In this document: positions 1 to 64,000 of the stretch, one piece after another
How the letters are laid out: each line of letters opens with the position of its first letter
How positions within the stretch are numbered: position 1 is the first letter of the stretch
Assembly: GCA_038065955.1 (NCBI GenBank)
Contig: JBBTPY010000001.1
Location: 92,061-156,060, forward strand
Direction of reading: 5' to 3'
Origin: Patescibacteria group bacterium
GTDB taxonomy: Bacteria > Patescibacteriota > Minisyncoccia > UBA6257 > UBA9933
DNA length: 64,000 nucleotides
Notes under the pieces: generated by a model
The model's database searches: none
Seen by the model: the letters and a program-made list of their open reading frames with translations, nothing else
Told to the model about the DNA's origin: nothing
Program-made: the position numbers and the translations under genes

Positions 1-1691
1 TCGCCCGTAATCATTATCACACGCATATCCGCCGCTCTTACTCTTTGCATTGCTTCTTTAACTTCACTACGAAGCGCGTCATTCATACCAAAAAAACCAA
101 CAAAAGTGAGCGGCGGTATTGTGTCTCCATCAATGCTCCGCCCGGTATCTGGATTGGTGGCATAGGCAACCACCCTAAACCCTGCTTGCGCAAGATTGTG
201 GAAAACCGATTCTAATTCTTTTTTCTTTTTTTCATTTAAATTTTCGGCTCCATCTTTGTGCCAGATATGCCTGCAAAGCTCAAGCACTTTTTCTGGCGCG
301 CCGACGACAGTAAGAAAATTTTTGCCGTCAACCGCTCGAATTGTGGCGTGATATTTTTTTTGATAATTAAACGGCAATTCAAAAATTTTTAATGCCTCAT
401 GTTCCAACACCTCATGCCTAAATCCGATTTTTTCGGAAAACACCAACATCGCCGCTTCTGTCGGGTCGCCGGCAATCTTCCATAGTTTGGTTTCTTCCGA
501 AAAAGACAATCGCGCGTTGGCGCAGAATGCCGCAATTCTTCCACTAAAAAGCAGTTCTGGATAATTTAAGGGGTCAGTGGTTTTACCATCAAAAATTGCT
601 TCACCTTTTGGCTCGTATCCGTCGCCTGTGATATTAAAAATTTTGCCGTCCACATACACGCGCTGAATAACCATCTCATTTCTCGTGAGCGTTCCGGTTT
701 TGTCCACCGCAATGACTTTTGTTTGCCCCAATGCTTCCACCGCCTGCAATCGCTTCACCAGCACATTGCGCTTTGACATTCTGTGAACACCGGTTGCCAG
801 AACAAGAGTTATTACAACCGGCAGACCCTCCGGAATGATAGAGACCGAAAGCGCCACCGCCACGGTAAACATTTCTTTGAGGGATTTACCAGAAAAAACG
901 CCAAGAATAATTAAGGAGACACTGATGATGGTTGTGGTAATAACAATAATCCGAGAGAGATAGCGGATATTGGTTTTTAACGGAATCTCGGTATCAAGAG
1001 TAGTAATCCTTTGAGCAATTTTTCCAATCTCTGTTGCGAGTCCTGTCGCCACAACAACTGCGGTGCCGTTTCCGCTTAAAATGTGCGTACCCTTAAATAC
1101 CATATTTTTCTGATCCGCCACCGGCAGATTGTCGGACGGCAATACTGTATCGGTTTTGGTCACTGGTTCTGATTCTCCGGTAAGACTTGCCTCATCAACT
1201 TTCAGGATATTGGAGAAAATAATCCGCGCATCAGCTGGCGTTTTTTCTCCTTCTTGCAATACAATAATGTCCCCAGGCATTATCTCGGCATCTGGGATGA
1301 TAAGTTCTTTCCCGTCTCGCAGCACAGTTGCCGAAGTTTCGGCGAACCTTTTTAAGGCAAGAAGTGTGTTTTGCGCTTTACCTTCTTGGACCATTCCCAG
1401 AATCGCATTAAAAAGAAGCACCGCAAAAATAATCAAAGCGTCAATAGTTGATCCCATGGCAAAAACAATACCGGCTGCGGCAAAGAGAATATAAATCAGC
1501 GGATTTTGAAATTGACGCAGAAAAATAACGGGAAGACTGTCCACCTTCCCTTCGGGAAGTTTATTGAGTCCGTATTTTTGAAAACGCCCGATCGCTTCTT
1601 CTTTTGTTAGCCCATGTTCACGCGAACCAAGCACACCAAAAACCTCAGGAACTGTTTTTGTATGCCATGAAATTTGTTGCGTTATTGCCAT
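1..1691 (-). CDS. P-type cation-transporting ATPase (P2-type, Ca2+/Mg2+-like), N-terminal ~560 aa; C-terminus lies beyond window start
   Basis: Minus-strand translation from ATG at 1691 gives MAITQQISWHTKTVPEVF...; contains the phosphorylation motif DKTGTLT and TGES, typical P-type ATPase layout; ORF runs off position 1. Confidence 0.85.
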   Translation of the reverse strand, partial: MAITQQISWHTKTVPEVFGVLGSREHGLTKEEAIGRFQKYGLNKLPEGKVDSLPVIFLRQFQNPLIYILFAAAGIVFAMGSTIDALIIFAVLLFNAILGMVQEGKAQNTLLALKRFAETSATVLRDGKELIIPDAEIMPGDIIVLQEGEKTPADARIIFSNILKVDEASLTGESEPVTKTDTVLPSDNLPVADQKNMVFKGTHILSGNGTAVVVATGLATEIGKIAQRITTLDTEIPLKTNIRYLSRIIVITTTIISVSLIILGVFSGKSLKEMFTVAVALSVSIIPEGLPVVITLVLATGVHRMSKRNVLVKRLQAVEALGQTKVIAVDKTGTLTRNEMVIQRVYVDGKIFNITGDGYEPKGEAIFDGKTTDPLNYPELLFSGRIAAFCANARLSFSEETKLWKIAGDPTEAAMLVFSEKIGFRHEVLEHEALKIFELPFNYQKKYHATIRAVDGKNFLTVVGAPEKVLELCRHIWHKDGAENLNEKKKKELESVFHNLAQAGFRVVAYATNPDTGRSIDGDTIPPLTFVGFFGMNDALRSEVKEAMQRVRAADMRVIMITG

Positions 1692-1695
1692 AAGA

Positions 1696-1899
1696 TTATT
1701 TGATCAATTCCTCAATTGCGACATTGAGGGCCTTCGCGATTTTGCTCACTACAAAAACGGACGGCTTCTTGATGACACCAGTTTCAATCTTTGTAAGTGT
1801 CGTATAAGCGACATCTGCTTTGCGAGCAAAATCGTCTTGGGAAAGCCCCAGTTTTAATCGCAATTTCCTTATTTTTAGTCCTAGCTGATTACTTTCCAT
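1696..1899 (-). CDS. XRE-family helix-turn-helix transcriptional regulator (67 aa)
   Basis: LGLKIRKLRLKLGLSQDDFARKADVAYTTLTKIETG is a classic Cro/C1 HTH signature. Confidence 0.8.
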   Translation of the reverse strand: MESNQLGLKIRKLRLKLGLSQDDFARKADVAYTTLTKIETGVIKKPSVFVVSKIAKALNVAIEELIK

Positions 1900-1934
1900 A
1901 TATTGATAACATTTAACTGTTGCTTATTTTCGGA

Positions 1935-2525
1935 CACAGTATTATACTAACAGATATGAAGACTTTTTTCAATTTTATCGTTGCAAATAAGCCCGCTCGA
2001 ACTTCGCCAAAAGAAATCAGCGGAGCAAGCGGAGGATTCCTCCCCAAACCCCTCCTCCTCCGCTTGCGACATCCGAATTCAAAAAAGATTAGCCGAGTGT
2101 TTTGCGAAATCCTTTCCCCAAAAAATAGTTTTCGCAAAACCGAGTCCGCATTAGTCCCGCCACCTGCCCGAATACTTGGAGGGCAGAACACCAAAGAAAA
2201 ATGTCCTTTCCTTTTTAGAAGAAATTGGTCGCGCGCAAATCCGAAAAGCAAGGAACATTTTTCTTTGGTGTCCGCCGAGGCTCTGCGAGGCGGTGGCGGG
2301 GCTGATTCATTCGTTCAGTTTCCGCTCGAAAAAAGTTCGCGCAAAGTGTATAATTACAGCACCAGTAGTAACTTGTTCGGAATTAAGAATATGGAGCGAT
2401 TTTGCAGAAGCCAAAATCGCGCTTTGATTTTCGCCAAAACCCTTTCCGCCGTAGGCGGACGCGGGGGTCAGTGCGCGGATTTTGCTTTGCAAAATCCGCT
2501 CCTCTTTCCTAATCCTGAAAATGTC
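1935..2525. ncRNA. GC-rich (~48% vs ~36% background) structured non-coding region; candidate large ncRNA of unresolved identity
   Basis: No credible ORF (frames are low-complexity and overlap a tRNA); >=4 perfect 9-12 bp hairpins (gcggattttgc/gcaaaatccgc; gcgattttg/caaaatcgc; gttttgcgaaa/tttcgcaaaac; gcaagcggagga/tcctccgcttgc). Minus strand has RNase P CR-V-like CGGGCUUA and GGGCAGG; plus strand has GGGGCUGAUUC identical to the E. coli tmRNA 5' end but no tRNA-like 3' domain follows. Confidence 0.3.
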
Positions 2526-2530
2526 TCTGC

Positions 2531-2615
2531 TGGTGCGCGGGAGAGGACTCGAACCTCCAAGCCTTGCGGCGCTACCACCTCAAGGTAGTGCGTTTGCCAA
2601 TTTCGCCACCCGCGC
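2531..2615 (-). tRNA. tRNA-Leu (anticodon GAG inferred), type II with long variable arm
   Basis: Reverse complement GCGCGGGTGGCGAAATTGGCAAACGCACTACCTTGAGGTGGTAGCGCCGCAAGGCTTGGAGGTTCGAGTCCTCTCCCGCGCACCA; 7-bp acceptor, T-loop GGTTCGAGTCC, long variable arm, CCA encoded. Confidence 0.75.
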
Positions 2616-2618
2616 ATG

Positions 2619-2945
2619 TTACGCGGCTACGCCGATTTTCTGACGCGATTTTTTCTTGGAGACATTGCGCAAGTAATATAATTTTGAACGCCGGACTTTT
2701 TTCGGCTCGCTTAAAACTTCCACCTTGGAAATTATCGGCGAATTAATCGGATAAATTTTCTCAACGCCAAACTCGCCAAATGTCGCGCGCACGGTAAAAG
2801 TAGCGCCGGCTTCTTGACCGTGTTTTTTAGCAATCACAACACCTTTAAAATTGCTTATTCTTTCTTTATCACCTTCCTTAATTTTTTCGGAAACGCGAAT
2901 AACCGCTCCAGCCTTAATTTTATTTAAAATATCCTGTGAAATCAT
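2619..2945 (-). CDS. rplS: 50S ribosomal protein L19
   Basis: 108 aa; ...VVIAKKHGQEAGATFTVR...RRSKLYYLR matches bL19. Confidence 0.9.
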   Translation of the reverse strand: MISQDILNKIKAGAVIRVSEKIKEGDKERISNFKGVVIAKKHGQEAGATFTVRATFGEFGVEKIYPINSPIISKVEVLSEPKKVRRSKLYYLRNVSKKKSRQKIGVAA

Positions 2946-2948
2946 GAT

Positions 2949-3728
2949 TTATATACTACTATCGATACTTTCATCTGTCAATCGCAAAATCAATTTATTT
3001 AATTCCTCCGATAATTCAACTTCAATTTTAATATGACCGCCTTCCATCAAATTAAATTCCAAAGATTCAGCGTGAAGAAACTGGCGCTTAAGACCGAAAG
3101 GATTTTGTTTTCGGCTATAAAGCAAATCTCCGACAATCGGATGGCCGATAGAACTCAAATGGACTCTGATTTGATGAGTGCGGCCGGTTTTCGGAAATAC
3201 TTTAACTAATGAAAAAAATGGAAAAAACTTTATAACTTTATATTCCGTAATCGCTTCTTTGAGCATTTTGCCTTTTCCTATTGTCCTTTTAACGGTTTTA
3301 GTAATGCCAATTGGTTTGTCAATTATGCCGCTTCTTGGTTCAACTTTGCCCCAAACCAACGCCAAATAAGTTTTTTTTATTTCATTTTTTTCAAAAAGAC
3401 TTTTCAAATAATCAAAATATTTTTGATTTTTAGCGATTAAAACCACGCCCGAAGTGTCTTTGTCTAAACGATGAACAATGCCCGGCCGAATATTTTCAGT
3501 CGCCTGCCCGCCGGCCATGCCTACCGGCAGGCAGGCCATGCCTACCGGCAGGCAGGCAGGCAAGTCGCCGACGCTTTTAACTTCCGGATAATTTTTTAAA
3601 AGCCAATCAACTAAAGTTTCTTCCGAATCCTTAAACTTTGAGCTTTTAACTTTATGAATTAAAACACCGACGGGCTTATTAACCGCCAGAAAATTTTCAT
3701 CTTCGTAAATAATTTCCGGAGAAAGCAT
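2949..3728 (-). CDS. RluA-family pseudouridine synthase (RluD-like)
   Basis: HRLDKDTSGVVLIAKN catalytic motif; carries an in-frame duplicated insert ACLPVGMACLPVGMAGG encoded by a GC-rich tandem repeat at 3503-3565. Confidence 0.8.
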   Translation of the reverse strand: MLSPEIIYEDENFLAVNKPVGVLIHKVKSSKFKDSEETLVDWLLKNYPEVKSVGDLPACLPVGMACLPVGMAGGQATENIRPGIVHRLDKDTSGVVLIAKNQKYFDYLKSLFEKNEIKKTYLALVWGKVEPRSGIIDKPIGITKTVKRTIGKGKMLKEAITEYKVIKFFPFFSLVKVFPKTGRTHQIRVHLSSIGHPIVGDLLYSRKQNPFGLKRQFLHAESLEFNLMEGGHIKIEVELSEELNKLILRLTDESIDSSI

Positions 3729-3731
3729 TTA

Positions 3732-3806
3732 TGGTGCGCCCATGAAGGATCGAACTTCAGACCTTTCGCATGTCAAGCGAACGCTCTACCACTGAGCTAT
3801 GGGCGC
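3732..3806 (-). tRNA. tRNA-Val (GAC)
   Basis: Revcomp GCGCCCATAGCTCAGTGGTAGAGCGTTCGCTTGACATGCGAAAGGTCTGAAGTTCGATCCTTCATGGGCGCACCA; anticodon loop TTGACAT. Confidence 0.8.
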
Positions 3807-3822
3807 ATAAAAATCTAACGGC

Positions 3823-4182
3823 TTATCCTCTAACCACTTTTTTTACCTTCATTTTTTTCGCCCCCCAAAATTCTTTTAAATATTTTACAATCGTTTTATC
3901 GTCAAAATCTTTACAAGAATACAAGTCCATCGCCACATAACCTTCTTCCGGCCAAGTATGAAGAGAAATATGGCTTTCATAAAGCATAATAAAACCGGAA
4001 ATTCCCCAATTGGGATAAAAATCAGAAACGACTTTTTTTACCACTACCTGACTCAAAGGACGCATTTTAAATTCCGCCGGCAAAAATTTAAGAAGTTTTT
4101 TAATTCCTTTATCGTCTTTTAATTTTTTTTCATCTATTCCGTAAGCGTCTATGATAAGATGCTTACCCCAAGTTTTTTGCAT
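3823..4182 (-). CDS. speH: S-adenosylmethionine decarboxylase proenzyme (small bacterial/archaeal type)
   Basis: 119 aa; ESHISLHTWPE self-processing motif of AdoMetDC. Confidence 0.85.
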   Translation of the reverse strand: MQKTWGKHLIIDAYGIDEKKLKDDKGIKKLLKFLPAEFKMRPLSQVVVKKVVSDFYPNWGISGFIMLYESHISLHTWPEEGYVAMDLYSCKDFDDKTIVKYLKEFWGAKKMKVKKVVRG

Positions 4183-4231
4183 TTTTTATTATTGAAAATT
4201 TTTTAAAATTTCAAAAATTTTTATTTCTAAA

Positions 4232-4263
4232 ATTATAATAGAAATAAAAAAGAAACGCGTCAA
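4232..4263 (-). promoter_or_regulatory. Putative sigma70-like promoter for speH
   Basis: Minus strand TTGACG - 17 nt - TATTATAAT about 50 nt upstream of the speH ATG. Confidence 0.35.
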
Positions 4264-4289
4264 TGTGGATAACTTAATATAGAAAATGC

Positions 4290-4363
4290 GGCGCCCTCGA
4301 AGGGAATCGAACCCCTATCAAGACCTTAGAAGAGTCCTGCTTTATCCATTAAGCTACGAGGGC
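4290..4363 (-). tRNA. tRNA-Arg (TCT)
   Basis: Revcomp GCCCTCGTAGCTTAATGGATAAAGCAGGACTCTTCTAAGGTCTTGATAGGGGTTCGATTCCCTTCGAGGGCGCC; anticodon loop CTTCTAA. Confidence 0.75.
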
Positions 4364-4424
4364 TTTTTAAAATTTTATAATTTTTAATTGATAATTTCAA
4401 GATTTTTATTTATAATAATTTTAT

Positions 4425-4495
4425 CGGGATGGAGTATGACGGCAGTACGCCTGTTTTGGGAACAGGTAGACCGAGTTCGACTCTCGGCATCCCGA
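4425..4495 (+). tRNA. tRNA-Pro (TGG)
   Basis: CGGGATGGAGTATGACGGCAGTACGCCTGTTTTGGGAACAGGTAGACCGAGTTCGACTCTCGGCATCCCGA; anticodon stem CCTGT/ACAGG, loop TTTGGGA. Confidence 0.7.
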
Positions 4496-4506
4496 CAAAA
4501 AAATTA

Positions 4507-4545
4507 GGCGGTAATCATCATATATGATGATTACCGCCTTTTGTT
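4507..4545 (+). terminator. Rho-independent terminator downstream of tRNA-Pro
   Basis: Perfect hairpin ggcggtaatcatcatatatgatgattaccgcc followed by ttttgtt. Confidence 0.7.
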
Positions 4546-4841
4546 AAAAATAAAATTTTAAATTTTAAAAATTTTTTAAAGAACATATACCGAGCGCGGC
4601 AGTTTTTCAATATCTTTTTGCGATATTCTTATCGCAATATATTAATATTGAAGCTTTCCGTAGTTTCCGAAACTATATTGCCCAGTCGGTAAACACTCCT
4701 TTCTCCCACATAAGTTTTGGGGATTCATATAGATTCACTATATGAATAAACACCCTGGTCCTGCATCTTTCAATTTTTTACTCCATACATATACGCTTTT
4801 CTTTTTAACCCATCAGACATATGGCCGTCACCTCCTTTCTG

Positions 4842-5018
4842 TTAATACTTGTACTTGTCGTCCAAACTTGGGCTGTCGCCTTTTGCCGACCCTATCAGTT
4901 GTTTGCCTTCGTAAATTTTCCTTTTGTTTTCATCTACGCGATTCCTGTCTCCTCTTATCCACTTCTTCATATTCTCTCTTTTCTTTTTCTCAATATCCAC
5001 ATATCCTTCCTTAGACAT
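4842..5018 (-). CDS. Small basic hypothetical protein (58 aa), below the ORF-track size cut-off
   Basis: MSKEGYVDIEKKKRENMKKWIRGDRNRVDENKRKIYEGKQLIGSAKGDSPSLDDKYKY; strong SD GGAGAGGAGG 8 nt upstream of the ATG; the plus-strand ORFs overlapping here are low-complexity. Confidence 0.45.
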   Translation of the reverse strand: MSKEGYVDIEKKKRENMKKWIRGDRNRVDENKRKIYEGKQLIGSAKGDSPSLDDKYKY

Positions 5019-5103
5019 TTTTTTACCTCCTCTCCTTATTTTTTATTTTAATAAAATTAACTATGTCAAAAATCTATTATAAAGTATAATGTATTCATAA
5101 ATT

Positions 5104-6105
5104 ATGTCAATAACCGACAAAAAACCGAAAATTGTCGTCATTTTAGGCCCAACCGCTTCCGGTAAATCGGAATTGGCGGTAAAACTCGCTAAAAAGTTTG
5201 ACGGCGAGATTATTTCTGCCGATTCAAGACAAGTTTACAAAGGACTCAACATCGGCTCGGGAAAAATTACGAAAAAAGAAATGAGGGGTATTCCTCATTA
5301 TCTTCTTGATGTCGCCAGCCCGAAAAAAACTTTTACTGTCGTTCAATACCAAAAATTGGCCGAAAAAGCGCTCCGAAAAATCATAAAAAAAGACAAGCTG
5401 CCGATTATCTGCGGCGGAACGGGATTATATATTGACGCTTTAATTTACGATTATCATTTGCCCGAAGTTCCGCCTTTACCAAAATTAAGAAAAAAACTTG
5501 AAAGAAAAACAACTGATGAACTTTTTAGACAACTCCAAAAACTTGACGCCAGACGCGCGAAAAACATAGACAAACACAATCGGCGCCGTTTAATCCGCGC
5601 TTTGGAAATAATTATTTCCACCGGAAAACCAATACAACCTTTAAAATTCGCATGGGCACATTCGCATTTCGCGACTGCGAAGCGAGAGCGAGCGCTATTC
5701 GCATGCCTAAAAATCGGCGTCAAAAAAACTCCGGAAGAATTAAAAAAACTTATCGCTGGAAGATTAAAAAAACGGCTCAAAATCGGAATGATTAAAGAAG
5801 TAAAAAATCTTCACGAAAAACAAAATTTAAGCTGGAAAAGATTAGATAATTTAGGCCTTGAATACCGCTATGTTTCTCGCTTCCTTTGTCAGCGAGCGCG
5901 GACTTATGCGGACTCTACGCAGACAAACGCAGAAAAAAAACGAATTATTAAAAAATTAAAACAAGAAATGATTGATTTAATTGAAAAAAAATCGCTACGC
6001 TATGCCAAACGCCAGATGACCTGGTTCAAAAAAGATAAAAATATTATTTGGATAGATAATCCAAAAAAATCTTTCGCAATATATCAGGACTGGTTTGCCC
6101 CTTAA
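5104..6105 (+). CDS. miaA: tRNA dimethylallyltransferase
   Basis: GPTASGKS P-loop, ISADSRQVYKGLNIGSGK; contains GC-rich in-frame inserts (5646-5703, 5872-5930); the 3' end overlaps convergent gatB by 62 bp, so the C-terminus may be over-extended. Confidence 0.85.
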   Translation: MSITDKKPKIVVILGPTASGKSELAVKLAKKFDGEIISADSRQVYKGLNIGSGKITKKEMRGIPHYLLDVASPKKTFTVVQYQKLAEKALRKIIKKDKLPIICGGTGLYIDALIYDYHLPEVPPLPKLRKKLERKTTDELFRQLQKLDARRAKNIDKHNRRRLIRALEIIISTGKPIQPLKFAWAHSHFATAKRERALFACLKIGVKKTPEELKKLIAGRLKKRLKIGMIKEVKNLHEKQNLSWKRLDNLGLEYRYVSRFLCQRARTYADSTQTNAEKKRIIKKLKQEMIDLIEKKSLRYAKRQMTWFKKDKNIIWIDNPKKSFAIYQDWFAP

Positions 6106-7537
6106 GTTCCGCCATTGCCTGACCGATTAAAAATTGCAAAGAATTTTCTTTGCCTTTTTTGTAATCAATGACCGCTTTTGGATTTTTCGCGATAATTTCC
6201 ATAACGGCTTTTTTAATCGTTTCTTCATCAGAAATTTGAATCAAACCTTTTTCCACTATAATCCGACGCGGGTCTAAACCGCTTGCCGCCATTTCCCTTA
6301 AAATTTCTTTGGCTAAACGGCTGGAAATTTCACCTTTAATTATTAAAACAATTAAATCGGCAAAATTTTCCGGAATGATTTTTATATCATCAATACTTAA
6401 ACTGATTTCATTCATTAGTCCCTTAAAATCGCTTGTTAAATAATTAAAAAGAAGTTTAACGTGTTTGTTTTTATCGCCGTTTTCCGAGATTTCCGAAAAA
6501 AGTTCGGAAACGGATTTTTCAAAATATTCCGCCAACCGCGGCTCGTTTATTAAAATTTCCGCCTGCTCCGGCATTAAACCGAATTCTTTTAAAAATCTTT
6601 CCCGTTTTTGCAATGGCAATTCCGGGATTTCCGCTTTCAATTTTCCTAAATCAAAATCCGTCAAATCCAAAATTGGCAAATCAGGCTCTGGAAAATAACG
6701 ATAATCGTGCGCTTTTTCTTTAAGACGCTGACTAACCGTAATTTTTTTATTTTCGTCCCAACCGCGGGTTTCATGTTTTACTTCTTGCCCTTCGTCTAAA
6801 ATTTCCGATTGCCTTTTTATTTCATAATCAATCGCCTCTTTAACGGCTCGAAAAGAATTTAAATTTTTAACCTCCACTTTTGTTCCAAACTCGCTGTTTT
6901 TTGAAACGCTGATATTGGCCTCAATTCTCATCTGCCCTTTTTCCATATCAGCGTCTGAAATTTCTAAATAACGCAAAATCAATTGCAGTTCCCGGGCAAA
7001 TTCAACCGCTTCTTCACCGCTTTTAATATTCGGCTCGGTCACTAATTCCATCAAAGGAATGCCGGCGCGGTTAAAATCAACCAAACTATACGCCGTGTGG
7101 AGTAAGCGGGCGGTATCTTCTTCTAAATGAATTCTTGTTATTTTTACGTTATTAAGACTGCCGCCAATGACGAGCGGTTTGTCGTATTGCGATATCTGGT
7201 ATCCCTTTGGCAAATCGGGATAAAAATAATTTTTCCGGTCAAATTTTGAGGTTTCCGGAATTTCCGAATTCAAAGCCAGTCCGAGTTTCAAAACGGATTC
7301 AACGGCTTTTTTATTGATAGTCGGAAGCGTCCCCGGATAGCCGGTACAAATCGGACAGATATTAGTATTAGGCTTTATTTCTGATTTCCCGCGTAATTCC
7401 ACGTTAAGTCCGCGTAGTTCTGCGATTTCGCTCGACGAAATATTAAGGCAGCCGCAAAACATCTTTGTTTTGGTTTTTAATTGAACATGAATTTCAAGGC
7501 CGATGGTTGGTTTATACATTTTTTTATTATACGCCAT
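6044..7537 (-). CDS. gatB: Asp-tRNA(Asn)/Glu-tRNA(Gln) amidotransferase subunit B
   Basis: 497 aa, MAYNKKMYKPTIGLEIHVQLKTKTKMFCGC... typical GatB N-terminus and YqeY-like C-terminus. Confidence 0.9.
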   Translation of the reverse strand: MAYNKKMYKPTIGLEIHVQLKTKTKMFCGCLNISSSEIAELRGLNVELRGKSEIKPNTNICPICTGYPGTLPTINKKAVESVLKLGLALNSEIPETSKFDRKNYFYPDLPKGYQISQYDKPLVIGGSLNNVKITRIHLEEDTARLLHTAYSLVDFNRAGIPLMELVTEPNIKSGEEAVEFARELQLILRYLEISDADMEKGQMRIEANISVSKNSEFGTKVEVKNLNSFRAVKEAIDYEIKRQSEILDEGQEVKHETRGWDENKKITVSQRLKEKAHDYRYFPEPDLPILDLTDFDLGKLKAEIPELPLQKRERFLKEFGLMPEQAEILINEPRLAEYFEKSVSELFSEISENGDKNKHVKLLFNYLTSDFKGLMNEISLSIDDIKIIPENFADLIVLIIKGEISSRLAKEILREMAASGLDPRRIIVEKGLIQISDEETIKKAVMEIIAKNPKAVIDYKKGKENSLQFLIGQAMAELKGQTSPDILRKIFLDYLSK

Positions 7538-7549
7538 TGAATAAAAAAA

Positions 7550-7711
7550 TTAAGGGTGGCAATGGCCACCCTTAGGATTAGGTCCGCAATCCGGACAAAT
7601 TACTCGGCCTAAAATTTTATAATCGCTTTCTTCGGCGATTTTATTGCTCCATTCGCCATTAATCCGCAATCTTCTACAAATCGCGCAAACCGCTTCTTTA
7701 ATCCTTCCCAT
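7550..7711 (-). CDS. Small zinc-ribbon protein (53 aa), hypothetical
   Basis: MGRIKEAVCAICRRLRINGEWSNKIAEESDYKILGRVICPDCGPNPKGGHCHP; CxxC...CxxC; SD GGGGGAG upstream; a second 47-aa ORF (MMRIVICLCPSEILS..., SD AAGGAGGTG, 7700-7841) overlaps its start. Confidence 0.4.
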   Translation of the reverse strand: MGRIKEAVCAICRRLRINGEWSNKIAEESDYKILGRVICPDCGPNPKGGHCHP

Positions 7712-7874
7712 AATTCTCCCCCTTTTTTATTTTTTCTTTTATTTTATCCGTTAGCTTTTTTAATTTATTTTTTTTTATTAATAAAAGATTTTTTATGGAA
7801 AGTATCTCGCTCGGACACAAACAAATAACTATTCGCATCATTATTATCACCTCCTTTATTAAAATTTAAAATTG

Positions 7875-8300
7875 CTATTCTTCTATTTCAATCCCCATTG
7901 AACGGGCGGTTCCGGCAATAATTTTCATCGCCGCTTCAATATCATTGGCATTTAAATCTTCCATTTTCTTTTCCGCGATTTCGCGGAGCTGGACTTTTGT
8001 GATTTTGCCGGATTTTTTCTTAAGCGGGTCGCCGGAGCCTTTTTCAATACCGGCCGCTTTGCGAAGCATATCGGAAGCCGGCGGAGTTTTCAACTTAAAT
8101 TCAAAACTCCTATCTTCAAAAATCGTAAGTTCAACGGGAATAATGTTGCCCGCCATAGCTTTCGTGGCCTCATTGAATTGCTGGCAAAAACCGGCGATAT
8201 TAACGCCGTGCTGGCCGAGAGCCGGTCCTATCGGCGGAGCAGGATTGGCCGCCCCGGCCGAAATTTGAAGTTTTAAAATTGTTTTAATAAGTTTTGCCAT
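7875..8300 (-). CDS. rplK: 50S ribosomal protein L11
   Basis: [24 protein letters not shown]... canonical uL11. Confidence 0.95.
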
Positions 8301-8310
8301 AAATTATAAA

Positions 8311-8775
8311 TTATCGCTTCCTCCATTGTCTTCCCCGCCTTGCTTTTCTAAGGCCGTATTTTTTGCGTTCAACCATCCGGCTGTCCCGCGTTAAAAAACC
8401 GACGCGGCGCAAACGCTTTTTAAAATCAGCGTTAAATTTCACGAGCGCCCGAGAAATGCCATGCCGTATCGCTTCAGCTTGAGACGATAATCCGCCCCCG
8501 GCCACTTTAACGGTCGCTCCGAATTTATCGGTAGTTTTCATTTTTTCCAAAGCCGCCAAAACTTCATTTTGAAGACGCAAGGTTGGAAAATATTTATCGT
8601 AATTTTTATCATTAACAATAATGCCTTCCCGTTTTGTATAAAGCCGAACGCGGGCAATGGCCGTTTTTCTCCTGCCAACCGCCTCAAAATAACGCTCATC
8701 TTTAACGGACTCCTTCGCCGATTTTTTCGGTTTTACTTTTTCGTCTTTTTGAATTTTAGAAATTTTTTCCGTCAT
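8311..8775 (-). CDS. rpsI: 30S ribosomal protein S9
   Basis: GGGLSSQAEAIRHGISRAL...RKKYGLRKARR C-terminus. Confidence 0.95.
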   Translation of the reverse strand: MTEKISKIQKDEKVKPKKSAKESVKDERYFEAVGRRKTAIARVRLYTKREGIIVNDKNYDKYFPTLRLQNEVLAALEKMKTTDKFGATVKVAGGGLSSQAEAIRHGISRALVKFNADFKKRLRRVGFLTRDSRMVERKKYGLRKARRGRQWRKR

Positions 8776-8787
8776 CGCTAAATAAAA

Positions 8788-9133
8788 TTATTCTATTATT
8801 AATCTTTTAATTCTTCTGATTTGAAGTTTATTTTTCGGCAGCATTTTCATAACCGCCCGGCGCAAAACCTCGGCCGGTCCCTTTTTCTCCAAAAGCATTT
8901 GAAGAGTTCTCTCTTTTAAATGGCCTATTTGGGTGGTATGGCTGTAATATTTTTTCCCCGTCAGTTTTTTTGAATAAATATCCAATTTGCCGATATTTTT
9001 CACGGTTACGCTGTCGTCGCCTTCAAAGCGCGGTTCATAACTGGGATTTTTTTTTCCTTGTAAAATCAAAGATATCTCCGAAGCCAAACGGCCCATTTTT
9101 TTATTTGCGGCGTCAATAGTATATAACATAAAT

Positions 9134-9150
<17 letters not shown>
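8788..9150 (-). CDS. rplM: 50S ribosomal protein L13
   Basis: 120 aa uL13-like: [24 protein letters not shown]. Confidence 0.9.
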
Positions 9151-11275
<2,125 letters not shown>

Positions 11276-11277
11276 TT

Positions 11278-11742
11278 TTATCTCGCAAAGTGCGCGAACG
11301 CTCTGTTGGCCTCCGCCATTCTGTGAGTGTCAATTTTTTTCTTAATCGCCGCGCCTTCATTTTTAGCGGCCGCCATAAGCTCTTCCGCCAATTTTTCCGC
11401 CATTGGCTTTCCTTTTTTCGCCCGAGCCGCGTTAATAATCCAATGGCTTGACAGAAAAAACCGGCGTTCCGGCCGCACCTCGCGCGGCACTTGATAATTG
11501 GCGCCGCCGACGCGCTTGGAAATAACCTCTAAAACAGGCGAAGCATTCTCAATGGCCTTTTCAAAAACCGCCAACGGTTCTTTATTGGTTTTTTCAATAT
11601 TATTAAAACACTGATAAATTACTTTTTCAGCCACGGATTTTTTGCCTTTTTTCATTAAATAATTAATGAACCGGCCAAGCGCCATATTGTCGTATTTTAC
11701 GTCCGGTTTATAAAATTTTTTGAATATTCGTTTTTTACGCAT
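11278..11742 (-). CDS. rpsG: 30S ribosomal protein S7
   Basis: 154 aa uS7. Confidence 0.95.
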
Positions 11743-11744
11743 AT

Positions 11745-12155
11745 TTATTTAGGTCTTTTTGCTCCATATTTGCTTCTTTCCTGTTTTCTTCCTTCAACGC
11801 CGGTGGCGTCCAAAACGCCGCGGACAATGTGATACCTTACGCCCGGCAAATCTTTAACTCTTCCGCCCCTTATCATAACCACCGAATGTTCCTGAAGAGA
11901 ATGACCAACGCCCGGAATATAAGCCGTCACTTCCGAGCCGTTTGACAATCTTACCCGCGCCACTTTTCGCAAAGCGGAATTCGGTTTTTTCGGCGTAGTG
12001 GTAAAAACTTTCAAACACACGCCGCGCTTAAAAGGCGAAGTTGAATAAACCGGTTTATTTCTGACCGTATTAAAATAAAAACCCATTGCCGGCGACTTGG
12101 ATTTTTTCGCCGTTTTCTTTCTTCCTTTTTTAATTAGTTGGGTGATTGTGGGCAT
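11745..12155 (-). CDS. rpsL: 30S ribosomal protein S12
   Basis: ...[38 protein letters not shown]. Confidence 0.95.
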
Positions 12156-12184
12156 AAAAAAAACCTTATCGGTTTATGTCAAAG

Positions 12185-12212
12185 AATATCAAAATTATCC
12201 GCTATTTGTCAA
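12185..12212 (-). promoter_or_regulatory. Putative promoter of the rpsL-rpsG-fusA operon
   Basis: Minus strand TTGACA - 16 nt - GATATT upstream of rpsL. Confidence 0.35.
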
Positions 12213-12241
12213 TGACTTCGCCAAAAAATTATTAAAAAAAT

Positions 12242-14563
12242 TTATTTTATTAATATCTTAACTTTCCCGATATTTTCTGAACCATAATCTTCCATTGAAC
12301 GCCCGATTATGCCTGAATGCCATTTCTCGGCTTTTTTACCGATTCCGTTATCGTCCAATTCTATATAATCCCCATGATTTATTATTCCTTTTACTTTTAC
12401 CGGAACTTGGCCCATTAGAGCAACCAATGTCCATTTTTCCGGATGTTTCCATCTTTCTTCTTCAATATCACCGTTATTGCCCGTAATTCCGGCAAAAGTG
12501 GAAATCGCCCCGACAATAAAATCGTCCCCTTTTTCGGCAATTTTTATTTTTCCGTTTTCTAGCGCGACAATTGTTCCTTTTTCAATAACTTCCTCATTTA
12601 AATTTTCAAAATACTCGGCATAATCCGCTCCACCGCCACCAAAAGCTCCGTCAGCTTGGCCGGTGCCTGTATCATTAAAGAAAAATTCACGGTCGCTAAA
12701 ATTACCGCTATACAAACTCAAAATTGAAGCGCTGGTCCCGGCAACCGACATATAAACTCCTTCTTGCCCAACACCGGTATTAGTATTGGAAAATCTCGCC
12801 ACAGGAAAAACATTATTTACAACTTCCAGTTTTGCCCCCGGCCCCGTCGTCCCGATGCCGACGTTGCCGGTTGATAAATCGCCGTAAATCACTCCTCCGA
12901 TATATAACTGATTATTCGCCGTGGCGGACGGAGCGTCTAAATTGTATCCGATAATTATATTGTTTGAGCCCGAGGTCACGGCGTCTCCGGCGGAATAACC
13001 AAGTAAAATATTATTTGAACCAGTTGTTAATAATCTACCGGCGTAAGAACCTAAAATAGTATTATTTGAAAATGAATTGCCGGATACCCCCCCCCATCCA
13101 GCCTGAATACCAACAACCACATTATCATTCCCAGTAGTGTTATAACTAAGAGCATTATTTCCTAATACAGAATTACCGCTGCCTGTTTGATTATAATAAA
13201 GCGTAGATCTGCCGAATGCCGCGTTATTTGCTCCGGTAGTATTGGATATCAATGTATTTTGTCCAAACGCGGAATTTTGATAGCCGGTAGAATTATTATT
13301 AAGCGCTCTGGAGCCAAACGCTGAATTACTATAACCAGTATTAGCGTAGAGCGCGTAACTACCAAAAGCGCTATTATCAGAAGCTGTGGTATTGGCAAAA
13401 AGAGCTCCATAGCCAAACGCGTTATTTTGTCCGCCGGTGGTGTTTGAATAAAGAGAATTTACTCCAACTGCATTATTCCAACCACCAGTAGTATTAGAAT
13501 AAAGAGCCCTATATCCTATCGCATTATTATTTACGCCGGTTAAATTGTTCTGAAGAGCGCCCATTCCCATCGCGTTATTCATATTGCCAGTGGTGTTTAA
13601 TTGAAGGGCGTTTATTCCTATCGCGTTATTGGAATAGCCGGTTGTGTTTGAATAACCGGTATCCATACCGATAAAAACATTGTATCTTCCGCCTCCGCTA
13701 GCAGAATTAACTCTTCCGGCATTATTGCCGATAAAAAGATTAGAAATATCATCGGAATGAATTGATATTAAATTAGTTCCGTCGGATTTTAAAAGTTTTA
13801 TTAAAGGATTGGTATTTGATTGAGTTGAATTAGCTCTTACGATAAATTGCGTTGCGTCGGAATTTCCGCTTATTTCCATTTTTGCCGATGGCGCCGTCGT
13901 CCCGATGCCGATATTGCCAGTAACAATTAAATCTCCGGAAAAAGCCGCATTACGCCAGCGAGTATTAGGAGAATAACCAAGGTCGTAAGTATTATCAGAA
14001 CCGGGCAAAAGCGGAGAATCAAAAGTGGCGGCGGAAACTCGAGCGATAGCCGACTGAAGCGCGCGCGTTATCCGAGAATTAGGATTAGTAGAATTATATG
14101 TAAGTTGAATATCTATGGAAACAGTATCATGCCCGGGATATTGACTAAATTTAGTAAAAAGAAGTTTATCTGCGATAATTTTATTATCAGTTAAATCGCT
14201 TATTCTTTGATAAGTACCCGTTCCTTCGGACATTTTAATAAGTTTTGACGGCTCGTCCAACCAAATAACAATAGGGTCCCTGTTGGCAGAAAGCCCGGCA
14301 GAATCTTTCATTCTTAATTTTAAAGTGGAAGTGGCGGTTGAAGTCGCCATTTCAATATTGGAAGATTCCCTGACCAAGCGGCCGATTGTCTGCATTACGA
14401 AATTAAGCTGACTCGTGGCTTCGGCGGAAGCCGATTCTTTTTGATTGACTTTCAAAACCATCGTTAAAATTCCGGTCATCAATCCGGCAACAATGGAAAA
14501 AATCGCCACATATATAAGAAGCTCTATAAGAGAAAAAGCGTTTTGTTTTGATTTAAAATTCAT
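12242..14563 (-). CDS. Large type IV pilin/pseudopilin-like protein with tail-fibre-like NTxG repeats
   Basis: Start probably at internal MNFKSKQNAFSLIELLIYVAIFSIVAGL (prepilin N-methylation motif, Glu at +5). The central ~300 aa is ~25 imperfect repeats of xNTTGxxNxAxGxxAL, and the C-terminal ~130 aa is conserved. The ORF-track start at 14641 would overlap the upstream gene. Confidence 0.7.
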   Translation of the reverse strand: MNFKSKQNAFSLIELLIYVAIFSIVAGLMTGILTMVLKVNQKESASAEATSQLNFVMQTIGRLVRESSNIEMATSTATSTLKLRMKDSAGLSANRDPIVIWLDEPSKLIKMSEGTGTYQRISDLTDNKIIADKLLFTKFSQYPGHDTVSIDIQLTYNSTNPNSRITRALQSAIARVSAATFDSPLLPGSDNTYDLGYSPNTRWRNAAFSGDLIVTGNIGIGTTAPSAKMEISGNSDATQFIVRANSTQSNTNPLIKLLKSDGTNLISIHSDDISNLFIGNNAGRVNSASGGGRYNVFIGMDTGYSNTTGYSNNAIGINALQLNTTGNMNNAMGMGALQNNLTGVNNNAIGYRALYSNTTGGWNNAVGVNSLYSNTTGGQNNAFGYGALFANTTASDNSAFGSYALYANTGYSNSAFGSRALNNNSTGYQNSAFGQNTLISNTTGANNAAFGRSTLYYNQTGSGNSVLGNNALSYNTTGNDNVVVGIQAGWGGVSGNSFSNNTILGSYAGRLLTTGSNNILLGYSAGDAVTSGSNNIIIGYNLDAPSATANNQLYIGGVIYGDLSTGNVGIGTTGPGAKLEVVNNVFPVARFSNTNTGVGQEGVYMSVAGTSASILSLYSGNFSDREFFFNDTGTGQADGAFGGGGADYAEYFENLNEEVIEKGTIVALENGKIKIAEKGDDFIVGAISTFAGITGNNGDIEEERWKHPEKWTLVALMGQVPVKVKGIINHGDYIELDDNGIGKKAEKWHSGIIGRSMEDYGSENIGKVKILIK

Positions 14564-14603
14564 ATTTTCTTTACCAACTATATTAGAGTATACGATAATT
14601 TTA

Positions 14604-15224
14604 TTAAAAAAGAAAACTGCCGGCGATAATCCGAAAAACAAAATTGGCCAATGGCGGTAAAAAATAAAAAGCCAGAATCAAAGCGATAAAAATTCCGAAA
14701 AACCCCGCTCGCTCCACAAAATAACGACTGCGGGGAAATAAATCCATAATCACTTTTGAGCCATCCAATGGCGGCAAAGGAATAAGATTAAACAAGGCCA
14801 GAACAATATTAATATAAATAATCAGCGCCACTAACTCCAAAAAAACAGGCTGACCGGCAAAAATTGCCAAAGAGCCGGAAAATCTTAAAATCAAACCCAT
14901 GATCAAAGCGATAAATAAATTCGCCGCCGGCCCGGCAAGCCCGACTTTCAGCGAACCGTATTTTTGGTCTCTTAAATTGTAAGGATTATACGGCACCGGC
15001 TTCGCCCAGCCGATAAAAATGCCGGAGGTAAAAAGCAGAAAAAGCGGAATGGCGACCGTGCCCATTAAATCCAGATGCGCCAAAGGATTTAAAGTCAGAC
15101 GGCCGGCGTCTTTGGCCGTGGAGTCGCCCAAGCGATAAGCCATAAATCCGTGAGCGTATTCGTGAAAAACGGCGGAAAGAACGATAATTAAATATAAAAA
15201 AAGTTTTAATGAAATAACATCCAT
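14604..15224 (-). CDS. Site-2 protease family (M50) zinc metalloprotease
   Basis: HEYAHG (HExxH) and NLIPLPPLDGSKV motifs with multiple TM helices; start probably at MDVISLKL... Confidence 0.8.
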   Translation of the reverse strand: MDVISLKLFLYLIIVLSAVFHEYAHGFMAYRLGDSTAKDAGRLTLNPLAHLDLMGTVAIPLFLLFTSGIFIGWAKPVPYNPYNLRDQKYGSLKVGLAGPAANLFIALIMGLILRFSGSLAIFAGQPVFLELVALIIYINIVLALFNLIPLPPLDGSKVIMDLFPRSRYFVERAGFFGIFIALILAFYFLPPLANFVFRIIAGSFLF

Positions 15225-15247
15225 AAATTTAAATTTTATAAAAACTC

Positions 15248-15282
15248 TTGACACTAAACGCTAAATATTAAATACTAAATAC
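15248..15282 (+). promoter_or_regulatory. Putative promoter for rpmB
   Basis: TTGACA - 17 nt - AATACT immediately upstream of the rpmB start. Confidence 0.4.
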
Positions 15283-15288
15283 TAATTT

Positions 15289-15495
15289 ATGCGAAAATGC
15301 GAATCATGCGGCAAAGGGTCAATTCTTCGCGGCGGACGAAAGAAGCTCCGCGGTAAGTATAACCCAACGCCAAAAAAAAGAAAATATCCGAATCTTCAAA
15401 AAAGCCGCCTTCAAGACGGCGCGCGGGCTTTAATTTGCGTGAAATGCATCAGAAACATTTCAAGAACGCAGAGCATAAAAACCAGCGGCGCGTAG
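15289..15495 (+). CDS. rpmB: 50S ribosomal protein L28
   Basis: 68 aa; CxxC...; YNPTPKKRKYPNLQKSRL resembles the bL28 core (RRFNPNLQ). Confidence 0.7.
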   Translation: MRKCESCGKGSILRGGRKKLRGKYNPTPKKRKYPNLQKSRLQDGARALICVKCIRNISRTQSIKTSGA

Positions 15496-15547
15496 CTGCT
15501 GATTTTTATTTGGTTGGACTAACCGGTATTCGCCCAGCGCTTTTTTG

Positions 15548-15618
15548 TCGGGCCAGGGCGAATCGAACGCCCACTATACCCACCCCAAGGGTACGGACTA
15601 CCACTATCCGATGGCCCG
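15548..15618 (-). tRNA. tRNA-Pro (GGG)
   Basis: Revcomp CGGGCCATCGGATAGTGGTAGTCCGTACCCTTGGGGTGGGTATAGTGGGCGTTCGATTCGCCCTGGCCCGA; anticodon loop TTGGGGT. Confidence 0.7.
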
Positions 15619-15826
15619 CTCGCTAAAAAAGTCCGCTTAAGCGAACCTTTTTAGCGAGCCCCAGCTGTTGGATTAACCCCGGCTAATACCAAGTGGGAAA
15701 ACTCAATCACAACCCTAAAGCTGTGATACTTTTGTTCTTCCTTTTAAAAATATTTGATCCGGTAATCACAGCTAAGACTCAACTATATTATAACGCCATT
15801 AAAAAATAAATACAAGGCAAGATAAA

Positions 15827-17998
15827 TTATTCCAGATGAATTTCTTCTTTAAAACGCTCAAGGCGCGCTTTAATTAACGGATAATTTTTAAGCAGAGGGT
15901 CTTTTTCAAATATTGTTTCCGCGGCCCGGCGGCTGTCTTTGACCAAATCCGGATTTTGAACAGCTTTCATCGCCAAATCAGGAATGCCGGCCTGCGTTTC
16001 GCCCAAGAATTCTCCCGGTCCGCGAATCGCCAAATCTTTTTCGGCAAGCTCAAAACCGTTTTTCGCCTCCAATAAAGAACGCAGTCTTTTGCGGGTTGTT
16101 TGCGAAGAAGAATCCGTAAAAAGAAAACAAAATGATTGGTGTTCTCCCCTGCCAACGCGGCCGCGAAACTGATAAAGCTGAGCCAATCCGAATCTGTCAC
16201 TGCCTTCAATAAACATAATCGTCGCGTTCGGCACGTCAACGCCAACTTCCACCACTGAAGTTGAGACCAAAATATCAATTCCGCCGTCTTTGAATTTTTT
16301 CATTATTTCCGTTTTTTCTTTGGCCTTTATTTTACCGTGAAGCATCACGACTTTTAAATCTGGAAAGATTTTTTGCGATAGTTTTTCATATTCCTCTTTG
16401 ACCGCTTTGACTTCAAGCCACATTCGCCTGCGAAAATCAATCTGTAAAGTTTCATCATTTTCAACTCCGGTTTCATTTACCGGCGCGGATTCTATTCTTG
16501 GACAAATCACAAAAACTTGCCGTCCTTTTTTAATCTGGTCGCGAATAAATTCATACGCTTTATTTCTGTCCGTCGGCGCCACAATTTTCGTAATTATTTC
16601 TTTTCTATTTTTCGGCAATTCATCAATAATGGATAAATCCAAATCGCCAAAAATAGTCAAAGAAAGCGTGCGCGGAATCGGCGTCGCCGACATACTTAAA
16701 AAGTGCGGAATTAATTCATTATTTTTAAGCAATTCAGCCCGCTGACGAACGCCGAAGCGATGCTGTTCGTCAATCACCGCAAAAACTAAATTATTGAATT
16801 TTACGTATTTTTGAATAAGCGAATGAGTGCCGAATACGATTTTTATTTTGCCGCTTGATATTTCTCTGACAATTTCGCTTTTTTTAACGTCGCTTTCCAA
16901 ATCGTCGCCGTAAAAAACTTTTGCGACCGAAGAAGTGATGATACCGACGCCTCCGTTAAAATCGGAAAAGAAAATCTTGAAAGTATTATAATGCTGTTGC
17001 GCCAATATTTCGGTCGGCGCCATAAAAGCGACTTGCCCGCCGGTAGGCATGGTCCGCCCATTATTTTTAACCGCGGATAAAGCGGCGAGAATTGCCACAA
17101 TTGTTTTACCCGAACCGACGTCGCCCTGCAATAATCTGTTCATCGGATGAGACTTTTTCAAATCCTGAATAATTTCCCATAATGATTTTTTCTGGGAATG
17201 CGTCAATTCAAACGGAAGTTTTTTAAATAATTCTTTTATTTCTTCCAAATCAATTTCAACGGCATGCGCTTTTTCTTCCGCCAAACGCGCGCGCTGGCGA
17301 ATATTAACCAGCTGCAAGAAAAACAAACTTTCAAAAGAGAAGCGTTTTTTAGCGTTAACCGCCTCTGAAATATTCTCGGGAAAATGAATCGCCTGAAGGC
17401 TGGTTTTTAAATCGGTAAAATTAAATGATTTTAAAATTTCTTCGGGCAAAAAATCTTCCAAAAAACCAATCTCTTTCAAGAGCGGCTGAATCAAAAACCG
17501 AAACATTTTTGAAGTAAGGCCTTTTGTTTCCGGATACACCGGCACGATTCTGCCGGTATGTTTTAATTCACTTGTATCTTTTTTCAAAGATGTAATTATT
17601 TCATGAATCGGATGCGAAAGCGCCAAGCCATTTTGCGATTCAACTACCTTTCCGGCCAAATTAACGATTATCCCTTTTTTAATTACTGTTATTAAAAATC
17701 TCTGATTAAACCAAACCGCGCGAATAGAACCGCTGTCGTCTTTCACTAAGGCCTCAATAATAAACATTCTCTTTTTCCATGTTTTCCACATCTTCACCGA
17801 AACGATTTCGCCGCGAATTACGGCGCGCTGTCCGATTTTTAAATCGCCGATTTTAGAGATATTTGAAAAATCTTCATAGCGAAAAGGAAAATGCCAAAGC
17901 AAATCCTTGATGGTTTCTATTTTAATTTTTTTCAAACGCTCAAGAGTTTTCGCTCTGGCTCCTTTTAATTGAGAAAGAGGAGTTGATAATTCAATCAT
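15827..17998 (-). CDS. recG: ATP-dependent DNA helicase RecG
   Basis: Wedge domain plus SF2 helicase motifs (GDVGSGKT, DEQHRFG); start trimmed to MIELSTPL because the longer ORF would overlap the tRNA at 18006-18077. Confidence 0.9.
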   Translation of the reverse strand: MIELSTPLSQLKGARAKTLERLKKIKIETIKDLLWHFPFRYEDFSNISKIGDLKIGQRAVIRGEIVSVKMWKTWKKRMFIIEALVKDDSGSIRAVWFNQRFLITVIKKGIIVNLAGKVVESQNGLALSHPIHEIITSLKKDTSELKHTGRIVPVYPETKGLTSKMFRFLIQPLLKEIGFLEDFLPEEILKSFNFTDLKTSLQAIHFPENISEAVNAKKRFSFESLFFLQLVNIRQRARLAEEKAHAVEIDLEEIKELFKKLPFELTHSQKKSLWEIIQDLKKSHPMNRLLQGDVGSGKTIVAILAALSAVKNNGRTMPTGGQVAFMAPTEILAQQHYNTFKIFFSDFNGGVGIITSSVAKVFYGDDLESDVKKSEIVREISSGKIKIVFGTHSLIQKYVKFNNLVFAVIDEQHRFGVRQRAELLKNNELIPHFLSMSATPIPRTLSLTIFGDLDLSIIDELPKNRKEIITKIVAPTDRNKAYEFIRDQIKKGRQVFVICPRIESAPVNETGVENDETLQIDFRRRMWLEVKAVKEEYEKLSQKIFPDLKVVMLHGKIKAKEKTEIMKKFKDGGIDILVSTSVVEVGVDVPNATIMFIEGSDRFGLAQLYQFRGRVGRGEHQSFCFLFTDSSSQTTRKRLRSLLEAKNGFELAEKDLAIRGPGEFLGETQAGIPDLAMKAVQNPDLVKDSRRAAETIFEKDPLLKNYPLIKARLERFKEEIHLE

Positions 17999-18005
17999 TT
18001 TTATG

Positions 18006-18077
18006 CGTCCCCACAAGGAATCGAACCTTGATCTTGAGTTCCGCAAACTCACACTCTATCCATTGAGCTATGGGGAC
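18006..18077 (-). tRNA. tRNA-Arg (GCG inferred)
   Basis: Revcomp GTCCCCATAGCTCAATGGATAGAGTGTGAGTTTGCGGAACTCAAGATCAAGGTTCGATTCCTTGTGGGGACG; anticodon stem TGAGT/ACTCA, loop TTGCGGA. Confidence 0.65.
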
Positions 18078-18082
18078 ATTTT

Positions 18083-18601
18083 CTAAAATCTTATCAATTT
18101 TAACAAAACATCGCTCATTGAAATTTTAATCTCCTCTCGCGGCAAAAATTTCAAAAGCGATTCGCTGATTTTTAATTCATCTTCGGCGAAAATATTAATC
18201 TTTAAATACGGCGCAAATTTTGATTTAAGCCTTAAAACCAATTCTTTATATTCCTCGTTAACCGGATGAATGTCAAAACAGTCAATTTCTTTAAATGAAT
18301 AAAACTTTTCGTCCGCTTTCTTGCCGGCTTCCCCGTCGGGAAATTTAATTAATATGCCGTCACCGTCTATCTTAAATTCCCAAACAGCCGGAAAACGATT
18401 AGCGAAAGAAAATACCACCGCTTCGGCAATTACCACAAAAATCGCAAATAAAAAATTCTTCTGCCATAAAGCCAGTATCAATAAAATTGCGGCAATAATC
18501 AAGCTCAGCCAATACCAAGAAACATCCTTGACGGTATATTCAAATTCCGGCGCCCGCCAGACGAACGGCTCAACTTGTTTTTTAATATTTTTATTCGCCA
18601 T
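18083..18601 (-). CDS. Hypothetical membrane protein (172 aa)
   Basis: Two N-terminal TM helices; no recognisable motif; the start codon abuts the tRNA-Ser 3' end. Confidence 0.5.
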   Translation of the reverse strand: MANKNIKKQVEPFVWRAPEFEYTVKDVSWYWLSLIIAAILLILALWQKNFLFAIFVVIAEAVVFSFANRFPAVWEFKIDGDGILIKFPDGEAGKKADEKFYSFKEIDCFDIHPVNEEYKELVLRLKSKFAPYLKINIFAEDELKISESLLKFLPREEIKISMSDVLLKLIRF

Positions 18602-18602
18602 G

Positions 18603-18684
18603 CGGAGGGTAGAGGAGTCGAACCTCTAAGGGCTTGCGCCCGCCGCTTTTCAAGAGCGGTGCCATGCCATTAGGCGAACCCTCC
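18603..18684 (-). tRNA. tRNA-Ser (TGA), type II
   Basis: Revcomp GGAGGGTTCGCCTAATGGCATGGCACCGCTCTTGAAAAGCGGCGGGCGCAAGCCCTTAGAGGTTCGACTCCTCTACCCTCCG; long variable arm, anticodon loop CTTGAAA. Confidence 0.75.
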
Positions 18685-18721
18685 ATACTAATATTAATGT
18701 ATATTATATAATAATTTTTCG

Positions 18722-18766
18722 AAAATTGGCAAAAAAAATATGGGGAAGCAGATATCTGCTTCCCCA
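18722..18766 (-). terminator. Rho-independent terminator of the 75-aa Cys-rich peptide gene
   Basis: Perfect palindrome ggggaagcagatatctgcttcccc followed on the minus strand by atatttttttt. Confidence 0.7.
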
Positions 18767-18889
18767 TAGAGAGGAGGAATGAAGGAATGGATAACCTTCA
18801 TTACTTTGGGGGGCTCTCGAGCCCACAAGCGTAAATCTCGAGAAAGCTTTACTTACGCTTATGGGGGTTAGCCACCCCACAAAGATTCA

Positions 18890-19117
18890 TTATCGTAAAA
18901 GTTCATTTTTACAATTACGATTTGCCTTAAGGCATGAAAACTTAGGTTTTGATTTGCAATCCTTTCTTTCAAGACCGCACTCCCCAATTTTGTTTATGTT
19001 TTTGATTTTTTGCTGAATCATAGTTGCTGTCGCGGCTATAAAAACGAGCTCTTTTCCATCACAAAATCCACTACGAATTCCCTCATTTATAAAATTAGCC
19101 ATATTGTTAAAATCCAT
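18890..19117 (-). CDS. Small Cys-rich protein (75 aa), hypothetical
   Basis: MDFNNMANFINEGIRSGFCDGKELVFIAATATMIQQKIKNINKIGECGLERKDCKSKPKFSCLKANRNCKNELLR; SD AAAGGAG 7 nt upstream; own terminator; 5 Cys in the C-terminal 30 aa. Confidence 0.5.
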   Translation of the reverse strand: MDFNNMANFINEGIRSGFCDGKELVFIAATATMIQQKIKNINKIGECGLERKDCKSKPKFSCLKANRNCKNELLR

Positions 19118-19302
19118 AACAGTCTCCTTTCAGATACAAAAACAAAAAAGGTTATTAAAGAAAAAACTATTCCCTCCTCAATTTAGTTAAGCAAATCCAT
19201 TCATCCATTCATATTTATCACCGCCTCCTTCCTTTTAAAATTATTTAAATGACCTATTAATATATTAGGCAGATTTTCGAAAAAGTCAACCCCTATCAAT
19301 TT

Positions 19303-19374
19303 TGGACCCGAGCGGGATCGAACCGCTGATCTCCTCATTGCAAATGAGGCATTCTACCACTGAACTACGGGCCC
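19303..19374 (-). tRNA. tRNA-Ala (TGC)
   Basis: Revcomp GGGCCCGTAGTTCAGTGGTAGAATGCCTCATTTGCAATGAGGAGATCAGCGGTTCGATCCCGCTCGGGTCCA; G3.U70 Ala identity pair. Confidence 0.8.
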
Positions 19375-19463
19375 GATTATTTTGGACTCGGCGAGAACCC
19401 AGCACAACAGCAAAACTGTGTGTACGGGGCGCGTTGAACTCGTGTCTCCATCCATCACCATTC

Positions 19464-19537
19464 TGGTGGACCCACCGGGAATTGAACCCGAACCTCGGCA
19501 ATGCGAATGCCGCGTAATGCCGTTTTACTATGGGCCC
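19464..19537 (-). tRNA. tRNA-Ala (CGC)
   Basis: Revcomp GGGCCCATAGTAAAACGGCATTACGCGGCATTCGCATTGCCGAGGTTCGGGTTCAATTCCCGGTGGGTCCACCA; G3.U70, CCA encoded. Confidence 0.65.
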
Positions 19538-19551
19538 ACCGCAAAGGTGAA

Positions 19552-19590
19552 GGACGAATGCGACGTATTGCCAACTATACTACAAGCCCG
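19552..19590 (-). pseudogene. Truncated tRNA 5' half (acceptor plus D-arm only) between tRNA-Pro(CGG) and tRNA-Ala(CGC)
   Basis: Revcomp GGGCTTGTAGTATAGTTGGCAATACGTCGCATTCGTCC has a canonical acceptor/D-arm but no anticodon, T-arm or 3' acceptor partner before the next tRNA begins. Confidence 0.45.
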
Positions 19591-19602
19591 TTTATCGCTT
19601 TG

Positions 19603-19674
19603 TCGGGCCGCCGAGAATCGAACTCGGTCTCTACGCACCCGAAGCGCATGTACTACCGGTATACTACGGCCCGA
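19603..19674 (-). tRNA. tRNA-Pro (CGG)
   Basis: Revcomp CGGGCCGTAGTATACCGGTAGTACATGCGCTTCGGGTGCGTAGAGACCGAGTTCGATTCTCGGCGGCCCGA; flanked by inverted repeat aaagcgat that extends the acceptor helix by about 10 bp. Confidence 0.7.
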
Positions 19675-19713
19675 CAAAGCGATGAACCCCGAAGCGCTCA
19701 CACTACGCCCGAT

Positions 19714-21294
19714 TTACTTCACATAATACTTCTTTTTTATCTCTGCTTCAATCCCCCCTTCAAATTCTTCCTTCTTTTCACGGCTAATTCTTGCCGATTT
19801 TTCAAGTTCAGCGTCCGATAATTTCCCTAAACTTTTAATTCTAAATTCCAAATTCTCTTTCGTGTTTTTTTCGGGATTTTCAATAACTTCATCCAGTAAA
19901 ACGGACAAAATCCAACCGATACGCGGACCCGGCGCAATGCCTAAAATTTTCATCACGTCTTCGCCGTTGACTTTCAGCATTTTCGGCGAAATCGGGTCTT
20001 GTTTCACTTTTTCAATCATAAAAAGCAGATGTCTTAATTTATAAGGCACGGCTTTCGGCACGCCGGAACCGATTCTATCCGCTTCGCGAATCTTGATTAA
20101 ATCGTTAACGTTTTCCGGGCCCACGCGGGCCAAAAATCTACGAACTCCGGCTTCCGTCACTTCGCCGACATTGTAATAAAAAAGGTGGCAACGGACCAAA
20201 TGAACGACTTTCTCCGCAATTTCTTTCGAAAAACGCAATCTATCCATCGCGGCCGCCGTTATTTTCGCGCCGACAACCTCGTGATTGTAAAAAGTGCAAT
20301 CAGGTCCTTCGCCGGCTTTAGTCCGAGGCTTACCGATATCGTGGAACAAAGCGGCTAAGCGAATCTCCAAAGAATAATTTTTCTTGACGGCGTAATCCAA
20401 AGCGCGCAAATTATGCTCCCAAATCGTGTAAATATGGTGCTTATTCTGGCCATTGCCTATTCCCTCGCGCAAATCCGGCATAATGTATTTCAACAAACCC
20501 GCCTCTTCAAGCAATTCAACTCCATTTTTCGCCGACGGCGTCATTATTATTTTTATAAACTCATCGCAAATCCTTTCTTTGGCTATCATTTCAAGCAACC
20601 CGGCTTCTTTTTTAATCGCTTCCATCGTTTTTTCTTCAATCGCAAAATTAAGCTGAACCGCGAATCTCACCCCCCGCATCAGCCGCAAAGCGTCCTCGTT
20701 AAAACGCTTTTCGGAATTCCCGACGGTGCGAATTATTCTATTTTTTAAATCTTCCTGTCCATTATAAGTATCAATAATTTTGAATTTTGAATTGTAATTT
20801 TGATTTTTGATTTTTGATTTTTGAATTTCTATTGCCATGGCATTTATAGTAAAATCCCGCCTGCTTAAATCTTCTTCAATAGTCTTGGCGAATTTAATCT
20901 CATCCGGATGCCTTTTATCCGTATATTTGCCCTCTAATCTGAATGTTGTTATTTCAACGACATTCAGCGCAGAACTACGCTGACTTGACGCTGAATTACG
21001 CTGAATTTCTTCTGCGTCTTTCTGCTTACCATCTGTGAGAGTCTGCGGTTTTAGTTTCACTAAAACAGTACCGAATTTATTTTCATAAACGGTGTCGGCA
21101 AAAATTTTCTGGATTTCTTCCGGTTTTGCGTTTGTGGCGACATCCCAATCTTTTGGTTCGCGATTCATTAAAATATCCCTTACGCACCCCCCGACAAGAT
21201 ATGCCTGAAAATTCGCTTTTTGTAATTTTTCAGATATATTTATAACTTCTTCGGGGATACTCGTCCTGAATTTTATTGAAGGATTGAAACTCAT
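19714..21294 (-). CDS. cca: CCA-adding tRNA nucleotidyltransferase / poly(A) polymerase family with HD domain
   Basis: LVGGCVRDILMNREPKDWDVATNAKPEEIQ nucleotidyltransferase head, HD domain HDIGK; contains in-frame repeat-derived inserts (20778-20828, 20964-21008). Confidence 0.85.
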   Translation of the reverse strand: MSFNPSIKFRTSIPEEVINISEKLQKANFQAYLVGGCVRDILMNREPKDWDVATNAKPEEIQKIFADTVYENKFGTVLVKLKPQTLTDGKQKDAEEIQRNSASSQRSSALNVVEITTFRLEGKYTDKRHPDEIKFAKTIEEDLSRRDFTINAMAIEIQKSKIKNQNYNSKFKIIDTYNGQEDLKNRIIRTVGNSEKRFNEDALRLMRGVRFAVQLNFAIEEKTMEAIKKEAGLLEMIAKERICDEFIKIIMTPSAKNGVELLEEAGLLKYIMPDLREGIGNGQNKHHIYTIWEHNLRALDYAVKKNYSLEIRLAALFHDIGKPRTKAGEGPDCTFYNHEVVGAKITAAAMDRLRFSKEIAEKVVHLVRCHLFYYNVGEVTEAGVRRFLARVGPENVNDLIKIREADRIGSGVPKAVPYKLRHLLFMIEKVKQDPISPKMLKVNGEDVMKILGIAPGPRIGWILSVLLDEVIENPEKNTKENLEFRIKSLGKLSDAELEKSARISREKKEEFEGGIEAEIKKKYYVK

Positions 21295-21368
21295 TAAAAT
21301 CTATTATAAACTAAAAACTAAACAACTGAAAATTTAATTGACTAAATTTACGCTCACCCCTTTCTTTT

Positions 21369-21440
21369 GCCCTTGTAGTGAAATGGATATCACGACAGGC
21401 TTCGAACCTGTTATTGGGGGTTCGAATCCCTCCAAGGGCA
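21369..21440 (+). tRNA. tRNA-Arg (TCG inferred)
   Basis: GCCCTTGTAGTGAAATGGATATCACGACAGGCTTCGAACCTGTTATTGGGGGTTCGAATCCCTCCAAGGGCA; anticodon loop CTTCGAA. Confidence 0.65.
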
Positions 21441-21449
21441 CATAAAAAG

Positions 21450-21522
21450 GCATCCCTAGCTCAATTGGCAGAGCAAATCCCTCTTAAGGATGAGGTTCTG
21501 GGTTCGACTCCCAGGGGATGCA
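21450..21522 (+). tRNA. tRNA-Lys (CTT)
   Basis: GCATCCCTAGCTCAATTGGCAGAGCAAATCCCTCTTAAGGATGAGGTTCTGGGTTCGACTCCCAGGGGATGCA. Confidence 0.75.
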
Positions 21523-21533
21523 CATAAAATTTT

Positions 21534-21608
21534 GCGGGTATCGTATAGTGGCCATTATGCGACCTTGCCAAGGTCGAGATAGGGGTTCGATTCCCCTTAC
21601 CCGCTCCA
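21534..21608 (+). tRNA. tRNA-Gly (GCC), CCA encoded
   Basis: GCGGGTATCGTATAGTGGCCATTATGCGACCTTGCCAAGGTCGAGATAGGGGTTCGATTCCCCTTACCCGCTCCA. Confidence 0.8.
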
Positions 21609-21612
21609 GAAA

Positions 21613-21650
21613 CAAAAAACCCGCTTCGATTTATATGAAGCGGGTTTTTT
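21613..21650. terminator. Bidirectional rho-independent terminator
   Basis: aaaaaacccgcttcgatttatatgaagcgggttttttg: 10-bp stem flanked by A and T runs. Confidence 0.7.
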
Positions 21651-21681
21651 GCGGAAATATCGCCTTCCACACGGCAATATC

Positions 21682-22194
21682 TTAATTATTCTCAAGCAAA
21701 TTTTTTATTTCAATAAGAGCGTCCTGGCCTGCTTTTATTTTTTCCAACGTTTCCTTTAATTTATCGTTGTCGCCGCTTAAATCCCGCGCCGCTTCCAATT
21801 CTTGAGCGGCTTTTTCCAGTTGTTCACCGACATCGCCGGCCGAGGAAGACGATATTTGCGACTGATTTTCAAGGTAATATTTAATCCCGTCTAATTCTAT
21901 TTGAATTGAAGCGTTAATTTCATTGGCCTCGGCCACTAAATTATTTTTATTTCCCGGCAGATAAGAAACTATTAAATAAATCGCTGAAACGAAAATCGCG
22001 ACGGCAACCACCAACTCAGACAAAAGCAAATAATGAATATAAAAATAATGATAAATTTTATAAGCGGTTGTCAGTTTTATTTCATCTTTTTTAACCGCCG
22101 AAGACAAAATCAAAAACCGCGAATACTTACTGTATTCCGCATCCGGTTCAATTTTCCGCAATTTTCTTAAAATTTTAATAAAATCTTTTTCCAT
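21682..22194 (-). CDS. Putative membrane-anchored anti-sigma factor (170 aa)
   Basis: Immediately downstream of and co-oriented with an ECF sigma factor; single TM helix HYLLLSELVVAVAIFVSAIYLIV. Confidence 0.45.
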   Translation of the reverse strand: MEKDFIKILRKLRKIEPDAEYSKYSRFLILSSAVKKDEIKLTTAYKIYHYFYIHYLLLSELVVAVAIFVSAIYLIVSYLPGNKNNLVAEANEINASIQIELDGIKYYLENQSQISSSSAGDVGEQLEKAAQELEAARDLSGDNDKLKETLEKIKAGQDALIEIKNLLENN

Positions 22195-22202
22195 AAAATG
22201 TT

Positions 22203-22748
22203 TTATGAATTTTCGCCTAATTCCATAATGGCCCGCAAATTTTTAACGGCTCTATGTTGAATCACTCTTACCGATATCTCGCTTCTATTTAAAACTTTTG
22301 CCGTTTCTTTCGGCGAGAGTTCTTCAATAAATCTCATAACAACAACATCTTGTTCTATTGGACTGAGTTTTAAAATTGCCCGTCGCGCTTTTTCCATTTC
22401 CATTGCCGCGTCCATAATATCTTCTCTGGAATCTTTTAATTCAGGAATCTGAACTGTTTCAATATCAACGGCGTTCTTTCTTGTGCGGTAATGGTCAATT
22501 ACTTTATTTCTGGCAATTGAATAAACCCAACCGGAAAATGAAGCCGATGTTTTTATTTTAAAACCGGAAATTTTTTCAAAAGCACTTAAAAACACCTGAT
22601 GCGTCAAATCTTCGGCTTCTTCCCGATGGCTTACTTTCAAATAAATAAATCTGTAAATTCTCGGTTGATAATGGTCGTAAAGCAAGCCAAAAGCCTCATT
22701 TTCTCCCGCAATCGCCGCCATTATTAATTTTTCTTCTTCATCTAACAT
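22203..22748 (-). CDS. ECF-type RNA polymerase sigma-70 family factor
   Basis: Region 2 (YRFIYLKV...EAEDLTHQVFLSAFEK) and region 4 HTH (LSPIEQDVVVMRFIEELSPKETAKVLNRSEISVRVIQHRAVKNLR). Confidence 0.85.
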   Translation of the reverse strand: MLDEEEKLIMAAIAGENEAFGLLYDHYQPRIYRFIYLKVSHREEAEDLTHQVFLSAFEKISGFKIKTSASFSGWVYSIARNKVIDHYRTRKNAVDIETVQIPELKDSREDIMDAAMEMEKARRAILKLSPIEQDVVVMRFIEELSPKETAKVLNRSEISVRVIQHRAVKNLRAIMELGENS

Positions 22749-22866
22749 AGATAACGAATAAAGGTCCGTTTAGTTTCTTAAATAATGCCATTTTTCGACC
22801 AAAAAATCAAAAACTCGCCCCTTATAAAATGGACGAGTCTTTGAAATAATTTATAAATATCGCGTT

Positions 22867-23142
22867 TTATTTTACCGCGTCTTTTAATGCTTTGGCGGCG
22901 CGAAATTTAGGTTTAATGGAAGCCGCTATTTGAATTTTTTCTCCGGTTTTCGGATTAACACCCATTCTAGCCGCTCTTAAAGCCACTTTAAAAGCGCCAA
23001 AACCGGCAATCGCCACTTCTTCTTTTTTGCTTAAAGCCTTAGTAATAGTGTCAAAAACCGCCTCAACGGCTTCTGTGGCTTGTTTTTTCACCTCAATACC
23101 GGCGGCCTGCATTACTGCATCAATAAGTTCTGCTTTGTTCAT
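22867..23142 (-). CDS. hup: DNA-binding protein HU
   Basis: MNKAELIDAVMQAAGI...GFGAFKVALRAARMGVNPKTGEKIQIAA. Confidence 0.9.
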   Translation of the reverse strand: MNKAELIDAVMQAAGIEVKKQATEAVEAVFDTITKALSKKEEVAIAGFGAFKVALRAARMGVNPKTGEKIQIAASIKPKFRAAKALKDAVK

Positions 23143-23221
23143 AAGTCGTTAGTTGTTAATTATAATATATTCGACCTTTGATAATTGATTGAATTATACA
23201 ATATAATTGGATATTTTACCA

Positions 23222-24715
23222 TTACTTGGCGTATTCCACCGCTCTTACTTCCCTGATTATATTAATTTTAATCTCTCCCGGATATTTTAACTCGGATTCG
23301 ATTTTAGAAGCAATATCTTTCGCAAGTTGCCAAGCGCCGAAATCGTCAATCTCTTCCGGAACAACAAATACTCTTAATTCCCGACCGGCTGAAACCGCGT
23401 AAGCATTTTTAATTCCTTTAAATTCCAAGGCGATTTTTTCAAGATTTTCCAATCTTTTAAGATAATTTTCAAGAGTGTCGCGCCGGGCGCCGGGCCGCGA
23501 TGCCGATAAAGCGTCCGCGGCGGCCACTAAATATGATTCCGGCGTTGAAAAAGGATATTCCTCGTGATGAGCTTCCATCGCTTTAATCACCTCTTCTTTG
23601 ATGCCAAATTTCTTTAATATCCTTTGGCCGAGTTCAACATGCTTGCCGCCGACTTCATGGTCAACGGCTTTACCGATATCATGAAGAAGGGCGCCAAGTT
23701 TGGCAACTTCAACATTAATACCCAATTCGGCCGCTATCATCGCCGCCAAATGAGCGGTTTCAACGGAATGCGCCAAAACATTCTGGCCATAACTGGTTCT
23801 AAAATAAAGCCTTCCTAAAAGCTGAATTATTTCTTTCGGCAAATTATACACCCCGACTTCGTAAGCCGCTTCTTCGCCTTTTTTAATCATTACTCTGGAA
23901 AGTTCATTTTTCGCTTCTTCGGCTTTTTCTTCAATCTTTACCGGTTGGATCCGGCCGTCTTTGATAAGTTTTTCCAAAGTCAATCGGGCGACTTCGCGCC
24001 GAAACGGGTCAAAAGACGAAATAACCACCGCGCCGGGCGCCTCATCAATGATAAATTCCGCGCCCGTGGCCCGTTCCAAAGCCTTAATATTTCTCCCCTC
24101 CCGGCCGATAATTTTCCCCTTCAAATCATCGTCATTCAGATTAAAAACCGTCGTAGTTGCTTCACTAACATAAGAACGCGCCAATCGCTGCATCGCTTCA
24201 GTCATAATTTCAACGGCTTTTTTTTCAAGTTCTTCGTTTCTTTCTTTGGCTAATTTACCGATAGTTACGACTAAATCTTCCTTATATTTATCTTTTATTT
24301 GTTCTAAAAGTTTTTCCTTAGCCTCCGCTTCGGTAAATTTGGCGATTTTTTCAAATTCCAAAGCAAGTTTTTCTTTTAATTCATCCGCTTTAATCTTGGA
24401 AATTTTTATTTTTTCAATATCATCAATTATTTGTTTTTCGCGAGAACGCAAATCAATCCTTTCTTTTTCCAAGGATTCTTCTTTAGTTAAAAGCCGCTCT
24501 TCTAAACGACCGAGTTGAATTTGAATATTGGCAGATTTATCTTGAGCTTCTGATATTATTTTCTTCGCCCTGGAATCCGCCTCTTCAAGTTGACGGCTGA
24601 TTTTTCGCTCAATTGAGTTTGCTTGCCGAGATGCCGTTAATTGGCGGATAAAATACCCTGCCACGAGCCCCGCCAACACTAAAATTCCCCAAAAAATCGG
24701 ATTTTGATAAATCAT
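23222..24715 (-). CDS. rny: Ribonuclease Y
   Basis: N-terminal TM, coiled-coil, KH domain (GKIIGREGRNIKALE) and HD domain (LLHDIGKAVDHEVGGKHVELG). Confidence 0.9.
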   Translation of the reverse strand: MIYQNPIFWGILVLAGLVAGYFIRQLTASRQANSIERKISRQLEEADSRAKKIISEAQDKSANIQIQLGRLEERLLTKEESLEKERIDLRSREKQIIDDIEKIKISKIKADELKEKLALEFEKIAKFTEAEAKEKLLEQIKDKYKEDLVVTIGKLAKERNEELEKKAVEIMTEAMQRLARSYVSEATTTVFNLNDDDLKGKIIGREGRNIKALERATGAEFIIDEAPGAVVISSFDPFRREVARLTLEKLIKDGRIQPVKIEEKAEEAKNELSRVMIKKGEEAAYEVGVYNLPKEIIQLLGRLYFRTSYGQNVLAHSVETAHLAAMIAAELGINVEVAKLGALLHDIGKAVDHEVGGKHVELGQRILKKFGIKEEVIKAMEAHHEEYPFSTPESYLVAAADALSASRPGARRDTLENYLKRLENLEKIALEFKGIKNAYAVSAGRELRVFVVPEEIDDFGAWQLAKDIASKIESELKYPGEIKINIIREVRAVEYAK

Positions 24716-24777
24716 ATTTATAATTTTTAATTAAAATAATCATTGCGACAAATTAAGTATAAGGTTAAAATGAATAA

Positions 24778-26325
24778 ATGTCAAAACGAACCGTTGTTTT
24801 AATAATCTTGGACGGCTGGGGAATCGGAAGAAACGACCAGAGCAATCCGATTTTCACGGCTGGCCTTAAAAATATTAATTTTATAAAAACTAATTTTCCG
24901 TCCGCCGCTCTTCAGGCTTCGGGCATTGCCGTCGGTCTGCCATGGGGAGAAGAAGGCAACAGCGAAGTCGGCCACTTAAATATCGGCGGCGGTAAAATAA
25001 TTTATCAAAATTATCCAAAAATTACTTTGGCAATTCGCGACGGCAGTTTTTTTAAAAATGAAACTTTTAAAAAAGCCGTTGAACGCGCCAAAAAAAATAA
25101 TTCCGCGATTAATTTGATAGGATTATTAACTGACGGCAATGTCCACGCCTCTTTGGAACATTTGCTCGCCTTGATTAAATTCGCCGAAAAAGAACAAACG
25201 CCGAAAATTAATCTTCATTTAATCACCGACGGCCGCGACAGTTCGCCAAATTCGGCTATTGAACTGCTAAAACAAATTCCTTTATCTAAAAATATAATTT
25301 TATCCACAATCGGCGGCCGCTATTACGCGATGGACAGAGATAAACACTGGGACCGTACTCAAAAATATTACCAAATACTGGTCGGAGAAGGCGCGATTGC
25401 CGATAATTGTGAAATTCCAATTAAAAACGCCTACCAAAAAAATCTCAATGATGAATATGTTTTCCCAACCTTGCTCGAACCCGAAAAGCGCGCCATCAAC
25501 GACGGCGATTCAATAATATTTTTCAATTTTCGCGAAGACCGAATGCGCCAAATCATTGAACCGTTCATCAATAAAAATTTTGATAAATTTCCGGTTAAAA
25601 ATTTCTCCGATATTTACGTCGCCGCAATGATTGATTACGACGACCGATTTAAAATTCCCGTCGCCTTCCCAAAAGAACGGATTGAAAATCCTTTAAGTAA
25701 AATTTTATCCGATAATGATAAAATTCAAATTAGAATCGCGGAAACGGAAAAATACGCCCATATCACCTATTTTTTCAACGGAGAAATTGAACCGCCTTTT
25801 AAAAATGAATATCGAGTATTGATACCGTCAAAAGGCGATATTCATTATAACGAACATCCGGCAATGATGGCTTCTGAAATTACCAATCGCCTGATTGAAT
25901 CTATTGAAGAACAAAGCTACGATTTTATTTTAATCAATTATGCCAATTCCGACGTAATCGCCCATACCGGCGATTATCAAGCCACGCTTGAAGCCGTTAA
26001 AATAATTGACGAAGAAATCGGAAAAATTGTGAAAGTGATTTTAGAACGAAACGGTATTTTAATTATCACCTCTGATCACGGCAACGCCGAAAGATTGTTT
26101 GACCCGAAAACCGGCGAACCGGAAACCCGGCACGACCCGAACCCCGTGCCGATTTATTTAATTGCTAAAGAGTTCGCGCGACAAAAAAATGAAGAAGAAA
26201 TTCGCGAAATTGAAAAAATACCGATTGGCGTTTTAGCGGATGTCGCGCCGACAATTTTAGAACTGATGAAAATTCCGCAACCGAAAGAAATGACAGGGCA
26301 AAGCCTGCTAAAATTTTTGCTATAG
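24778..26325 (+). CDS. gpmI: 2,3-bisphosphoglycerate-independent phosphoglycerate mutase
   Basis: 515 aa; VVLIILDGWGI N-terminus and TSDHGNAE metal-binding motif. Confidence 0.9.
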   Translation: MSKRTVVLIILDGWGIGRNDQSNPIFTAGLKNINFIKTNFPSAALQASGIAVGLPWGEEGNSEVGHLNIGGGKIIYQNYPKITLAIRDGSFFKNETFKKAVERAKKNNSAINLIGLLTDGNVHASLEHLLALIKFAEKEQTPKINLHLITDGRDSSPNSAIELLKQIPLSKNIILSTIGGRYYAMDRDKHWDRTQKYYQILVGEGAIADNCEIPIKNAYQKNLNDEYVFPTLLEPEKRAINDGDSIIFFNFREDRMRQIIEPFINKNFDKFPVKNFSDIYVAAMIDYDDRFKIPVAFPKERIENPLSKILSDNDKIQIRIAETEKYAHITYFFNGEIEPPFKNEYRVLIPSKGDIHYNEHPAMMASEITNRLIESIEEQSYDFILINYANSDVIAHTGDYQATLEAVKIIDEEIGKIVKVILERNGILIITSDHGNAERLFDPKTGEPETRHDPNPVPIYLIAKEFARQKNEEEIREIEKIPIGVLADVAPTILELMKIPQPKEMTGQSLLKFLL

Positions 26326-26335
26326 TAAAAATTTT

Positions 26336-26400
26336 AAATGTAAAAATAAAATTAGTCATTTACTCGCATATGCGAGTAAATGACTAAAAATTTTACATTT
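26336..26400. terminator. Bidirectional terminator between convergent gpmI and eno
   Basis: Long perfect palindrome ...ttagtcatttactcgcatatgcgagtaaatgactaa... flanked by A/T runs. Confidence 0.65.
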
Positions 26401-27715
26401 TGATATTTGCATTTTGAATTGTTAATACCCTTTCATATTTCGCCAATCTTTCCGGTTTGGCCGGCGCGCCGGCTTTTATTCCCCAAGCGCCGACGCCAAT
26501 TGCCAAATCAGCTATAAAATCATCAAGCGTCTCCCCGCTTCGATGACTGACAATCGCCTGCCAATTATTTTCATAAGCGAATTTTATCACTTTTAATGTT
26601 TCAGTTAAGGTTCCTATTTGGTTAGGTTTTATTAAAATCGCATTACCGGATTTTTTATTTATGGCGATTTTTAATCGTTCAATATTGGTTGTCGTTAAAT
26701 CATCGGCAATCACTAATTTTCCGCATTGTTCCGCGTTAGTTCCGTATAATTCCGTAGTGAGTAAAGCAAATGAACTAAAATCTTCTTCATTAAACGGGTC
26801 TTCAATTGATAAAATATTATAAGTTTCAATAAGTTTTAAATAATAATTTTTTAATTCTTCCGCTGAGTATTTTTTACCGTCAACAATATAAAAACCGTCT
26901 CTATAGAATTGCGCGGCGGCAATATCCAGTCCAATCTTTAATGGATATTTATATTTTTCAATAATTTCAGCGAGACATTCGATTGCTTCTTCGTTGTTTT
27001 TAAACGGCGCGGAATAACCGGCTTCATCGCCTAAAAAAACATTTTCACTCCCAAATTTATCCTTCAAATAATTTCCCAGTTTTCTGTAAAAAATCTTGCC
27101 CAAACTGAAAGCTATGTTAAAATCGTCAACTTCGGGAATGACTTGGAATTCTTGAATTTCTAATTTTGATTCCCGATGCGTCGCGTGCGCGCCGCCATTG
27201 ATAACATTAAAAATTGGCCGAAGCAAATTTTTTGACTTACGACCAACAACCAACGACTGATGACTTATATAATTAAATAGTTCTAATCTTTCGTTTTTTG
27301 CCTTCAGCCGCGCAAATGCCAAAGATAAAGATAAAATCAAATTCCCACCGAGATTGCTTTTAGCTTGCCCTGAGCTTGTCGAAGGGGCTTGCCCTGAGCT
27401 TGTCGAAGGGGCTTGCCCTGAGCTTGTCGAAGGGGCTTGCCCTGAGCTTGTCGAAGGAGTCCCGTCCAATTCAATTAAAAAATTGTCGAAATTTTCCTGT
27501 GATTCAAATTCATTTGATAATATTTTTGTCTTAATCTCTTCAAATTTTTTAAGCGCTAATTTTGGCTCCAAAACAAACGCCTCGTGCGTTCCAATGCTTT
27601 TGCCGGCCGGTGCGCTGGCTTTGGCTGAAAAATCTTCGCTTTTTAACTCCGCTTCCAAGGTATCTTTACCGCGAGAATCTGAAATGATTTTTATATTAAT
27701 GTCGCTGATTTTCAT
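26393..27715 (-). CDS. eno: Enolase
   Basis: Conserved enolase core; contains four in-frame tandem copies of STSSGQAP encoded by a 24-bp GC-rich repeat (27362-27456), inserted in the loop between LDGTP and the N-KS-LGAN segment. Confidence 0.9.
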
Positions 27716-27730
27716 TTAAAGCGCGAATTA

Positions 27731-27988
27731 TTAATTCTTATATTTAAATATTCCTATTAAAACAAATAAAGACGAAATATTACCTAAGGCGTAAGAATAT
27801 AAAATCGGGAAATTTCCGATATTTATGCCATAAATAACCCAAATTATTCCTCCAATAAAAAATAGCGTGTAAGTAATTAATGAAACATCTCGCGCGCTTT
27901 TTGTTTTAAAAATTTTATACGCTTGAGGGAAACTAGCCAAACTCATCGCAATGCCGGATATTAAAACTAAATACTCTAAAATTTTCAT
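27731..27988 (-). CDS. SemiSWEET / PQ-loop family small sugar transporter (85 aa, 3 TM)
   Basis: FPQAYKIFKTKSARDVSL PQ-loop motif with three predicted TM helices. Confidence 0.6.
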   Translation of the reverse strand: MKILEYLVLISGIAMSLASFPQAYKIFKTKSARDVSLITYTLFFIGGIIWVIYGINIGNFPILYSYALGNISSLFVLIGIFKYKN

Positions 27989-30417
27989 TTTTTTTCTTTT
28001 TGATAAACTTTCTGCGTTGTTTTAATAATCGTATCCGAATTCAAAGAAATGCTGTTAATCCCCTGTCCCACCAAAAATTCGGCGAATCCTTCTATATCCG
28101 ACGGCGCTTGACCGCAAATTCCGATGTATTTGCCTTTTTCTTTGCATTTTTTGATAACTTCGGAAATCAATTTTTTTACTGATTCGTCGTTTTCATTAGT
28201 AATGCCGCGAATCATTTCATTGCCGTCACGGTCAATGCCGACAGTTAACTGCGTCAAATCGTTTGAACCAATAGACATTCCGTCAAAAATTTCCAAAAAT
28301 TCATCGGCTAAAATGACATTTGAAGGAATTTCACACATGACATATACTTTGACTTTTGACATTTGACTTTTGACATTTGACTCTAAAAACAAACCGTTTT
28401 TTTTCATAATTTCCAAAACTTTTTTGCCTTCTTCCGGCGTCCGGCAAAACGGCACCATTACTTCCACATTATCCAAGCCCATCTCCTCGCGGACTTTTTT
28501 AACGGCTTTAAGTTCCAAAATAAACGCCGCCGCGAAATTCGGATGATAATATCTTGAAGCGCCGCGCCAGCCGATCATCGGATTTTCCTCCGACGGCTCG
28601 TACAATTCCCCGCCGATAAGCGTTCTGTATTCATTTGTTTTAAAATCAGAAAATCTTAAAATTACCGGTTTCGGATAAAAAGCCGCGCCAATTTTCGCGA
28701 TACCGTAAGCGAGCTTATCAACATAAAATTGAGTTTTGTCTTTGTAGCCAATAATTTTTTTATCAATCGCGTTTTTAATTTTCGCCGGCATTTTTTTATA
28801 ATTTATCAAAGCATTTGGGTGAATCCCGATATCTCCGGCGATAATAAATTCTTCTCTCGCCAATCCCACGCCGTCATTCGGCAAAAAAGATTTTTCAAAA
28901 GCGGTTTCCGGCGTGGCAATATTAAGCATTATTTTAGTTTTCGGCCGCGACAATTTTTTAATATCGTGTTCAATTATTTTGAATTTTAAAGCGCCATCAT
29001 AAACAAAACCATCGCTGCCGGTCGTATCAACCGTAATCATTTGGCCAGTTTTTATTTTTCGAGTGGCGCTTTCCGAACCGACAATACAAGGAATGCCAAG
29101 TTCGCGGCTTACTATTGCCGCATGAGATGTTCGTCCTCCTTTGTCCGTTACAATCGCCGAAGCGATTTTCATAATCGGTTCCCAATCCGGGTCTGTCATA
29201 TCAGTAATCAAAATTTCACCGACCTTAAATTGTCCGATATTTTTAGCGCCTAAAATTACACGCGCCTTACCCGTTGCGATTTTACTTCCAACCGATGCCC
29301 CTTTGACTAAAACATTTAACCTTTGACCTTTAACATCTGACAAAATATATTCTTTTATTTTGGAGAAATCGCGGCTGGCATGTATAGTTTCCGGTCTTGC
29401 CTGGACAATATATAACTCACCCGTTTTCCCATCCTTTGCCCACTCCATATCCATTGGCGTCCATTTGCCGTTTTTTGTCGAATAATGCTCTTCTATTAAA
29501 ATCCCCCATTTTGCCAGTTTTAAAATTTCGTCATCGCTTAAAACAAAACTTTCTTTTTCTTTTTGAGAAGTATTAATTATTTTCGTATTTTTAACGGAAA
29601 CGCCTTTGCCTTCCGAATAAATCATTTTTTGATTTTTAACGCCGAGTTTTTTATCAATAATCGCATTAGTTTTTTTGAAAACTAAAAATTCATCCGGCGT
29701 CACTTCTCCTTGAACAATCATTTCGCCAAGTCCCCATGAACCGTTTATCAAAACCGAATCCTTAAAACCGGATTCCGTGTCCAAAGTAAACATTACGCCG
29801 GAACAGCTCAAATCCGAGCGAATCATTTTTTGAACGCCGACCGATAAAGCGACTTTAAAATGGTCAAATCCTTTATCGACGCGATAAGAAACGGCGCGGT
29901 CGGTAAAAAGCGAAGCCATCGCCGATTTTACCGCTTTCAAAACTTCTTTGTCTCCGCGGATATTCAAATAAGTTTCATGCTCGCCGGCAAAAGAAGCGCC
30001 GGGCAAATCCTCGGCCGTGGCGCTTGAACGTACGGCAACATCAACGTTTTTGCCGTATTCTTTCTCTGTTTGCCGATACGCCTTAACAATTTCTTGTTTT
30101 AAATCATCCGGAAATTCCGCTTTTTTTATCGTTTCGCGGATAAGTTTTCCACGCCTTGATAAATCTTTTAAATTTTTTGTGTTTAAACCGCTAAGCGCCT
30201 CTTTTATAAATTTTTTCAATCTCATTTCTTCTAAAAAATAGCGATAAGCTTCCGCAGTAACAACAAACCCGCCCGGAATCTTTACTCCCTGCCTGCCGGC
30301 AGGCAGGCTTTTCGGCGTTAAATTTTGAATCATTTCGCCGAGAGAGGCGTTCTTTCCGCCCACCTCGGCAATGTCTTTTATGCCGACTTCGTTTAATTTT
30401 TTGATGAAAATTTTCAT
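27985..30417 (-). CDS. ppsA: Phosphoenolpyruvate synthase (pyruvate, water dikinase)
   Basis: GGKNASLGEM ATP-grasp N-terminus, central phosphohistidine domain, C-terminal PEP-utilising domain; start at MKIFIKKLNEVG; in-frame inserts VKSQMSKVKVYVM (octamer repeats 28336-28384) and a 22-bp perfect palindrome (30287-30308). Confidence 0.9.
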   Translation of the reverse strand: MKIFIKKLNEVGIKDIAEVGGKNASLGEMIQNLTPKSLPAGRQGVKIPGGFVVTAEAYRYFLEEMRLKKFIKEALSGLNTKNLKDLSRRGKLIRETIKKAEFPDDLKQEIVKAYRQTEKEYGKNVDVAVRSSATAEDLPGASFAGEHETYLNIRGDKEVLKAVKSAMASLFTDRAVSYRVDKGFDHFKVALSVGVQKMIRSDLSCSGVMFTLDTESGFKDSVLINGSWGLGEMIVQGEVTPDEFLVFKKTNAIIDKKLGVKNQKMIYSEGKGVSVKNTKIINTSQKEKESFVLSDDEILKLAKWGILIEEHYSTKNGKWTPMDMEWAKDGKTGELYIVQARPETIHASRDFSKIKEYILSDVKGQRLNVLVKGASVGSKIATGKARVILGAKNIGQFKVGEILITDMTDPDWEPIMKIASAIVTDKGGRTSHAAIVSRELGIPCIVGSESATRKIKTGQMITVDTTGSDGFVYDGALKFKIIEHDIKKLSRPKTKIMLNIATPETAFEKSFLPNDGVGLAREEFIIAGDIGIHPNALINYKKMPAKIKNAIDKKIIGYKDKTQFYVDKLAYGIAKIGAAFYPKPVILRFSDFKTNEYRTLIGGELYEPSEENPMIGWRGASRYYHPNFAAAFILELKAVKKVREEMGLDNVEVMVPFCRTPEEGKKVLEIMKKNGLFLESNVKSQMSKVKVYVMCEIPSNVILADEFLEIFDGMSIGSNDLTQLTVGIDRDGNEMIRGITNENDESVKKLISEVIKKCKEKGKYIGICGQAPSDIEGFAEFLVGQGINSISLNSDTIIKTTQKVYQKEKK

Positions 30418-30471
30418 ATTTAAAAAATAATTTTTAATAAAGCGATAAAAGCTATTAACGACCAAATAAAA

Positions 30472-30660
30472 TTAAGCGCTGCTGGTTGGTATGTTTTTTT
30501 TCAATAAAGAAATAGCAATAATTCCGATTGCTCCGCTAAAATTTAAAATTTGATATGTTGCGCTTTCCGCGCCGATTATTCCAAAACTAATAAAAAGATA
30601 AGCTATTAAAATTGCTAATACGCCATACCAACCGATAATTTCAATAAATAATTTATTCAT
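30472..30660 (-). CDS. Small hypothetical membrane protein (62 aa)
   Basis: Two hydrophobic helices; no motif. Confidence 0.35.
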   Translation of the reverse strand: MNKLFIEIIGWYGVLAILIAYLFISFGIIGAESATYQILNFSGAIGIIAISLLKKNIPTSSA

Positions 30661-30695
30661 TTGTTTTTATTATACATCATTAAAACAAAAAAAAT

Positions 30696-30719
30696 AATCC
30701 CCAGAATTTTCTGGGGATT
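30696..30719. terminator. Bidirectional rho-independent terminator
   Basis: aatccccagaattttctggggatt hairpin flanked by A and T runs. Confidence 0.65.
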
Positions 30720-30722
30720 ATT

Positions 30723-31286
30723 TTATATCTTCCCGACTAAATCCAACCCGGGTTTTAAAGTTTTTCCGCCGGGCTTCCAGCTCGCCGGGCAAACCAGGCC
30801 TTTGTTGTCCCTGACGAATTTTGCCGCCTGAAGTTTTCTTAAAATCTCGGCCGCGCTTCTGCCGATACTGTTGTCGTGAATCTCGCAGGCTTTTAAAACC
30901 CCGTCCGGGTCAATAATAAAACTCCCCCGCAACGACAATCCCTCTTCTTCAATATAAGTACCGAATTCTCTACAAAGTTTTCCGGTCGGGTCGGCCGCCA
31001 TCGGATATTTGATTTTCTTGATGGCCGGCGAAGTGTCATGCCACGCCTTATGAGCAAAAACCGTATCCGTGCTTACGCTCATTATTTCCGCGCCGCTTTT
31101 TTTAAATTCTTCGTAATGTTCCGCCGCTTCTTCCAATTCCGTCGGACAAATAAAAGTGAAATCCGCCGGATAAAACAGCAATACAAGCCATTTGCCGCGG
31201 TAATTTGATAGTTTTACTTTTTTGATTTCCTCGTTTTGAAAAGTTTCCAATTCAAAATCTGAAATCGTTTGGCCAATTTTAACCAT
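30723..31286 (-). CDS. Peroxiredoxin (Prx/AhpC-like)
   Basis: 187 aa; FTFICPTEL peroxidatic Cys motif. Confidence 0.85.
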   Translation of the reverse strand: MVKIGQTISDFELETFQNEEIKKVKLSNYRGKWLVLLFYPADFTFICPTELEEAAEHYEEFKKSGAEIMSVSTDTVFAHKAWHDTSPAIKKIKYPMAADPTGKLCREFGTYIEEEGLSLRGSFIIDPDGVLKACEIHDNSIGRSAAEILRKLQAAKFVRDNKGLVCPASWKPGGKTLKPGLDLVGKI

Positions 31287-31323
31287 TTTTATTTTACATT
31301 TATAAATTTATGCGACTTTTCTA

Positions 31324-32913
31324 TTATTTTTTATTTTTCTTTTTCAGTTTCGGTTTTGACTTTGATTTCGGTTTCTTTTTATTGGACATAATTATTTTAT
31401 AATTTTTAAAACGACCTTTTATTAGTTCATTATTTGATATTTTTAATATTACCATCAAATCCGCCACATTGAAACATTTTTGCTCGGCATATATCAAGTC
31501 GCCGGTTTTTTTGAAGAAATTGAAAGAGTCGTGGTTTTTTAAAAATTCTTCCGGTTTTAATTTTAATTTTTTCGCTTTTTCCAAAGTCAAAGAATCGCCG
31601 ATAGCTCCGGCGGCCTCGGTATTGTCGCGAGCGTCTGAAGTAAAAGAAATAAAAACTGAATCCTGATACAAAGCATTTAACATTTGACATTTGACTAGCG
31701 CACCGAGCACTGCTTCCTGATTGCGCCCGCCTTTGCCCTGAACCGCGCCGAAGGGCTTGCCCTGAACCGCGCCGAAGGGCTTGCCCTGAACCGCGCCGAA
31801 GGGCTTGCCCTGAACCGCGCCGAAGGGCTTGCCCAATTCATAATTCATAATTCCTGCCTGCCCCGTAGCGAACTTGTTCTGCTTCGGGGATTCGTGATTC
31901 AAATTTACAGTCGTTTCTCCGGCAGCGATTAAAACTTCATTTGTCTTAATTTTCGCTATCATTGATGATAGCGCCGCGCTTGCTTCTCCTTCCAGCGCTA
32001 AGGAGTGAATTTTTGATTTAAAACCCAATTCTTCGGCTTTATTCATCATTGCCATAACCGCGTCCTGATTGCAGACAAATAAAATATTGTCAACTTTCTT
32101 AAAATATTTTTGCTCTTTAGGCGTTTCGCTTAAATGAAATTTTCCCGCGTCAATTCCGTATTTTTTCAAAATATTTTCGGCATCAATCTTAGTCGTTTTA
32201 TCAAAGACCGTCGGGCCGGAAGCAACCATTGATAAATCATTGCCGCAAACATCGGAAACAATCAAAGAAACGACTTTTGCCGGATAAGCTTCCATAGTCA
32301 GCCCGCCGCCCTTAAATCTCGCTCCTGACAAATGCTTGCGAACGGCATTAAGCTCTGAAATGGCGGCTCCTGATTTGGTTAATTCTTTAATCGCCGAAAT
32401 TGATTCATTAAGCTCGGATTCGGAAGCGCAAGCCAAAGCCGAACCGCCGCCGCAAATAAAAGTAATGAGTAAATCGTCTTTATTCAAACTTTTCGCCAGT
32501 TTAATGATTTCTTGAGTGGCAATAATATTTTGTTCAGAGGGGAAAGGATGAGTTCCCTTAAAACATCTGACATTTGACTTCTGACCTTTGACAATAAAAA
32601 TATCCAGCGCGATGCCGCGAACCAATTTTTCACCTAAAATTTCAGCCAAATTTGAAACCGCCAAAGCGGAACCCTTCCCGACACCGACAATGAAAATCCG
32701 CTTAAAATCGTTTAAATTAATTTTAAGCGAATTTTTGGCGCTACCGCTCGCGCCAACATATTCAATAATTTCTAAAACGCCGTTTTTTATCTTAATCCGG
32801 TTTTTAATGATTTTTTCAATCTCAATCGCCTCATAACCAGCCTCTGCGATTTGAAGCGTCTTTTTTCTTAAATCATTTTTCGCCAGATTTTTTAAATTAG
32901 TGATTATTGACAT
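31324..32913 (-). CDS. Glycerate 2-kinase, MOFRL family (GckA/TtuD-like)
   Basis: GVGKGSALAV, GGGSAL, GETTV and GGRNQE motifs; four in-frame tandem copies of GKPFGAVQ from a 24-bp GC-rich repeat (31733-31833); Lys-rich C-terminal tail. Confidence 0.75.
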   Translation of the reverse strand: MSIITNLKNLAKNDLRKKTLQIAEAGYEAIEIEKIIKNRIKIKNGVLEIIEYVGASGSAKNSLKINLNDFKRIFIVGVGKGSALAVSNLAEILGEKLVRGIALDIFIVKGQKSNVRCFKGTHPFPSEQNIIATQEIIKLAKSLNKDDLLITFICGGGSALACASESELNESISAIKELTKSGAAISELNAVRKHLSGARFKGGGLTMEAYPAKVVSLIVSDVCGNDLSMVASGPTVFDKTTKIDAENILKKYGIDAGKFHLSETPKEQKYFKKVDNILFVCNQDAVMAMMNKAEELGFKSKIHSLALEGEASAALSSMIAKIKTNEVLIAAGETTVNLNHESPKQNKFATGQAGIMNYELGKPFGAVQGKPFGAVQGKPFGAVQGKPFGAVQGKGGRNQEAVLGALVKCQMLNALYQDSVFISFTSDARDNTEAAGAIGDSLTLEKAKKLKLKPEEFLKNHDSFNFFKKTGDLIYAEQKCFNVADLMVILKISNNELIKGRFKNYKIIMSNKKKPKSKSKPKLKKKNKK

Positions 32914-32933
32914 TGATTTAATTTAATTTTATC

Positions 32934-33089
32934 TTAGTTTTTCCCCCACAATTTTTTCTCGGATTCTTTTGCCAATCTTTCGGCATTTTCTTTTTCCCAT
33001 TCGCTCCAATCATTTATATTGCCGCCTTCAACCTGATGAGCCGAAGTTGCCGCTCCCCAATAAAAATTCTTCGGAAATTGAAAATTCAT
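32934..33089 (-). pseudogene. Remnant of a glycoside hydrolase family 1 (beta-glucosidase) gene, N-terminal 51 codons only
   Basis: MNFQFPKNFYWGAATSAHQVEGGNINDWSEWEK... matches the GH1 N-terminal signature FP..F.WG.AT.A.Q.EG, then stops. Confidence 0.5.
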
Positions 33090-33093
33090 AAAT

Positions 33094-33417
33094 TTATCCA
33101 GTTTCTTCTAAAAATATCTTTTTTTCAAAGCCGCCGCGCTCTTGTTTTCTTTCTTCTTTTGTTTTCAAAATTTGATTTTTATTCAAATCAAAAGCTTTTT
33201 CCATGGCTTCAATCACTTCTAAAATATCGCCGATTTCTTTTAATAAATCATTGTTATTTCCCGTTAAAACCACCTCCTGAACTTCTTCAACTAATTTCTT
33301 TTTTAATTCTTTTTTATATTCTTCGTTGTCCAGTATCCTTATTTTCGGCTTTTCGCCATCATTTTCAATAATTTCTGGAATTTTATCTCTTACTAATTTA
33401 TTGTAAATTTTCACCAT
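33094..33417 (-). CDS. MazG-like nucleotide pyrophosphohydrolase (small all-alpha NTP-PPase)
   Basis: 107 aa; KLVRDKIPEII ... EEVQEV...EIGDILEVIEAM pattern of MazG/PRA-PH-like house-cleaning enzymes. Confidence 0.6.
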   Translation of the reverse strand: MVKIYNKLVRDKIPEIIENDGEKPKIRILDNEEYKKELKKKLVEEVQEVVLTGNNNDLLKEIGDILEVIEAMEKAFDLNKNQILKTKEERKQERGGFEKKIFLEETG

Positions 33418-33475
33418 AAAATTTTATATTTTTATTCCAAAATTCTTGAGAATATTGGAATAAACTATTATTTTG

Positions 33476-36400
33476 TTAAATCTTCTTTATGCCGAGCCAA
33501 ATTTCTGAATCGTCAATTTTCGTTTCCGATTCAACGGTAAATTTATCTGTTTTCGCGAATTCAATTTTTTTGGCGCCCACTTCGGTTTTAAGATTCTCCA
33601 TATTCTTGCTTATCAATTTTTGAAAATAATCGTCGGCGTGAATATTTAAAATAATCACGTCTTTTGGAATAAAATCGGCTTCTTTGCGCAAATCTTGAAT
33701 GACGCGCGTCAATTCGCGCAATTGTCCTTCAGCTTTTAATTCCGGCGTAATATTTATGTCTAATTCAACATCGCTCGCGATATTTTTGTCAAAAATAATT
33801 TCTTTGACATTCACCTCATCTTTAATCAATTCCAATAATTCTTTATTATTCTTGATACCTAATACTTGATACTTGATACTTATTTTTGCGAGCGGCTGCC
33901 GGACTTTTATGCCCGATTTCTGCCGCGCGTCTAAGCCAAGCGAACAAATTTTCCGCGTTTCCGCCATCATCTCAATCAATTTTTTATCAATTTTCGGTTT
34001 ACCCGCCGAAGTTTTAACGAAGGCGGGCCATTTTTCTAAATGAACTGATTCTATATTTCTAACACCTGACACCTGACACTTGACACTTTGATACAACGTT
34101 TCGCTGATAAACGGCGCAAAAGGCGCGCTCGCTTTTGAAAATTCAGATAAAACAAATCGAGTTGTCGCAATGGCATTTTGCTTATCTCTGCCTTCTGTTT
34201 TAAATCTTTCACGCGAGCGCCTGATATACCAAGTGGATAAATCGTCAATAAATTCTCCAAGCGGCCGGCTGGCTTTATCAAGTTCGTAATTATCCATCGC
34301 CTCGGACACTTCTTTAATTAGTTGTTTAAGCCGCGTCAAAATCCAAATATCCAAAATATTTTTACCTGACACCTGACGCTTGACACTTAACACCTTCTTA
34401 TCCGCGTATAAATCGTAAAATTGATAAACATTCCAAAGACGCATAATTATTTTTTTATAAACCTCATCAACGCCTTTTTCGGAAAAATTCAAATCTTCTC
34501 CGCGCACCGCCGGCGATGACAAAAGATAAAGCCGCAATGCGTCGGCGCCGTATTTTCCAACAATCTCCATCGGGTCCGGATAATTTTTTAGACGCTTGCT
34601 CATCTTTTGGCCGTCTTCGGCAAGAATAATGCCGTTAACAATCACATTTTTATAAGCCGGCTTATTAAACAGCCCCGTTGAAAGAACTAAAAGCGTATAA
34701 AACCAGCCGCGCGTCTGGTCAATGCCCTCGGCGATAAATTCAGCTGGAAATCCGAATTTTTGATTATTCTCAAACGGATAATGCGCCTGTCCGTAAGGCA
34801 TTGAACCGGATTCAAACCAACAGTCAAAAACTTCCGGGACTCGACGCATTTCTCCGCCGCAGGAACAAGTAAATTTCATTTCATCAATATACGGCCGATG
34901 CAAATCAAGCTCATAATTTTGATTATGAGGAAGCGGAATAAAATCCAATTTTTTTACTTCTCCGGTTTTTATAAAATCATCTGATTTATTTATTCGTGTG
35001 TGCCCATTCGTTAAGGCTTTCGCATACTTAATTTCCACGGCTTTTTTCGCATCGGCGCCGACAGTGGCGGCAAAAAACAACCAAATCGGATACTCGTGAG
35101 AAACGATTAAAATATTTTTATTTTGATATTTATTTTCAATTTCATACAAAAATTCCGCGACCCGATTTTTTAATTCCGTAAGATTTTCGCCCTCCGGCGG
35201 CGTTTTATAAAATTTCTCTTCAAGCGGCGCGAAATTCCGGTATTCTTCAATTTTTTTCCCGTCAATAATTCCAGTATTGACCTCTCTTAACCGTTTGTCA
35301 AAAATTATTTTCCCTTCCCAACCGATTGCCTTTACGGCAAGCTCGGCGGTTTCTTTGGCGCGGCGAAAATCAGAGACGAAAATAAAATCAATTTTTTCTT
35401 TTTTTATTTTTTTTGCCACCGCTAAAACCTGTTTTTTCCCTTTTTCCGTAAGAGAAAATTTATCTTTATTTTTAACGCTTGTATTAACGACGCCTAACGT
35501 GTTATTTTCTCCTTCGCCGTGGCGCATCATAAAATATCTGTTGCCGGACTTTTCCGTTTTTCTTTTTATATCATCTAAAGAGCCGATTATTTCCAAATTA
35601 TCACATCTCTCGCATTTCCAAGCCGGCAAAGGCGCTCCCCAAAATCTTGAACGCGAAATCGCCCAATCGCGCGCCCCTTCCAGCCATTTGCCGAAACGGC
35701 CGTCCCTGATGTGTTTTGGTATCCAGTTTATTTTTTTATTATTGGCAATCAGTTTATTTTTTATCTCTTCAACTTTAACGAACCAAGAACTTGCCGCGTA
35801 ATTTAAAAGCGGCGTGTCGCAACGCCAACAATGCGGATAAGAATGGATAATTTTTTCTTTTTTGAAAAGTTTGTTTTCCTTGGCGAGCCATTTAATTATT
35901 TCAATGTCAGTCGCTTGCGAATTTTCTTTCGGTTTTACGGACAATCCGACGAAATCTTTTACTTCCGACTTAAATTTTCCGTCTATCCCAACGTGCTGAA
36001 TAAACGGCAAATTTTCTTTTTTCGCCAAATTCATATCGTCTTCGCCAAAAGCCGGCGCAATATGAACTATACCGGTGCCCTCATTAGTTGTTACAAAATC
36101 ATCGGCGTAAATTTTCCAGCCGTTTTCACAATTTTTTAAATTTTTATCTTCTGCGTAATAATTAAAAAGCGGTTTGTATTTTTTACCGATTAAATCTTTA
36201 CCTTTAATAGGCAATCCAATAAGAGTAGTTTCTCCTTCAAATGGAAATGTTTTTACTAAAAGATTTTCGGCAACAATAAAAAATTCGTTTTTTATTTTTA
36301 CTTTTCCATATTTAATATCCGGATTTACCGCAAGCGCCACGTTCCCCGGTAGCGTCCAAGGAGTTGTCGTCCAAGCTAAAACAAAAGTGTTTGGTTCATC

Positions 36401-37045
36401 TTCTAATTCAAATTTAGCGACAACCGAAATATCGGTTATATCTTTATATCCCTGCGTCACTTCAAAATTCGCCAAAGTTGTTTCGCATCGCGGGCAAAGA
36501 TGCATCGGCTTATATCCCTCATAAATAAGCCCTTTATTAAAAAGCGACTTAAAAACCCACCAGACGGATTCCGTATAAGTCCAATCCATCGTTTTATAAT
36601 CGTTTTCCATGTCAATCCAGCGGCCGACTCGGGGAATTATTTTTTTCCATTCGTCCCTGTATTCCAAAACCGCGCCTTCGGCGGCTTCGTTGAATTTTTC
36701 AATGCCGATTCGCTCTATGTCTTTTTTCGTTTTCAATCCGAGTTTTTTCTCTATTTCATTTTCAATCGGCAAGCCGTGGCAATCCCAGCCCCAACGGCGA
36801 GGAACTTTTTTACCTTTCATCGCCTGATATCTCGGCACCGCGTCTTTTATGATTGACGCTAAAATATGGCCGTAATGCGGCAAGCCGGTGGCAAAAGGCG
36901 GCCCGTCATAAAAAACAAAACCGCCTTTCGGTTTTTTACCGGCGGGCTTTTCAATGGATTTTTCGAAAATCTTATTTTTTTGCCAAAATTTTAAAATTTC
37001 TTCTTCTAATTTATTGATATTAAATTTTTCCCTATTTTCGGACAT
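33476..37045 (-). CDS. ileS: Isoleucyl-tRNA synthetase with an embedded histidine-phosphatase (PGM-like) domain
   Basis: HIGH-class motifs (PPFATGLPHYGH, KMSKRLKNYPDP) and CWRCDTP/CERCD zinc knuckles; about 230 extra residues between CERCDNLEIIGS and DLHRPYIDE include RYFMMRHGEGENN (RHGE catalytic signature) and LIVSHEYPI; also carries octamer-repeat inserts. Confidence 0.9.
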   Translation of the reverse strand: MSENREKFNINKLEEEILKFWQKNKIFEKSIEKPAGKKPKGGFVFYDGPPFATGLPHYGHILASIIKDAVPRYQAMKGKKVPRRWGWDCHGLPIENEIEKKLGLKTKKDIERIGIEKFNEAAEGAVLEYRDEWKKIIPRVGRWIDMENDYKTMDWTYTESVWWVFKSLFNKGLIYEGYKPMHLCPRCETTLANFEVTQGYKDITDISVVAKFELEDEPNTFVLAWTTTPWTLPGNVALAVNPDIKYGKVKIKNEFFIVAENLLVKTFPFEGETTLIGLPIKGKDLIGKKYKPLFNYYAEDKNLKNCENGWKIYADDFVTTNEGTGIVHIAPAFGEDDMNLAKKENLPFIQHVGIDGKFKSEVKDFVGLSVKPKENSQATDIEIIKWLAKENKLFKKEKIIHSYPHCWRCDTPLLNYAASSWFVKVEEIKNKLIANNKKINWIPKHIRDGRFGKWLEGARDWAISRSRFWGAPLPAWKCERCDNLEIIGSLDDIKRKTEKSGNRYFMMRHGEGENNTLGVVNTSVKNKDKFSLTEKGKKQVLAVAKKIKKEKIDFIFVSDFRRAKETAELAVKAIGWEGKIIFDKRLREVNTGIIDGKKIEEYRNFAPLEEKFYKTPPEGENLTELKNRVAEFLYEIENKYQNKNILIVSHEYPIWLFFAATVGADAKKAVEIKYAKALTNGHTRINKSDDFIKTGEVKKLDFIPLPHNQNYELDLHRPYIDEMKFTCSCGGEMRRVPEVFDCWFESGSMPYGQAHYPFENNQKFGFPAEFIAEGIDQTRGWFYTLLVLSTGLFNKPAYKNVIVNGIILAEDGQKMSKRLKNYPDPMEIVGKYGADALRLYLLSSPAVRGEDLNFSEKGVDEVYKKIIMRLWNVYQFYDLYADKKVLSVKRQVSGKNILDIWILTRLKQLIKEVSEAMDNYELDKASRPLGEFIDDLSTWYIRRSRERFKTEGRDKQNAIATTRFVLSEFSKASAPFAPFISETLYQSVKCQVSGVRNIESVHLEKWPAFVKTSAGKPKIDKKLIEMMAETRKICSLGLDARQKSGIKVRQPLAKISIKYQVLGIKNNKELLELIKDEVNVKEIIFDKNIASDVELDINITPELKAEGQLRELTRVIQDLRKEADFIPKDVIILNIHADDYFQKLISKNMENLKTEVGAKKIEFAKTDKFTVESETKIDDSEIWLGIKKI

Positions 37046-37150
37046 TTTGATATTCTAACATAAAAATTTTTAATAAAAAATGTCTTAATTTATAAAATTT
37101 TCAAAAAAAGAGGGCGAGATTGAATTCTCGCCCATAGTTAAATAACTACC

Positions 37151-38227
37151 TCAGTAATAATATCTGCCGTTCGGCTTACCTGAAGACAAATGGATTAGTA
37201 TTGTTTCCTCGTATTTTTTCACAATATCGGAAAATTCGGAGAAGTCCGTCGTTTCGAAATGCGCCAGCGCTTCATCTATATCGCCGGTTATAATATCCGG
37301 CTCTCCTGTAAAAATTGTATTTTTACAATCTTGACTTCGTCCCATTTGAGGAAAAACAAAAGAAATATCATTAAATCCCGGAATATCATAAGTACGATAT
37401 CGAACGACATTGCACGAACCATTTCCTTTAAATTTCGTCTTTTCCGCGTTAAACCGCGAAATAAAATCCAAATAATTATTGGAAAAATAGAAAGGCGGAC
37501 TTGCGCTTGTCGTGTATGTCCCCTGCATATACGGCTTGCCGTCGTTATCTTTTGCCAACGCAAGCAAATAAACTTCTTCTTTACACCCGACATATACAAA
37601 CGCGCCATGGTCAAGCTCTTTTACGACTTTTTCGTATTTTTCTAACAACTTCCAACGATTTGTTTTAAAAAACCATCTGTTTTTCCACCGAGGAACTTGA
37701 TACGCGGTCGGCCAACTGTCTAAAAACGGAGATATAACGCTGTCAAAATATTTCGGACGCGTTATTTCTCTAAGGCGCGCAGAAATAATCTGATCGCCCG
37801 CAATAATCTCAATAGACTGCATCGGCGTAACTTTGCCGTCAACGCTTTCCGTGGCAAGCGTTATAAAAACGTCTCTTCTCGACGAAGATGGAAGATAAAT
37901 TCCGAATTCTTCGTCCATTTCAAAATCAAGACAATGCGTGCCGTATATGTTGCCCTGATATCTTTTCCATTCGCGATTTTGCCTTTCTTCTATTTTCCGC
38001 CTTTCTTCTTTTGTGCGCGCAAGAAACCAGTTAAATGTCGAAACATATGAATTTCTATTTACTCTGTGACTATTACAATCTAAAACCTCGAAATCGTGGC
38101 CTTCATACTTCAAAAGACAAAATTTATTGCCATTTTGAAGAAGAATATTGCGTCTTTGAGAGCGCTCTACCTGACTTTTAACATAATTGTCAAAATTTTG
38201 AAAAACATCTTTCTGATAATTTTTCAT
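37151..38227 (-). CDS. Hypothetical protein (358 aa), no recognisable domain
   Basis: Clean ORF, co-oriented with and 12 bp downstream of an 86-aa ORF; lies between ileS and argS. Confidence 0.5.
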   Translation of the reverse strand: MKNYQKDVFQNFDNYVKSQVERSQRRNILLQNGNKFCLLKYEGHDFEVLDCNSHRVNRNSYVSTFNWFLARTKEERRKIEERQNREWKRYQGNIYGTHCLDFEMDEEFGIYLPSSSRRDVFITLATESVDGKVTPMQSIEIIAGDQIISARLREITRPKYFDSVISPFLDSWPTAYQVPRWKNRWFFKTNRWKLLEKYEKVVKELDHGAFVYVGCKEEVYLLALAKDNDGKPYMQGTYTTSASPPFYFSNNYLDFISRFNAEKTKFKGNGSCNVVRYRTYDIPGFNDISFVFPQMGRSQDCKNTIFTGEPDIITGDIDEALAHFETTDFSEFSDIVKKYEETILIHLSSGKPNGRYYY

Positions 38228-38239
38228 CTTCTCCTCCTT

Positions 38240-38500
38240 TCACGCCAAATCCGGCCTTGTAGAATTCAAAAGTATTCTCCGACCGTCTGTATAAATTGTT
38301 ATCGTTCTGTCGCAAAATGGACAATTCTTTTTGAAACTTTTTATTTTTTTCTTCCCTGCCGCTCCGGCCGCCACTTCTCTTAAATAATCTGTTGCCATTT
38401 TTTCAACATCGCCTCCGCTAATAGAAATCAATGCGTCATACTCTTTTTCCGTAATCTCAATTGGAAACTTTACGATTTTATTGTCTGTTTTTTCAATCAT
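38240..38500 (-). CDS. Hypothetical small protein (86 aa) with CPFC motif
   Basis: SD AAGGAGGG upstream; first gene of a 2-gene cassette preceded by a 38-bp palindrome. Confidence 0.5.
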   Translation of the reverse strand: MIEKTDNKIVKFPIEITEKEYDALISISGGDVEKMATDYLREVAAGAAGKKKIKSFKKNCPFCDRTITIYTDGRRILLNSTRPDLA

Positions 38501-38628
38501 TACACCCTCCTTTTTTAATTGGTTTTTATATTTATCCTTATTTGAAAATTTTCAAAAAACTAAAGATTATTAAAACAGAAAATGAAAATTTTTACAAGAG
38601 AATCAACAATGTGTTGAGTTTTGACAAT

Positions 38629-38666
38629 GTCCTCAATTTAACCACATATGTGGGTAAATTGAGGAC
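38629..38666. promoter_or_regulatory. 38-bp near-perfect palindrome (operator-like) upstream of the 86-aa/358-aa cassette, overlapping a TTGACA -35-like hexamer
   Basis: gtcctcaatttaacc-acatatgt-gggtaaattgaggac; 15-bp arms with 1 mismatch, central acatatgt also palindromic. Confidence 0.45.
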
Positions 38667-38691
38667 ATAATATTTTAATTCGCGCAATAAA

Positions 38692-39105
38692 TTAAAATCT
38701 GGATTTCACCAACTCTACCACCAAATCAACTTCTTCCGGCGAAGTTTTAATAATCAATCCCGCCTCGTCTTCCGACGGCAAAAAATCTCGACCGACAATC
38801 TCGCCGCTTTTCATCCAAATAAGCTCTAAATCCAAATGCGTGTTTTTATTCCAAAAAATCAGCTTTTGAACCGGTTCAAAATAAAAAATCATTCCATCGG
38901 CGCCTTTCAATTCCGTAATTCCCGAAAGCCCGCGCGTTTTTTCAAGCGCGGTTTTTGCCATAAACAAAACATAATCGCGTCCATCTATGTTTAAAACAAC
39001 TTTTTCGGAATTATCCGTTAAATTTGCCTTGCCGATAAATAAAAAAATAATTCCGGCAAAAATGCCTAAAATCATCAATATAATTTTTTTGAAATTTAAC
39101 TTCAT
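38692..39105 (-). CDS. DUF192 family protein (COG1430)
   Basis: 137 aa; N-terminal TM plus L..TA....RG.......AD.GMIF... pattern of DUF192. Confidence 0.6.
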   Translation of the reverse strand: MKLNFKKIILMILGIFAGIIFLFIGKANLTDNSEKVVLNIDGRDYVLFMAKTALEKTRGLSGITELKGADGMIFYFEPVQKLIFWNKNTHLDLELIWMKSGEIVGRDFLPSEDEAGLIIKTSPEEVDLVVELVKSRF

Positions 39106-40754
39106 TACATTTTTTTCGGCATACTTACGCCGAGCAGCCCGAATAAATTTTTAAAAATAACTTGCGTCGCTTTTATTAATTCTAAACGCGCCGCCATTAA
39201 ATTCTCTTCTGCGCCCATAATTCTTTCTTTTTCGTAAAAATTATGAAAAGTTTTCGCTAAATCCAAAGAATATCGCGCCAAAATCTGCGGATTATAATTA
39301 TTCGCCGCCTCTTTTATCACTTCCGAAAACCGCGCCAACTGTCTTATTAAATTTAAGTCCTCGTTAGTGCTTAATAAATCAAATTTAATCCTTGACTTTT
39401 GATATTTGACATTTGACTTCCGTAAAATACCACCGCATCTGACCGCCGCATATTGGACATAATAAACCGGATTTTTCATTGAACGCTCTTTCGCTAAAGA
39501 TAAATCAAAATTCATATGCGTATCCGATGAACTCATTAAAAAGAAAAACCTGGTCGCGTCCAAGCCGACTTCCTTGATTAAATCATCAAGCGTAATAAAC
39601 TCACCATTTCTCTTTGACATCTTCACTTCTTTGCCCTCTTTAATTAAGCGAATTAATTGAGTAATAATTACTTTAAATTTTCCGTCACCGTTTTCAAAAA
39701 TACTGAGCGCTTTTAACCCGGCGCGAAGCCGCGGCTCATAGCCGTGATGGTCCGCTCCCCAAATATCAATAACTTGAGTAAATTTCCGAGTTTTAAATTT
39801 ATTTAAATGATAAGCCATGTCCGGCAGAAAATAAGTCGGCTCGCCGCTCGCCCGCACCAACACTCTATCCTCGTTGTCGCCGAAATCTTTAGTCTTCATC
39901 CATAAAGCGCCGCCTTTTTCATAAACCAAATTTTTGCGCTTCAATTCGTCAAGTAATTTTTCAACCGCGCCGTTCTTATACAAACTCTCCTCGCTGAACC
40001 ATTTGTCAAAATTTATTTTCAAACCTTTTTCAATAAATTTTTTGTTGTCTTTTTGAATTTCCCGCGCCAATAAATTACCCGCTTTACCGTAATCCGTAAT
40101 ATTTTTAAGTTTTTCGCCTAAATTCTTAATTATTAATTCTAAATTTTTTGTTTTATAAATATTGCCTTCGCCAAGCGCTGTTTTGCCGAGTTCTTTTATT
40201 TGCGTGCTCGCTTTGGCATCATTGACATAATATTCTTTTACTACTTTATAACCGGCGAATTTCAAAATGTTCGCCAAAACATCGCCGAAAAATCCTCCCC
40301 GGCCATTGCCGATTGTTAACTGCCCGGTGGGATTGGCGGAAATAAACTCTATCTGAACTTTTGACATCTGACCTCTGACAGCTGACTTGCCGTAATTTTG
40401 TTTTTTCTTCAAAATCTCTTTTAATTCGTCTTGTAAAACTTTTTCCGAAATCCAAAAATTGATAAATCCCGGTGTCGCCACTTCAATTTTTTCAAAAAAA
40501 TCCCTTGCTATCATTGATGATAGCGCGGTTTTTATTTCTTCGGCTATTTGCATGGGATTCTTTCCGCGCAATTCCGCGTTTAAATCCGCGTTCTTCCGCG
40601 CTAATGTGGCGAGTTTTAACGCCACATTAGAAGAATAATGCCCAAATTGCTCATTCTCCGGAACGAAAACTTCTATTTCTATTTTTTCTTTAATAACTTT
40701 TTTAAGATAATCGAAAATTTTTGACTTAATCATTGTTTTCATTATAATTAACAT
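39105..40754 (-). CDS. argS: Arginyl-tRNA synthetase
   Basis: 549 aa; class I HIGH region and C-terminal DALR anticodon-binding domain; octamer-repeat inserts at 39392-39420 and 40359-40390. Confidence 0.9.
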   Translation of the reverse strand: MLIIMKTMIKSKIFDYLKKVIKEKIEIEVFVPENEQFGHYSSNVALKLATLARKNADLNAELRGKNPMQIAEEIKTALSSMIARDFFEKIEVATPGFINFWISEKVLQDELKEILKKKQNYGKSAVRGQMSKVQIEFISANPTGQLTIGNGRGGFFGDVLANILKFAGYKVVKEYYVNDAKASTQIKELGKTALGEGNIYKTKNLELIIKNLGEKLKNITDYGKAGNLLAREIQKDNKKFIEKGLKINFDKWFSEESLYKNGAVEKLLDELKRKNLVYEKGGALWMKTKDFGDNEDRVLVRASGEPTYFLPDMAYHLNKFKTRKFTQVIDIWGADHHGYEPRLRAGLKALSIFENGDGKFKVIITQLIRLIKEGKEVKMSKRNGEFITLDDLIKEVGLDATRFFFLMSSSDTHMNFDLSLAKERSMKNPVYYVQYAAVRCGGILRKSNVKYQKSRIKFDLLSTNEDLNLIRQLARFSEVIKEAANNYNPQILARYSLDLAKTFHNFYEKERIMGAEENLMAARLELIKATQVIFKNLFGLLGVSMPKKM

Positions 40755-40786
40755 AGCAATTAAATCAAATTAAATAAGGAGGTTAT

Positions 40787-41059
40787 ATGATAGAAGAATC
40801 AGTAAACCCCCACACCTTACAAGGTGCGGGGATAAATCTGCTTTTTTTAATGCGCCATGGCAATATGTTCGCTTATAAAGAAATGAGAGAATGGCTTATT
40901 AAGAAAAATCTTCTTTCTGAAAACAAGAAAGACGATTTGAAATTTAAAATCATTATTTCTCAACTGAAAAAAGAAGGATTGATAGACAAACGCAATGTTG
41001 ACGGAAGATATTACATAACGCCGAAAGGAAAAATTCTTTTGGAAAAATTAAGAGGGTAA
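40787..41059 (+). CDS. PadR-like winged-helix transcriptional regulator (90 aa)
   Basis: LFLMRHGNMFAYKEMREWL...LKKEGLIDKRNVDGRYYITPKGKILL matches the PadR wHTH pattern; followed by terminator hairpin gagggtaaaattcataaaacttgccctc plus T-run. Confidence 0.6.
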   Translation: MIEESVNPHTLQGAGINLLFLMRHGNMFAYKEMREWLIKKNLLSENKKDDLKFKIIISQLKKEGLIDKRNVDGRYYITPKGKILLEKLRG

Positions 41060-41144
41060 AATTCATAAAACTTGCCCTCTTTTTTATTTCAGAAACTTTA
41101 AACTATTGACAAAACATTATTATTTTTATTTAATACAATCAGAA

Positions 41145-41545
41145 CAAAAAAGTTTATTAAAGAAACAATCCTTTGTCCTGGGAATGCTAGTGGTAGGCCT
41201 GCAAAGAAATTTTTACCAAGGACAGCATATTATCGCTTGCTAGGTAATATGTCCTCCTTAAAAAAAGGTAAAAGTAGGTGGGGTTCGACTCCTCCCATTC
41301 TTGTCTGATTGGCAAGAACACTGTGTAGGATAGGCGGGAGACTATGAAGTTTAAGCGTCCAGCAAGGGACCACGCGCCAGCGGTAAACTGAGTCGCCGTT
41401 GAAATACCGCCCTTTGTTCAGGAGAAAAACCCGGCAGGCAATTAGTCTAAAGTTAAGACTATGCTGGCCGGAACTAATCAGACTCGGGACAAAATTTTCT
41501 CATGGCCGAAAAGTAATTTATTTACTGAGTAGGCCTTTTTTTATT
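41145..41545 (+). ncRNA. rnpB: Candidate structured ncRNA (~400 nt), possibly RNase P RNA (type A-like)
   Basis: No ORF; promoter-like TTGACA-17-TATTTAAT at about 41107-41140 and terminator aggccttttttt at the end. GCGG-UAAAC...GUUG-AAAUA-CCGC resembles the P15 internal loop (GGUAAAC/AAAUA) that binds the tRNA CCA; GUCCUGGG (5') can pair with CUCGGGAC (3') like a P4 helix; the length matches. No clear AGGAAAGUCC CR-I. Confidence 0.35.
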
Positions 41546-41597
41546 TCTAATTTTAAATTTTAACCTTTAAAATAAAAATAATTTGAATAAAAACTCA

Positions 41598-41636
41598 ATT
41601 TCGGTTATTTCAACGATAGTTGAAATAACCGAAATT
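41598..41636. repeat. 40-bp palindromic repeat element, copy 1 (variant centre)
   Basis: aatttcggttatttcaacgatagttgaaataaccgaaatt; near-identical copies at 42408-42446 and 54400-54439. Confidence 0.85.
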
Positions 41637-41771
41637 GTAGAATACAAAAACTATCTGAATAACTATCTAAATACAAAACTATTTTTCATCGACAATATAT
41701 ATAAATTTATATAAAAATGTGAATATTCCACTTAAAAATAAATGCTTCCCGCTTTAAAAATTTCACTAATT

Positions 41772-42365
41772 TTATTTAATTCCGAATTTATTTTTCAAAT
41801 CTAAATCAATGTCTGTCTTTTTAGCAAGTATTATTCTGACATACGGCTTTAAATTAAAAATTTCCACGATAAAATCTATTTCATTTTGGCATTCGTAAGG
41901 ATAAATAAAAACGCTTTTTTGGAGCGGGTAAAACCCTAATTGTTTCAATTTAACCGCCAGCGCGTTTCTTCCCTGTTTAAGATGTTCAGGGATATCGAAA
42001 ATAACCATTCTCCATAATCCATCCCATTGCGACGGTTTTTTTATTTCTATTTTATCTAAATTGTATGTAAGCGCCCGCTTTTTTCCCTCGCTATTTAAAA
42101 CCAAAGTAATTGTATCATTATCATTTTCTTTATAATCAATTAATTTTGACCTGTATAGATTTTTAATCGCTTCGTGGAGGGTGCGTCTATTAATATCTTT
42201 CCATTCTTTTTTCATCCCATCAACAATTCTAAAATACGCATCCGGTCTTTGCGTTAAAGATAAAACCAAGCCGCCCTCCAATAGAAGAAGAATTTTTTGA
42301 GCCACTGGTCCTAATTGTAATCTTTTCCCCTTGTTTCTTTTTATAAAATTTTCATTTCTTTTCAT
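41772..42365 (-). CDS. PaaX-like regulator (winged-helix N-terminus plus Cas2-fold PaaX_C-like C-terminus)
   Basis: WDGLWRMVIFDIPEHLKQGRNALAVKLKQLGFYPLQKSVFIYP matches the PaaX C-terminal (Cas2-like) pattern; flanked on both sides by the 40-bp palindrome. Confidence 0.55.
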   Translation of the reverse strand: MKRNENFIKRNKGKRLQLGPVAQKILLLLEGGLVLSLTQRPDAYFRIVDGMKKEWKDINRRTLHEAIKNLYRSKLIDYKENDNDTITLVLNSEGKKRALTYNLDKIEIKKPSQWDGLWRMVIFDIPEHLKQGRNALAVKLKQLGFYPLQKSVFIYPYECQNEIDFIVEIFNLKPYVRIILAKKTDIDLDLKNKFGIK

Positions 42366-42407
42366 AAAAATCTTTTCATAAAAAATTATAAGAATTATAT
42401 CACATCA

Positions 42408-42446
42408 ATTTCGGTTATTTCAACGATCGTTGAAATAACCGAAATT
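42408..42446. repeat. 40-bp palindromic repeat element, copy 2
   Basis: aatttcggttatttcaacgatcgttgaaataaccgaaatt perfect palindrome, with shared flanks attatatcayatc... and ...gRctgaaacattaaa. Confidence 0.85.
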
Positions 42447-42447
42447 G

Positions 42448-42590
42448 ACTGAAACATTAAATATTCTCCTGTAAACCCCGTTAGAAGCTCACGCGAGACA
42501 TTAAACCCCGTGTTCGCTAAAACAACAGAGAGCATTCATCCCCGCGGCAAGCCACGGGACATTCTGCTTCTAACGGGGTAAAATTAATAA
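42448..42590 (+). promoter_or_regulatory. Highly structured ~120-nt leader upstream of smpB (candidate cis-regulatory RNA/sRNA)
   Basis: 13-bp outer stem ccccgttagaagc...gcttctaacgggg enclosing an inner cccgtg/cacggg stem; ends at the smpB ATG. Confidence 0.35.
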
Positions 42591-43022
42591 ATGATTATCG
42601 CCGCCAATAAACGAGCGTATTTTGACTACCAAATTCTTGAAACTTTTGAGGCCGGGATTGAATTAAAAGGATTTGAAGTTAAATCAATAAAAAACGGCAG
42701 GATAAACCTCGCCGGTTCTTACGCCGTCATCCGCGATAATCAAGCGTGGCTTCTTAACGCCGATATTCCGGCTTACCAACCGAAGAACGCGCCGAAAAAT
42801 TACGATTCCAAAAGAACGCGGCGGCTTTTACTGAAAAAATTGGAAATAAAAAACTTAATCGGCCGCATTCATGAAAAAGGCTTGACTTTGACTCCTTTAA
42901 AAGTTTATACTAAAAATCACAGAATAAAGATGGAAATCGGGTTAGGGAAAAGCAGAAAAAAAGCGGACAAAAGAGAATTAATAAAGAAAAGGGATGTTAA
43001 ACGAGAAATCAGACGGGAATGA
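42591..43022 (+). CDS. smpB: SsrA-binding protein
   Basis: 143 aa; N-terminal NKRAYFDY...E.GIEL.G.EVKS and basic C-terminal tail. Confidence 0.9.
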   Translation: MIIAANKRAYFDYQILETFEAGIELKGFEVKSIKNGRINLAGSYAVIRDNQAWLLNADIPAYQPKNAPKNYDSKRTRRLLLKKLEIKNLIGRIHEKGLTLTPLKVYTKNHRIKMEIGLGKSRKKADKRELIKKRDVKREIRRE

Positions 43023-43029
43023 CAGGAAT

Positions 43030-43390
43030 CGATGACAGCACTTTTATAAAATCGCAAGCCGAGGACGATTCGTCACCTCGTCAATCATCGAATCAAAATC
43101 ATATCTGCCAAAAACAGATTAGCCAATTATTTGGCTCCCGCTTTCGCTTTCGCCTAAGCGGCATCCGCTTTTAATCGCTTGAATTAAAAGACCGGGTGTA
43201 ATATTTTAAGCTATGGTTGATGTTCCGCCGAAAACATCTGCTGAAAATTATCGGCAAAGAGTTTTGAAGATTTCGTTAAGTTTTAACTTCTAAATTCTAT
43301 ATCCTAACTTGACTAAGCTCGTAGAAATTTTATAAATTTATTGTCAGACGGGGCTTCAATGCCCCCATTTCCACACAAATTTAAAAATTA
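43030..43390 (+). ncRNA. ssrA: Candidate tmRNA (ssrA) region immediately downstream of smpB; speculative
   Basis: No protein ORF. A short frame GCC AAU UAU UUG GCU CCC GCU UUC GCU UUC GCC UAA (43122-43157) = ANYLAPAFAFA*, tag-like and preceded by an A-rich tract with UAG as in known tmRNAs. Stable hairpins after the stop; 3' GGGGCUUCAAUGCCCC T-arm-like hairpin. The 5'/3' acceptor pairing could not be confirmed. Confidence 0.3.
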
Positions 43391-43897
43391 ATTATTATTA
43401 ATTATCGCATCAACAATCAAATAAAGGCGATTGAGCTTAGAGTCGTTGACGAAACCGGACAGAATTTGGGAATTATGCCGCTTGAGGCGGCATTAAAATT
43501 GGCGACCGAAAAAGGAATAGACTTGATTGAAATCGCGCCGACGGCCAAGCCGCCGGTCGCCAAAATAATCAGCTACGATAAATTTCGCTACCAGAAAGAA
43601 AAAGAGCTGAAAAAACAAAAGGCCGCCCAAAAAACCAGCGAACTGAAACAAATAAGAATCAGCGCCAAGGCCGCCAAAAACGATTTAGAAATTAAAGCCA
43701 AAAAAGCCGTGGAATTTATTAATGAAGGCCATAAAGTCGGGATTATTTTAATATTAAAAGGCCGAGAGAAATATATGAAAGACTGGGCGAGACAAAAATT
43801 AAACGAATTTTTATCAATAATCAACTCTGAATATAAAATCACGATGGAGCCGAAGTTCGGAGGAAGAGGATTAATGACGCAAATAATTAAAAAATGA
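43391..43897 (+). CDS. infC: Translation initiation factor IF-3, likely with a non-AUG (AUU) start
   Basis: ORF-track start (TTG at 43466) lies inside the gene. In-frame upstream codons give ...NYRINNQIKAIELRVVDETGQNLGI, matching the IF3 N-domain (RINGEIRA.EVRL.DE.GEQLG). AUU/AUA codons at 43391/43421 are candidate autoregulated starts, as in other bacteria. Confidence 0.75.
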   Translation: MIINYRINNQIKAIELRVVDETGQNLGIMPLEAALKLATEKGIDLIEIAPTAKPPVAKIISYDKFRYQKEKELKKQKAAQKTSELKQIRISAKAAKNDLEIKAKKAVEFINEGHKVGIILILKGREKYMKDWARQKLNEFLSIINSEYKITMEPKFGGRGLMTQIIKK

Positions 43898-44049
43898 AAA
43901 AGTCAATTTCCAATAGAATAAAAATTACAAAAACGGGTAAAGTTTTAAGACGAACAATGGGCATCGGCCATTGCCGCGCCAAAAAAAGAAGCGCTCAAAT
44001 TCAAAGAAAAAAATGTTTCAGGGGAATTAATGTCGGGAAAATAATATGA
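43894..44049 (+). CDS. rpmI: 50S ribosomal protein L35
   Basis: 51 aa MKKSISNRIKITKTGKVLRRTMGIGHCRAKKRSAQIQRKK...; overlaps the infC stop and the rplT start (ATGA), the classic infC-rpmI-rplT operon. Confidence 0.75.
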   Translation: MKKSISNRIKITKTGKVLRRTMGIGHCRAKKRSAQIQRKKCFRGINVGKII

Positions 44050-44390
44050 CCAGAGTAAAACGAGGGAAAACAGCGCATAAAAAACGCGAAAAAATATTAA
44101 AATACACTAAGGGATTCAAGTGGGGGCGCAAATCAAAAGAACGCGCCGCCAAAGAAGCTCTATTACACGCATGGACGCACGCTTTCCGCGGCCGAAAAGA
44201 AAAGAAAAGAAATTACCGCCAATTATGGAATGTTCAAATTAACGCCGGCGCGCGCGCAATCGGTTTAAATTACAACAAACTAATCGCCGGATTAAAAAAA
44301 CAAAATATCCTGTTAGACAGAAAAATTTTGGCCGACTTGGCTAAAACCGAACCGAAAGTGTTTGAAAAAATTGTGGAAAAAATAAAATAA
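44046..44390 (+). CDS. rplT: 50S ribosomal protein L20
   Basis: MTRVKRGKTAHKKREKILKYTKGFKWGRKSK... canonical bL20. Confidence 0.95.
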   Translation: MTRVKRGKTAHKKREKILKYTKGFKWGRKSKERAAKEALLHAWTHAFRGRKEKKRNYRQLWNVQINAGARAIGLNYNKLIAGLKKQNILLDRKILADLAKTEPKVFEKIVEKIK

Positions 44391-44419
44391 AAGGTATTCT
44401 TCTAACGACTTTTGAAACT

Positions 44420-44869
44420 TTATTTAAGAAGAAAGTCGTGCGCTTGCGTCAAAACTTTCTGGCTATCTTTGTGTTTTAACAATATTTTAATCGCTTCTTT
44501 ATAAGTGAACCAGGCAAATCCTTCATGTGGCTGGCCTTCTTTTTTATTGGAAATCAAAACGATTTTTTTGTCCGTCTGCGCCAGATAAAAAATGACTATT
44601 TTAAAAACCCTGACATTTTTTTCGTTTATGCGACGCCAAAAAGAAAATTTTTCGCTTACTTTAAAATTATTGACGAATTTCAAATCATTGCGATTAAGAC
44701 CGGTTTCTTCTTTGGTTTCCCGCACCGCGGCCTGAAAACTTTTTTCCTCGCTTTCAATTTTGCCTTTCGGAAAATTCCAATAGCCGCGACCGTGATAAAG
44801 AAGCAAAAATTTAGGCCCATCTTCTGTTTTACGATAAATAATTATTCCGGCGGAAATCTCTCTTAACAT
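44420..44869 (-). CDS. NUDIX hydrolase
   Basis: Nudix box GKIESEEKSFQAAVRETKEETGL. Confidence 0.8.
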   Translation of the reverse strand: MLREISAGIIIYRKTEDGPKFLLLYHGRGYWNFPKGKIESEEKSFQAAVRETKEETGLNRNDLKFVNNFKVSEKFSFWRRINEKNVRVFKIVIFYLAQTDKKIVLISNKKEGQPHEGFAWFTYKEAIKILLKHKDSQKVLTQAHDFLLK

Positions 44870-44872
44870 ATT

Positions 44873-46621
44873 TTATTTTAACATAGAAAGCATTTTCTCG
44901 GCAGACCAACAATTAATAATGTCATTTTTTGCCGCCCAACCGCGGCGAGCCTGAAAAATGCCATATTCCATAAAATTCATTTGTTCTTTTTGATGGGCAT
45001 CCGTATTAATAATCATTTTAACGCCAATTTCTTTTGCCTTTCTAATGTTTTTATCATTTAAATCAAGCCTGTAAGGATTGGCGTTGATTTCCAAAATCGT
45101 GCCGGTTTCTTTGGCGACTTTTAAAATTTTAGCGAAATCAATCTCGTATTCGTCTCTTTGTTTCAAAATCCGGCCGGTTGGGTGGGAAATTATGTCAACA
45201 TTCGGATTTTCCATCGCCTTAATAATCCTTTCGGTCATTTTTTCTTTCGTCATTTTCATCTGCGAATGAACGCCGGCGATGACATAATCAAGTTTTGCCA
45301 GCGCTTCGTCGGAAATATCAATTGAGCCGTCGGATAAAATATTAGCTTCACAGCCGTGTAATACACGACATTTGACACCTGACATTTGACATTTGACATT
45401 AATTTTATCAATTTCTTTTCGTTGCTCCGCTAATTGTTTTTCGTCCAAGCCATGTTCAATCGCCAAAAACTTCGTATGGTCGGAAATGCCGACATATTCA
45501 TAACCCATCGCCATTGCCGTTTCAATAATTTTTTCAATCATCTCCGGTCCTTTGCCGCTCCCCCAATGCGAATGGCAGTGAAGGTCGCCTTTTATATCTT
45601 TCGGCCTAATAAGTTTCGGAAGACCGTTGGACTTGCCCTGAGCTTGCCGAAGGGCCGCCTCAATCTCGCCCTGATTTTCCCGGAGTTCCGGCGAAATCCA
45701 TCTAAGCCCCAGTTTTTCGTAAATTTCTTCTTCGTTTTCTCCGGCAATCATTTTCGCTCCGCGAAACAGGCCGTATTCCGAAAGTTTCAAACCTTTTTCA
45801 ATCGCGATTTTCCGCAAAACTATATTGTGCTCTTTGGAGCCGGTGAAATACTGAAGCGCGGAGCCGTAAGATTTTTCCGGAACCACGCGAATATCCATAT
45901 CATACCCATCTTCAAACCGAACCGAAGTTTTAGTTTTTCCTTTGCCCCAAATTTTGACGATGCCGGGAAGCGAAACGAAAAAAATCATCACTTTTTCCGG
46001 ATTATCGGAAACCACCAAAAAATCAACATCGCCTATCGTTTCTTTCCGCCGGCGAATTGAACCGCAAGCAACCGCTTTTTTCACTTCTTTGATTCCATTT
46101 AATTTTTTCTCTATTTCACCGACAAGCGGCAAAATTTCGCCGAGTAAAAACCTGCCTTTGTCTCTTTTTAAAAACTCTATTCCTTCCAGAATGTTTTTCT
46201 CCGTTTTTTCTCCGAATCCGAAGAGCGACGCGATTTTATGGGATTTGGCGGCTTTCTCCAAATCTTTCAGATTTTTAATTCCCAATTTTTCGTAAAGAAT
46301 TTTGGCTTTTTTCACGCCCATTCCTTCGACTTTAACGATATTGTCCAAATCAATCGGAATTTTCTTTTTAAATTTTTCATATTCTTTGATTTTTCCGGTT
46401 TTCAGATATTCTTCAATTTTCTTGGCGATTCCTTCGCCGACGCCCGGAATTTCTTTAAGCGCGTTTACGCCGCCTCTTTGATAAATATCTTTCACGCTTT
46501 CTTTTAGAGATTCAACCGCTATCGCCGCTTTTTGATAAGCGTACGGCTTAAAAGCCACGCCTTCCATCTCCAGATAATCGGCGAGTTCGTAGAATATTTT
46601 TGCGAGGTCTCGATTTATCAC
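44873..46621 (-). CDS. Family X DNA polymerase with C-terminal PHP domain (PolX)
   Basis: HhH motifs (GVGEGIAKKIEEYL), Pol-beta-like nucleotidyltransferase core (GSIRRRKETIGDVDFLV), PHP domain HCHSHWGSG...; repeat-derived inserts at 45366-45400 and 45631-45658. Confidence 0.85.
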   Translation of the reverse strand: MINRDLAKIFYELADYLEMEGVAFKPYAYQKAAIAVESLKESVKDIYQRGGVNALKEIPGVGEGIAKKIEEYLKTGKIKEYEKFKKKIPIDLDNIVKVEGMGVKKAKILYEKLGIKNLKDLEKAAKSHKIASLFGFGEKTEKNILEGIEFLKRDKGRFLLGEILPLVGEIEKKLNGIKEVKKAVACGSIRRRKETIGDVDFLVVSDNPEKVMIFFVSLPGIVKIWGKGKTKTSVRFEDGYDMDIRVVPEKSYGSALQYFTGSKEHNIVLRKIAIEKGLKLSEYGLFRGAKMIAGENEEEIYEKLGLRWISPELRENQGEIEAALRQAQGKSNGLPKLIRPKDIKGDLHCHSHWGSGKGPEMIEKIIETAMAMGYEYVGISDHTKFLAIEHGLDEKQLAEQRKEIDKINVKCQMSGVKCRVLHGCEANILSDGSIDISDEALAKLDYVIAGVHSQMKMTKEKMTERIIKAMENPNVDIISHPTGRILKQRDEYEIDFAKILKVAKETGTILEINANPYRLDLNDKNIRKAKEIGVKMIINTDAHQKEQMNFMEYGIFQARRGWAAKNDIINCWSAEKMLSMLK

Positions 46622-49161
46622 GATACAAATTTTATTTCTCCGTTTTCCAAAATCGCTTTAACGCCGCTACCTTTGATAATTTCCTCTCTTAAAATTTTTT
46701 CCGCCAAAACAGAACGAATTTTTTCGGAAATAACGCCGCGCAAAGACCTTGCGCCAAAAACCGGGTCGTAGCCAAGTTCAGCGATACGTTTAATAATTGT
46801 TTCATCAAAATCCAAACTAATGCCATGAGTTTCTTCTAAAGTTTTTGCCAAAGACTTTAATTGAAGTCCGGTAATGGCTTCAATATCATTTGTTGAAAGA
46901 TTTTTAAAAAACACGATTTGGGAAAAACGGTTCAAAAGCTCCGGCTTGAAATATTCGGTCAATTTTTTCTTTAATTCTTCACCTATTTGTTCCATTAATT
47001 TTTTGGCCTCAATTGATTCTTTAATGAAATTAGAATGGGCATTGGAAGTGGCAATAATAATGACATTCGTAAAATCAACAATTCTTCCTAAACTATCGGT
47101 AAGCCGTCCATCATCAAAAACCTGCAAAAATAAATTTAAAATATCTGAATGGGCTTTTTCAAACTCGTCCAGTAAAATCAGACTGTAGGGTTTTTGAATA
47201 ACGGCTTCGGTAAGAGCGCCGGCGATTTTGCCATCCGCCGAACCGATAAACCGACTGATGCTTTCTTTGTTTTGATATTCGCTCATATCAAAACGAATCA
47301 TCATTTTTTCTTCTCCGAATTGAATTTTCGTCAAAATTTTAGATAATTCGGTTTTACCCACACCAGTCGGACCCACGAATAAAAACGAAGCAATCGGCCC
47401 GCCTTGGCGCGACAAACCGCTGCGGTATTCCCTGAGCGCCCGCGAAACCGCGGAAACGGCCGGTTCCTGGTCAACTAAAAACTCATGAATAATTTTTTCG
47501 AGATTCAATAATTTCTCCGCTTCGTCTTTGCCAGCTTTGTGAATCGGCACGTTGATTTTCCGCTCGGCCACCGCGCTCACATCGTCCGCCTGAAGCAATT
47601 TATCGCCGCGCTGGGAAACATAACTTAAAGATTCTTTTAATAAATCTTCGGCGCTGGAAGGAAGTAATTTATTCCGAAAATATTTATGAGCCAAAATAAC
47701 GGCTTGTTTAATGGCGCCGAAACTGATTGTAATTTTATGCTGCCTTTCCAGAATTACCGCCTCATAAATTAAAAGACGTTCCGCGTCATCCTCGGAAATT
47801 TCTTCAACCCGAATTACTTCAAAAGCGTCGATAAAATCGCTTTTTGGCTCAATCAATTGTTTATATTCCCGCGGGTAAGTGGCGCCAATAAGCGGGAAAG
47901 CGTCGTTATTAATAATAGGTAAAAAAATATCTGAAGGAGAAACCTGACCTTCACCGAAAGTCTTCGCCAGATTATGAATGTCCGGAATATATAAAATCAC
48001 GTTGCCGGCCGAAACAATTTCATCGGCTATCTTGTTAAACCGCGCCGAAATTTCGCCGGCCGCGGCGCCGGAAACTAAACGGCCGATTTCCAAAGACACC
48101 AGCCGCTTATCAAAAATCGCTTCCGGCACTTCATCTTTAATAATGCCAAAAGCTAAAGCCGCCACAACAGTCTCCTTTCCGCTGCCCGGCTCGCCTACAA
48201 TAAGCGCATTCGGTTTTATCGTTCGAGATAAAATATCAACCAGTCTGTCATATTCTTGCTTGTGGCCGATTAAAAATCCAATACTGCCTTCCCGCGCCAA
48301 ATCGGTAAAATCAACGCCATATTTATCTAATGTCGGCGTCGGTCTGGCGGTCCAAGCCCTGTTCATCGGTCGATGGCGAAGTTTAAACGGATGGCGCGCA
48401 AAAGCGCCGAGCAATTTCGGCAAACGGTTGAAACGATTGAAACGGCTGAAAATCACCGCTTTTTCCAAATCCGCCGGATTGATTTCAAATAAATTAAAAA
48501 GACGATTGATATTTTTATTATTTGCCCCAGACAGCGCCGCGAATAAATCGCGAGGGTCAATAAAACTATTTTTGGCGTTAATCGCCTGAATAAAAGCCAA
48601 TTTTACTAAATTCCCCGCTTTTAAAAATAAATCTTCCGCCGAATTTTTTATTTTTTTATTTTCTTCAAGCTCAATAAATTCTTCTATTTTCGCCGCAAAT
48701 TCATTAATATCCGCATCCATCCGCGAAAGCCCTTTTTTTATCTCCGGTAATCTGATTAAAAATCTGATTAAATACAGATAAAAATCGCCGCCGACAATCA
48801 GCGCCTTATCGGATGATTTTTCTAATATTGAAAAGCTGGCCGGTGAAAGATAATAAGCCGCGTTAAACATCGGCGATTGAACGACGCCTAAATTTTCTTT
48901 TCGCCGGCTAAGACGAGGAAGATACCTCAAAAAACTCACCGTTGATCTTTCGGCCTGCCCAAAATGAATCAGGCGGTCTCCCAGAAATAATAAAATCAAA
49001 ACCCCAAGCCAAAATAAACGCTTCACGTCGGATAAAATAAAAGTTGCGGCCGCCGCCGTTAAGACCGCGTAAATTAAATAAATAATCAAACGGACAAAAA
49101 ACCGGCCGGCAAAATTCATCTTCAGCCGCGGCTCGAAAAAATATAAATTATTAAAATCCAT
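46618..49161 (-). CDS. Clp/Hsp100-family double AAA+ ATPase (ClpC/ClpB-like) with N-terminal TM segments
   Basis: Clp_N repeat, Walker A GEPGSGKE (AAA-1) and GPTGVGKTE (AAA-2), sensor/ClpB_D2-small region; two hydrophobic helices at the N-terminus; no obvious long M-domain. Confidence 0.8.
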   Translation of the reverse strand: MDFNNLYFFEPRLKMNFAGRFFVRLIIYLIYAVLTAAAATFILSDVKRLFWLGVLILLFLGDRLIHFGQAERSTVSFLRYLPRLSRRKENLGVVQSPMFNAAYYLSPASFSILEKSSDKALIVGGDFYLYLIRFLIRLPEIKKGLSRMDADINEFAAKIEEFIELEENKKIKNSAEDLFLKAGNLVKLAFIQAINAKNSFIDPRDLFAALSGANNKNINRLFNLFEINPADLEKAVIFSRFNRFNRLPKLLGAFARHPFKLRHRPMNRAWTARPTPTLDKYGVDFTDLAREGSIGFLIGHKQEYDRLVDILSRTIKPNALIVGEPGSGKETVVAALAFGIIKDEVPEAIFDKRLVSLEIGRLVSGAAAGEISARFNKIADEIVSAGNVILYIPDIHNLAKTFGEGQVSPSDIFLPIINNDAFPLIGATYPREYKQLIEPKSDFIDAFEVIRVEEISEDDAERLLIYEAVILERQHKITISFGAIKQAVILAHKYFRNKLLPSSAEDLLKESLSYVSQRGDKLLQADDVSAVAERKINVPIHKAGKDEAEKLLNLEKIIHEFLVDQEPAVSAVSRALREYRSGLSRQGGPIASFLFVGPTGVGKTELSKILTKIQFGEEKMMIRFDMSEYQNKESISRFIGSADGKIAGALTEAVIQKPYSLILLDEFEKAHSDILNLFLQVFDDGRLTDSLGRIVDFTNVIIIATSNAHSNFIKESIEAKKLMEQIGEELKKKLTEYFKPELLNRFSQIVFFKNLSTNDIEAITGLQLKSLAKTLEETHGISLDFDETIIKRIAELGYDPVFGARSLRGVISEKIRSVLAEKILREEIIKGSGVKAILENGEIKFVS

Positions 49162-49168
49162 AATTTTT

Positions 49169-49507
49169 CTATTTAAAAATTATCCGATAAACGATATAAA
49201 AAGGAATCGCCAGCCAGACCGCATAAATAAAAACGGCTAAAATAATAAGAATTAAATAAATTAATCCGCTAATTATTAACCTTCCCAATCGGAAAATAAA
49301 CCCCAAAATGTATCCTAAAACGCTGTAATCGCCGTATAGCGGTTTGAATAAATGGCGAAGAGTTATTTTAAAAGCGAAAACTCTGTCAATTTTTTCCAGC
49401 AAAGAAACGACGAAATGAGAATAAATAAAAAAACTCTTGATATACCAATGGCGAAAAAATTCTTTGGTGCGAAATGCCAAACGATTAAAAAGATAAACAA
49501 ATAACAT
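49169..49507 (-). CDS. Hypothetical membrane protein (112 aa)
   Basis: Three predicted TM helices; no motif. Confidence 0.4.
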   Translation of the reverse strand: MLFVYLFNRLAFRTKEFFRHWYIKSFFIYSHFVVSLLEKIDRVFAFKITLRHLFKPLYGDYSVLGYILGFIFRLGRLIISGLIYLILIILAVFIYAVWLAIPFYIVYRIIFK

Positions 49508-49519
49508 AATCGACAGCCG

Positions 49520-50563
49520 CTAGGATTTAGCCACCAGCGGAATTTGATATTTCGTCTCGCCCGCCTCAATAAAAGATTTTATATTCTCAATATCCGCGTC
49601 CAGAATCCTTTGAATTGCCTCTTTGGTGTTGAAAGCGTTATGCGGAGTAACGATGACATTCGGCATTTCCATTAAAACATGGTCTGCCAAAACCGCTTTT
49701 AAATTATGCCCCTCCGGATGGCCGTATAAAAGAAACGCCCGCTCGTCCTTGATAATTCCTTCTTCCTTTAAAACATCCGTGCAATATCCTCCTAAAATTC
49801 CGTCAGTTAAAGCTCTGACTATGTCCTCAATTTTAACCAAGCCGCCGCGGGCGGTATTAATTAATATAGCCCCTTTTTTCATTTTATTTATTTTTTCTAA
49901 ATCAATAAAATTGTGACTGGTTTCCGTATATGGAATATGAAGACTGATTACATCCGAATTCGCCAATAAATCATCGAGTGAAACATAAGAAAACCCAATT
50001 TCTTTTGACAAAATTTCATTGGGATAAGCGTCATAAGCCAAAACATTCATCCCAAAACCTTTGGCAATTTTTACCATAAATTTCCCGATTCTGCCGACGC
50101 CGACAATACCGATTGTTTTCCCGTTCAAATCAAAACCCTGTAAACCGTCAAAAGAAAAATTTTCATCTTCTTTAACGCGGCGAACAGCCTCAAAAATTTT
50201 CCGTGAAAAACTTAATAATAAGGCGAAGGCGAATTCCGCCACCGTATTATCGCCGTAACCGGGCACATAACCGGTTTTAATGCCGCGCGCCTTGACTATC
50301 TCCAAATCAATATGATCAAAACCAGTGGAACGAGTGGCAATAAGTTGAAGATTCGGAAAAGCGTCAATAACTTCTTTTTTTACTTCAGAACCGACAAAAA
50401 CCGAAACAGCGTCAAAATCCGCTTGTCCTGAGCTTTGCCGAAGGATTTCCGGCAAATTATCTTTATTTAATTTTGCCTCGCTGAAAGACAATTCAATGTT
50501 TGGCAAACGCTGTTTTACATATTCCGCTTCCCAAGGTTCTATTTCAAAAAAAGCTATTTTCAT
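49520..50563 (-). CDS. D-isomer-specific 2-hydroxyacid dehydrogenase (D-lactate/glycerate DH-like)
   Basis: NAD-binding GIVGVGRIGKFMVKIAKGFGMNVLAYD, catalytic R/E/H region; 24-bp GC-rich insert at 50421-50446 encoding RQSSGQAD. Confidence 0.85.
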   Translation of the reverse strand: MKIAFFEIEPWEAEYVKQRLPNIELSFSEAKLNKDNLPEILRQSSGQADFDAVSVFVGSEVKKEVIDAFPNLQLIATRSTGFDHIDLEIVKARGIKTGYVPGYGDNTVAEFAFALLLSFSRKIFEAVRRVKEDENFSFDGLQGFDLNGKTIGIVGVGRIGKFMVKIAKGFGMNVLAYDAYPNEILSKEIGFSYVSLDDLLANSDVISLHIPYTETSHNFIDLEKINKMKKGAILINTARGGLVKIEDIVRALTDGILGGYCTDVLKEEGIIKDERAFLLYGHPEGHNLKAVLADHVLMEMPNVIVTPHNAFNTKEAIQRILDADIENIKSFIEAGETKYQIPLVAKS

Positions 50564-50583
50564 AAAATAAATGACATTATTTA

Positions 50584-51171
50584 TTATTTATTCTTTGTTT
50601 TTATCACTTCATCTATTAAACCATATTCTTTCGCTTCAGCCGCGCTGAGATAAAAATCACGGTCAGTGTCTTTTTCAATGCGCGAAAGCGGTTGACCGGT
50701 ATGCTTTGATAAAATCTGGTTAATCTTGTCTTTAATTTTTAAAATATGACGCGCGTTAATTTCAATGTCCGCGGCCTGACCTTCAACGCCACCCATTACT
50801 TGATGAAGCATTACTTCAGAATTGGACAAAGAAAATCTCTTGCCTTTTTTACCGGCCGCTAAAAGCACCGCGCCCATTGAAGCCGCTATACCGACGCAAA
50901 TAGTTGAAACATCTGGTTTAATATGCTGAATAGTGTCGTAAATGGCCATACCGGCAGTAACGACTCCGCCCGGAGTATTAAGATAAATCGTAATGTCTTT
51001 TTTAGGGTCTTCGTGTTCCAAAAATAAAAGCTGGGCGATAACCGCATTGGCCGCTTGGTCGCTAATTGGCCCGCCCAAAAAAATTATCCGGTCTTTTAAA
51101 AGACGGGAATAAATGTCATAAGCCCGCTCGCCCATATGATTTTTTTCAATTACTGTTGGAATTAAATTCAT
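50584..51171 (-). CDS. clpP: ATP-dependent Clp protease proteolytic subunit
   Basis: 195 aa; [13 protein letters not shown] catalytic Ser region, MLHQVMGG. Confidence 0.9.
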
Positions 51172-51698
51172 ACGCTTTTTTTATAATTTTCACGCGCTTT
51201 TTTAATTTCTTCTTTGGCTTTTTTCGCTCCTTCCCAACCTAAAATTTTTGTTTTTTTGCCTTCCAATTCTTTATAGGCTTGAAAAAAATGAGCGATTTCT
51301 TTTAATGAATGCTCGTGGGAAATTTTTAAATCTTTAATATCGAAAATATTGTCAAAACGCGGATTATCAGCCTGAACGCTTAAGATTTTATAATCCTCAT
51401 CGCCATTGTCAATCATTTTTAACATTCCAACCGGCCTGACCGAAACGATACAACCCGGAAAAAGCGGGTCGCTTCCCAAAACCATTACATCCAAGTTATC
51501 ACCGTCCGGCGAACTGGTTTCCGGAATAAATCCGTAATCGGCCGGATAATGCATCGGCGAATACAAAACTCTATCAAGTTTAATAATGCCGCTTTCTTTA
51601 TCTAATTCATATTTGTTCTGACTGTTTTTTGGAATTTCAATAACGGCGTTAATTATTTCCGGCGATTTTTTACCAATTGCGATTTTTAATAAATCCAT
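51168..51698 (-). CDS. ppa: Inorganic pyrophosphatase (family I)
   Basis: 176 aa; [25 protein letters not shown] signature. Confidence 0.9.
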
Positions 51699-51716
51699 TT
51701 AATAATTTTACTCTTT

Positions 51717-52898
51717 TTATTCATCTTTAACAACCTCGGACGGCGCGATTTCTCCTTCAGGAGCGCTTTCGGCAATCCCTTCGGCTATCGCCTCATCCGG
51801 CCGCGCCAATGAACGGACGTCAATTTTCCAGCCGGTAAGCTTTGCCGCCAGCCGGACATTTTGACCGTTTTTTCCGATAGCCAAACTCAACTGGTCATCG
51901 GGTACGAAAACCTTGGCCTCCCGCCGTTGAAGAATTTGAACCGCTTTTACTTTTGCGGGCGAAAGGCTGGCGGACACAAATTTTTCCGGATTTTCCGACC
52001 ATTCAATAATATCAATCTTTTCATTGCCTAATTCGCCGGTTACCGCCATTACTCTGGTTCCTCGCTGGCCGATGCAAGCGCCTATCGGGTCAACTCCTTC
52101 AATTTTTGAAGCGACGGCGATTTTTGTCCGGTTGCCGGACTCTCTCGCAATCGCTTTTATTTCAACCGCGCCTTCGGCAATTTCCGGCACTTCCATTTCA
52201 AATAATTTAGAAACGAATTTCGGATGAGCTCTTGAAAGAACAATACCCGGAAGTCTGGCTTCTTCCTGAATCGCCAAAATATAAAACCGCAACCGATTGC
52301 CGACGCGATAATATTCGCCGGGAATAGTTTCATTAAAAAACATCACTCCCGTCGCCCGTCCAAGGTCAATAAAAACATTGCCGCGTTCCATTCGCTGAAC
52401 GACGCCTGAAATAATTTCTCCTTCTTTCCCTTGAAATTCTTTTTTAATGGATTCTCTTTCGGCTTCCCTGATTTTCTGTAAAATCACCTGTTTAGCGGTC
52501 TGAGCCGCAATGCGACCGAAATCTTCATGCGCTTCAAGCGACATCTCCAATTCATCTCCAATCTGAATGTCTGAATTAATTTGCCTTGCTTCTTCAATAA
52601 AAATATGGCGGTCAGAATTATAAATCGGAATAACCGACTCGGGTTCAACGGCAATCTCCTCGTCTTTGTTTTTTACAATAACCGTATTCTTATCAACTAC
52701 GGTTTTTACTTTCCAAAATTTAAGCCCGCCGGTTTTTAAATCCAGTTTGGTTTTAATGTTTTCCCCTCTTTTAGCGTATTCTTTTTTATAAGCCGCGGCA
52801 ACGGAATACTCAATGGCTTCCAAAACCGCCAACGGTTTAATATTTTTTTCCGCAGCGATTTGTTCAATCGCGCGATTTAAATTTTTTATATCAATCAT
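51717..52898 (-). CDS. nusA: Transcription termination/antitermination factor NusA
   Basis: NTD, S1 domain, two KH domains (ACIGQRGTRV..., AIGKNGQNVRLAAKLTGWKIDV). Confidence 0.9.
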   Translation of the reverse strand: MIDIKNLNRAIEQIAAEKNIKPLAVLEAIEYSVAAAYKKEYAKRGENIKTKLDLKTGGLKFWKVKTVVDKNTVIVKNKDEEIAVEPESVIPIYNSDRHIFIEEARQINSDIQIGDELEMSLEAHEDFGRIAAQTAKQVILQKIREAERESIKKEFQGKEGEIISGVVQRMERGNVFIDLGRATGVMFFNETIPGEYYRVGNRLRFYILAIQEEARLPGIVLSRAHPKFVSKLFEMEVPEIAEGAVEIKAIARESGNRTKIAVASKIEGVDPIGACIGQRGTRVMAVTGELGNEKIDIIEWSENPEKFVSASLSPAKVKAVQILQRREAKVFVPDDQLSLAIGKNGQNVRLAAKLTGWKIDVRSLARPDEAIAEGIAESAPEGEIAPSEVVKDE

Positions 52899-52994
52899 AA
52901 TTATTTAGTTAAAATACAAGGCCGCTTTCGGCGACCTTTATATTATTTATAATAAACGATGAAAAACAAAAAGTCAAGAAAAGCATTTGACGAT

Positions 52995-53669
52995 TTAAAC
53001 GCAGCGCCACTCTTTAATTTTTTTATGGTCGCCGGATAAAAGAATTTTTGGAACCGCGTATTTTTTTCCTTTATAAATAAAAACTTCCGGCCGAGTGTAA
53101 ACCGGCGCGCCAACGCCGCATCGTCCTTCTTCAATTGATTCTTGTTTGCCTAAAACTCCCGGAATCTGCCGCGAGACCGCATCTATTAAAATCATCGCCG
53201 GCAATTCTCCTCCCGTTAAAACAAATGGCCCTACAGATATTTCTTCAATTTTAAATCCTAAATCTTTAATTGCTTTCTTAACTCTTTCATCAATCCCTTC
53301 ATAGCGGCCGCAGATTAAAATCAGATTGTCATAATTTCCCGCCAATTGCCTCGCGATTTTATTGTCAAATTGTTTTCCGGTCGGAGTGAATAATATGACT
53401 TTTGATTTTTGCCGCCTTTGACGAGTCTCGCCCTTGGCGGGATACTTAATATTTGATACCGCCTTAATAATGGGTTCAATTTTCATTACCATCCCCGGTC
53501 CGCCACCGAACGGTCTGTCATCAACTTTTTTATGTTTATCCGTTGAAAAATCGCGCAAATTGCTGATTTTAACTTTAATCAATTTTTTTTCCTGTGCGCG
53601 CTTCAAAATTGACTCATTTAAATAACTGTTAAACATCTGAGGAAAAATTGTAATAATATTAAAACGCAT
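52995..53669 (-). CDS. trmD: tRNA (guanine37-N1)-methyltransferase
   Basis: MRFNIITIFPQMF..., SPOUT trefoil-knot motifs (ICGRYEGIDERV, DKHKKVDDRPFGGGPGMVM). Confidence 0.9.
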   Translation of the reverse strand: MRFNIITIFPQMFNSYLNESILKRAQEKKLIKVKISNLRDFSTDKHKKVDDRPFGGGPGMVMKIEPIIKAVSNIKYPAKGETRQRRQKSKVILFTPTGKQFDNKIARQLAGNYDNLILICGRYEGIDERVKKAIKDLGFKIEEISVGPFVLTGGELPAMILIDAVSRQIPGVLGKQESIEEGRCGVGAPVYTRPEVFIYKGKKYAVPKILLSGDHKKIKEWRCV

Positions 53670-53716
53670 TTTATGTATTATATCAAAAACCGCGCCAAAA
53701 GGCGCGGTTTTTTTGA

Positions 53717-53986
53717 TTATCTTTGTTCTCTTGTTGACCCTTCCGGTTCAAAAATTTTCAAATTGACACGAGCGTGATTTTTTATTCCGACAATTCTCAA
53801 TAATGACCGAATCGCCTGGGCGGTTAAGCCCCCGCGGCCAATCACCTGAGCCATATCTGTCGGATGAACTTTTAAAGTCAAAAGCACTCCCATTTCGTCA
53901 ACTTTTCTCTCAACTTTAACTTCTTCCGGGTGTTCAACGATTGATTTAATAAGAAATTCAAGAAATTCTTTGTCTTTATCTGGCAT
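53717..53986 (-). CDS. KH-domain RNA-binding protein (YlqC/UPF0109 family)
   Basis: 89 aa; VIGRGGLTAQAIRSL GXXG KH motif; conserved between rpsP and trmD. Confidence 0.8.
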   Translation of the reverse strand: MPDKDKEFLEFLIKSIVEHPEEVKVERKVDEMGVLLTLKVHPTDMAQVIGRGGLTAQAIRSLLRIVGIKNHARVNLKIFEPEGSTREQR

Positions 53987-54036
53987 ATCAATTACAACCT
54001 ATCATTTATTTATGTTTATTCGACCTTTTTATAAAA

Positions 54037-54324
54037 TCAGACTTTTTCTTCCTGTTTTTTTGACTTTTTATGAACCGGCTTTTTCTTCCCTTTAACGGCT
54101 CCCGATTTTACCAATAAATTATAAACCGTGTCCGTCGGCTGAGCGCCGACTTTTAACCAATGTTCCGCTCTTTCATTATTTATTTTAAACTCGTCGCTTC
54201 GGGGATTAGCCCAGCCCAAATCTTCAACATAACGGCCGCCCAATTTTGACCGCTTTTCCGCCACAATAATTCTGAAACTGGCCTGTCCTTTTTTGCCTAT
54301 TCTTTTGAATTTGATTGCCAACAT
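54037..54324 (-). CDS. rpsP: 30S ribosomal protein S16
   Basis: MLAIKFKRIGKKGQASFRIIVAEKRSKLGGRYVEDLGWANP canonical bS16. Confidence 0.95.
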   Translation of the reverse strand: MLAIKFKRIGKKGQASFRIIVAEKRSKLGGRYVEDLGWANPRSDEFKINNERAEHWLKVGAQPTDTVYNLLVKSGAVKGKKKPVHKKSKKQEEKV

Positions 54325-54399
54325 ATATTTTTATTATGAATAATAATATTAATAAATAAAAAATTGAAAGTCAAGATTATATCATAATTATATCATATC

Positions 54400-54439
54400 A
54401 ATTTCGGTTATTTCAACGATCGTTGAAATAACCGAAATT
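54400..54439. repeat. 40-bp palindromic repeat element, copy 3
   Basis: Identical to copy 2, including flanks tatatcatatc... and ...ggctgaaacattaaa; intergenic between rpsP and smc. Confidence 0.85.
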
Positions 54440-54543
54440 GGCTGAAACATTAAAAACATTAAATGTTCTTCTGTAAAATTATCTGTAAAATTATCTGTAA
54501 AATTAATAAATGATTATATCTTTATGTATTAAAAGTGTTTCTT

Positions 54544-56736
54544 TTATAATTTGATGGATAATAACTTTGACGTGCCGTCTTCGTTCATCGTTACGCCGTA
54601 CAGAACATTGGCGGCTTCCATTACCGTCCGGTTATGAGTAACGATAATAAACTGCGTCTGATTGGAAAAATCTTTTATTAAATTGGAAAAACGCCGAGAA
54701 TTTTTTTCGTCCAAAGCGGCGTCAATTTCATCTAAAACCAGAAACGGCGGTGGACTGACGGCAATCAAAGCAAAAAGCGCGGCAATGGAAATCAAACTTT
54801 TTTCGCCGCCAGAAAGCGCCTCTAAATCGATTATTTTCTTTTTCGGCAGATTAACTTCAATCTCAATGCCGGATTTTTCTTCCGTTTTTTCTTCTTGTTC
54901 TTTAATTTCGAATTTATTATTATTTTCCACAATTTCTTCGTTGTCGTCGGTTGTCGGTCGTCGGTCGTAAGTTTTTAATTTTAGTTTCGCGCCGCCGCCT
55001 TCAAACATCAACCGGAAGAAATAATTAAACTTTTCATTGATTAAATGAAGGGCGTTTTTGAATTCCAAATGAATTTTTTCCTTGAGCTCGCGAATTATAA
55101 TTTTAAGGTCTTGAACCGCTTTTCCTAAATCTTCAACCTGTAAAGATAAAAAATTATAATGATTTTCCGTTTCCTTAGCTTCTTTAATCAAGGCGCCGTC
55201 AATCTCGCCGATGCTTGCCAATTCTCCGCGAAGTTTCAGCATCCGCCTTTCGGTCTCGTCCATTTTTAAAGCGCCGAAATCCGCCGAAGATTGAAAGCCG
55301 CCCGCCTGCTGACGAGGCAAAGAAGAAAATTCTTTCAAATTTCTGCTCGCTTGGAGCAATTGGCCTTCCAAATCATGAAGCCTTAAATCTATTCTTTCTT
55401 TCGCGAATAAAAGTTTCTGTTTTAAATTTTCCAAACCGGAAATTTCGTCTTTTTTCTTTTCCAGCTCTTCAAAGGCTTTTTGAAAAGAACTGTTAAATTC
55501 TTCCAATTCTACCGTAATTCGCGATTCTTCATCGCCTAATTCTTGAAGCTCCGCCTCAATAACGCTAATTTCCTTAATCAAAGTGTTTTTTGATTTTTCC
55601 AATTCATTTATTTCCAACGACTTTTTATTAAGCGGCTGATTAAAAAAATCGCCGATTTTTAACATTAATTCCTTAATTATGGCGGCCGCTTTGTTAAAAT
55701 CGGCGGACGCCAGACATTTTTCAAGACCGTCTTTGACGCCCCTAAGAATAACAAGCGCTTCCCTATTTTCAAAAGCGTCATCGGAAATCGCCACGGCGCT
55801 TAAAATTTCCAATTTCGCCTCAAACCGGCTCAATTCTTTCTGAATTTTCAACTGCTTAGCCAATAAATCATTTTTAAGATTCCTGATTTCGTTAAGATTA
55901 TGGCGTTTTGAACCGCTTTCTATTTTTTTAACTTCGTTTTCCAGAATTTTAAGCTCGTCGGCGGCGATAATAATTTTCTTTTCCAATTCTTCAAATTGAG
56001 GAGCAGTTGTTTTTCTTTCATCTAAAATTTCGCCGACTTTAAAAGAAAAATATCCGTCTTCCAATTCTTTTAATTCTTTTTCCACTTCAGCCCGCTTTTC
56101 AAATTTGGCGGTTTGGCGTTTTAATAATCTAAGCCGGGGAAGAACTTCCTCAGTCATCGCTTTAACTTTTTCCAAATTAACCAGAGTGTTTTCCAATTTT
56201 CGCTCGGCTTCCGATTTTTTCAACTGAAATTCCCTTAACCCCAGAATCTCCTCAATCATCGCCTTTCTTTCTTCGGCCGAAGCCCTTACAAATAAATCGC
56301 TGGAACCCTGATTGATAATCGTCAAACCCTTGGTGCCTAATCGGGCGCGGGCGAAAAAATCAACAATATCTTTCAGCCTTACTTCCGATTTATTTAAAAA
56401 ATATTGAGAAACGCCATCGCGCGCCAGCCGGCGCGAAATAACAACTTCTTTAAACTCAACAGGGAAAAATCCCGAAGAATTGTCAAAAGTAAGCCCGACC
56501 GAAGCCATTCCAAGACGCGATTTTTTCGGTGTGCCGGCGAAAATAAGATTTTCGCTTTTAGATCCTCTTAAATTTTTAGATTCCCGCTCCCCTAAAAGCC
56601 AGCGAATTCCGTCAATAATATTTGATTTCCCGCTTCCATTCGGGCCGACAATGGCGGTAATGCCATCGGGAAATTCCAAAATCGTTTTTGAAGCGAAAGA
56701 TTTGAAACCGTTAAGTTCAAGGGATTTTAAAAACAT
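54544..56736 (-). CDS. smc: SMC-family chromosome segregation ATPase (reduced, ~730 aa)
   Basis: N-terminal Walker A FPDGITAIVGPNGSGKSNI, long coiled-coil, C-terminal LSGGEKSLISIAALFAL signature and Walker B LVLDEIDAALD; start probably MFLKSLELNGFKSF; in-frame gtcggtcg repeat insert at 54938-54968. Confidence 0.8.
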   Translation of the reverse strand: MFLKSLELNGFKSFASKTILEFPDGITAIVGPNGSGKSNIIDGIRWLLGERESKNLRGSKSENLIFAGTPKKSRLGMASVGLTFDNSSGFFPVEFKEVVISRRLARDGVSQYFLNKSEVRLKDIVDFFARARLGTKGLTIINQGSSDLFVRASAEERKAMIEEILGLREFQLKKSEAERKLENTLVNLEKVKAMTEEVLPRLRLLKRQTAKFEKRAEVEKELKELEDGYFSFKVGEILDERKTTAPQFEELEKKIIIAADELKILENEVKKIESGSKRHNLNEIRNLKNDLLAKQLKIQKELSRFEAKLEILSAVAISDDAFENREALVILRGVKDGLEKCLASADFNKAAAIIKELMLKIGDFFNQPLNKKSLEINELEKSKNTLIKEISVIEAELQELGDEESRITVELEEFNSSFQKAFEELEKKKDEISGLENLKQKLLFAKERIDLRLHDLEGQLLQASRNLKEFSSLPRQQAGGFQSSADFGALKMDETERRMLKLRGELASIGEIDGALIKEAKETENHYNFLSLQVEDLGKAVQDLKIIIRELKEKIHLEFKNALHLINEKFNYFFRLMFEGGGAKLKLKTYDRRPTTDDNEEIVENNNKFEIKEQEEKTEEKSGIEIEVNLPKKKIIDLEALSGGEKSLISIAALFALIAVSPPPFLVLDEIDAALDEKNSRRFSNLIKDFSNQTQFIIVTHNRTVMEAANVLYGVTMNEDGTSKLLSIKL

Positions 56737-57406
56737 ATAGCGCTTTTTTCGCCGCTTCAACTTCGGCTTCTTGTTTGGAAAGGCCTTCGCCTTCGGCGGC
56801 TAAATTTCCGTTAAAATAAACGCCGACTTTAAATATCTTGGCATGGTCGGGACCGCGCTCGGAAAGCACTGAATAAGTCGGCGTACATTTAAATTTTTCC
56901 TGAATAATTTCCTGAAGAAGGCTTTTTGGGTCTCTATAAAGTTTTTTCTCCATCACCTCATCCGTCCGCGCCATCACAAAACGAACTATGAAATTTTTAG
57001 CGGCTTCATAACCGGAGTCGAGATAAATAGCGCCGAACAAAGCTTCAAAAGCGTTGGCGGAAATCACTTCTCTGGCCTTGCCGGTATCTTTTGACTCTCC
57101 CCGAGAAAGTAAAATATATTCGTTTAAATTAACGTCTTTTGAAACTTCCGCCAGCATTTGATAATTTACCAAAGCCGCCCGAATACCGGTGAGCTCTCCT
57201 TCGCTTAAATCCGGAAAACGGCTGAAAAGATTTTCTGTCGCCGCCAATTCCAAAACCGCGTCGCCCAAAAATTCCAGCCGTTCATTATGAGGAACACCCC
57301 ATGAAGGATTTTCATTAAGATAAGAACGATGAGTTAAAGCTTCTTTAAGAAGATTCTTATTTTTAAATTCAACGCCGAGTTTTTTTTCCAATAAAGATAA
57401 ATCCAC
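56717..57406 (-). CDS. rnc: Ribonuclease III
   Basis: ERLEFLGDAVLEL RNase III signature plus C-terminal dsRBD. Confidence 0.9.
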   Translation of the reverse strand: MDLSLLEKKLGVEFKNKNLLKEALTHRSYLNENPSWGVPHNERLEFLGDAVLELAATENLFSRFPDLSEGELTGIRAALVNYQMLAEVSKDVNLNEYILLSRGESKDTGKAREVISANAFEALFGAIYLDSGYEAAKNFIVRFVMARTDEVMEKKLYRDPKSLLQEIIQEKFKCTPTYSVLSERGPDHAKIFKVGVYFNGNLAAEGEGLSKQEAEVEAAKKALYVFKIP

Positions 57407-57490
57407 TAAATTTAGGATTTAGGATTTAGGATTTAGGATTTAGGACAATTTAAATCACCCTAAATTCTAAATTCTATATTCTAAATTTTA
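57401..57490. repeat. Inverted arrays of a 7-bp repeat (ggattta x4 / taaattc x4) forming a long imperfect palindrome between rnc and nusB
   Basis: aaatttaggatttaggatttaggatttaggatttaggacaatttaaatcaccctaaattctaaattctatattctaaatttta. Confidence 0.7.
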
Positions 57491-57910
57491 TTTATTTTCC
57501 ATTTCCTTATACACCGTTCCCAAAACGCCGTTGATAAATTTTCGGGAATTGGCGCCGCCGAAATTTTTCGCCAATTCAATAGCTTCGTTAATAGCCACTT
57601 TTTCCGGCACTTCATTTTTATCGGCGTATAATAATTCATAAATCCCTATTCGCAACACATTTCTGTCAACGATTGAAATCTGGCTAAGCGGCCACTGGGG
57701 GGCGGCCTGCGTTATAATTTTATCCAAAGAATCAAGATTCTCCGTTACTCCCTTAACAATCCGCCAGACAAATTCCGGCTCATTGATGCCGGCGCCAAAT
57801 TCTTCTATGTTGCGCTCAACAATCTCGGTCAAATCAGGTTTTTTATTGTAAAAGTCCCATTCGTAAAGAGATTGAAGAACGATTGAACGAGCTAAATGCC
57901 GTGTAGCCAT
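57488..57910 (-). CDS. nusB: Transcription antitermination factor NusB
   Basis: 140 aa; [17 protein letters not shown] ... all-helical NusB fold pattern. Confidence 0.85.
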
Positions 57911-57911
57911 T

Positions 57912-58106
57912 TTATTTCTTCACTCTCAATTTCGGTTCTTTAACTATCCTTCCTTTATAATTTCCGCACTGACCGCACATTTTATGCGGCAAAACCGGCG
58001 ACTGACAATTCGCGCAAGCGAAAATACCTGACGGTTTCAACGCCAAATGAGACCTTCTGCGGCCGACTTTTGATTTAGTATGATGTTTTACCGGTACGCC
58101 TCCCAT
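57912..58106 (-). CDS. rpmF: 50S ribosomal protein L32 (zinc-ribbon type)
   Basis: 64 aa; [14 protein letters not shown] ... CANCQSP...CGQCG, bL32-like with four Cys. Confidence 0.7.
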
Positions 58107-58173
58107 TGTTTAGTGATTAGTAAATAGTGATTAGTAATTAGTATTTAGGATTTTTGGAAAAAAGTCAATAAAT

Positions 58174-58761
58174 TTATTTTTTCCAATCTCCGGAATTAAA
58201 TCTATTATTCCCTTGCCTATGCCATTCGTGCGGGTCAGAATCAAGCAATTCTTTCCATAATTTTTTGGCGGATTCCGTATAAAGCTTGCTGTTTCCGACA
58301 TGTTCCCTAATTTCCTTAAATGTACTGCCGATAGTATTACCTTTGGAAAACTGCTCTTTTAATTCAAAATCAACGTCCAAATTATCCGCGTCCTTGATTA
58401 TTTTCGCCTCCAGCGTTTCTTTCTTATCGCATTCTTTCCATAATTCAATAAATTCTTTTTCTATCGCCGTATTTTTTAAAATATCGCCGATGGCATTTGA
58501 CTCTTTTCTTTCGGTATATTGTCTTGACAGATAATTTACGTCTCCGGTCCGGCTTTCTGCGATATCATGGACTAAAGCCATTTTTAACAATTTCCCGATA
58601 TCTTTCACACCTTCGCGTTCCGCTAAAATTATGGCTATCCAAGCGACCCTTAAAGTATGTTCAGAAACATTCGCGAAATCGGCATTCAAAAAATGCCTCC
58701 ATGTTCTTGGTATAAATCGCAAACAACCAATTTCATAAAGAAAATTTATATCTTTTTTCAT
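58174..58761 (-). CDS. HD-domain phosphohydrolase (YfbR-like 5'-deoxynucleotidase family)
   Basis: HTLRVAWIAIILAE...LVHDIAESRTGD metal-binding H..HD..D motifs. Confidence 0.75.
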   Translation of the reverse strand: MKKDINFLYEIGCLRFIPRTWRHFLNADFANVSEHTLRVAWIAIILAEREGVKDIGKLLKMALVHDIAESRTGDVNYLSRQYTERKESNAIGDILKNTAIEKEFIELWKECDKKETLEAKIIKDADNLDVDFELKEQFSKGNTIGSTFKEIREHVGNSKLYTESAKKLWKELLDSDPHEWHRQGNNRFNSGDWKK

Positions 58762-58845
58762 ATTATCATTATAATATATAATATAAAATTCATAAAATAA
58801 AAAGGCGCCGCGGGATTTCTCCTTTGGCGCCGAGTTTTTTGTTTT

Positions 58846-59673
58846 TTATCTGTTTAAAAGAATTTCTTCGTTTTTCTTTAATTGATTTAAAACAATATGC
58901 CAGCCGTGTTCATACACGTGAACGTCTTTGCCCGAAACAATCATCGGCCCGTCTTCCAGCCCCAAAACGTCTTTCATATATTCTTTGAGCAATTGGAATC
59001 CGCCGACATTCTCCGGAAAGCCGTCCCTGAGATCCCATGAACGGAAATATATCCAAAAGTGCAATTTACCGTTTTCTACCCAACAGTCAATACTGCGAAG
59101 ACATTGAGAACTCACTTGGACTTGCTCATTTTTATTCCATACATTCGTTATATATCTTGACCATAAAGGCTTCCCCGTATTGCGATCCGTAACCAAAATC
59201 ATTTCATGAAGATCAACTTCCCTATTGTAATGGAATAAAGATTCCGGCCGCCCGACAATCATATGACCGCATGCCGATCCAAAACCATGTTTTTTAAAAT
59301 AAGCTATTACTTCTTCCACTTGCCACCAAAGGTCCTGTCCGTAAGTATAATGCTGGTCAGGCGCGACATCTGGAGTTATTAATGATTCAAAATATTTATA
59401 AATCTTTTCTTCCGTGGTCGGCGGCGGAATCCCCGAACCCTCTGGAATATAAACAGCTAAATCTCTGATCCATGGTTTATGAATTTCAATTACCAAAGGC
59501 AATGTTAACCGATGCTGCCCTTCAAAACTTCCGGCTTCAACTTTATATTTTCTTCCATCCGTTATCACTTTGTCGAGAGCCACGTACCAGCAATAACTGA
59601 TACTGGAACCAACAATATGATGAACCATCGGCGTAAAACCCGGTTCAATCAATAAACGATTATTTTCTTTCAT
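58846..59673 (-). CDS. Thymidylate synthase family protein (ThyA / dNMP hydroxymethylase-like), divergent
   Basis: C-terminal half aligns with the ThyA core: RYITNVWN (cf. RRIIVSAWN), SSQCLRSIDCWVENGKLHFWIYFRSWDLRDGFPENVGGFQLL (cf. [42 protein letters not shown]) with catalytic Cys, and GKDVHVYEH (cf. GDTHLYSNH); N-terminal half divergent. Confidence 0.5.
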   Translation of the reverse strand: MKENNRLLIEPGFTPMVHHIVGSSISYCWYVALDKVITDGRKYKVEAGSFEGQHRLTLPLVIEIHKPWIRDLAVYIPEGSGIPPPTTEEKIYKYFESLITPDVAPDQHYTYGQDLWWQVEEVIAYFKKHGFGSACGHMIVGRPESLFHYNREVDLHEMILVTDRNTGKPLWSRYITNVWNKNEQVQVSSQCLRSIDCWVENGKLHFWIYFRSWDLRDGFPENVGGFQLLKEYMKDVLGLEDGPMIVSGKDVHVYEHGWHIVLNQLKKNEEILLNR

Positions 59674-59784
59674 AATTCACCTCCTATTTAATTTTAAATT
59701 TAATTCTATAAATTAGAATAGAATAAAACAAAATTTTGTCAATCATTGAAAAATATAAATAAATTTACGATACTTAAAATTAAT

Positions 59785-60231
59785 ATGAATAAAAATCGGA
59801 AAATATTCGTTAATCCCCGATTTGCCAGAAAAGGAGAATACAAGAAAGTAATTCAAAGTATCGTCGCCGACGGGAAATGTCCTTTTTGCCCGGAAAATTT
59901 TAAATACCACAAAAATCCGATTATTAAAAAAACTAAAAATTGGTTTATAACCAAATCAAGTTGGCCGTATAAAAACACAAAATATCACTTTTTGATAATC
60001 GGCAAAAAACACAAAGAAAAATTCAAAGATTTAACTTTAAAAGACTTCAAAGAAATAAAAAATCTTGCCGGCTGGACGATTAAAAAATTCAAAATAAAAG
60101 GCGGCGGTTTAACTCTCCGTTTTGGCGATACTAATCATACTGGGTCAACGGTAAATCATCTTCATTTTCATCTTATTATTCCAAAGTTAAAATCAAGAAA
60201 ATCTTTGCCGGTAAATTTTCCAATCGGATAA
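59785..60231 (+). CDS. HIT-family (histidine triad) nucleotide hydrolase/transferase with zinc-binding CPFC
   Basis: HLHFHLIIP histidine triad (HxHxHxx) and CPFCPENF; alternative longer start at 59746. Confidence 0.65.
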   Translation: MNKNRKIFVNPRFARKGEYKKVIQSIVADGKCPFCPENFKYHKNPIIKKTKNWFITKSSWPYKNTKYHFLIIGKKHKEKFKDLTLKDFKEIKNLAGWTIKKFKIKGGGLTLRFGDTNHTGSTVNHLHFHLIIPKLKSRKSLPVNFPIG

Positions 60232-60259
60232 GTTCATTAAAAAAAGCCCGGACACTTTT

Positions 60260-61117
60260 TCAAGCGCCGGGCAAATCTATCGGACAATAGATTATTTCCA
60301 CTTTCTTTGCTTTTAATATCTCTTCTCCATCTAAAGAGGCATGGCCAGAAGAAAAGAATAACCGTTTTATCCCCGCATTAGCCACCATATTGCTGCAAAT
60401 TGGGCAAGGAAAAACAGTTACATACAAATCTGTCCCTTTTAGCGATATTCCATCGCGAGCGGCGCCGGAAATTATGGCTTGTTCCGCATGAATAGCCGAA
60501 GAAAATTCGCTCATTTTTCCGGCCTCTATCACGTCTCGCGGGTCGCCATTAAAATAAGGAGCGTGTTCCGTTGGAAGATGCCTATTATACGCCAGAATAA
60601 CTTTTCCGTCTTTCACAAGCGCGGCTCCCACTTGCCTCCACCAATCGGAAGTTTTCTTAATCTCTCCCGCCGTTAAAGACATAAATTTCTTTGATATTGC
60701 GTCTTCAGCTTTACGATGATAATTAACGTCTTTTCTGGAAAATACCGATTTGGAGTCCCATCTTAAAAACGCGGTGTCAAAAGATATTTTTTCGCCCGGC
60801 AAATATTTTTCGGCGAATTTTCGGACAATTTCATCATTTACCAGAATTATTTCTTGTCTTTTTATCTTTTTTATTTCTGATAATGATTGCCGCGTCAAAA
60901 TCCTGTAAACGCGCCTTGCCCATCTCATTGGAACCAATACTTTCATCGCCTCAATTACATCGCAAGGCCGCAGTGCGCGAATATCGCGGATGTCGGAAAA
61001 TTCATTAACAAATTCTTCGCTTAAAATATACACCATATCAACTGTTTCCGCGTATTTCTTAAATACCGCCAAATAACCGGAATGAATAACCGGAATATGA
61101 GATATTAAAATTTTCAT
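60260..61117 (-). CDS. dCMP/cytidine deaminase domain protein with ~150-aa N-terminal extension
   Basis: C-terminal zinc-binding SAIHAEQAIISGAARDG...VTVFPCPICSNMVANAGIKRL (H-A-E ... PCxxC CDA-fold); N-terminal domain unassigned. Confidence 0.7.
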   Translation of the reverse strand: MKILISHIPVIHSGYLAVFKKYAETVDMVYILSEEFVNEFSDIRDIRALRPCDVIEAMKVLVPMRWARRVYRILTRQSLSEIKKIKRQEIILVNDEIVRKFAEKYLPGEKISFDTAFLRWDSKSVFSRKDVNYHRKAEDAISKKFMSLTAGEIKKTSDWWRQVGAALVKDGKVILAYNRHLPTEHAPYFNGDPRDVIEAGKMSEFSSAIHAEQAIISGAARDGISLKGTDLYVTVFPCPICSNMVANAGIKRLFFSSGHASLDGEEILKAKKVEIIYCPIDLPGA

Positions 61118-61677
61118 TTTAAATCCTCCGCCTTAAGCAATCCCAAATCTTTAAGTTGCTTAACCATCGGATTCAAAAATTCCCTCATAAACCGCCTAAT
61201 CATATTGGAAGTACTTGTTTCCGCTTGGCGCGGCAATATTTGCACCTCGTTGACGAATTTCTTAATATCTTCTATCTGTTCCGCTGAATAAGAATCTTCT
61301 ACCGTGACAAAAACATCGGGTTTTATAATTTTAAGCAACTCATACTGCCATTTTCCCTTATCGTCAACATCGTCAACCAATGTAACGATATCAACAAACG
61401 TAAAATAGCTAAGCATCTCCATTCTTTCTCTTTCTGGCACCATTGGCCTAAGCGGATCTTTGTATAATTTAATCGCTCTGTCACTATCCGTCCCCGCAAC
61501 TAATATATCCCCAAACTCTTTCGCTTTGCGCAAATAACGGCCGTGGCCGATATGCACCATATCCCATGAACCAATAGTGGCAACGATGCGCGCGCCCGCG
61601 AGTCTAAAACCCTCGGTTATTTTAGATAGAGCTTCCTGTCCAAGAATAACTTTCTTATTATGATCCCTAATAAACAT
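61114..61677 (-). CDS. Cytidylyltransferase-like nucleotidyltransferase (HxGH motif)
   Basis: VATIGSWDMVHIGHGRYL HIGH-type nucleotidyltransferase signature; overlaps the downstream deaminase gene by 4 bp (operon). Confidence 0.6.
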   Translation of the reverse strand: MFIRDHNKKVILGQEALSKITEGFRLAGARIVATIGSWDMVHIGHGRYLRKAKEFGDILVAGTDSDRAIKLYKDPLRPMVPERERMEMLSYFTFVDIVTLVDDVDDKGKWQYELLKIIKPDVFVTVEDSYSAEQIEDIKKFVNEVQILPRQAETSTSNMIRRFMREFLNPMVKQLKDLGLLKAEDLK

Positions 61678-61689
61678 AATCCCTCCTTT

Positions 61690-62067
61690 TTACTTTTCAC
61701 CCGTTATTTCGCAGATGACATTTTTGAATTCTTCCAAATTGAACGGCTTCAGAATAATTCTTTTTATGCCGATATTCCTTGTTTCTTCGTTTTCTTCCAT
61801 ATAATGGTTGGCCGTCATAAGAATAACGGGGATGTTCGGATAATTTTCTTTCACGAACTTAGCCACTTCAAAACCGTTTTTTCCGGGAGACATGTTATAA
61901 TCGGTAATCACAAGGTCTATTGCCCCGTTTTCATTTAAAATCAATTTCGTTCCTTCTCTGCCTTCCGACGCTTCAAATACCTCCAAATCTTGAAACCCCA
62001 TATCCTTGATTATTCTTTTAACAATAAGTCTGACATTTTCTTCATCATCAATCACTAAAATTTTCAT
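61690..62067 (-). CDS. Stand-alone response-regulator receiver (CheY-like) domain protein
   Basis: KILVIDDEENVRLIV...DLVITDYNMSPGKNGFEV...PVILMTAN: receiver Asp and T/K signature; no output domain. Confidence 0.8.
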   Translation of the reverse strand: MKILVIDDEENVRLIVKRIIKDMGFQDLEVFEASEGREGTKLILNENGAIDLVITDYNMSPGKNGFEVAKFVKENYPNIPVILMTANHYMEENEETRNIGIKRIILKPFNLEEFKNVICEITGEK

Positions 62068-62165
62068 ATCTTTTCCTCCTTTCATTCAAAATTTCTTATA
62101 AAATTGTTAATTTTAAGACTCTTTGCGAGTCTTTCCTGCTCAAACAAATAACACGGATTTTTATA

Positions 62166-62777
62166 TTAGGCAAGAGGGGTTTTAAAACTTCTTCTGTGAA
62201 TGGGCGAAGGGCCGTATTTTTTGAGCGCTATGGCGTGTTTTTTCACGCCATAGCCAACATTATGAATAAAATCGTATCGCGGATATTTTTTATGAAGTTT
62301 TTTCATCAACTTGTCGCGATGGACTTTGGCGACAATAGAAGAGAGAGAAATCGCCGGAATTTTTTCGTCGCCTCGTATTACACATCTAACATCTGACATT
62401 TGACATTTGACATTAAAACGCAAACCGCCGTCTAAAAATATTTTTACCTTAGTGGCTAAACCCAGGTGGCTATTGGCTAATTTTTTAAACGCGCGGCCGG
62501 CCGCTAAATTGGCGGCTTGAGAGATATTGATTTTATCAATGATTTTCGGCGAAACCGACGCGATTGCGTAAGGAATTTTTTGTTTTTTAATAAAATCAAA
62601 CCAAGCTTCGCGCTGTTTCGGCGAAAGCTTTTTTGAATCCCTTAATTTTAGTTTGGAGTTTGGAGTTTTGAGTTTAGAATTTGCCTGAATAGCCGCGGCG
62701 GCAACGGTTACCGGTCCGGCAAGCGCTCCCCGCCCAACTTCATCAATACCAATAATAAAACCCGCCCTACTCTTCAT
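62166..62777 (-). CDS. rnhB: Ribonuclease HII
   Basis: GIDEVGRGALAGPV catalytic motif; repeat-derived inserts ANSKLKTPNSKLKL (62648-62685) and octamers at 62387-62415. Confidence 0.85.
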   Translation of the reverse strand: MKSRAGFIIGIDEVGRGALAGPVTVAAAAIQANSKLKTPNSKLKLRDSKKLSPKQREAWFDFIKKQKIPYAIASVSPKIIDKINISQAANLAAGRAFKKLANSHLGLATKVKIFLDGGLRFNVKCQMSDVRCVIRGDEKIPAISLSSIVAKVHRDKLMKKLHKKYPRYDFIHNVGYGVKKHAIALKKYGPSPIHRRSFKTPLA

Positions 62778-63162
62778 TTATAATCTCCTGAACCTTTTTA
62801 ACCGTTATTTCCAAGTCTTCAAATTTTTTAAGATAACCGCTGGCGCCGAGATTTTTGGCAAAATGTTCATCAATACCCGCGCCGGCCATTGTCCCTCCTA
62901 AATTGGTCAAAAATACGGTTTTCGGTAATTTCCGGCCAAAACCTTTTTTAAGGCGCTCAAAAACTTCCAGTCCGTCAATTCCGGGCATTGAAATATCCAA
63001 AAGGATTAAATCCGGTTTTTCTTTAAAAACCTGTTTCAGAGATTCTTCGGGGTCAAAAAAACCTTTCACCTCAAAACCGGCATTTTTGAGCGCTGTTTCA
63101 AAAATACTCAAAAAGGAAGTTTCATCGTCAATAATTACTATTTTCTTTTTTTGATTATTCAT
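62767..63162 (-). CDS. Stand-alone response-regulator receiver (CheY-like) domain protein
   Basis: KIVIIDDETSFLSIF...DLILLDISMPGIDGLEVFERL; start probably MNNQKKK (the ORF-track start at 63225 would overlap fba). Confidence 0.8.
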   Translation of the reverse strand: MNNQKKKIVIIDDETSFLSIFETALKNAGFEVKGFFDPEESLKQVFKEKPDLILLDISMPGIDGLEVFERLKKGFGRKLPKTVFLTNLGGTMAGAGIDEHFAKNLGASGYLKKFEDLEITVKKVQEIINEE

Positions 63163-63187
63163 AAAATATAATCTATTATCAATATTT

Positions 63188-64000
63188 TCATATTTTATTA
63201 AACAATCGTAATCGAGAACCGGCAACTTTTTTTATTTCTTCAATAACCGTAAGGAGTAATTTATACGGCACAATTTCTTCGGGTTTTTCAGTTAAGGCTT
63301 TTTCAATGCCTTTTCGCCAGGCCAAACGAAGTTCGGTATTGATATGAATAATTGAAATTCCGGCGGCAATCGCTTTTTTGAAATCATCATCCGAAATACC
63401 GGAGCCGCCGTGAAGCACGAGGGGAACGCCGGCCGCTTTCCTTAATTCTCTGATTCTTTCAATATCAAGATTCGGCTGGGGAGCGTTTTTAAGCATACCG
63501 TGTAAATTGCCCACCGCCGGCGCCAATAAATCAATTCCGGTTTCTTTAATAAATTGCGCCGCTTCTTCCGGTTTCGTCAAATCTTCATTTTTTATCGTGG
63601 CCTCTTTCGGAATCTCTTTTAAAATAACGGAGCTGGAACCAAGATAACCGAGTTCAGCCTCTACTAAAATTTCCGGATTGACGGATTTAACATATTCAAC
63701 CACTTCCTTTGTTTTTTTAATATTTTCTTCAATGAGCAATTTTCCGCCGTCAAAAAGCACGGCGTCAAAACCGGCTTCAACCGCCTCTTTTATTTTTTCG
63801 AAAGAATGAGTGTGGTCGGCGTTCAAAAAAATCGGATAATTAAATTCTTCTCTTATACTTTTAACGGCGTCTGCTATTCGTTTTGTCCCGATAAATTCGC
63901 GTTCTCCTTCGGAAACGCCGATAATTATCGGCAATTTTAACTCTTGAGCCGCCTGAAAAATTCCTTTCAGCGCCGCGCACTCGGAAACATTAAAATGGCC
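63188..64000 (-). CDS. fba: Class II fructose-bisphosphate aldolase, C-terminal ~270 aa; N-terminus beyond window end
   Basis: ...LHGGSGISDDDFKKAIAAGISIIHINTELR and HFNVSECAALKG upstream of the listed ORF; the reading frame continues to position 64000. Confidence 0.85.
   Translation of the reverse strand, partial: GHFNVSECAALKGIFQAAQELKLPIIIGVSEGEREFIGTKRIADAVKSIREEFNYPIFLNADHTHSFEKIKEAVEAGFDAVLFDGGKLLIEENIKKTKEVVEYVKSVNPEILVEAELGYLGSSSVILKEIPKEATIKNEDLTKPEEAAQFIKETGIDLLAPAVGNLHGMLKNAPQPNLDIERIRELRKAAGVPLVLHGGSGISDDDFKKAIAAGISIIHINTELRLAWRKGIEKALTEKPEEIVPYKLLLTVIEEIKKVAGSRLRLFNKI

Follow-up and report, generated by a model that had tools for sequence, protein, structure and literature searches.

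Heptanucleotide tandem arrays lie in frame within housekeeping genes of a Patescibacteria genome

Introduction

Many intact ORFs in the 64-kb stretch of DNA analysed here (the window), from a Wolfebacteria-like member of the Patescibacteria living in groundwater, contain short tandem arrays whose unit is not a multiple of three, which raises the question of what generates such arrays and how their host genes retain the reading frame. That bacterial genomes contain heptanucleotide repeats has been recognised since about 1990, although to our knowledge no account of their origin is established. Among long SSRs, heptanucleotides are described as the most abundant class in many bacteria, with polymerase slippage as the hypothesis put forward (Mrazek et al. 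2007, as cited in PMC4692102 and PMC4679880). Heptamers within ORFs have been found only in the stop-free orientation, and indels in 7-nt steps separate Cyanothece strains (PMC4679880).

Results

Tandem arrays were present at every site of the original prediction (Table 1). Their host ORFs are intact, as had been claimed, and domains matched the gene labels: PPDK_N/PEP-utilizers for ppsA, DUF4147+MOFRL for glycerate kinase (glxK), class I aaRS for ileS, DALR/ArgRS for argS, PolX+PHP for polX, SMC_N for smc, RNase HII for rnhB and PolyA_pol/CCA for cca. The period had been given as 8 bp, which is wrong, since both Tandem Repeats Finder (TRF) and our own scan give 7. Of the 14 listed arrays, TRF assigned 13 to period 7 (some of them also to period 14), and it reported no period-8 array at any listed site. 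The scan (score of at least 10, dinucleotide shuffles) retrieved 16 period-7 arrays in the window against 0.15 expected, and a single period-8 array against 0.1 expected. The other periods from 3 to 15 yielded between zero and three arrays each, with the exception of period 14 (twice 7), which yielded ten. One cca site (20964..21008), originally placed in the same repeat class, belongs to a separate class with a period of 10-11 nt. Additional period-7 arrays lie within ppsA, cca, argS and glxK and outside ORFs (Table 1), and the one in glxK with GAATTAT units directly adjoins a perfect 24-nt array at 31733-31834.

The heptamer arrays are head-to-tail direct repeats of about three or more copies, with an excess that is specific to period 7 and distributed over many loci. 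Units of in-ORF arrays match one another at 75-94% (TRF), and those seen include TGACATT, TGACACC, TTGATAC, TTTGGAG and GTCGTCG. It had been suggested that array lengths are constrained to multiples of 24 nt; this idea fails because they run from 18 to 53 nt, and none is such a multiple. The host genome is compact (roughly 85-90% coding) and the arrays are mostly within genes: 15 of 21 (about 70%) lie within ORFs of at least 200 aa, so they are not mainly intergenic, in contrast to those of cyanobacteria, Xanthomonas and Beggiatoaceae. Array density is about 2.5 times greater outside ORFs than inside.

Table 1. Tandem arrays in the 64-kb window, with coding-strand units for arrays within genes. 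TRF, Tandem Repeats Finder; scan, our own scan; listed, site of the original prediction; additional, period-7 array beyond that list.
Feature	Position	Strand	Units	Peptide	Detection and remarks	Site
Intergenic array, upstream of M50 peptidase gene	15253..15285	none	ACTAAAT x4.7		TRF + scan; stops on both strands	additional
cca short array	19837..19855	(-)	GAATTTG x2.7		TRF	additional
cca array	20776..20828	(-)	AATCAAA/AATTCAA x7.7, one 6-nt unit	EIQKSKIKNQNYNSKFKI, aa 156-173	TRF: period 7, 7.7 copies, 4% indels	listed
cca non-heptamer array	20964..21008	(-)	10-11 nt period, AATTCAGCGT		TRF: period 10, CGCTGAATTA x3.9	listed
ppsA loop 2 array	28336..28384	(-)	GTCAAAT/GTCAAAA x5	SNVKSQMSKVKV, aa 694-710	TRF: period 7, 5.0 copies; period 14 at 100%	listed
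ppsA loop 1 array	29311..29341	(-)	GTCAGAT GTTAAAG GTCAAAG GTTAAAT	SDVKGQRLN, aa 376-384	TRF: 29311-29334, period 7	additional
glxK array	31674..31696	(-)	GTCAAAT x3	LVKCQMLNA	TRF	listed
glxK short array	31835..31853	(-)	GAATTAT x2.7		TRF + scan	additional
glxK array	32563..32594	(-)	GTCAAAG GTCAGAA GTCAAAT GTCAGAT	IVKGQKSNVRC, aa 107-117	TRF	listed
ileS array	33851..33884	(-)	AAGTATC x4	KISIKYQVLGIK, aa 1054-1065	TRF	listed
ileS array	34062..34092	(-)	GTCAAGT GTCAGGT GTCAGGT	SVKCQVSGV, aa 985-995	TRF	listed
ileS array	34364..34395	(-)	GTTAAGT GTCAAGC GTCAGGT GTCAGGT	aa 884-894	TRF	listed
argS array	39392..39420	(-)	GTCAAAT GTCAAAT ATCAAAA GTCAAGG	KSNVKYQKSR, aa 445-455	TRF	listed
argS degenerate array	40121..40145	(-)	AAGAATT-like x3.6	NLELIIKNL	TRF: period 7	additional
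argS array	40359..40390	(-)	GTCAGCT GTCAGAG GTCAGAT GTCAAAA	KSAVRGQMSK, aa 122-132	TRF	listed
polX array	45366..45400	(-)	GTCAAAT x2 GTCAGGT GTCAAAT	NVKCQMSGVKCR, aa 408-419	TRF: period 7, 4.9 copies	listed
smc array	54938..54968	(-)	CGACGAC/CGACAAC x3.7	YDRRPTTDDNE	TRF: period 7	listed
Intergenic inverted pair, between nusB and rnc	57410..57487	none	(ATTTAGG)5 at 57410-57445, (CTAAATT)4 at 57460-57487		TRF: matches 100% and 90%	additional
Intergenic array, upstream of nusB	58110..58153	none	TTAGTAA/TTAGTGA x5.6		TRF + scan	additional
rnhB site 2 array	62382..62415	(-)	GTCAAAT x2 GTCAGAT GTTAGAT	NVKCQMSDVRC, aa 121-132	TRF	listed
rnhB site 1 array	62648..62685	(-)	CCAAACT/CTAAACT x4.9	ANSKLKTPNSKLK, aa 31-44	TRF	listed

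Translation places every in-ORF array in frame, which bears out the claim of in-frame arrays within many intact ORFs, here of housekeeping genes; the peptides quoted at the time (...SNVKSQMSKVKVYVM... and ...VKCQVSGV...) are also correct. Of the 15 in-ORF arrays, 13 have units that contain no stop when read on the coding strand; 10 of those 13 are orientation-locked. Stops on both strands were found in all five intergenic arrays and in one weak stretch within the tmRNA gene, and the arrays outside ORFs have TAAAT-type units. Rescued stops were also observed, with a substitution exactly at the would-be in-frame TAA or TGA in glxK of the relatives L002 and L003 and at rnhB site 1 of L093. Compared with solved RNase HII and ArgRS, the arrays match gaps or unconserved stretches. 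The surviving arrays thus have a net length that keeps the frame, units that are stop-free in all three coding-strand frames or substituted at the would-be stop, and a position in a tolerant loop.

Some arrays lengthen their loop; another takes the place of a native segment without a change in length. The reading of the arrays as pure peptide inserts does not hold: argS 445-455 aligns 1:1, without insertion, to the Campylobacter jejuni ArgRS structure 3fnr, and the rnhB sites are only 8 (site 1) and 5 (site 2) residues longer than the corresponding parts of Thermotoga maritima RNase HII. In an AF2 model, rnhB site 1 is in coil between the strand 23-31 and the following helix, and site 2 is in coil with a pLDDT of about 62. 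Of 120 homologues retrieved, 70 were inspected, and most of these have periodic NxKLK peptides at the site 1 loop; the site 2 peptide type recurs in homologues at 64-75% identity, with matching DNA units in L093. The loop lengths of 120 RNase HII homologues are broadly distributed (modes 22/24/28/35 and 18/22) and form no clean 7-aa (21-nt) ladder. In ppsA, loop 2 is hypervariable among 75 homologues, and outgroup proteins have short turns at both loop sites.

We compared the window with 93 fetched loci, amounting to 995 kb. A genome-collection scan yielded mainly distant phyla, which were used as controls; closer relatives were found through exact-protein look-ups. Wolfebacteria-like relatives carry period-7 arrays, as do filamentous cyanobacteria (Nostoc, Dapis and Microcoleus). 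Smaller numbers occur in Woesearchaeota, Limisphaerales and the like, a small set of further lineages, and 62 of the 93 loci have none. The relatives carry period-7 arrays with differing units at glxK 107, ileS 884, 985 and 1054, argS 445 and both ppsA loops. At glxK 107 these are TTCCAAT x4 (L083), AAATTGA x4 (L003) and AAATTCT/TAATTCT x5 (L002); at ileS 884, AAATCAA x5 (L083), AAATCCN x4 (L003) and AAATACA x4 (L002); at ileS 1054, AAATCTC (L081) and AAATCAA x4 (L002); and at argS 445, GTCAGAT/GTCGGAT x4 with equal length (L081) and AAAACCA-like x6 (L083). Relative to its L081 counterpart, the ileS 985 array has 7 additional aa (21 nt), and the glxK array at 31674..31696 is missing from the orthologues L083, L002 and L081. 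Period-7 arrays in ppsA loop 1 are shared with L081, L003, L001 and two Nostoc species; the in-frame heptamers of these Nostoc species in this one loop represent independent convergence.

Units changed in concert inside individual arrays. At argS 445, AAAT units in the window correspond to AGAT/GGAT units in L081 over an equal length, and rnhB site 1 reads NSKLK..NSKLK in the window where L093, with AAACTTA x5, reads NLKLK..NLKLK. Arrays of one genome resemble each other in their units more than arrays of different genomes do (permutation test, 0 of 2000), and GTCARRN is common to ten arrays in the window. Singleton words of the GTCAAAT family are only slightly enriched, with 44 observed against 32 expected (1.4x). 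Seeding of arrays by abundant words was rejected on this evidence, as words that are far commoner, AAATCAA among them, give few arrays here, and a dispersed motif resembling an uptake signal was ruled out on the same singleton counts. The ten GTCARRN arrays have no shared flanks or ends of the kind seen in MITE/RPE-like elements, and array lengths vary (18-53 nt).

At least six independent assemblies (ENA, NCBI and Logan) of several samples, among them a 695-kb contig with long-read-type errors (ENA ERZ1286166 contig_106), gave identical arrays; the smc array, for example, was unchanged in five other assemblies. They are, therefore, neither assembly noise, which had been named as grounds for refutation, nor visibly hypervariable, since independent assemblies reproduce them exactly. 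Assemblies of the same population differed solely in homopolymer lengths and a few substitutions, and a search among them for length variants of the arrays retrieved none, so the phase variation or hypervariability raised as a possibility was not borne out. In ten ppsA clusters (at least 90% identity), indels were almost entirely GC-rich hairpin-type mini-insertions, not heptamers. The genomes available for testing copy number in 7-nt steps were either identical or at least 14% diverged in protein, intermediate relatives not having been found. The nearby recombinase, retron or DGR that had been proposed did not materialise either: domain calls and gene tables revealed no reverse transcriptase, DGR accessory gene, transposase or recombinase within the window.

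The intergenic inverted pair between nusB and rnc is predicted to fold as a long hairpin (-21 kcal/mol, z -3.4), and is the same in all other assemblies covering it (L085, L086, L087 and L089). A similar inverted heptamer pair is carried by L092. No known RNA family overlaps the arrays, except for the weak period-7 stretch inside the tmRNA gene.

Discussion

We favour, with a probability of roughly 0.6, the interpretation that these arrays are heptanucleotide microsatellites of the STRR kind, arising from a lineage-specific 7-nt process and filtered by selection on frame, stops and loop position. A mutational process specific to the lineage would make and homogenise short tandem arrays in a 7-nt register, with replication or repair slippage and unequal exchange as candidates. 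Selection, as the arrays themselves show, then removes all but those that keep the frame, have units that are stop-free or substituted at the would-be stop, and occupy a tolerant loop; the survivors would be translated as low-complexity loop peptides, such as the cyclic VKCQMSN from (GTCAAAT)3, which may lengthen or overprint the loops of essential enzymes. Once established, arrays are long-lived at orthologous positions, their units drifting with concerted change inside each array. That selection must shape the observed arrays follows from a unit length that is not divisible by three and cannot alone keep the frame; this part of the original argument, made for 8 nt, holds for 7 nt; for the specific insertion mechanism offered beside it, no dedicated insertion enzyme is needed. 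The arrays are not on/off switches, and they look like neither a regulatory switch nor a new mobile system. Because slippage by one unit would be a frameshift in an essential gene, the 7-nt register in ileS, argS and rnhB needs multi-unit or compensated events, which slippage would require and of which none was directly observed. As no copy-number variant was seen, slippage is a process that we infer rather than demonstrate.

The occurrence of ten GTCARRN arrays without an unusually common singleton is not predicted by purely local, independent slippage. Spread between loci, in which sequence-family-specific writing or copying lets each genome's own heptamer family overprint permissive loops, would explain why units resemble each other more within than between genomes and why GTCARRN recurs at ten loci in 64 kb while relatives differ in units at the same loops. 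Candidate routes are ectopic gene conversion, templated patch repair, and telomerase-like or reverse-transcriptase repeat addition. GTCAAAT is not frequent enough as a singleton to seed arrays by chance, and a one-step frame-preserving replacement would account for the equal-length overprint at argS 445. Nevertheless, we consider such spread unlikely, given that the non-ORF arrays of the same genome use different, TAAAT-type units, that conserved flanks, termini and target duplications are lacking, that the window encodes none of the enzymes searched for, and that some units continue the ancestral local sequence (for instance, AAACCTA in L003 beside native LKPLK codons). Moreover, the family effect is partly shared ancestry, since several GTCARRN arrays are old and common to distant relatives at orthologous loops. 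A rather small chance is left to a genome-encoded, unit-family-specific activity (repeat addition, patch repair or ectopic conversion) that overprints loops in single frame-preserving events; if true, it would account for unit families being specific to a genome, for the equal-length replacement in argS and for the 7-nt register in essential genes, and would also offer a mechanism for cyanobacterial STRR repeats.

Alternatively, the arrays might be functional cis-elements, that is, DNA or mRNA sites for a heptamer-reading protein, or structural or regulatory elements, located in genes for want of intergenic space. Consistent with this are the stable predicted hairpin between nusB and rnc, with its likeness in L092, the positions kept across species at 60-85% protein identity, and the Csp and S1 proteins binding heptamer repeats that are discussed elsewhere (PMC4679880). 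Units at a given site vary freely between relatives, as would not be expected of a conserved binding site, units differ between in-ORF and intergenic arrays, and the hosts are unrelated genes with no shared array position relative to starts or stops; we thus judge this explanation rather improbable. Read antisense, GTCARRN gives TTGACA/TTGACT, and some arrays overlap promoter-like matches. An antisense promoter role was rejected, as these matches are at consensus level only and are expected where TTGAC is repeated in AT-rich DNA. Contingency loci, hypermutable switches for turning a gene on and off or varying a protein within the population, are very improbable: repeat units not divisible by three are the classic substrate of phase variation, and ppsA proteins of at least 90% identity (cluster 4) do differ by 2 aa in one heptamer-type loop, but the arrays lie mid-gene in essential single-copy housekeeping genes, are all in frame and do not vary among the six or more assemblies. 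Metagenomes can mis-assemble short repeats; an assembly or sequencing artefact has, nonetheless, a negligible chance here, with arrays of 18-53 nt being shorter than reads, recovered alike from different samples, both in assemblies from ENA, NCBI and Logan and in the 695-kb contig, and matched by orthologous arrays in many other genomes.

Under the favoured microsatellite interpretation, a heptamer signature appears in an unrelated lineage with ultra-small genomes, recorded in essential genes past frame and stop filters. This amounts to a natural experiment in which step size and unit turnover can be followed, with the question of whether arrays can grow only through multi-unit events, and in which CPR and Nostoc orthologous loops are directly comparable. 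It also provides a concrete route to lineage-specific low-complexity loops in conserved Patescibacteria enzymes, whose alignment, annotation and structure prediction are affected by such loops. Heptamer repeats in this Patescibacteria lineage were not reported in the literature searched.

Among known systems, phase-variable SSRs of host-adapted pathogens share a frame-shifting unit length with the arrays, which differ in showing no length polymorphism, in residing in housekeeping genes rather than genes for surface or host-interaction functions, and in being all in frame. Rickettsia palindromic elements are dispersed, palindromic sequences of 100-150 bp, conserved over their full length. Like the arrays, they are non-coding-type repeats tolerated in frame at surface-exposed parts of proteins, whereas heptamer arrays lack palindromy and well-defined ends. 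A closer analogue of those elements is provided by the GC-rich hairpin mini-insertions observed in passing. Borg repeats are likewise tandem repeats in ORFs that leave the frame undisturbed and encode low-complexity or disordered segments, although in-ORF Borg units are all divisible by three, perfect and recent (PMC9879509), while those described here are 7-nt, imperfect and old. The 24-nt arrays of the window (27363-27457 and 31733-31834) are of the Borg-like class. The TAACTGA repeats of Beggiatoaceae, Microcystis and other bacteria resemble our arrays in their stop-free in-ORF orientation and in encoding a 7-aa repeat (LSVISYQ there, VKCQMSN here); their intergenic arrays vary in 7-nt steps from one related strain to another (PMC4679880). 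In that system one unit prevails and is located mainly directly upstream of start codons (PMC4679880), and in-ORF cases concern peripheral or hypothetical proteins, as opposed to the many units located mid-gene in essential enzymes here. The closest likeness is to the STRR (short tandemly repeated repetitive) sequences of heterocystous and filamentous cyanobacteria, which also consist of tandem direct 7-nt units, repeated 3-8 times and spread over many loci in a genome. In both, only period 7 is over-represented, units are lineage-specific and inverted pairs occur; the fetched Nostoc, Dapis and Microcoleus loci carry the same kind of array as the window. STRR and other described SSR cases are overwhelmingly intergenic, whereas about 70% of the arrays reported here lie within conserved housekeeping ORFs, at loops that are orthologous between species, in a Patescibacteria lineage.

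Period and reading frame of the arrays

The tandem-array signal in the window is genuine and far above chance, although its unit is 7 nt and not the 8 nt of the original prediction. Tandem Repeats Finder described the ppsA loop 2 array (plus strand, ...TTTGACTTTTGACATTTGACTTTTGACATTTGAC...) as period 7 with 5.0 copies, and also as period 14 at 100% identity. The remaining listed arrays all had period 7, except one in cca with period 10. We also scanned for periodicity (match at lag p, +1; mismatch, -2; low-complexity runs left out), taking 20 dinucleotide-preserving shuffles as the chance level. At a score of at least 10, 16 period-7 arrays were observed against 0.15 expected; period 14, the double of 7, yielded 10, and the other periods from 3 to 15 gave 0-3 each (one for period 8). 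Array lengths range from 18 to 53 nt and none is divisible by 24, contrary to the supposed restriction to multiples of 24 nt. The period-10 cca array, which had been grouped with the others, belongs to a separate class.

Coordinates of arrays and other features in the window and in fetched loci
Feature	Position	Description
Pseudouridine synthase	3513-3557	Perfect (100%) in-frame array, GC-rich 24-nt or 21-nt units
tRNA cluster around cca	18005-21608	Dense; 10 of the window's 13 tRNA genes
cca	20964-21008	In-frame array, 10-11 nt period, AATTCAGCGT ×3.9
Enolase	27363-27457	Perfect (100%) in-frame array, GC-rich 24-nt or 21-nt units
ppsA loop 2	28336-28384	Heptamer array
ppsA loop 1	29311-29341	Heptamer array
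Glycerate kinase (glxK)	31733-31834	Perfect (100%) in-frame array, GC-rich 24-nt or 21-nt units
ileS	33476-37045 (-)	Complete His_Phos_1 (histidine-phosphatase) domain, aa 505-674, inside the catalytic domain (E 3.7e-32)
argS 445	39392-39420	Heptamer array
tmRNA gene	43015-43376 (+)	Rfam, 111 bits
Stretch in tmRNA gene	43276-43306	Weak period 7
Between nusB and rnc	57410-57487	Inverted arrays (ATTTAGG)5 + (CTAAATT)4; long imperfect hairpin, -21 kcal/mol, z -3.4
rnhB site 2	62382-62415	Heptamer array
rnhB site 1	62648-62685	Heptamer array
Relative L092	1440-1508	Inverted pair similar to that between nusB and rnc
Relative L093, rnhB neighbourhood	11428-11793; 18775-19149	23S_rRNA_IVP / bAvd-like four-helix genes (PF05635)
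Nostoc L052, ppsA loop 1	11083-11108	In-frame heptamer array

The minus strand carries nearly all genes of the window, across which GC skew is uniformly negative. The predicted gene labels of the host ORFs agree with Pfam, all these ORFs are full length, and the peptides quoted for the arrays, SNVKSQMSKVKV and VKCQVSGV, are indeed among the translations, as is NVKCQMSDVRC. Taken alone, ORF intactness is mere survivorship.

Ten arrays have GTCARRN units on the coding strand (two each in ppsA, glycerate kinase, ileS and argS, and one each in polX and rnhB), the other in-ORF units being AAGTATC, CCAAACT, AATCAAA and CGACGAC. Three copies of a 7-nt unit run through all three frames, and an in-ORF array must therefore be stop-free in each. 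This applies to the units of 13 of the 15 in-ORF arrays, and 10 of these 13 are locked in orientation because the opposite strand bears stops. In the five intergenic arrays, and likewise in the weak stretch within the tmRNA gene, the units are of TAAAT type and bear stops on either strand. Where genes of relatives contain stop-bearing units, one copy is changed exactly at the would-be in-frame stop (glxK: CTAAATT to CTTAATT in L002 and AAAATTG to AAAATTA in L003; rnhB: AAACTTA to AAACTGA in L093). The genic-intergenic contrast in units and these rescuing substitutions show, at the sequence level, translation of the arrays and their filtering by selection.

Position in proteins and persistence in relatives

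The view of the arrays as peptide inserts holds in part, since they are not simply inserts. An AlphaFold2 model of the RNase HII of the window (mean pLDDT 83; ~62 at the second array) places both of its arrays in coil, flanked by secondary-structure elements; relative to the corresponding loops of T. maritima RNase HII, they add 8 and 5 residues, respectively. The argS segment 445-455 matches C. jejuni ArgRS (3fnr) residue for residue, with zero added length. In ppsA, both array sites correspond to short turns in outgroups from a wide range of phyla, and 75 close homologues carry 0 to ~35 extra residues at loop 2. Several Wolfebacteria ppsA genes (P0076-P0090, ~1211 aa) contain a LAGLIDADG-type intein (PF14528), absent from that of the window.

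Syntenic loci were compared in the relatives L081, L083/L092, L003, L002, L001 and L093, which bear period-7 arrays in matching loops, often with different units. At glxK 107-117, GTCARRN in the window corresponds to TTCCAAT in L083, AAATTGA in L003 and AAATTCT in L002; at ileS 884, to AAATCAA, AAATCCN and AAATACA. At argS 445, the window has GTCAAAT, L081 GTCAGAT/GTCGGAT at equal length and L083 AAAACCA-like units. The ileS architecture with the inserted phosphatase domain recurs in L081 and L083.

Some arrays are old. The ppsA loop 1 array is common to the window, L081, L001 and others; at rnhB site 2, homologues at 64-75% identity share a VKCQMSDVRC-type peptide, and its GTCAAAT units are seen in L093. 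Changes within an array tend to be concerted: the rnhB site 1 peptide is NSKLK..NSKLK in the window and NLKLK..NLKLK in L093, and the A/G differences between the window and L081 at argS 445 are repeated across units.

When the fetched loci are taken together, period-7 arrays prove to be concentrated in two groups, the Wolfebacteria-like bacteria and the filamentous cyanobacteria. A few other lineages, for example one of Woesearchaeota and one of Limisphaerales, have smaller numbers, and 62 of the 93 loci (995 kb in total) have none. They are mostly intergenic in cyanobacteria and mostly genic in compact CPR genomes. Loop 1 of ppsA also bears in-frame heptamer arrays, independently of the Wolfebacteria-like ones, in two Nostoc species (loci L052 and L063), one with ATCCCTA ×3.7 and the other with an inverted pair, GCAGGGGA ×4 and CCCCTCTG ×4.

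Independent assemblies

The nearest matches to the ppsA protein of the window are encoded in MAGs of Patescibacteria and Candidatus Wolfebacteria (top identity 86%). Contigs of a Hainich groundwater MAG are identical to the window, in GCA_964355445.1 over 23.5 kb and in ENA Hain_H52 over 11.8 kb. A 695-kb contig in another assembly from that site differs solely by seven single-base homopolymer deletions, for which reason we regard that assembly as long-read; where a different sample was assembled, the differences are four substitutions and the lengths of a few homopolymers. The arrays are unchanged in every assembly compared, including the last two, and are therefore not the assembly noise that the original prediction had named as a possible refutation. 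Across this essentially clonal population, no copy-number polymorphism is visible, contrary to the suggested hypervariability. Phase variation is also contradicted by essential hosts, mid-gene positions and the in-frame state of all arrays.

The GC-rich units encode peptides such as GKPFGAVQ ×4. Hairpin-like elements similar to them occur as single copies (LRQAQG, LPAGRQG, RLRQGFGGQ, DPSGICRGQ) that one ppsA protein has and another lacks, even at 90% identity or more. Indels among such proteins come almost all from GC-rich mini-insertions of this kind, with LRQPADGG as a further peptide, and not from heptamers. It is these elements, and not the heptamers, that form the recently active insertion class.

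Origin of the arrays

The simplest account has two parts: a lineage property would make and homogenise 7-nt tandem arrays, and selection spares them only in intergenic DNA or tolerant protein loops, in frame and stop-free. The data show the filtering by selection, the siting in loops, the persistence at orthologous positions and the distribution among lineages, whereas we infer that slippage is the mechanism and that the loop peptides are neutral. Gain or loss of one unit shifts the frame; the 7-nt register in essential genes could arise by multi-unit events or 21-nt steps, or alternatively by compensated events (e.g. the 6-nt unit within the AATCAAA array of cca), or polyploidy could mask the establishing steps.

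Units are more similar within than between genomes (permutation test, 0 of 2000). Shared ancestry accounts for part of this effect; the within-genome likeness beyond it, with GTCARRN at ten loci in the window yet not common as a singleton word, leaves room for the main rival, spread or conversion of units between loci. The inverted pair between nusB and rnc folds into a hairpin and may have a cis-regulatory role. In genic arrays, units at any one site turn over freely, which speaks against conserved binding sites, and antisense TTGACA matches are consensus hits only. A mobile-element origin is disfavoured, the arrays having no defined ends or target duplications. Nor did the gene tables of the window and the identical contigs bear out a nearby recombinase or retron/DGR-like gene, listing no transposase, reverse transcriptase or recombinase near the arrays. 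DGR accessory proteins are among the members of PF05635, the family found in L093; the 20 kb fetched there showed no reverse transcriptase.

Comparison with known repeats

In the literature searched, we found no report of heptamer arrays in Patescibacteria, of their dominance inside conserved housekeeping genes, or of orthologous-loop persistence with unit turnover, including the Nostoc convergence. Earlier work has described heptanucleotide repeats, their stop-free orientation in ORFs and the specificity of their units to lineages (PMC4679880, PMC4692102), and an origin by polymerase slippage has been proposed, never shown (PMC4692102, PMC4679880). The lineage property in the two-part account is the phenomenon called STRR in cyanobacteria, also described as the heptanucleotide excess among long SSRs. 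Borgs differ, as their in-ORF tandem-repeat units are always divisible by three (PMC9879509), whereas the unit in the window is 7 nt.

Follow-up and report, generated by a model that had tools for sequence, protein, structure and literature searches.

A branch-1 histidine phosphatase domain nested in the isoleucyl-tRNA synthetase of Patescibacteria

The ileS locus and the host synthetase

Patescibacteria are ultra-small, uncultured bacteria. We analysed a stretch of 64,000 nt (64 kb) of patescibacterial DNA (the window; all coordinates are positions within it), in which one long ORF encodes an isoleucyl-tRNA synthetase (IleRS) with a second enzyme in its interior. The features of the locus are:

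33476..37045, minus strand: ileS::His_Phos ORF, 1189 aa plus stop codon, complete and uninterrupted; type-2 IleRS with nested phosphatase
35564..37045, minus strand: N-terminal part of IleRS, aa 1-494 (first half of the Rossmann fold, CP core, CP1 editing domain, CP2, first half of CP3)
36866-36877, minus strand: HYGH (HIGH-type) motif, aa 57-60, in the first Rossmann half
aa 225-231, minus strand: WTTTPWT of the CP1 editing domain
35603..35614, minus strand: first half of the zinc knuckle in CP3, Cys478-x-x-Cys481
35543..35563, minus strand: N-terminal linker, aa 495-501 (RKTEKSG), joining IGSLDDIK of CP3 to the phosphatase; pLDDT ~88
34946..35542, minus strand: histidine phosphatase (branch 1) domain, aa 502-700, from N-x-YF..RHGE to IKTGEV.KL
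35513..35524, minus strand: RHGE, aa 508-511; R508 in the phosphate pocket, H509 the predicted phospho-accepting nucleophile
35501..35503, minus strand: Asn515, conserved in 79/81 fusions
35360..35362, minus strand: Arg562, second phosphate-pocket Arg, in the motif S-x-x-x-R-A-x-E-T-A
35282..35284, minus strand: Glu588, predicted general acid/base, in the motif RLRE
35096..35098, minus strand: His650, second catalytic His, in the motif IVSHE
34907..34945, minus strand: fusion-specific tail, aa 701-713 (DFIPLPHNQNYEL), conserved among fusions
33476..34906, minus strand: C-terminal part of IleRS, aa 714-1189 (second Rossmann half, anticodon-binding domain, DUF5915 C-terminal tRNA-binding domain)
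34859-34867, minus strand: second half of the zinc knuckle, Cys727/Cys729
34592-34606, minus strand: KMSKR, aa 814-818, in the second half of the Rossmann fold
39105..40754, minus strand: argS (context), part of a conserved argS-(phosphatase)-ileS synteny

With 893 bits against a cut-off of 621 for TIGR00392, the protein belongs to the IleRS equivalog. All motifs quoted in a preliminary description of this DNA were found in the ORF; those of the synthetase are CERCDNLEIIGS at aa 478-489, DLHRPYIDE at aa 714-722, FTCSCGG at aa 725-731 and KMSKRL at aa 814-819. The protein is a type-2 (eukaryote-like) IleRS. It is homologous over its full length (E~1e-220) to the type-2 enzymes of Priestia megaterium (IleRS2, 8C8U), Thermus thermophilus (1ILE) and yeast/Candida (8WND, 6LDK), with which it shares the HIGH-type and KMSKS motifs, the CP1 editing, anticodon-binding and DUF5915 domains and, as in Thermus, the zinc knuckle. 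The E-values for type-2 structures ranged from 1e-219 to 1e-232, whereas those for type-1 structures reached only 1e-71 to 1e-86, and the C-terminal domain PF19302 (DUF5915-type), a type-2 trait, was detected in place of the zinc-binding domain of the bacterial enzymes. The model of the full-length protein (pLDDT 85, pTM 0.79) gave IleRS2 as first match in Foldseek and TM values of 0.78-0.86 when normalised to the solved type-2 structures (IleRS2, yeast and Thermus IleRS). The exception models for acquired mupirocin resistance, MupA and MupB (cut-off 1900), gave 779 and 752 bits, and the model for IleRS with a GNAT insert (ileS_w_GNAT, NF040702) 316 bits against 1999; no GNAT domain is present in the window protein. 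Judged by the KMSKS and editing motifs, the synthetase part is intact throughout the fusion proteins (KMSK in 80/81, TTTPWT in 78/78 and GTG.VH..D in 79/79).

The extra segment lies at the tip of CP3, a variable and peripheral subdomain; in insert-free relatives its place is taken by a surface loop of 5-13 residues (5 in IleRS of the L097 type). This site was placed by alignments and by the domain limits given in PMC7191050. In the alignment to human IleRS (9w01_B), residues 494 and 714 of the window protein correspond to residues 489 and 498, a net insertion of approximately 210 residues rather than the ~230 given in the preliminary description. Its extent, at first put at residues ~520-760 and window positions 34700-35500, is corrected to ~495-713 and ~34907-35563, which brings in the RHG codons (35516-35524) just outside the earlier range. 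The insert comes between the two halves of the zinc knuckle in CP3, CxxC and CxC. CP3 of Thermus IleRS binds zinc (PMC7191050), and among the 81 fusion IleRS compared the flanking zinc cysteines are complete in 37 and lost from over half. CP3 of 8C8U, 1ILE, 8WND and 6LDK contains a short loop only, in contrast to the second enzyme of ~210 residues in the window IleRS. The earlier statement that this is not a standard IleS architecture is correct for characterised IleRS, since no solved structure has the insert, but not for a large clade of Patescibacteria, as detailed below.

The nested phosphatase domain

The proposal that a histidine phosphatase domain is inserted in IleS was borne out by the profile search. 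Pfam His_Phos_1 (PF00300) matches aa 505-674 with E=3.7e-32 (112 bits, cut-off 21.7) over profile positions 2-171 of 194, and the match is flanked by two tRNA-synt_1 segments; this segment is not a normal IleS subdomain. All signatures of branch 1 are present in the insert, namely RHG, the second Arg, the acid/base Glu and the second His. The first is contained in RYFMMRHGEGENN (aa 503-515, window 35501-35539) and the last in LIVSHEYPI (aa 646-654, window 35084-35110). RHG and the second His are placed as in the family, as are R562, E588 and Asn515, which had not been listed before; the spacing of Asn515 from the RHG Arg is, as we take it, that of the phosphate-pocket Asn17 in E. coli dPGM.

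Modelled alone, the insert reached a pLDDT of 90.3 and a pTM of 0.88, and it models confidently as an independent, PspA/PhoE-like domain. Its best Foldseek matches were the PspA structures 4IJ5 and 4IJ6 (TM 0.69-0.73, rmsd 2.1 A, probability 1.00), followed by matches to GpgP, PhoE, TIGAR and CobC. A search of the PDB with this model yielded 295 hits at E<=0.001, and the best 50 of these 295 all belong to the histidine phosphatase family. The insert is a whole protein rather than a fragment, since free-standing phosphatases of ~190 aa from Patescibacteria align with it end to end.

We analysed conservation in 81 fusion IleRS, which are 35-56% identical to each other within the insert. R508, H509, R562 and H650 are each present in 81/81, and position 588 is Glu in 79 and Asp in the other two. 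At the level of the sequences, this set shows the catalytic residues of the nested domain to be under selection, and the insert is apparently an active phosphatase. In one fragment (P0009), the second His is replaced by Tyr. The tail behind the domain is conserved as well (P706 in 79/81, H707 in 71/81 and N708 in 74/81 fusions), and this PLPHN sequence is missing from insert-free IleRS and from free-standing phosphatases.

These data bear on whether the insert could lack catalysis and serve structure or regulation instead, for instance by sensing a ligand or by offering tRNA or partner proteins a place to dock, with nothing but the fold of a phosphatase retained. The high conservation of the linkers and the fusion-specific tail, together with their confident modelling, suggests a fixed orientation on CP3 and would fit such a role, as would the Tyr in P0009. 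However, pseudoenzymes normally lose catalytic residues, while here the four core residues are invariant in divergent fusions, Glu588 and Asn515 are nearly so, and the free-standing relatives retain the same residues. We consider a silent module very unlikely, and the purely regulatory role raised in the preliminary description is likewise unlikely because of the invariant catalytic residues.

Distribution and reality of the fusion

The survey of related genomes revealed more than 200 homologues with the same architecture, and in public data the fusion is found in at least 104 clusters at 50% identity. The nested phosphatase is standard for a large clade of Patescibacteria. A protein identical to that of the window ORF (P0121) is recorded from five contigs, and the GC content is uniform along the gene. 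Together with the more than 200 like homologues, this establishes that the fusion is not an assembly artefact. The fusion is also present in genomes that are complete or nearly so (CP060229.1 and the 893-kb contig with P0206). A split-gene reading was dropped: a search with the insert and its junctions had returned fragments only, and the full-length search gave intact fusions in 120/120 cases. At one locus (L001) the gene is in pieces, which we attribute to an assembly prone to frameshifts, thyA being split there as well.

For the mature enzyme, it could still be asked whether the insert is absent from it, being an assembly chimera, an intein-like spliced element or a mobile insertion. The tail ends in the conserved H707-N708, superficially like the C-terminus of an intein, but what follows it is E, D, K or Q and in no case Cys, Ser or Thr, Pfam detected neither a Hint nor an intein domain in the window protein, and the fold of the insert is that of a histidine phosphatase; at the sequence level the intein or mobile-element reading was rejected on these three grounds. 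Further, hundreds of independent assemblies as well as a closed genome have the domain in frame in this arrangement, and the composition is uniform. The chance that the insert is absent from the mature protein is, in our opinion, negligible.

Public databases annotate the fusion proteins as IleRS only, or as 'class I tRNA ligase family protein', and in the literature that can be read without subscription no description of an IleRS-phosphatase fusion was found. The paper on SB-203208 describes an IleRS-like transferase with separate GNAT enzymes and no inserted domain.

Gene neighbourhood and origin of the insert

In the window, a gene for a DUF192 protein lies between argS and ileS, together with two ORFs that have no annotation. 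At the locus L001 the order is argS-ileS::phosphatase-recO, and at L082 and L083 it is argS-phosphatase-ileS-recO with an insert-free ileS. The free-standing phosphatases upstream of ileS (P0034 in L082, P0085 in L083) are separate ORFs abutting the insert-free ileS. They are 40-49% identical to the insert over the whole length and have the same termini (N.YF.RHGE to IKTGEVRKL) and the same partners, argS, ileS and recO. The two forms differ in that the free-standing phosphatases have a conserved W-P-E-K loop after RHG and no PLPHN tail, and the inserts have no W-P-E-K loop.

The phosphatase was nested in ileS at 46 of the 75 classifiable metagenome loci, directly upstream of an insert-free ileS at 28 and ~950 nt upstream at one, so that all 75 conform; since the loci are the closest 80 of 587 relatives, this figure is valid for this phosphatase clade only. 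At none of the 80 loci was it found elsewhere (5/80 could not be determined), and the 64-kb window contains no second copy of this phosphatase clade. The two enzymes thus appear to be persistently linked, as a nested domain in hundreds of relatives and as neighbouring genes in sister lineages.

In a tree of the phosphatases, five changes of state occurred over 180 tips, and in a tree of the IleRS core, in which each insert-free IleRS has an upstream phosphatase, six changes occurred as compared to ~20 with shuffled labels. Both are neighbour-joining trees on deep divergences and in effect unrooted. An earlier neighbour-joining tree of 133 representatives of 50% clusters had shown insert-bearing IleRS scattered, with 27 changes; in our view either its resolution is poor or its insert-free sequences come from lineages that do not belong together. 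Most likely, the nested phosphatase derives from the gene located directly upstream of ileS in sister Patescibacteria, a direction of rearrangement which we infer. Plausibly, the pair phosphatase-ileS would have been duplicated in tandem, and two deletions that kept the frame would then have produced the nested form.

In five cluster representatives the His_Phos domain is present twice; the two copies stand in tandem in CP3, or one is in CP3 and the other at a site after KMSKS. Among the relatives, P0220 and P0350 harbour both a GNAT and a His_Phos domain, and P0285 has a P-loop kinase-like AAA_18 domain, just below the Pfam threshold, beside the phosphatase.

Relation to characterised phosphatases

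The preliminary description called the insert PGM-like, which holds at the level of the superfamily only. For all 82 members of the clade, the NCBIfam model of greatest similarity was that for short dPGM of the archaeal type; CobC and PspA came next. None of the 82 reaches any curated subfamily cut-off, those of the dPGM equivalogs (NF038349, TIGR01258, PRK families) included, and the scores were 84 bits against 225 for dPGM_arch, 71 against 261 for GpmB, 73 against 350 for the PspA-type phosphoserine phosphatase NF045917, 71.6 against 162.9 for CobC (TIGR03162) and 33.8 against 74.5 for SixA (TIGR00249). Despite the low NF045917 score, the nearest solved structure is the phosphoserine phosphatase PspA. 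Small-cap phosphatases were the nearest neighbours of the insert model in Foldseek, and true mutases ranked lower.

The small-cap phosphatases of branch 1 include PspA/iPSP1 (Hydrogenobacter, 4IJ5), PhoE (Geobacillus, 1H2E/1EBB), the mycobacterial GpgP Rv2419c, CobC and TIGAR. The insert folds as they do (TM ~0.7, rmsd 2.1-3 A, 23-29% identity) and shares their catalytic R-H-G...N, R, E and H. They are free-standing or terminal domains with known substrates, whereas the insert clade is linked to ileS at every classifiable locus, carries the PLPHN tail when fused, and falls below the curated cut-offs of the PspA, PhoE, GpgP, CobC and TIGAR type families. All these nearest characterised relatives are phosphomonoesterases, and the earlier idea of an Ap4A or nucleotide phosphatase found no support. 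Precedents exist for each side of the fusion: the Rv2228c-type RNase H/acid phosphatase (NF005567; 78 bits against 326) joins a histidine phosphatase to a nucleic-acid enzyme, but end to end and not nested in an aminoacyl-tRNA synthetase, and IleRS with a GNAT insert (NF040702) hosts a foreign catalytic domain, although GNAT is a different enzyme.

Possible functions of the two-enzyme polypeptide

We think it rather probable that the protein combines, in one chain, a functional type-2 IleRS with a complete PhoE/PspA-like phosphatase that originated from the upstream gene and whose activity is tied to IleRS or translation. The phosphatase domain would hydrolyse phosphomonoesters by the standard two-step chemistry of the family. 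H509 would attack the phosphorus to give a phospho-histidine intermediate, with the phosphate held by R508, R562, H650 and N515, and E588 would protonate the leaving group and then activate water. The association with IleRS has been kept or re-created repeatedly: the phosphatase is found as operon neighbour, within the synthetase, and in further copies at a second site. From this repeated linkage we infer a functional coupling of the two enzymes, with a role of the phosphatase activity tied to IleRS or translation rather than an accidental capture.

Alternatively, the domain may be a housekeeping metabolic enzyme, e.g. a phosphoglycerate mutase/phosphatase or a phosphoserine phosphatase, which was fused because its gene adjoined ileS and has no functional tie to it. 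Its catalytic residues would then be conserved because the cell needs the metabolic activity. The ranking of dPGM_arch, CobC and PspA in the clade and the phosphoserine phosphatase as closest solved structure are in line with this possibility. Moreover, phosphoglycerate mutase is apparently absent from several shallow Parcubacteria clades, with divergent forms possibly missed (Jaffe et al. 2020, PMC7304191), and a domain buried in IleRS could escape detection in surveys of this kind. The genes that come next after ileS in the window and in L002, its closest relative, are one of the glycerate-kinase family and one resembling PEP synthase/PPDK; this neighbourhood was dropped as a hint of a phosphoglycerate substrate, because it is present in only 1-2 of 164 loci. 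The scores for dPGM, PspA and CobC, all far under their cut-offs, and the lower rank of true mutases among the structural neighbours speak against a housekeeping enzyme. Chance adjacency also leaves unexplained the second copies at another site of IleRS, and the linker tail, whose conservation equals that of the catalytic motifs. Nevertheless, the linkage could be inherited synteny in one clade followed by neutral fusion, and should the cell depend on an enzyme that it has in no other copy than this domain, the catalytic residues would be retained without any cooperation with IleRS. Taken on its own, we regard the housekeeping explanation as possible but somewhat unlikely.

It is tempting to speculate that the substrate of the tethered domain is a macromolecule taking part in the aminoacylation cycle rather than a metabolite, a proposal to which we give little credence at present. 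One possibility would be the removal of 3'- or 2'-phosphates from damaged tRNA ends, which would enable recharging; another would be to undo a phosphorylation by which kinase toxins inhibit IleRS or neighbouring translation proteins. In both cases, an aminoacyl-tRNA synthetase would have an active site for repair or against toxins built into it. The second copies flanking the KMSKS segment fit loosely with this proposal, and the layout of P0285 recalls polynucleotide kinase-phosphatase healing enzymes, a similarly loose fit; neither proves anything.

Significance

When aminoacyl-tRNA synthetases acquire extra domains, these are in nearly all cases appended at a terminus or serve editing or tRNA binding. 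It is unusual that an enzyme of metabolic type, complete and with its catalytic residues conserved, is nested in the catalytic body of a class I enzyme and has become fixed throughout a large radiation of bacteria. The CP3 loop is a tolerant insertion site which could be useful for IleRS engineering, and recombinant protein with and without the exchange H509A offers a concrete and cheap route to the activity that Patescibacteria tie to IleRS. Since whole-protein annotation names only IleRS or its ligase family, the embedded phosphatase is invisible in it and may contribute to apparent pathway gaps, which is a warning for the metabolic reconstruction of Patescibacteria. Last, with the evolutionary intermediate at hand in the form of the same gene as operon neighbour, and with its repeated re-acquisition, these bacteria provide a natural example of how a neighbouring gene may become a nested domain.

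A histidine phosphatase nested in isoleucyl-tRNA synthetase

The ileS gene of the window is a single ORF with even GC content, and its product scores 893 bits against the NCBIfam ileS model TIGR00392 (cut-off 621). Pfam domains follow in the order tRNA-synt_1 (two stretches), His_Phos_1, Anticodon_1 and DUF5915. The preliminary description had proposed an inserted histidine phosphatase from sequence motifs. All motifs it quoted were found in the protein and placed in window coordinates, and the Pfam profile search bore the proposal out with a His_Phos_1 match at aa 505-674 (E=3.7e-32; 112 bits, gathering score 21.7). The range it gave, ending at 35500, was slightly shifted, since the RHG codons lie past that end. 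In the alignment with human cytoplasmic IleRS, residues 494 and 714 correspond to residues 489 and 498, so that approximately 210 residues stand in place of a loop of about 8. We give practically no credence to the idea that the insert is an artefact or an intein.

Features of the window around ileS
27985-30465, minus strand, PEP synthase/PPDK-like gene, downstream of ileS
30723-31286, minus strand, peroxiredoxin, downstream of ileS
31324-32913, minus strand, glycerate-kinase-family ORF with DUF4147 and MOFRL parts
33094-33417, minus strand, ORF without Pfam match, flanking ileS
33476-37045, minus strand, ileS::phosphatase ORF, 1189 codons
~34907-35563, minus strand, phosphatase insert (alignment and motif placement)
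35516-35524, minus strand, RHG codons (motif placement)
37151-38227, minus strand, ORF of 358 aa without Pfam match, flanking ileS
38240-38500, minus strand, ORF of 86 aa without Pfam match, flanking ileS
38692-39105, DUF192 gene, between argS and ileS
39105-40754, minus strand, argS, apart from ileS
43015-43376, plus strand, tmRNA gene

The host enzyme is a type-2, eukaryote-like IleRS: structure matches to IleRS2 and to the yeast, Candida, human and Thermus enzymes have E-values of about 1e-219 to 1e-232, those to type-1 enzymes 1e-71 to 1e-86. The full-length AlphaFold model (pLDDT 85.2, pTM 0.79) superimposes on type-2 IleRS structures (target-normalised TM 0.78-0.86), and the extra domain is absent from every solved IleRS structure compared. 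Based on the domain limits in Candida IleRS, where CP3 comprises residues 473-534 (PMC7191050), and on the alignment to IleRS structures, the insertion site lies within CP3. This subdomain is peripheral and structurally variable; it binds zinc in Thermus, while the Candida and S. aureus enzymes have no zinc-binding motif (PMC7191050). In the window protein the insert is flanked by Cys478-x-x-Cys481 and Cys727-x-Cys729; in the alignment, insert-free Patescibacteria IleRS have just 5-13 residues from ‘IGS..EL’ to ‘DLHRPYID’.

The insert as a phosphatase

The insert is 40-49% identical to free-standing Patescibacteria proteins of about 190 aa. These begin at ‘N-x-YF-x-RHGE’ and end at ‘IKTGEVRKL’, precisely where the insert does. 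The independent folding raised in the preliminary description was borne out by AlphaFold, which modelled the insert alone with pLDDT 90.3 and pTM 0.88. Its nearest solved structures are the small-cap phosphatases PspA (4IJ5/4IJ6; TM 0.69-0.73, rmsd 2.1 Å), GpgP, PhoE, TIGAR and CobC, with true mutases ranking below them. None of 82 clade members reached a curated NCBIfam subfamily cut-off, and the insert is a superfamily member outside every characterised subfamily. An Ap4A activity, as previously suggested, found no support, the nearest characterised relatives all being phosphomonoesterases.

Conservation was assessed in 81 fusions, namely the window protein and 80 fusion IleRS from species-representative genomes, whose inserts share 35-56% identity. 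Four residues, R508, H509, R562 and H650, occur without exception (81/81), and this makes a silent structural module improbable; position 588 is occupied by Glu in 79 sequences and by Asp in two, and N515 is kept in 79. The host enzyme is intact as well, with KMSK kept in 80/81 and the editing motifs in all sequences covering them. The full set of four zinc-knuckle cysteines (35603-35614 and 34859-34867) is present in only 37/81; their occurrence is nearly all-or-none, with three in one related locus (L079) and none in the rest. Zinc binding by CP3 is thus dispensable even with the domain nested there. Retention of the catalytic residues as opposed to loss of the zinc cysteines is the pattern that would be expected from selection on phosphatase catalysis. 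The insert is complete and apparently active as a phosphatase.

All conserved residues of the insert are compatible with the standard mechanism of the histidine phosphatase superfamily. In it, His509 would serve as the phosphoryl acceptor, the phosphate would sit in a pocket made up of R508, R562, H650 and N515, and E588 would serve first as general acid, afterwards as base.

The fused form carries a tail of 12-13 residues, ‘F.PLPHN.NYEL’ (DFIPLPHNQNYEL; aa 701-713, window 34907-34945), conserved across the 81 fusions about as well as the catalytic motifs and not found in aligned insert-free IleRS or free-standing phosphatases. The window protein also has about 12 extra residues relative to other fusions in a phosphatase surface loop (the ALTNGHTRINKSDD region, aa 677-687, ~35066-35024), the only part of the insert with low confidence in the full-length as well as the insert-only model.

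Genomic link to ileS and evolution

Two free-standing relatives on long contigs (L082, L083) show the order argS-phosphatase-ileS-recO, with the phosphatase directly upstream of an insert-free ileS, and the fusion locus L001 the order argS-ileS::phosphatase-recO. Among the closest 80 of 587 metagenome relatives, the phosphatase is nested in ileS in 46 (38 complete, 8 cut by the contig end), is in 28 a separate ORF that abuts the start of an insert-free ileS (~920-980 codons) or overlaps it (gap -15 to 295 nt), and lies ~950 nt upstream in one; five cannot be classified, and in none of the 80 was it found away from ileS. An ORF check of these loci, together with L082, L083 and L088, agreed with separate reading frames, though several loci escaped the motif patterns it used. 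We infer that the phosphatase-ileS link is older than the fusion.

In the phosphatase-domain tree, which has 180 tips, five state changes separate free-standing from nested forms; the former are the tighter group (mean identity 48% versus 31%). In the IleRS-core tree, with the insert left out, the 21 IleRS that have the phosphatase upstream group together strongly (six changes versus about 20 with shuffled labels), 15 of them in one clade. A wider tree, built from cluster representatives, was far noisier and was not used for conclusions. The best reading is one or a few transitions between the two forms, in either direction; a duplication-deletion route may have led from upstream neighbour to nested domain.

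Five cluster representatives have His_Phos twice, in some as a tandem in CP3, in others once in CP3 and once after the KMSKS loop. Counting these five, the IleRS relatives with extra domains or copies are P0220, P0350, P0285, P0267, P0271, P0357, P0371 and P0385, all from outside the window. P0220 (in the CP1 region) and P0350 (1859 aa) combine a GNAT acetyltransferase with His_Phos, and in P0285 the phosphatase is followed by an AAA_18 P-loop kinase-like segment that falls just under the cut-off (28.9 versus 29.4 bits). The IleRS of Patescibacteria seems to be a hotspot for the insertion of enzyme domains.

Neighbouring genes

In the window argS and ileS are separated by the DUF192 gene and two unannotated ORFs (358 and 86 aa), which may be a lineage-specific insertion; argS-ileS synteny is otherwise kept in 118 of 164 related loci among the matches listed. 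The PEP synthase/PPDK-like and peroxiredoxin genes lie on the same strand as ileS and the glycerate-kinase-like gene, downstream of both; among the matches listed, this small C3-metabolism cluster is common only to L002 and partly L140. Between its DUF4147 and MOFRL parts the glycerate-kinase-family ORF contains a perfect tandem repeat of 24 bp in 4.2 copies (31733-31834) encoding GKPFGAVQ four times, which is in-frame and recently expanded. Thirteen tRNA genes form several small clusters (2531-4496, 15547-15618, 18005-19673, 21369-21608); tRNA-Pro GGG (15547-15618) was found by ARAGORN and is not listed at the Rfam gathering threshold.

Role and distribution

On balance we favour a role of the nested phosphatase tied to IleRS or translation, since the linkage is maintained as operon, nested domain and additional copies, and the linker is strongly constrained. 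A less probable alternative is a housekeeping enzyme fused through gene adjacency, possibly the phosphoglycerate mutase not found in some Parcubacteria (Jaffe et al., PMC7304191). Sub-threshold similarity to short dPGM models and the glycerate-kinase and PEP-synthase neighbours speak weakly for it, but this neighbourhood is not conserved among related loci and the structural neighbours of the insert are phosphatases.

Whatever its role, the fusion is widespread. The survey for the same fusion found PF00300 in each of the 120 top-ranking full-length hits in the database (identity 56-100%), including Wolfebacteria genomes of 2015 in UniRef. When 1.84 billion cluster representatives were scanned exhaustively with HMMER, 104 of the best 150 contained the insert, and the species-representative scan yielded at least 167 matching genomes. 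Nearly all genomes among the matches listed bear Parcubacteria/Paceibacteria-type names, one of them closed, and the typical locus is one unbroken ORF of 1100-1290 codons. The closest genome-collection relative among them, L002 (QYPD01000003.1; 56% in the insert), is labelled a ‘Spirochaetia bacterium’ MAG and is probably a mis-binned Patescibacteria contig. In L001 (ENA contig_675, 120 kb) the fusion ileS lies in three called genes; since the adjoining thymidylate synthase is split too, this points to assembly frameshift errors and not to real gene fission, and such splitting explains many database ‘fragments’ with PF00133 and PF00300.

The NCBI protein P0121, identical to the window protein, is named ‘class I tRNA ligase family protein [Patescibacteria group bacterium]’. 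The fusion is abundant in public data, with both Pfam domains computationally annotated, and its only names are IleRS and the class I family name just given; full-text searches outside subscription-only literature found no description of it. It is a real, lineage-wide case of an aminoacyl-tRNA synthetase with an acquired domain and an unusually clear evolutionary trail.

Follow-up and report, generated by a model that had tools for sequence, protein, structure and literature searches.

PaaX of Escherichia coli and Pseudomonas (PDB 8A39 and 3L09) is a repressor that responds to phenylacetyl-CoA, and its Cas2-like domain is the dimerisation domain of the protein. Lambda CI (with OL and OR) and the Gal and Lac repressors are autoregulators that have operators on both sides of their genes and form DNA loops. 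In Neisseria the Correia elements are dispersed repeats that carry promoters. To our knowledge, next to nothing has been learnt about how Patescibacteria (CPR) regulate their genes; their tiny genomes hold few regulators. In E. coli, PaaX has an operator of 39 bp overall, TGATTC-N27-GAATCA, and represses its own promoter sterically (PMC9493321).

The 64-kb window described here (the whole stretch of DNA that was analysed, 64,000 nucleotides from a Patescibacteria contig) contains a gene for a short PaaX-like protein, mini-PaaX, bracketed by two copies of a long palindrome; a third copy lies elsewhere in the window. In the literature searched on PaaX with Cas2 and on Patescibacteria regulons no description of this system was found. 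A first-pass annotation had offered three readings of the palindromes, namely operators of the regulator, the third copy then indicating a further promoter under its control; ends or insertion footprints of a mobile unit carrying the gene; or a REP/MITE-like family. Our analysis leads us to propose that they are probably operators of an autoregulated, truncated PaaX-family repressor that is encoded between them.

The regulator gene and its protein

41772..42365, minus strand: mini-PaaX gene, 197 amino acids, with a predicted N-terminal winged helix and a Cas2-like PaaX_M domain, without PaaX_C

The protein matches Pfam PF20803 (PaaX_M, 'PaaX central Cas2-like domain') at residues 112-184 (E = 6.1e-21, 74.8 bits versus a cut-off of 24), and its closest solved structure is that of E. 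coli PaaX, in agreement with the first-pass annotation of a PaaX-like protein with a Cas2 fold. The Pfam search gave no match to the N-terminal PaaX model or to PaaX_C, the protein ending at residue 197, and TIGR02277 was hit with 21.5 bits versus a cut-off of 264.55, which is below equivalog level. The Cas2 models were not reached either (PF09827, 18.4 versus 23.8; TIGR01573, 20.8 versus 24.5), and there was no match to an HUH (Y1) transposase or any other transposase, PaaX_M and weak Cas2 being the sole matches. The AlphaFold2 model of the 197-residue protein (pLDDT 76.6; pTM only 0.48) has helices, a beta hairpin and one more helix between residues 20 and 100 (residues 60-65 belonging to a putative recognition helix), and in a Foldseek comparison with the PDB it matched best the PaaX of E. 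coli W (8A39; E = 1e-4), in an alignment of 137 columns that exceeds the Cas2-like part alone, followed by Rv0674 and Cas2 proteins. The relationship to PaaX among the PDB entries comes from this fold comparison only, a profile search against the PDB sequences having returned just a weak match to Cas2 (3EXC). The C-terminal domain keeps the Cas2-like motifs FDIPE...QKSVF, which are invariant in the mini-PaaX family. We regard the protein as a truncated PaaX-family regulator without the PaaX effector domain, and because this domain is absent no signal can be named.

The family comprises 678 homologues in Patescibacteria (60-100% identical among the matches listed) and 1640 clusters at 50% identity (E<=1e-10); a scan of viral contigs found no relatives of the protein. 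Neighbours of the gene in the window are smpB, tmRNA, infC and argS, and in eight related loci other housekeeping genes. No paa genes lie near it in the window or in these eight loci, and no cas genes or CRISPR-type arrays are listed in the repeat scan of the window or near the gene in the related loci.

Parcubacteria have the regulator as a conserved gene. The order smpB-regulator-argS is kept in four lineages with proteins 73-100% identical to that of the window; in more distant lineages the gene has different neighbours. This change of neighbours and the bracketing on both sides are what one would expect if the two flanking palindromes were the ends of a small mobile cassette carrying the gene. 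The conserved gene order speaks against such a cassette, as do the single gene copy and the lack of a linked recombinase at each locus examined and the lack of viral relatives. We consider this explanation extremely improbable, and the mobile-unit reading of the first-pass annotation is not supported.

The palindromes in the window

41596..41637, no strand: palindrome copy 1, full symmetry 42 bp, centre CGATAG; pattern match 41597-41636 with 1 mismatch
42405..42448, no strand: palindrome copy 2, full symmetry 44 bp, centre CGATCG; pattern match 42407-42446
54399..54440, no strand: palindrome copy 3, full symmetry 42 bp; pattern match 54400-54439

The pattern AATTTCGGTTATTTCAACGATCGTTGAAATAACCGAAATT has three matches in the window, where none is expected (100 shuffles). 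The three copies had been seen before, with the first two starts each placed off by one, and they had been described as perfect palindromes of 40 bp; the palindrome is real, and its symmetry runs on to the lengths given above. Copies 1 and 2 do flank the minus-strand gene, as had been annotated. Copy 1 lies 135 nt downstream of the 3' end of the gene and has on its other side a convergent noncoding RNA-like stretch; copy 2 lies in the divergent intergenic region between the gene and smpB and contains two back-to-back TTGAAA -35 boxes. Copy 3 is in the spacer that separates smc (stop codon at 54544) from rpsP (start codon at 54324), in agreement with the placement by the first-pass annotation.

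As RNA, the palindrome is predicted to fold into a hairpin (19-bp stem; free energy -24.8 kcal/mol). In copy 1, read on the minus strand, this hairpin precedes AGTTTTTATT and scores as a terminator. Scans against Rfam, with gathering as well as E-value thresholds, assigned the palindromes to no known RNA family and gave only chance matches to miRNA-like hairpins. In the window no isolated half-sites, weak sites or flank-only copies were found, the copies being all-or-none.

The window has about 7.5-fold fewer GATC tetranucleotides than expected (27 versus 203). Despite this depletion the central GATC of the palindrome is retained in most lineages, which argues for selection on the centre.

Palindromes at related gene loci

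Seven related loci (L005, L008 and L014-L018) were compared, of which three keep smpB/argS as neighbours and four do not. All seven have at least one palindrome upstream and at least one downstream of the regulator gene. These palindromes are 34-58 bp long, with the centres CGATCG, CGATAG or CTATAG and with arms that are lineage specific yet symmetric. Of the 13 long palindromes with one of these centres at the seven loci, 12 lie no further than about 250 bp from the gene, on its upstream and downstream sides; the upstream sites of L008, L015 and L016 are less perfect palindromes that were recognised on reading the sequence, and two further loci (L036 and L037) contribute sites as well. The flanking pairs are 650-830 bp apart and enclose the gene. 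In every lineage examined, palindrome and gene co-occur.

The arms co-vary. Among 37 distinct sites, two-sided changes were found at 12 of the 19 position pairs, and 92.7% of the cells are paired versus 76% after shuffling. In the 41 unfiltered pattern hits, all four free inner positions are complementary in 17 and all eight free outer positions in 16. Symmetric double changes are also seen in single copies, e.g., AATTGCGG...CCGCAATT in L032. In viral contigs, which served as control, the DNA pattern had two distinct matches, neither with extended symmetry, and both are regarded as chance matches.

Strong co-variation of pairing is also a property of RNA or DNA hairpins, and the palindromes could be terminators or RNase III/processing signals that have no link to the neighbouring protein. 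This explanation, which we judge improbable, agrees with the predicted stem, with the terminator score of copy 1, and with the downstream copies, which often lie between convergent genes and in L036 and L037 have flanking A-runs and T-runs like bidirectional terminators. Other long perfect palindromes occur at 3' ends in the genome, e.g., at 26352-26387 between the convergent gpmI and eno genes. The feature of an intrinsic terminator, a stem-loop with a U-run at the 3' end, fits copy 1 on the minus strand and the downstream copies of L036 and L037; it is absent at copy 2, which lies between divergent genes, and at the upstream copies. Copy 2, the copy of L026 and all upstream copies are located between divergent or 5'-facing genes, and since the predicted promoters fire outward, these palindromes would be outside the mRNAs and have nothing to terminate. 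Moreover, a generic hairpin would not retain its CGATCG centre from lineage to lineage or follow one gene family while the neighbours change.

Predicted promoters

42394..42423, minus strand: predicted regulator promoter, -35 box TTGAAA (42423-42418) within the palindrome, 18-nt spacer, extended -10 box TGaTATAAT (hexamer 42399-42394)
54387..54416, minus strand: predicted rpsP-operon promoter, -35 box TTGAAA (54416-54411) within the palindrome, -10 box TATAAT (54392-54387) after TG

In a consensus scan the predicted regulator promoter, a strong one, has 11 of 12 consensus matches plus the TG, and copy 2 covers its -35 box and spacer. The layout is the same in L005, L008, L014, L015 and L018. 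In L008, L014, L015 and L018 the -10 box is 6-7 nt before the ATG, which on the consensus promoter predictions puts the transcription start downstream of the palindrome. The regulator, bound to the upstream palindrome that lies over the -35 box and the spacer, would keep RNA polymerase off the promoter and thereby repress its own gene. Transcription is predicted to start near 42387 and 54380 on the minus strand and near 42591 on the plus strand, and a minus-strand transcript is predicted to end just past 41597.

Read in register with copy 2, the predicted rpsP-operon promoter is identical to that of the regulator, and downstream of it on the minus strand are the rpsP-KH-trmD genes. The overlap with the -35 boxes of both predicted promoters, the co-occurrence of gene and palindrome and a PaaX-like operator span make the operator reading the best supported of the three that had been put forward.

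Dispersed copies and shared flanks

One reference genome has at least five copies, four that match the core pattern and one variant copy that the pattern missed. In the sample from which the window comes, at least eight further copies at seven loci add to the three in the window; the contigs that carry them probably belong to the same genome. Every copy found is intergenic. Copies of the unit on these contigs lie at glyS, at fmt, at an xerC-like gene next to rpsO, at a LexA-domain gene and at a response regulator gene. The LexA-domain gene (L032) is likewise bracketed, and a LexA operator was considered; this idea was dropped, since in seven related loci it is the PaaX_M gene that the palindromes accompany. 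A high-copy repeat was rejected, too, as the tight core pattern gave just five loci in a scan of the genome collection. Dispersed copies share the arm signature of the regulator-flanking copies of the same genome (TTCCTG/TTCCCG in CAZXNT01, TTACGG/TTGCGG in JBBUDV01, TTTCGG in the window).

Three more distant relatives lack the rpsP site, and in two of them the smc-rpsP spacer measures 58 nt versus 219 nt in the window; apart from the regulator itself, targets are thus not stable. A comparison of synteny had been suggested by the first-pass annotation; the regulator locus is kept in four lineages, and the rpsP copy is missing in these three.

42449..42475, plus strand: proximal part of the smpB-side flank, GACTGAAACATTAAATATTCTCCTGTAAA, common to copy 3 and loci L026, L045, L053 and L069
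42476..42578, no strand: GC-rich insertion of 103 nt with 13-bp terminal inverted repeats CCCCGTTAGAAGC / GCTTCTAACGGGG, flanked by TAAA
42579..42598, plus strand: distal part of the smpB-side flank, -10 box TAAAAT (42579-42584), 6 nt, smpB start ATGATTAT (42591-42598)
54441..54517, plus strand: smpB-side flank of copy 3, with 9-nt and 12-nt tandem duplications, ending in TAAAATTAATAAATGATTAT with no gene behind

Copies 2 and 3 have a common flank (42387-42475 corresponding to 54380-54477, and 42577-42598 to 54496-54517), and the unit is about 110 bp long. The extra identity beside these two copies had been noticed before and exists, although it is longer than the about 15 bp per side and the 70-bp unit then given. 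In copy 2 the smpB-side flank is interrupted by the 103-nt insertion, which is not part of the palindrome unit. Among copies at other places the length of the shared flank varies (0-48 nt to one side, 0-23 nt to the other; at least 90% identity), as do its end points; a comparison of the unit copies found no fixed termini and no target-site duplications, and the palindrome has a central rather than a terminal position. At its smpB-side end the unit includes the first 8 nt of smpB, and unit copies elsewhere carry the same ATGATT(A/T)T. These 8 nt are ancestral to smpB in the relative L005, which indicates that the unit was copied from the smpB locus and not inserted into it. The shared promoter-bearing flank (up to about 100 bp) was apparently copied from the regulator's own smpB-side intergenic region.

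These data also bear on a classical MITE/REP family that lies near the gene by coincidence. Dispersal of an intergenic unit of about 100 bp, highly identical from copy to copy, would be in line with it, but the central position of the palindrome, the copy-specific boundaries of similarity, the lack of target-site duplications, the few copies in the reference genome and the smpB origin of the first 8 nt render it very improbable. Of the REP/MITE-like reading, dispersal and shared flanks stand, against low copy number, exclusively intergenic positions, the central palindrome and the lack of fixed termini. A count of the copies, also suggested before, points the same way, away from a classical MITE.

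A further reading is a family like REPIN/RAYT, in which the palindromes would propagate themselves or evolve concertedly and the bracketed Cas2-fold protein would be the cognate handling factor that nicks, copies or homogenises them. This is unlikely, though it would account for the bracketing of the gene by cognate palindromes in every lineage, for copies that hardly differ within a genome but do between genomes, for shared flanks with varying ends, as expected of conversion or duplication tracts, for all-or-none copies with the rpsP copy as a lineage-specific gain, and for the invariant Cas2-like motifs. However, the protein has no transposase match, contains a putative winged helix and has a fold closest to a repressor; only about 5-11 or more copies are present per genome; and besides the missing target-site duplications and fixed ends, the position of the palindrome at the -35 box is conserved. 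A RAYT/REPIN-like partnership on a different fold, in which the winged-helix/Cas2-fold protein promotes the copying or homogenising of a promoter-bearing palindrome to new intergenic sites and so rewires housekeeping genes of the reduced Patescibacteria genomes, appears improbable to us. What the protein would recognise in that case is perhaps the palindrome in hairpin or cruciform form, the CGATCG centre lying in the loop.

A putative autoregulatory circuit

The preferred reading remains that of putative operators of an autoregulated repressor. We infer that a dimer of mini-PaaX would bind the 40-bp symmetric site. With copy 2 occupied, RNA polymerase would be excluded and the regulator's own transcription shut off, as by PaaX at Px. 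The downstream copy would be a second operator, possibly giving a DNA loop around the gene, and may double as a terminator. The operator, with promoter sequences on both sides, would in this lineage have been copied to other intergenic sites, and the new sites (rpsP-KH-trmD, glyS, fmt, the xerC-like gene, the LexA-domain gene and the response regulator) may have brought housekeeping genes under control of the regulator.

Several observations count against the operators. All-or-none copies without weak or half sites are unusual for a regulon. Selection for a hairpin or cruciform, or template-switch repair in palindromes, would explain the near-perfect symmetry over 40 bp no less well than binding of a dimer does. 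The shared flanks of up to about 48 nt and about 23 nt are not explained by operator function alone. Finally, the rpsP site is unstable, and downstream copies often lie between convergent genes, in L036 and L037 like bidirectional terminators.

The analysis provides a testable pair, a conserved regulator family of about 190 amino acids and a putative binding site of 40 bp that is most likely its own, with candidate targets in translation and housekeeping (smpB, rpsP-trmD, glyS and fmt). A unit of promoter plus operator that is copied around the genome would be a direct route for adding genes to a regulon. It also raises the question why perfect symmetry and the GATC centre persist in a genome depleted of GATC.

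Comparison with known systems

With Cas2 and VapD the C-terminal domain of mini-PaaX shares the fold and the motifs beta1 ...FDIPE and ...QKSVF; unlike Cas2, the protein stays below the cut-offs of the Cas2 models and has no cas gene or CRISPR-type array listed nearby. Like the Correia elements, the unit is an intergenic repeat of about 100 bp that gives outward promoters to its neighbours; it differs from them in having no terminal inverted repeats, fixed ends or target duplications and in being tied to one regulator gene.

The system resembles RAYT with REP/REPIN in that a vertically inherited gene is flanked by cognate palindromes, the copies of which are dispersed, intergenic, uniform per genome and different between genomes. 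The protein is, however, not an HUH tyrosine transposase, the copies number about ten rather than hundreds, and they bear outward-facing promoters. As with lambda CI, Gal and Lac, two cognate sites, here 650-830 bp apart, enclose the regulator gene, and looping may occur here as well.

From PaaX, mini-PaaX differs by the lack of PaaX_C and of paa genes nearby and by putative targets that are translation and housekeeping genes; the site is symmetric over its full length, has a CGATCG centre and an unrelated sequence, and brackets the gene upstream and downstream. Common to both is PaaX_M; a winged helix before it, a symmetric operator spanning about 39-40 bp and the overlap of this operator with the regulator's own promoter, all known from PaaX, are putative in the case of mini-PaaX.

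Palindromes Bracketing a PaaX-like Gene

A pattern search of the window with the 40-mer AATTTCGGTTATTTCAACGATCGTTGAAATAACCGAAATT gave matches at 41597-41636, 42407-42446 and 54400-54439, where zero are expected in shuffled sequence, which bears out the first-pass annotation that identical palindromes bracket a PaaX-like gene and recur between rpsP and smc. The first match has one mismatch (centre CGATAG), and perfect symmetry reaches 42-44 bp. The features are:

41596-41637, palindrome copy 1, downstream of the regulator gene
41772-42365, minus strand, ORF of the 197-aa regulator, flanked by copies 1 and 2
42405-42448, palindrome copy 2, upstream of the regulator gene
42591-43022, smpB
43015-43376, tmRNA gene (ssrA)
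54399-54440, palindrome copy 3, in the spacer from the stop codon of smc to the start codon of rpsP

Copies 2 and 3 have about 20 nt of flank in common on one side and about 30 nt on the other, where 22 nt more end with ATGATTAT, in copy 2 the start of smpB; flank identity had thus been seen correctly, and the earlier figure of about 15 bp per side was too short. Copy 1 has the 42-bp palindrome in common with the others, not the flanks. The search of the window found no isolated half-sites or weak copies.

Four more palindromes, 36-42 bp in length and with no, one or two mismatches, lie at 4503-4542, 15618-15659, 26352-26387 (between the convergent gpmI and eno) and 38627-38668 (with a DUF192 gene on one side and a gene for 86 aa on the other). 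Their centres differ (CATATG, ATATAT, TTAAG); possible roles are as terminators lacking U-runs or as operators for other regulators.

The Regulator Protein

In Pfam, the 197-aa protein hits PaaX_M (‘PaaX central Cas2-like domain’) with 6e-21 and Cas2 below threshold; PADLOC gave weak Cas2 matches and nothing else. An AlphaFold2 model (pLDDT 76.6, pTM 0.48) has a helical N-terminus with a beta-hairpin wing, followed by a ferredoxin-like domain; among PDB structures Foldseek ranks PaaX of E. coli W first (8A39, E 1e-4, 137 aligned columns), ahead of Rv0674 from M. tuberculosis and numerous Cas2 entries. Searching for homologues yielded 678 matches, 60-100% identical among the matches listed, from Nealsonbacteria, Wolfebacteria and other Parcubacteria, and among cluster representatives 1640 clusters (50% identity) had E<=1e-10, most of them 180-200 aa long; in viral contigs no relatives were found. 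The mini-PaaX proteins form a large, well-conserved patescibacterial family.

Association of Gene and Palindromes Across Lineages

DNA around regulator homologues was retrieved and compared (about 118 kb of loci). The order smpB-gene-argS is retained in four lineages, whose regulators are 73-100% identical to that of the window, and more distant homologues (64-66% identical) have wholly different neighbours. Every examined homologue locus has long palindromes close upstream and close downstream of the gene, with the centre CGATCG, sometimes CGATAG or CTATAG.

Table. Palindromes at loci of regulator homologues
Locus; upstream; downstream
L005; AATTCCTGTTATTCAAACGATCGTTGGAATAACAGGAATT; AATTCCCGTTATTTCAACGATCGTTGAAATAACGGGAATT
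L014 (partial); ...TTACGGTTATTCCAGCGATCGCTGGAATAACCGTAA...; ...TTGCGGTTATTCCAACGATCGTTGGAATAACCGCAA...
L017 (partial); ...TTTACATATTTTCAAACGATCGTTTGAAAATATGTAAA...; ...TTTACATATTTTCAAACGATCGTTTGAAAATATGTAAA...
L018 (Wolfebacteria); CACCCATAACAGCGATCGCTGTTATGGGTG; two further palindromes
L016 (arms of 29 bp, centre CTATAG)

A scan of these loci found 13 palindromes of this type, 12 of them near the gene (within about 250 bp); the less perfect upstream sites in L008, L015 and L016 were recognized by reading the sequence, outside the scan. Because of this proximity and the co-occurrence at homologue loci, the gene is a conserved resident, not cargo, to which the palindromes are tied, and bracketing of the gene is the sole universal feature among the loci compared. 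The palindromes could otherwise be the ends of a mobile cassette carrying the gene between them, as their bracketing position had suggested; with the gene order retained in four lineages, this proposal was not upheld and is highly improbable.

Two CGATCG-centred palindromes with unrelated arms stand 16 bp apart before one gene in L066 (159-214 and 230-267), and L015 has at 16345-16390 a second arm type within one genome, which hints at paralogous regulators with a common centre.

Symmetry and the Conserved Centre

The palindrome arms differ among lineages, and the changes are symmetric. Among 37 distinct sites, changes occur on both sides at 12 of 19 position pairs, and 92.7% of the cells are paired, versus 76% after shuffling and 23-45% with slid pairing; columns fixed by the search pattern are invariant by construction and uninformative for co-variation. 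In 41 unfiltered pattern matches, all four free inner positions are complementary in 17 and all eight free outer positions in 16. The same pattern gave two distinct matches in viral contigs, neither with extended symmetry. Template switching in near-palindromes gives rise to perfect palindromes. The symmetry fits a dimeric binding protein, equally a functional hairpin or cruciform, and also such a mutational bias; alone it does not discriminate.

GATC occurs 27 times in the window versus 203 expected, a depletion of about 7.5-fold, and two of the three CGATCG (21.5 expected) are palindrome centres. Since the CGATCG centre is kept across lineages with unrelated arms though GATC is depleted, and since CGATAG, which lacks GATC, recurs as a variant (copy 1, L012, L013, L015), the conservation points to probable selection on the centre, possibly in interplay with methylation or restriction. 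TCGA is also avoided (78 observed, 352 expected), and GGCC, AATT and CATATG are not; the avoidance of GATC, TCGA and CGATCG suggests pressure from restriction systems.

Predicted Promoters and the Downstream Copy

A consensus scan of the minus strand at copy 2 predicts a promoter with 11 of 12 consensus matches, its -35 box TTGAAA within the palindrome and an 18-nt spacer before the extended -10 box TGaTATAAT; the same -10 flank is found on the rpsP-facing side of copy 3. The site being symmetric, two TTGAAA boxes stand back to back with CGATCG between them. The upstream palindrome likewise touches or overlaps the -35 region in L008, L014, L015 and L018, where the -10 box lies 6-7 nt 5' of the ATG, which implies that these regulator mRNAs would be leaderless. 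The consensus promoters place the palindrome upstream of the predicted transcription start, outside the mRNA; the upstream copies would therefore function at the DNA level.

Copy 1 is followed on the regulator strand by AGTTTTTATT and is scored as a terminator. Convergent genes enclose the downstream copy in L036 and L037, with A-runs and T-runs alongside it; in L017 this copy has a TTGAAA box 18 nt from CATAAT, ahead of the next gene. We read the downstream copy as a putative second operator that may double as terminator or as promoter of the next gene; DNA looping between the two putative operators is speculation. That the palindromes are hairpins or terminators independent of any protein would agree with the predicted RNA hairpin (-24.8 kcal/mol) and with copy 1, less so with upstream copies outside the mRNA, and we regard it as unlikely.

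Dispersed Copies

With a tight core pattern and one genome per species, five loci were found, four in GCA_964642155.1 and one in GCA_038057075.1; with a degenerate upstream copy and two flanking copies, respectively, these genomes have at least five and at least three copies, so that the copy number is low, the counts being lower bounds. A looser pattern gave 53 loci in metagenome contigs, about 45 with long arms. The Hainich H51 sample, which also yields contigs identical to the window, has eight dispersed copies at seven further loci; one of the eight differs from the 40-mer symmetrically at one position, and the rest are identical to it. Among them are sites between rpsO and an xerC-like gene (L026), ahead of glyS (L045), between def and fmt (L053) and on the contigs L043 and L069; in L032 two copies (2244-2287 and 2875-2922, one the symmetric variant AATTGCGG...CCGCAATT) bracket a LexA DNA-binding-domain gene and lie upstream of a response regulator. 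Coverage of these contigs is similar (3-4x); we infer that they belong to the same genome. All copies are intergenic, most facing at least one gene start.

When oriented, the copies have a larger asymmetric unit in common, with the palindrome in the middle, ATCATTTATTAATTTTACAGGAGAATATTTAATGTTTCAGYC on one side (outward CTGAAA, 17 nt, TAAAAT, 6 nt, ATGATT) and GATATGATATAAT on the other. The similarity ends after 0, 14, 33-34 or 45-48 nt on one side and after 0, 13 or 23 nt on the other, and the copies compared have neither terminal repeats nor target duplications. A classical MITE, to which the dispersal and common flanks would be suited, is for these reasons very unlikely; of the REP/MITE-like family considered earlier, only the dispersal with common flanks stands. 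Improbable, too, is a partnership of the REPIN/RAYT type, with the palindrome repeats handled by the Cas2-fold protein; the small number of copies speaks against it. The rivals rank in the order REPIN/RAYT-like, hairpins or terminators, MITE, mobile cassette.

Since its far end contains ATGATTAT and smpB of L005 likewise starts ATGATTATC, the unit was most likely copied outward from the intergenic region of the regulator, not inserted before smpB. The dispersed copies L010 and L013 (the latter upstream of trmD) of GCA_964642155.1 have a different set of common flanks; therefore each lineage would homogenize its own copies.

The rpsP-side palindrome is absent in three more distant relatives (rpsP 73-78% identical), among them Wolfebacteria, which have the regulator family; in two of the three, smc and rpsP are separated by 58 nt, versus 219 nt in the window. 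This palindrome was thus gained within the lineage of the window. The operator reading proposed at first remains the most likely one, and copy 3 carries the regulator's -10 flank before rpsP, but this site belongs to one lineage. We consider it fairly probable that the palindromes serve as operators for a truncated, autoregulated repressor of the PaaX family and that the promoter-operator unit was copied before housekeeping genes in this lineage, which would bring these genes under the control of the regulator.

Further Features of the Window

A 103-nt GC-rich element (42476-42578) with 13-bp terminal inverted repeats (CCCCGTTAGAAGC / GCTTCTAACGGGG) and TAAA on both sides splits the smpB-side promoter flank of copy 2; its end gives a -35-like GGGACA 17 nt from the smpB TAAAAT. 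Among all sequences compared it was found at this locus only; either a MITE or a 5' structure in the smpB mRNA would be conceivable. The last 8 nt of smpB overlap the tmRNA gene, so that smpB and ssrA make up a single unit immediately next to the regulator.

The plus strand has at 41148-41545 a noncoding stretch of about 390 nt that is richer in GC; a perfect -35 TTGACA precedes it, a stem UUUGUCCUGGG / CUCGGGACAAA closes it, and it ends in a T-run. Its positions 41316-41419 match bacterial 23S rRNA 2129-2212 (L1 stalk; 34 bits, E 8.6e-9), immediately preceded by a tRNA-like T-arm GGGGUUCGACUCCUCCC; no rRNA genes were detected in the window. The stretch may be an RNA mimic of the L1 stalk.

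GC-rich tandem repeats of a 24-nt unit lie at 27341-27493, within the enolase gene and coding for repeated PSTSSGQA, and at 31733-31837. Repeats of 7-nt period, type ACATTTGACATTTGAC, about 35 nt each, lie at 28352, 29312, 32563, 34055, 39381, 40357, 45354 and 62382; at least three are inside long-ORF coordinates (argS, PolX-like gene), where they would encode VKCQMSKV-like motifs. The group looks like a family of in-frame insertions.

Comparison with PaaX

A literature search found no description of a mini-PaaX/palindrome system; the pair is directly testable, within a phylum of unexplored regulation. Mini-PaaX is not an orthologue of PaaX, because it lacks the PaaX_C effector domain, is not accompanied by paa genes and falls far short of the NCBIfam equivalog cut-off for PaaX, as it does for Cas2. 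PaaX of E. coli has the operator TGATTC-N27-GAATCA with a span of 39 bp, and its repression of its own promoter works through steric hindrance (PMC9493321). Both this operator geometry and the logic of autorepression match the predicted mini-PaaX sites, and by analogy the mini-PaaX system would act as PaaX does at Px.
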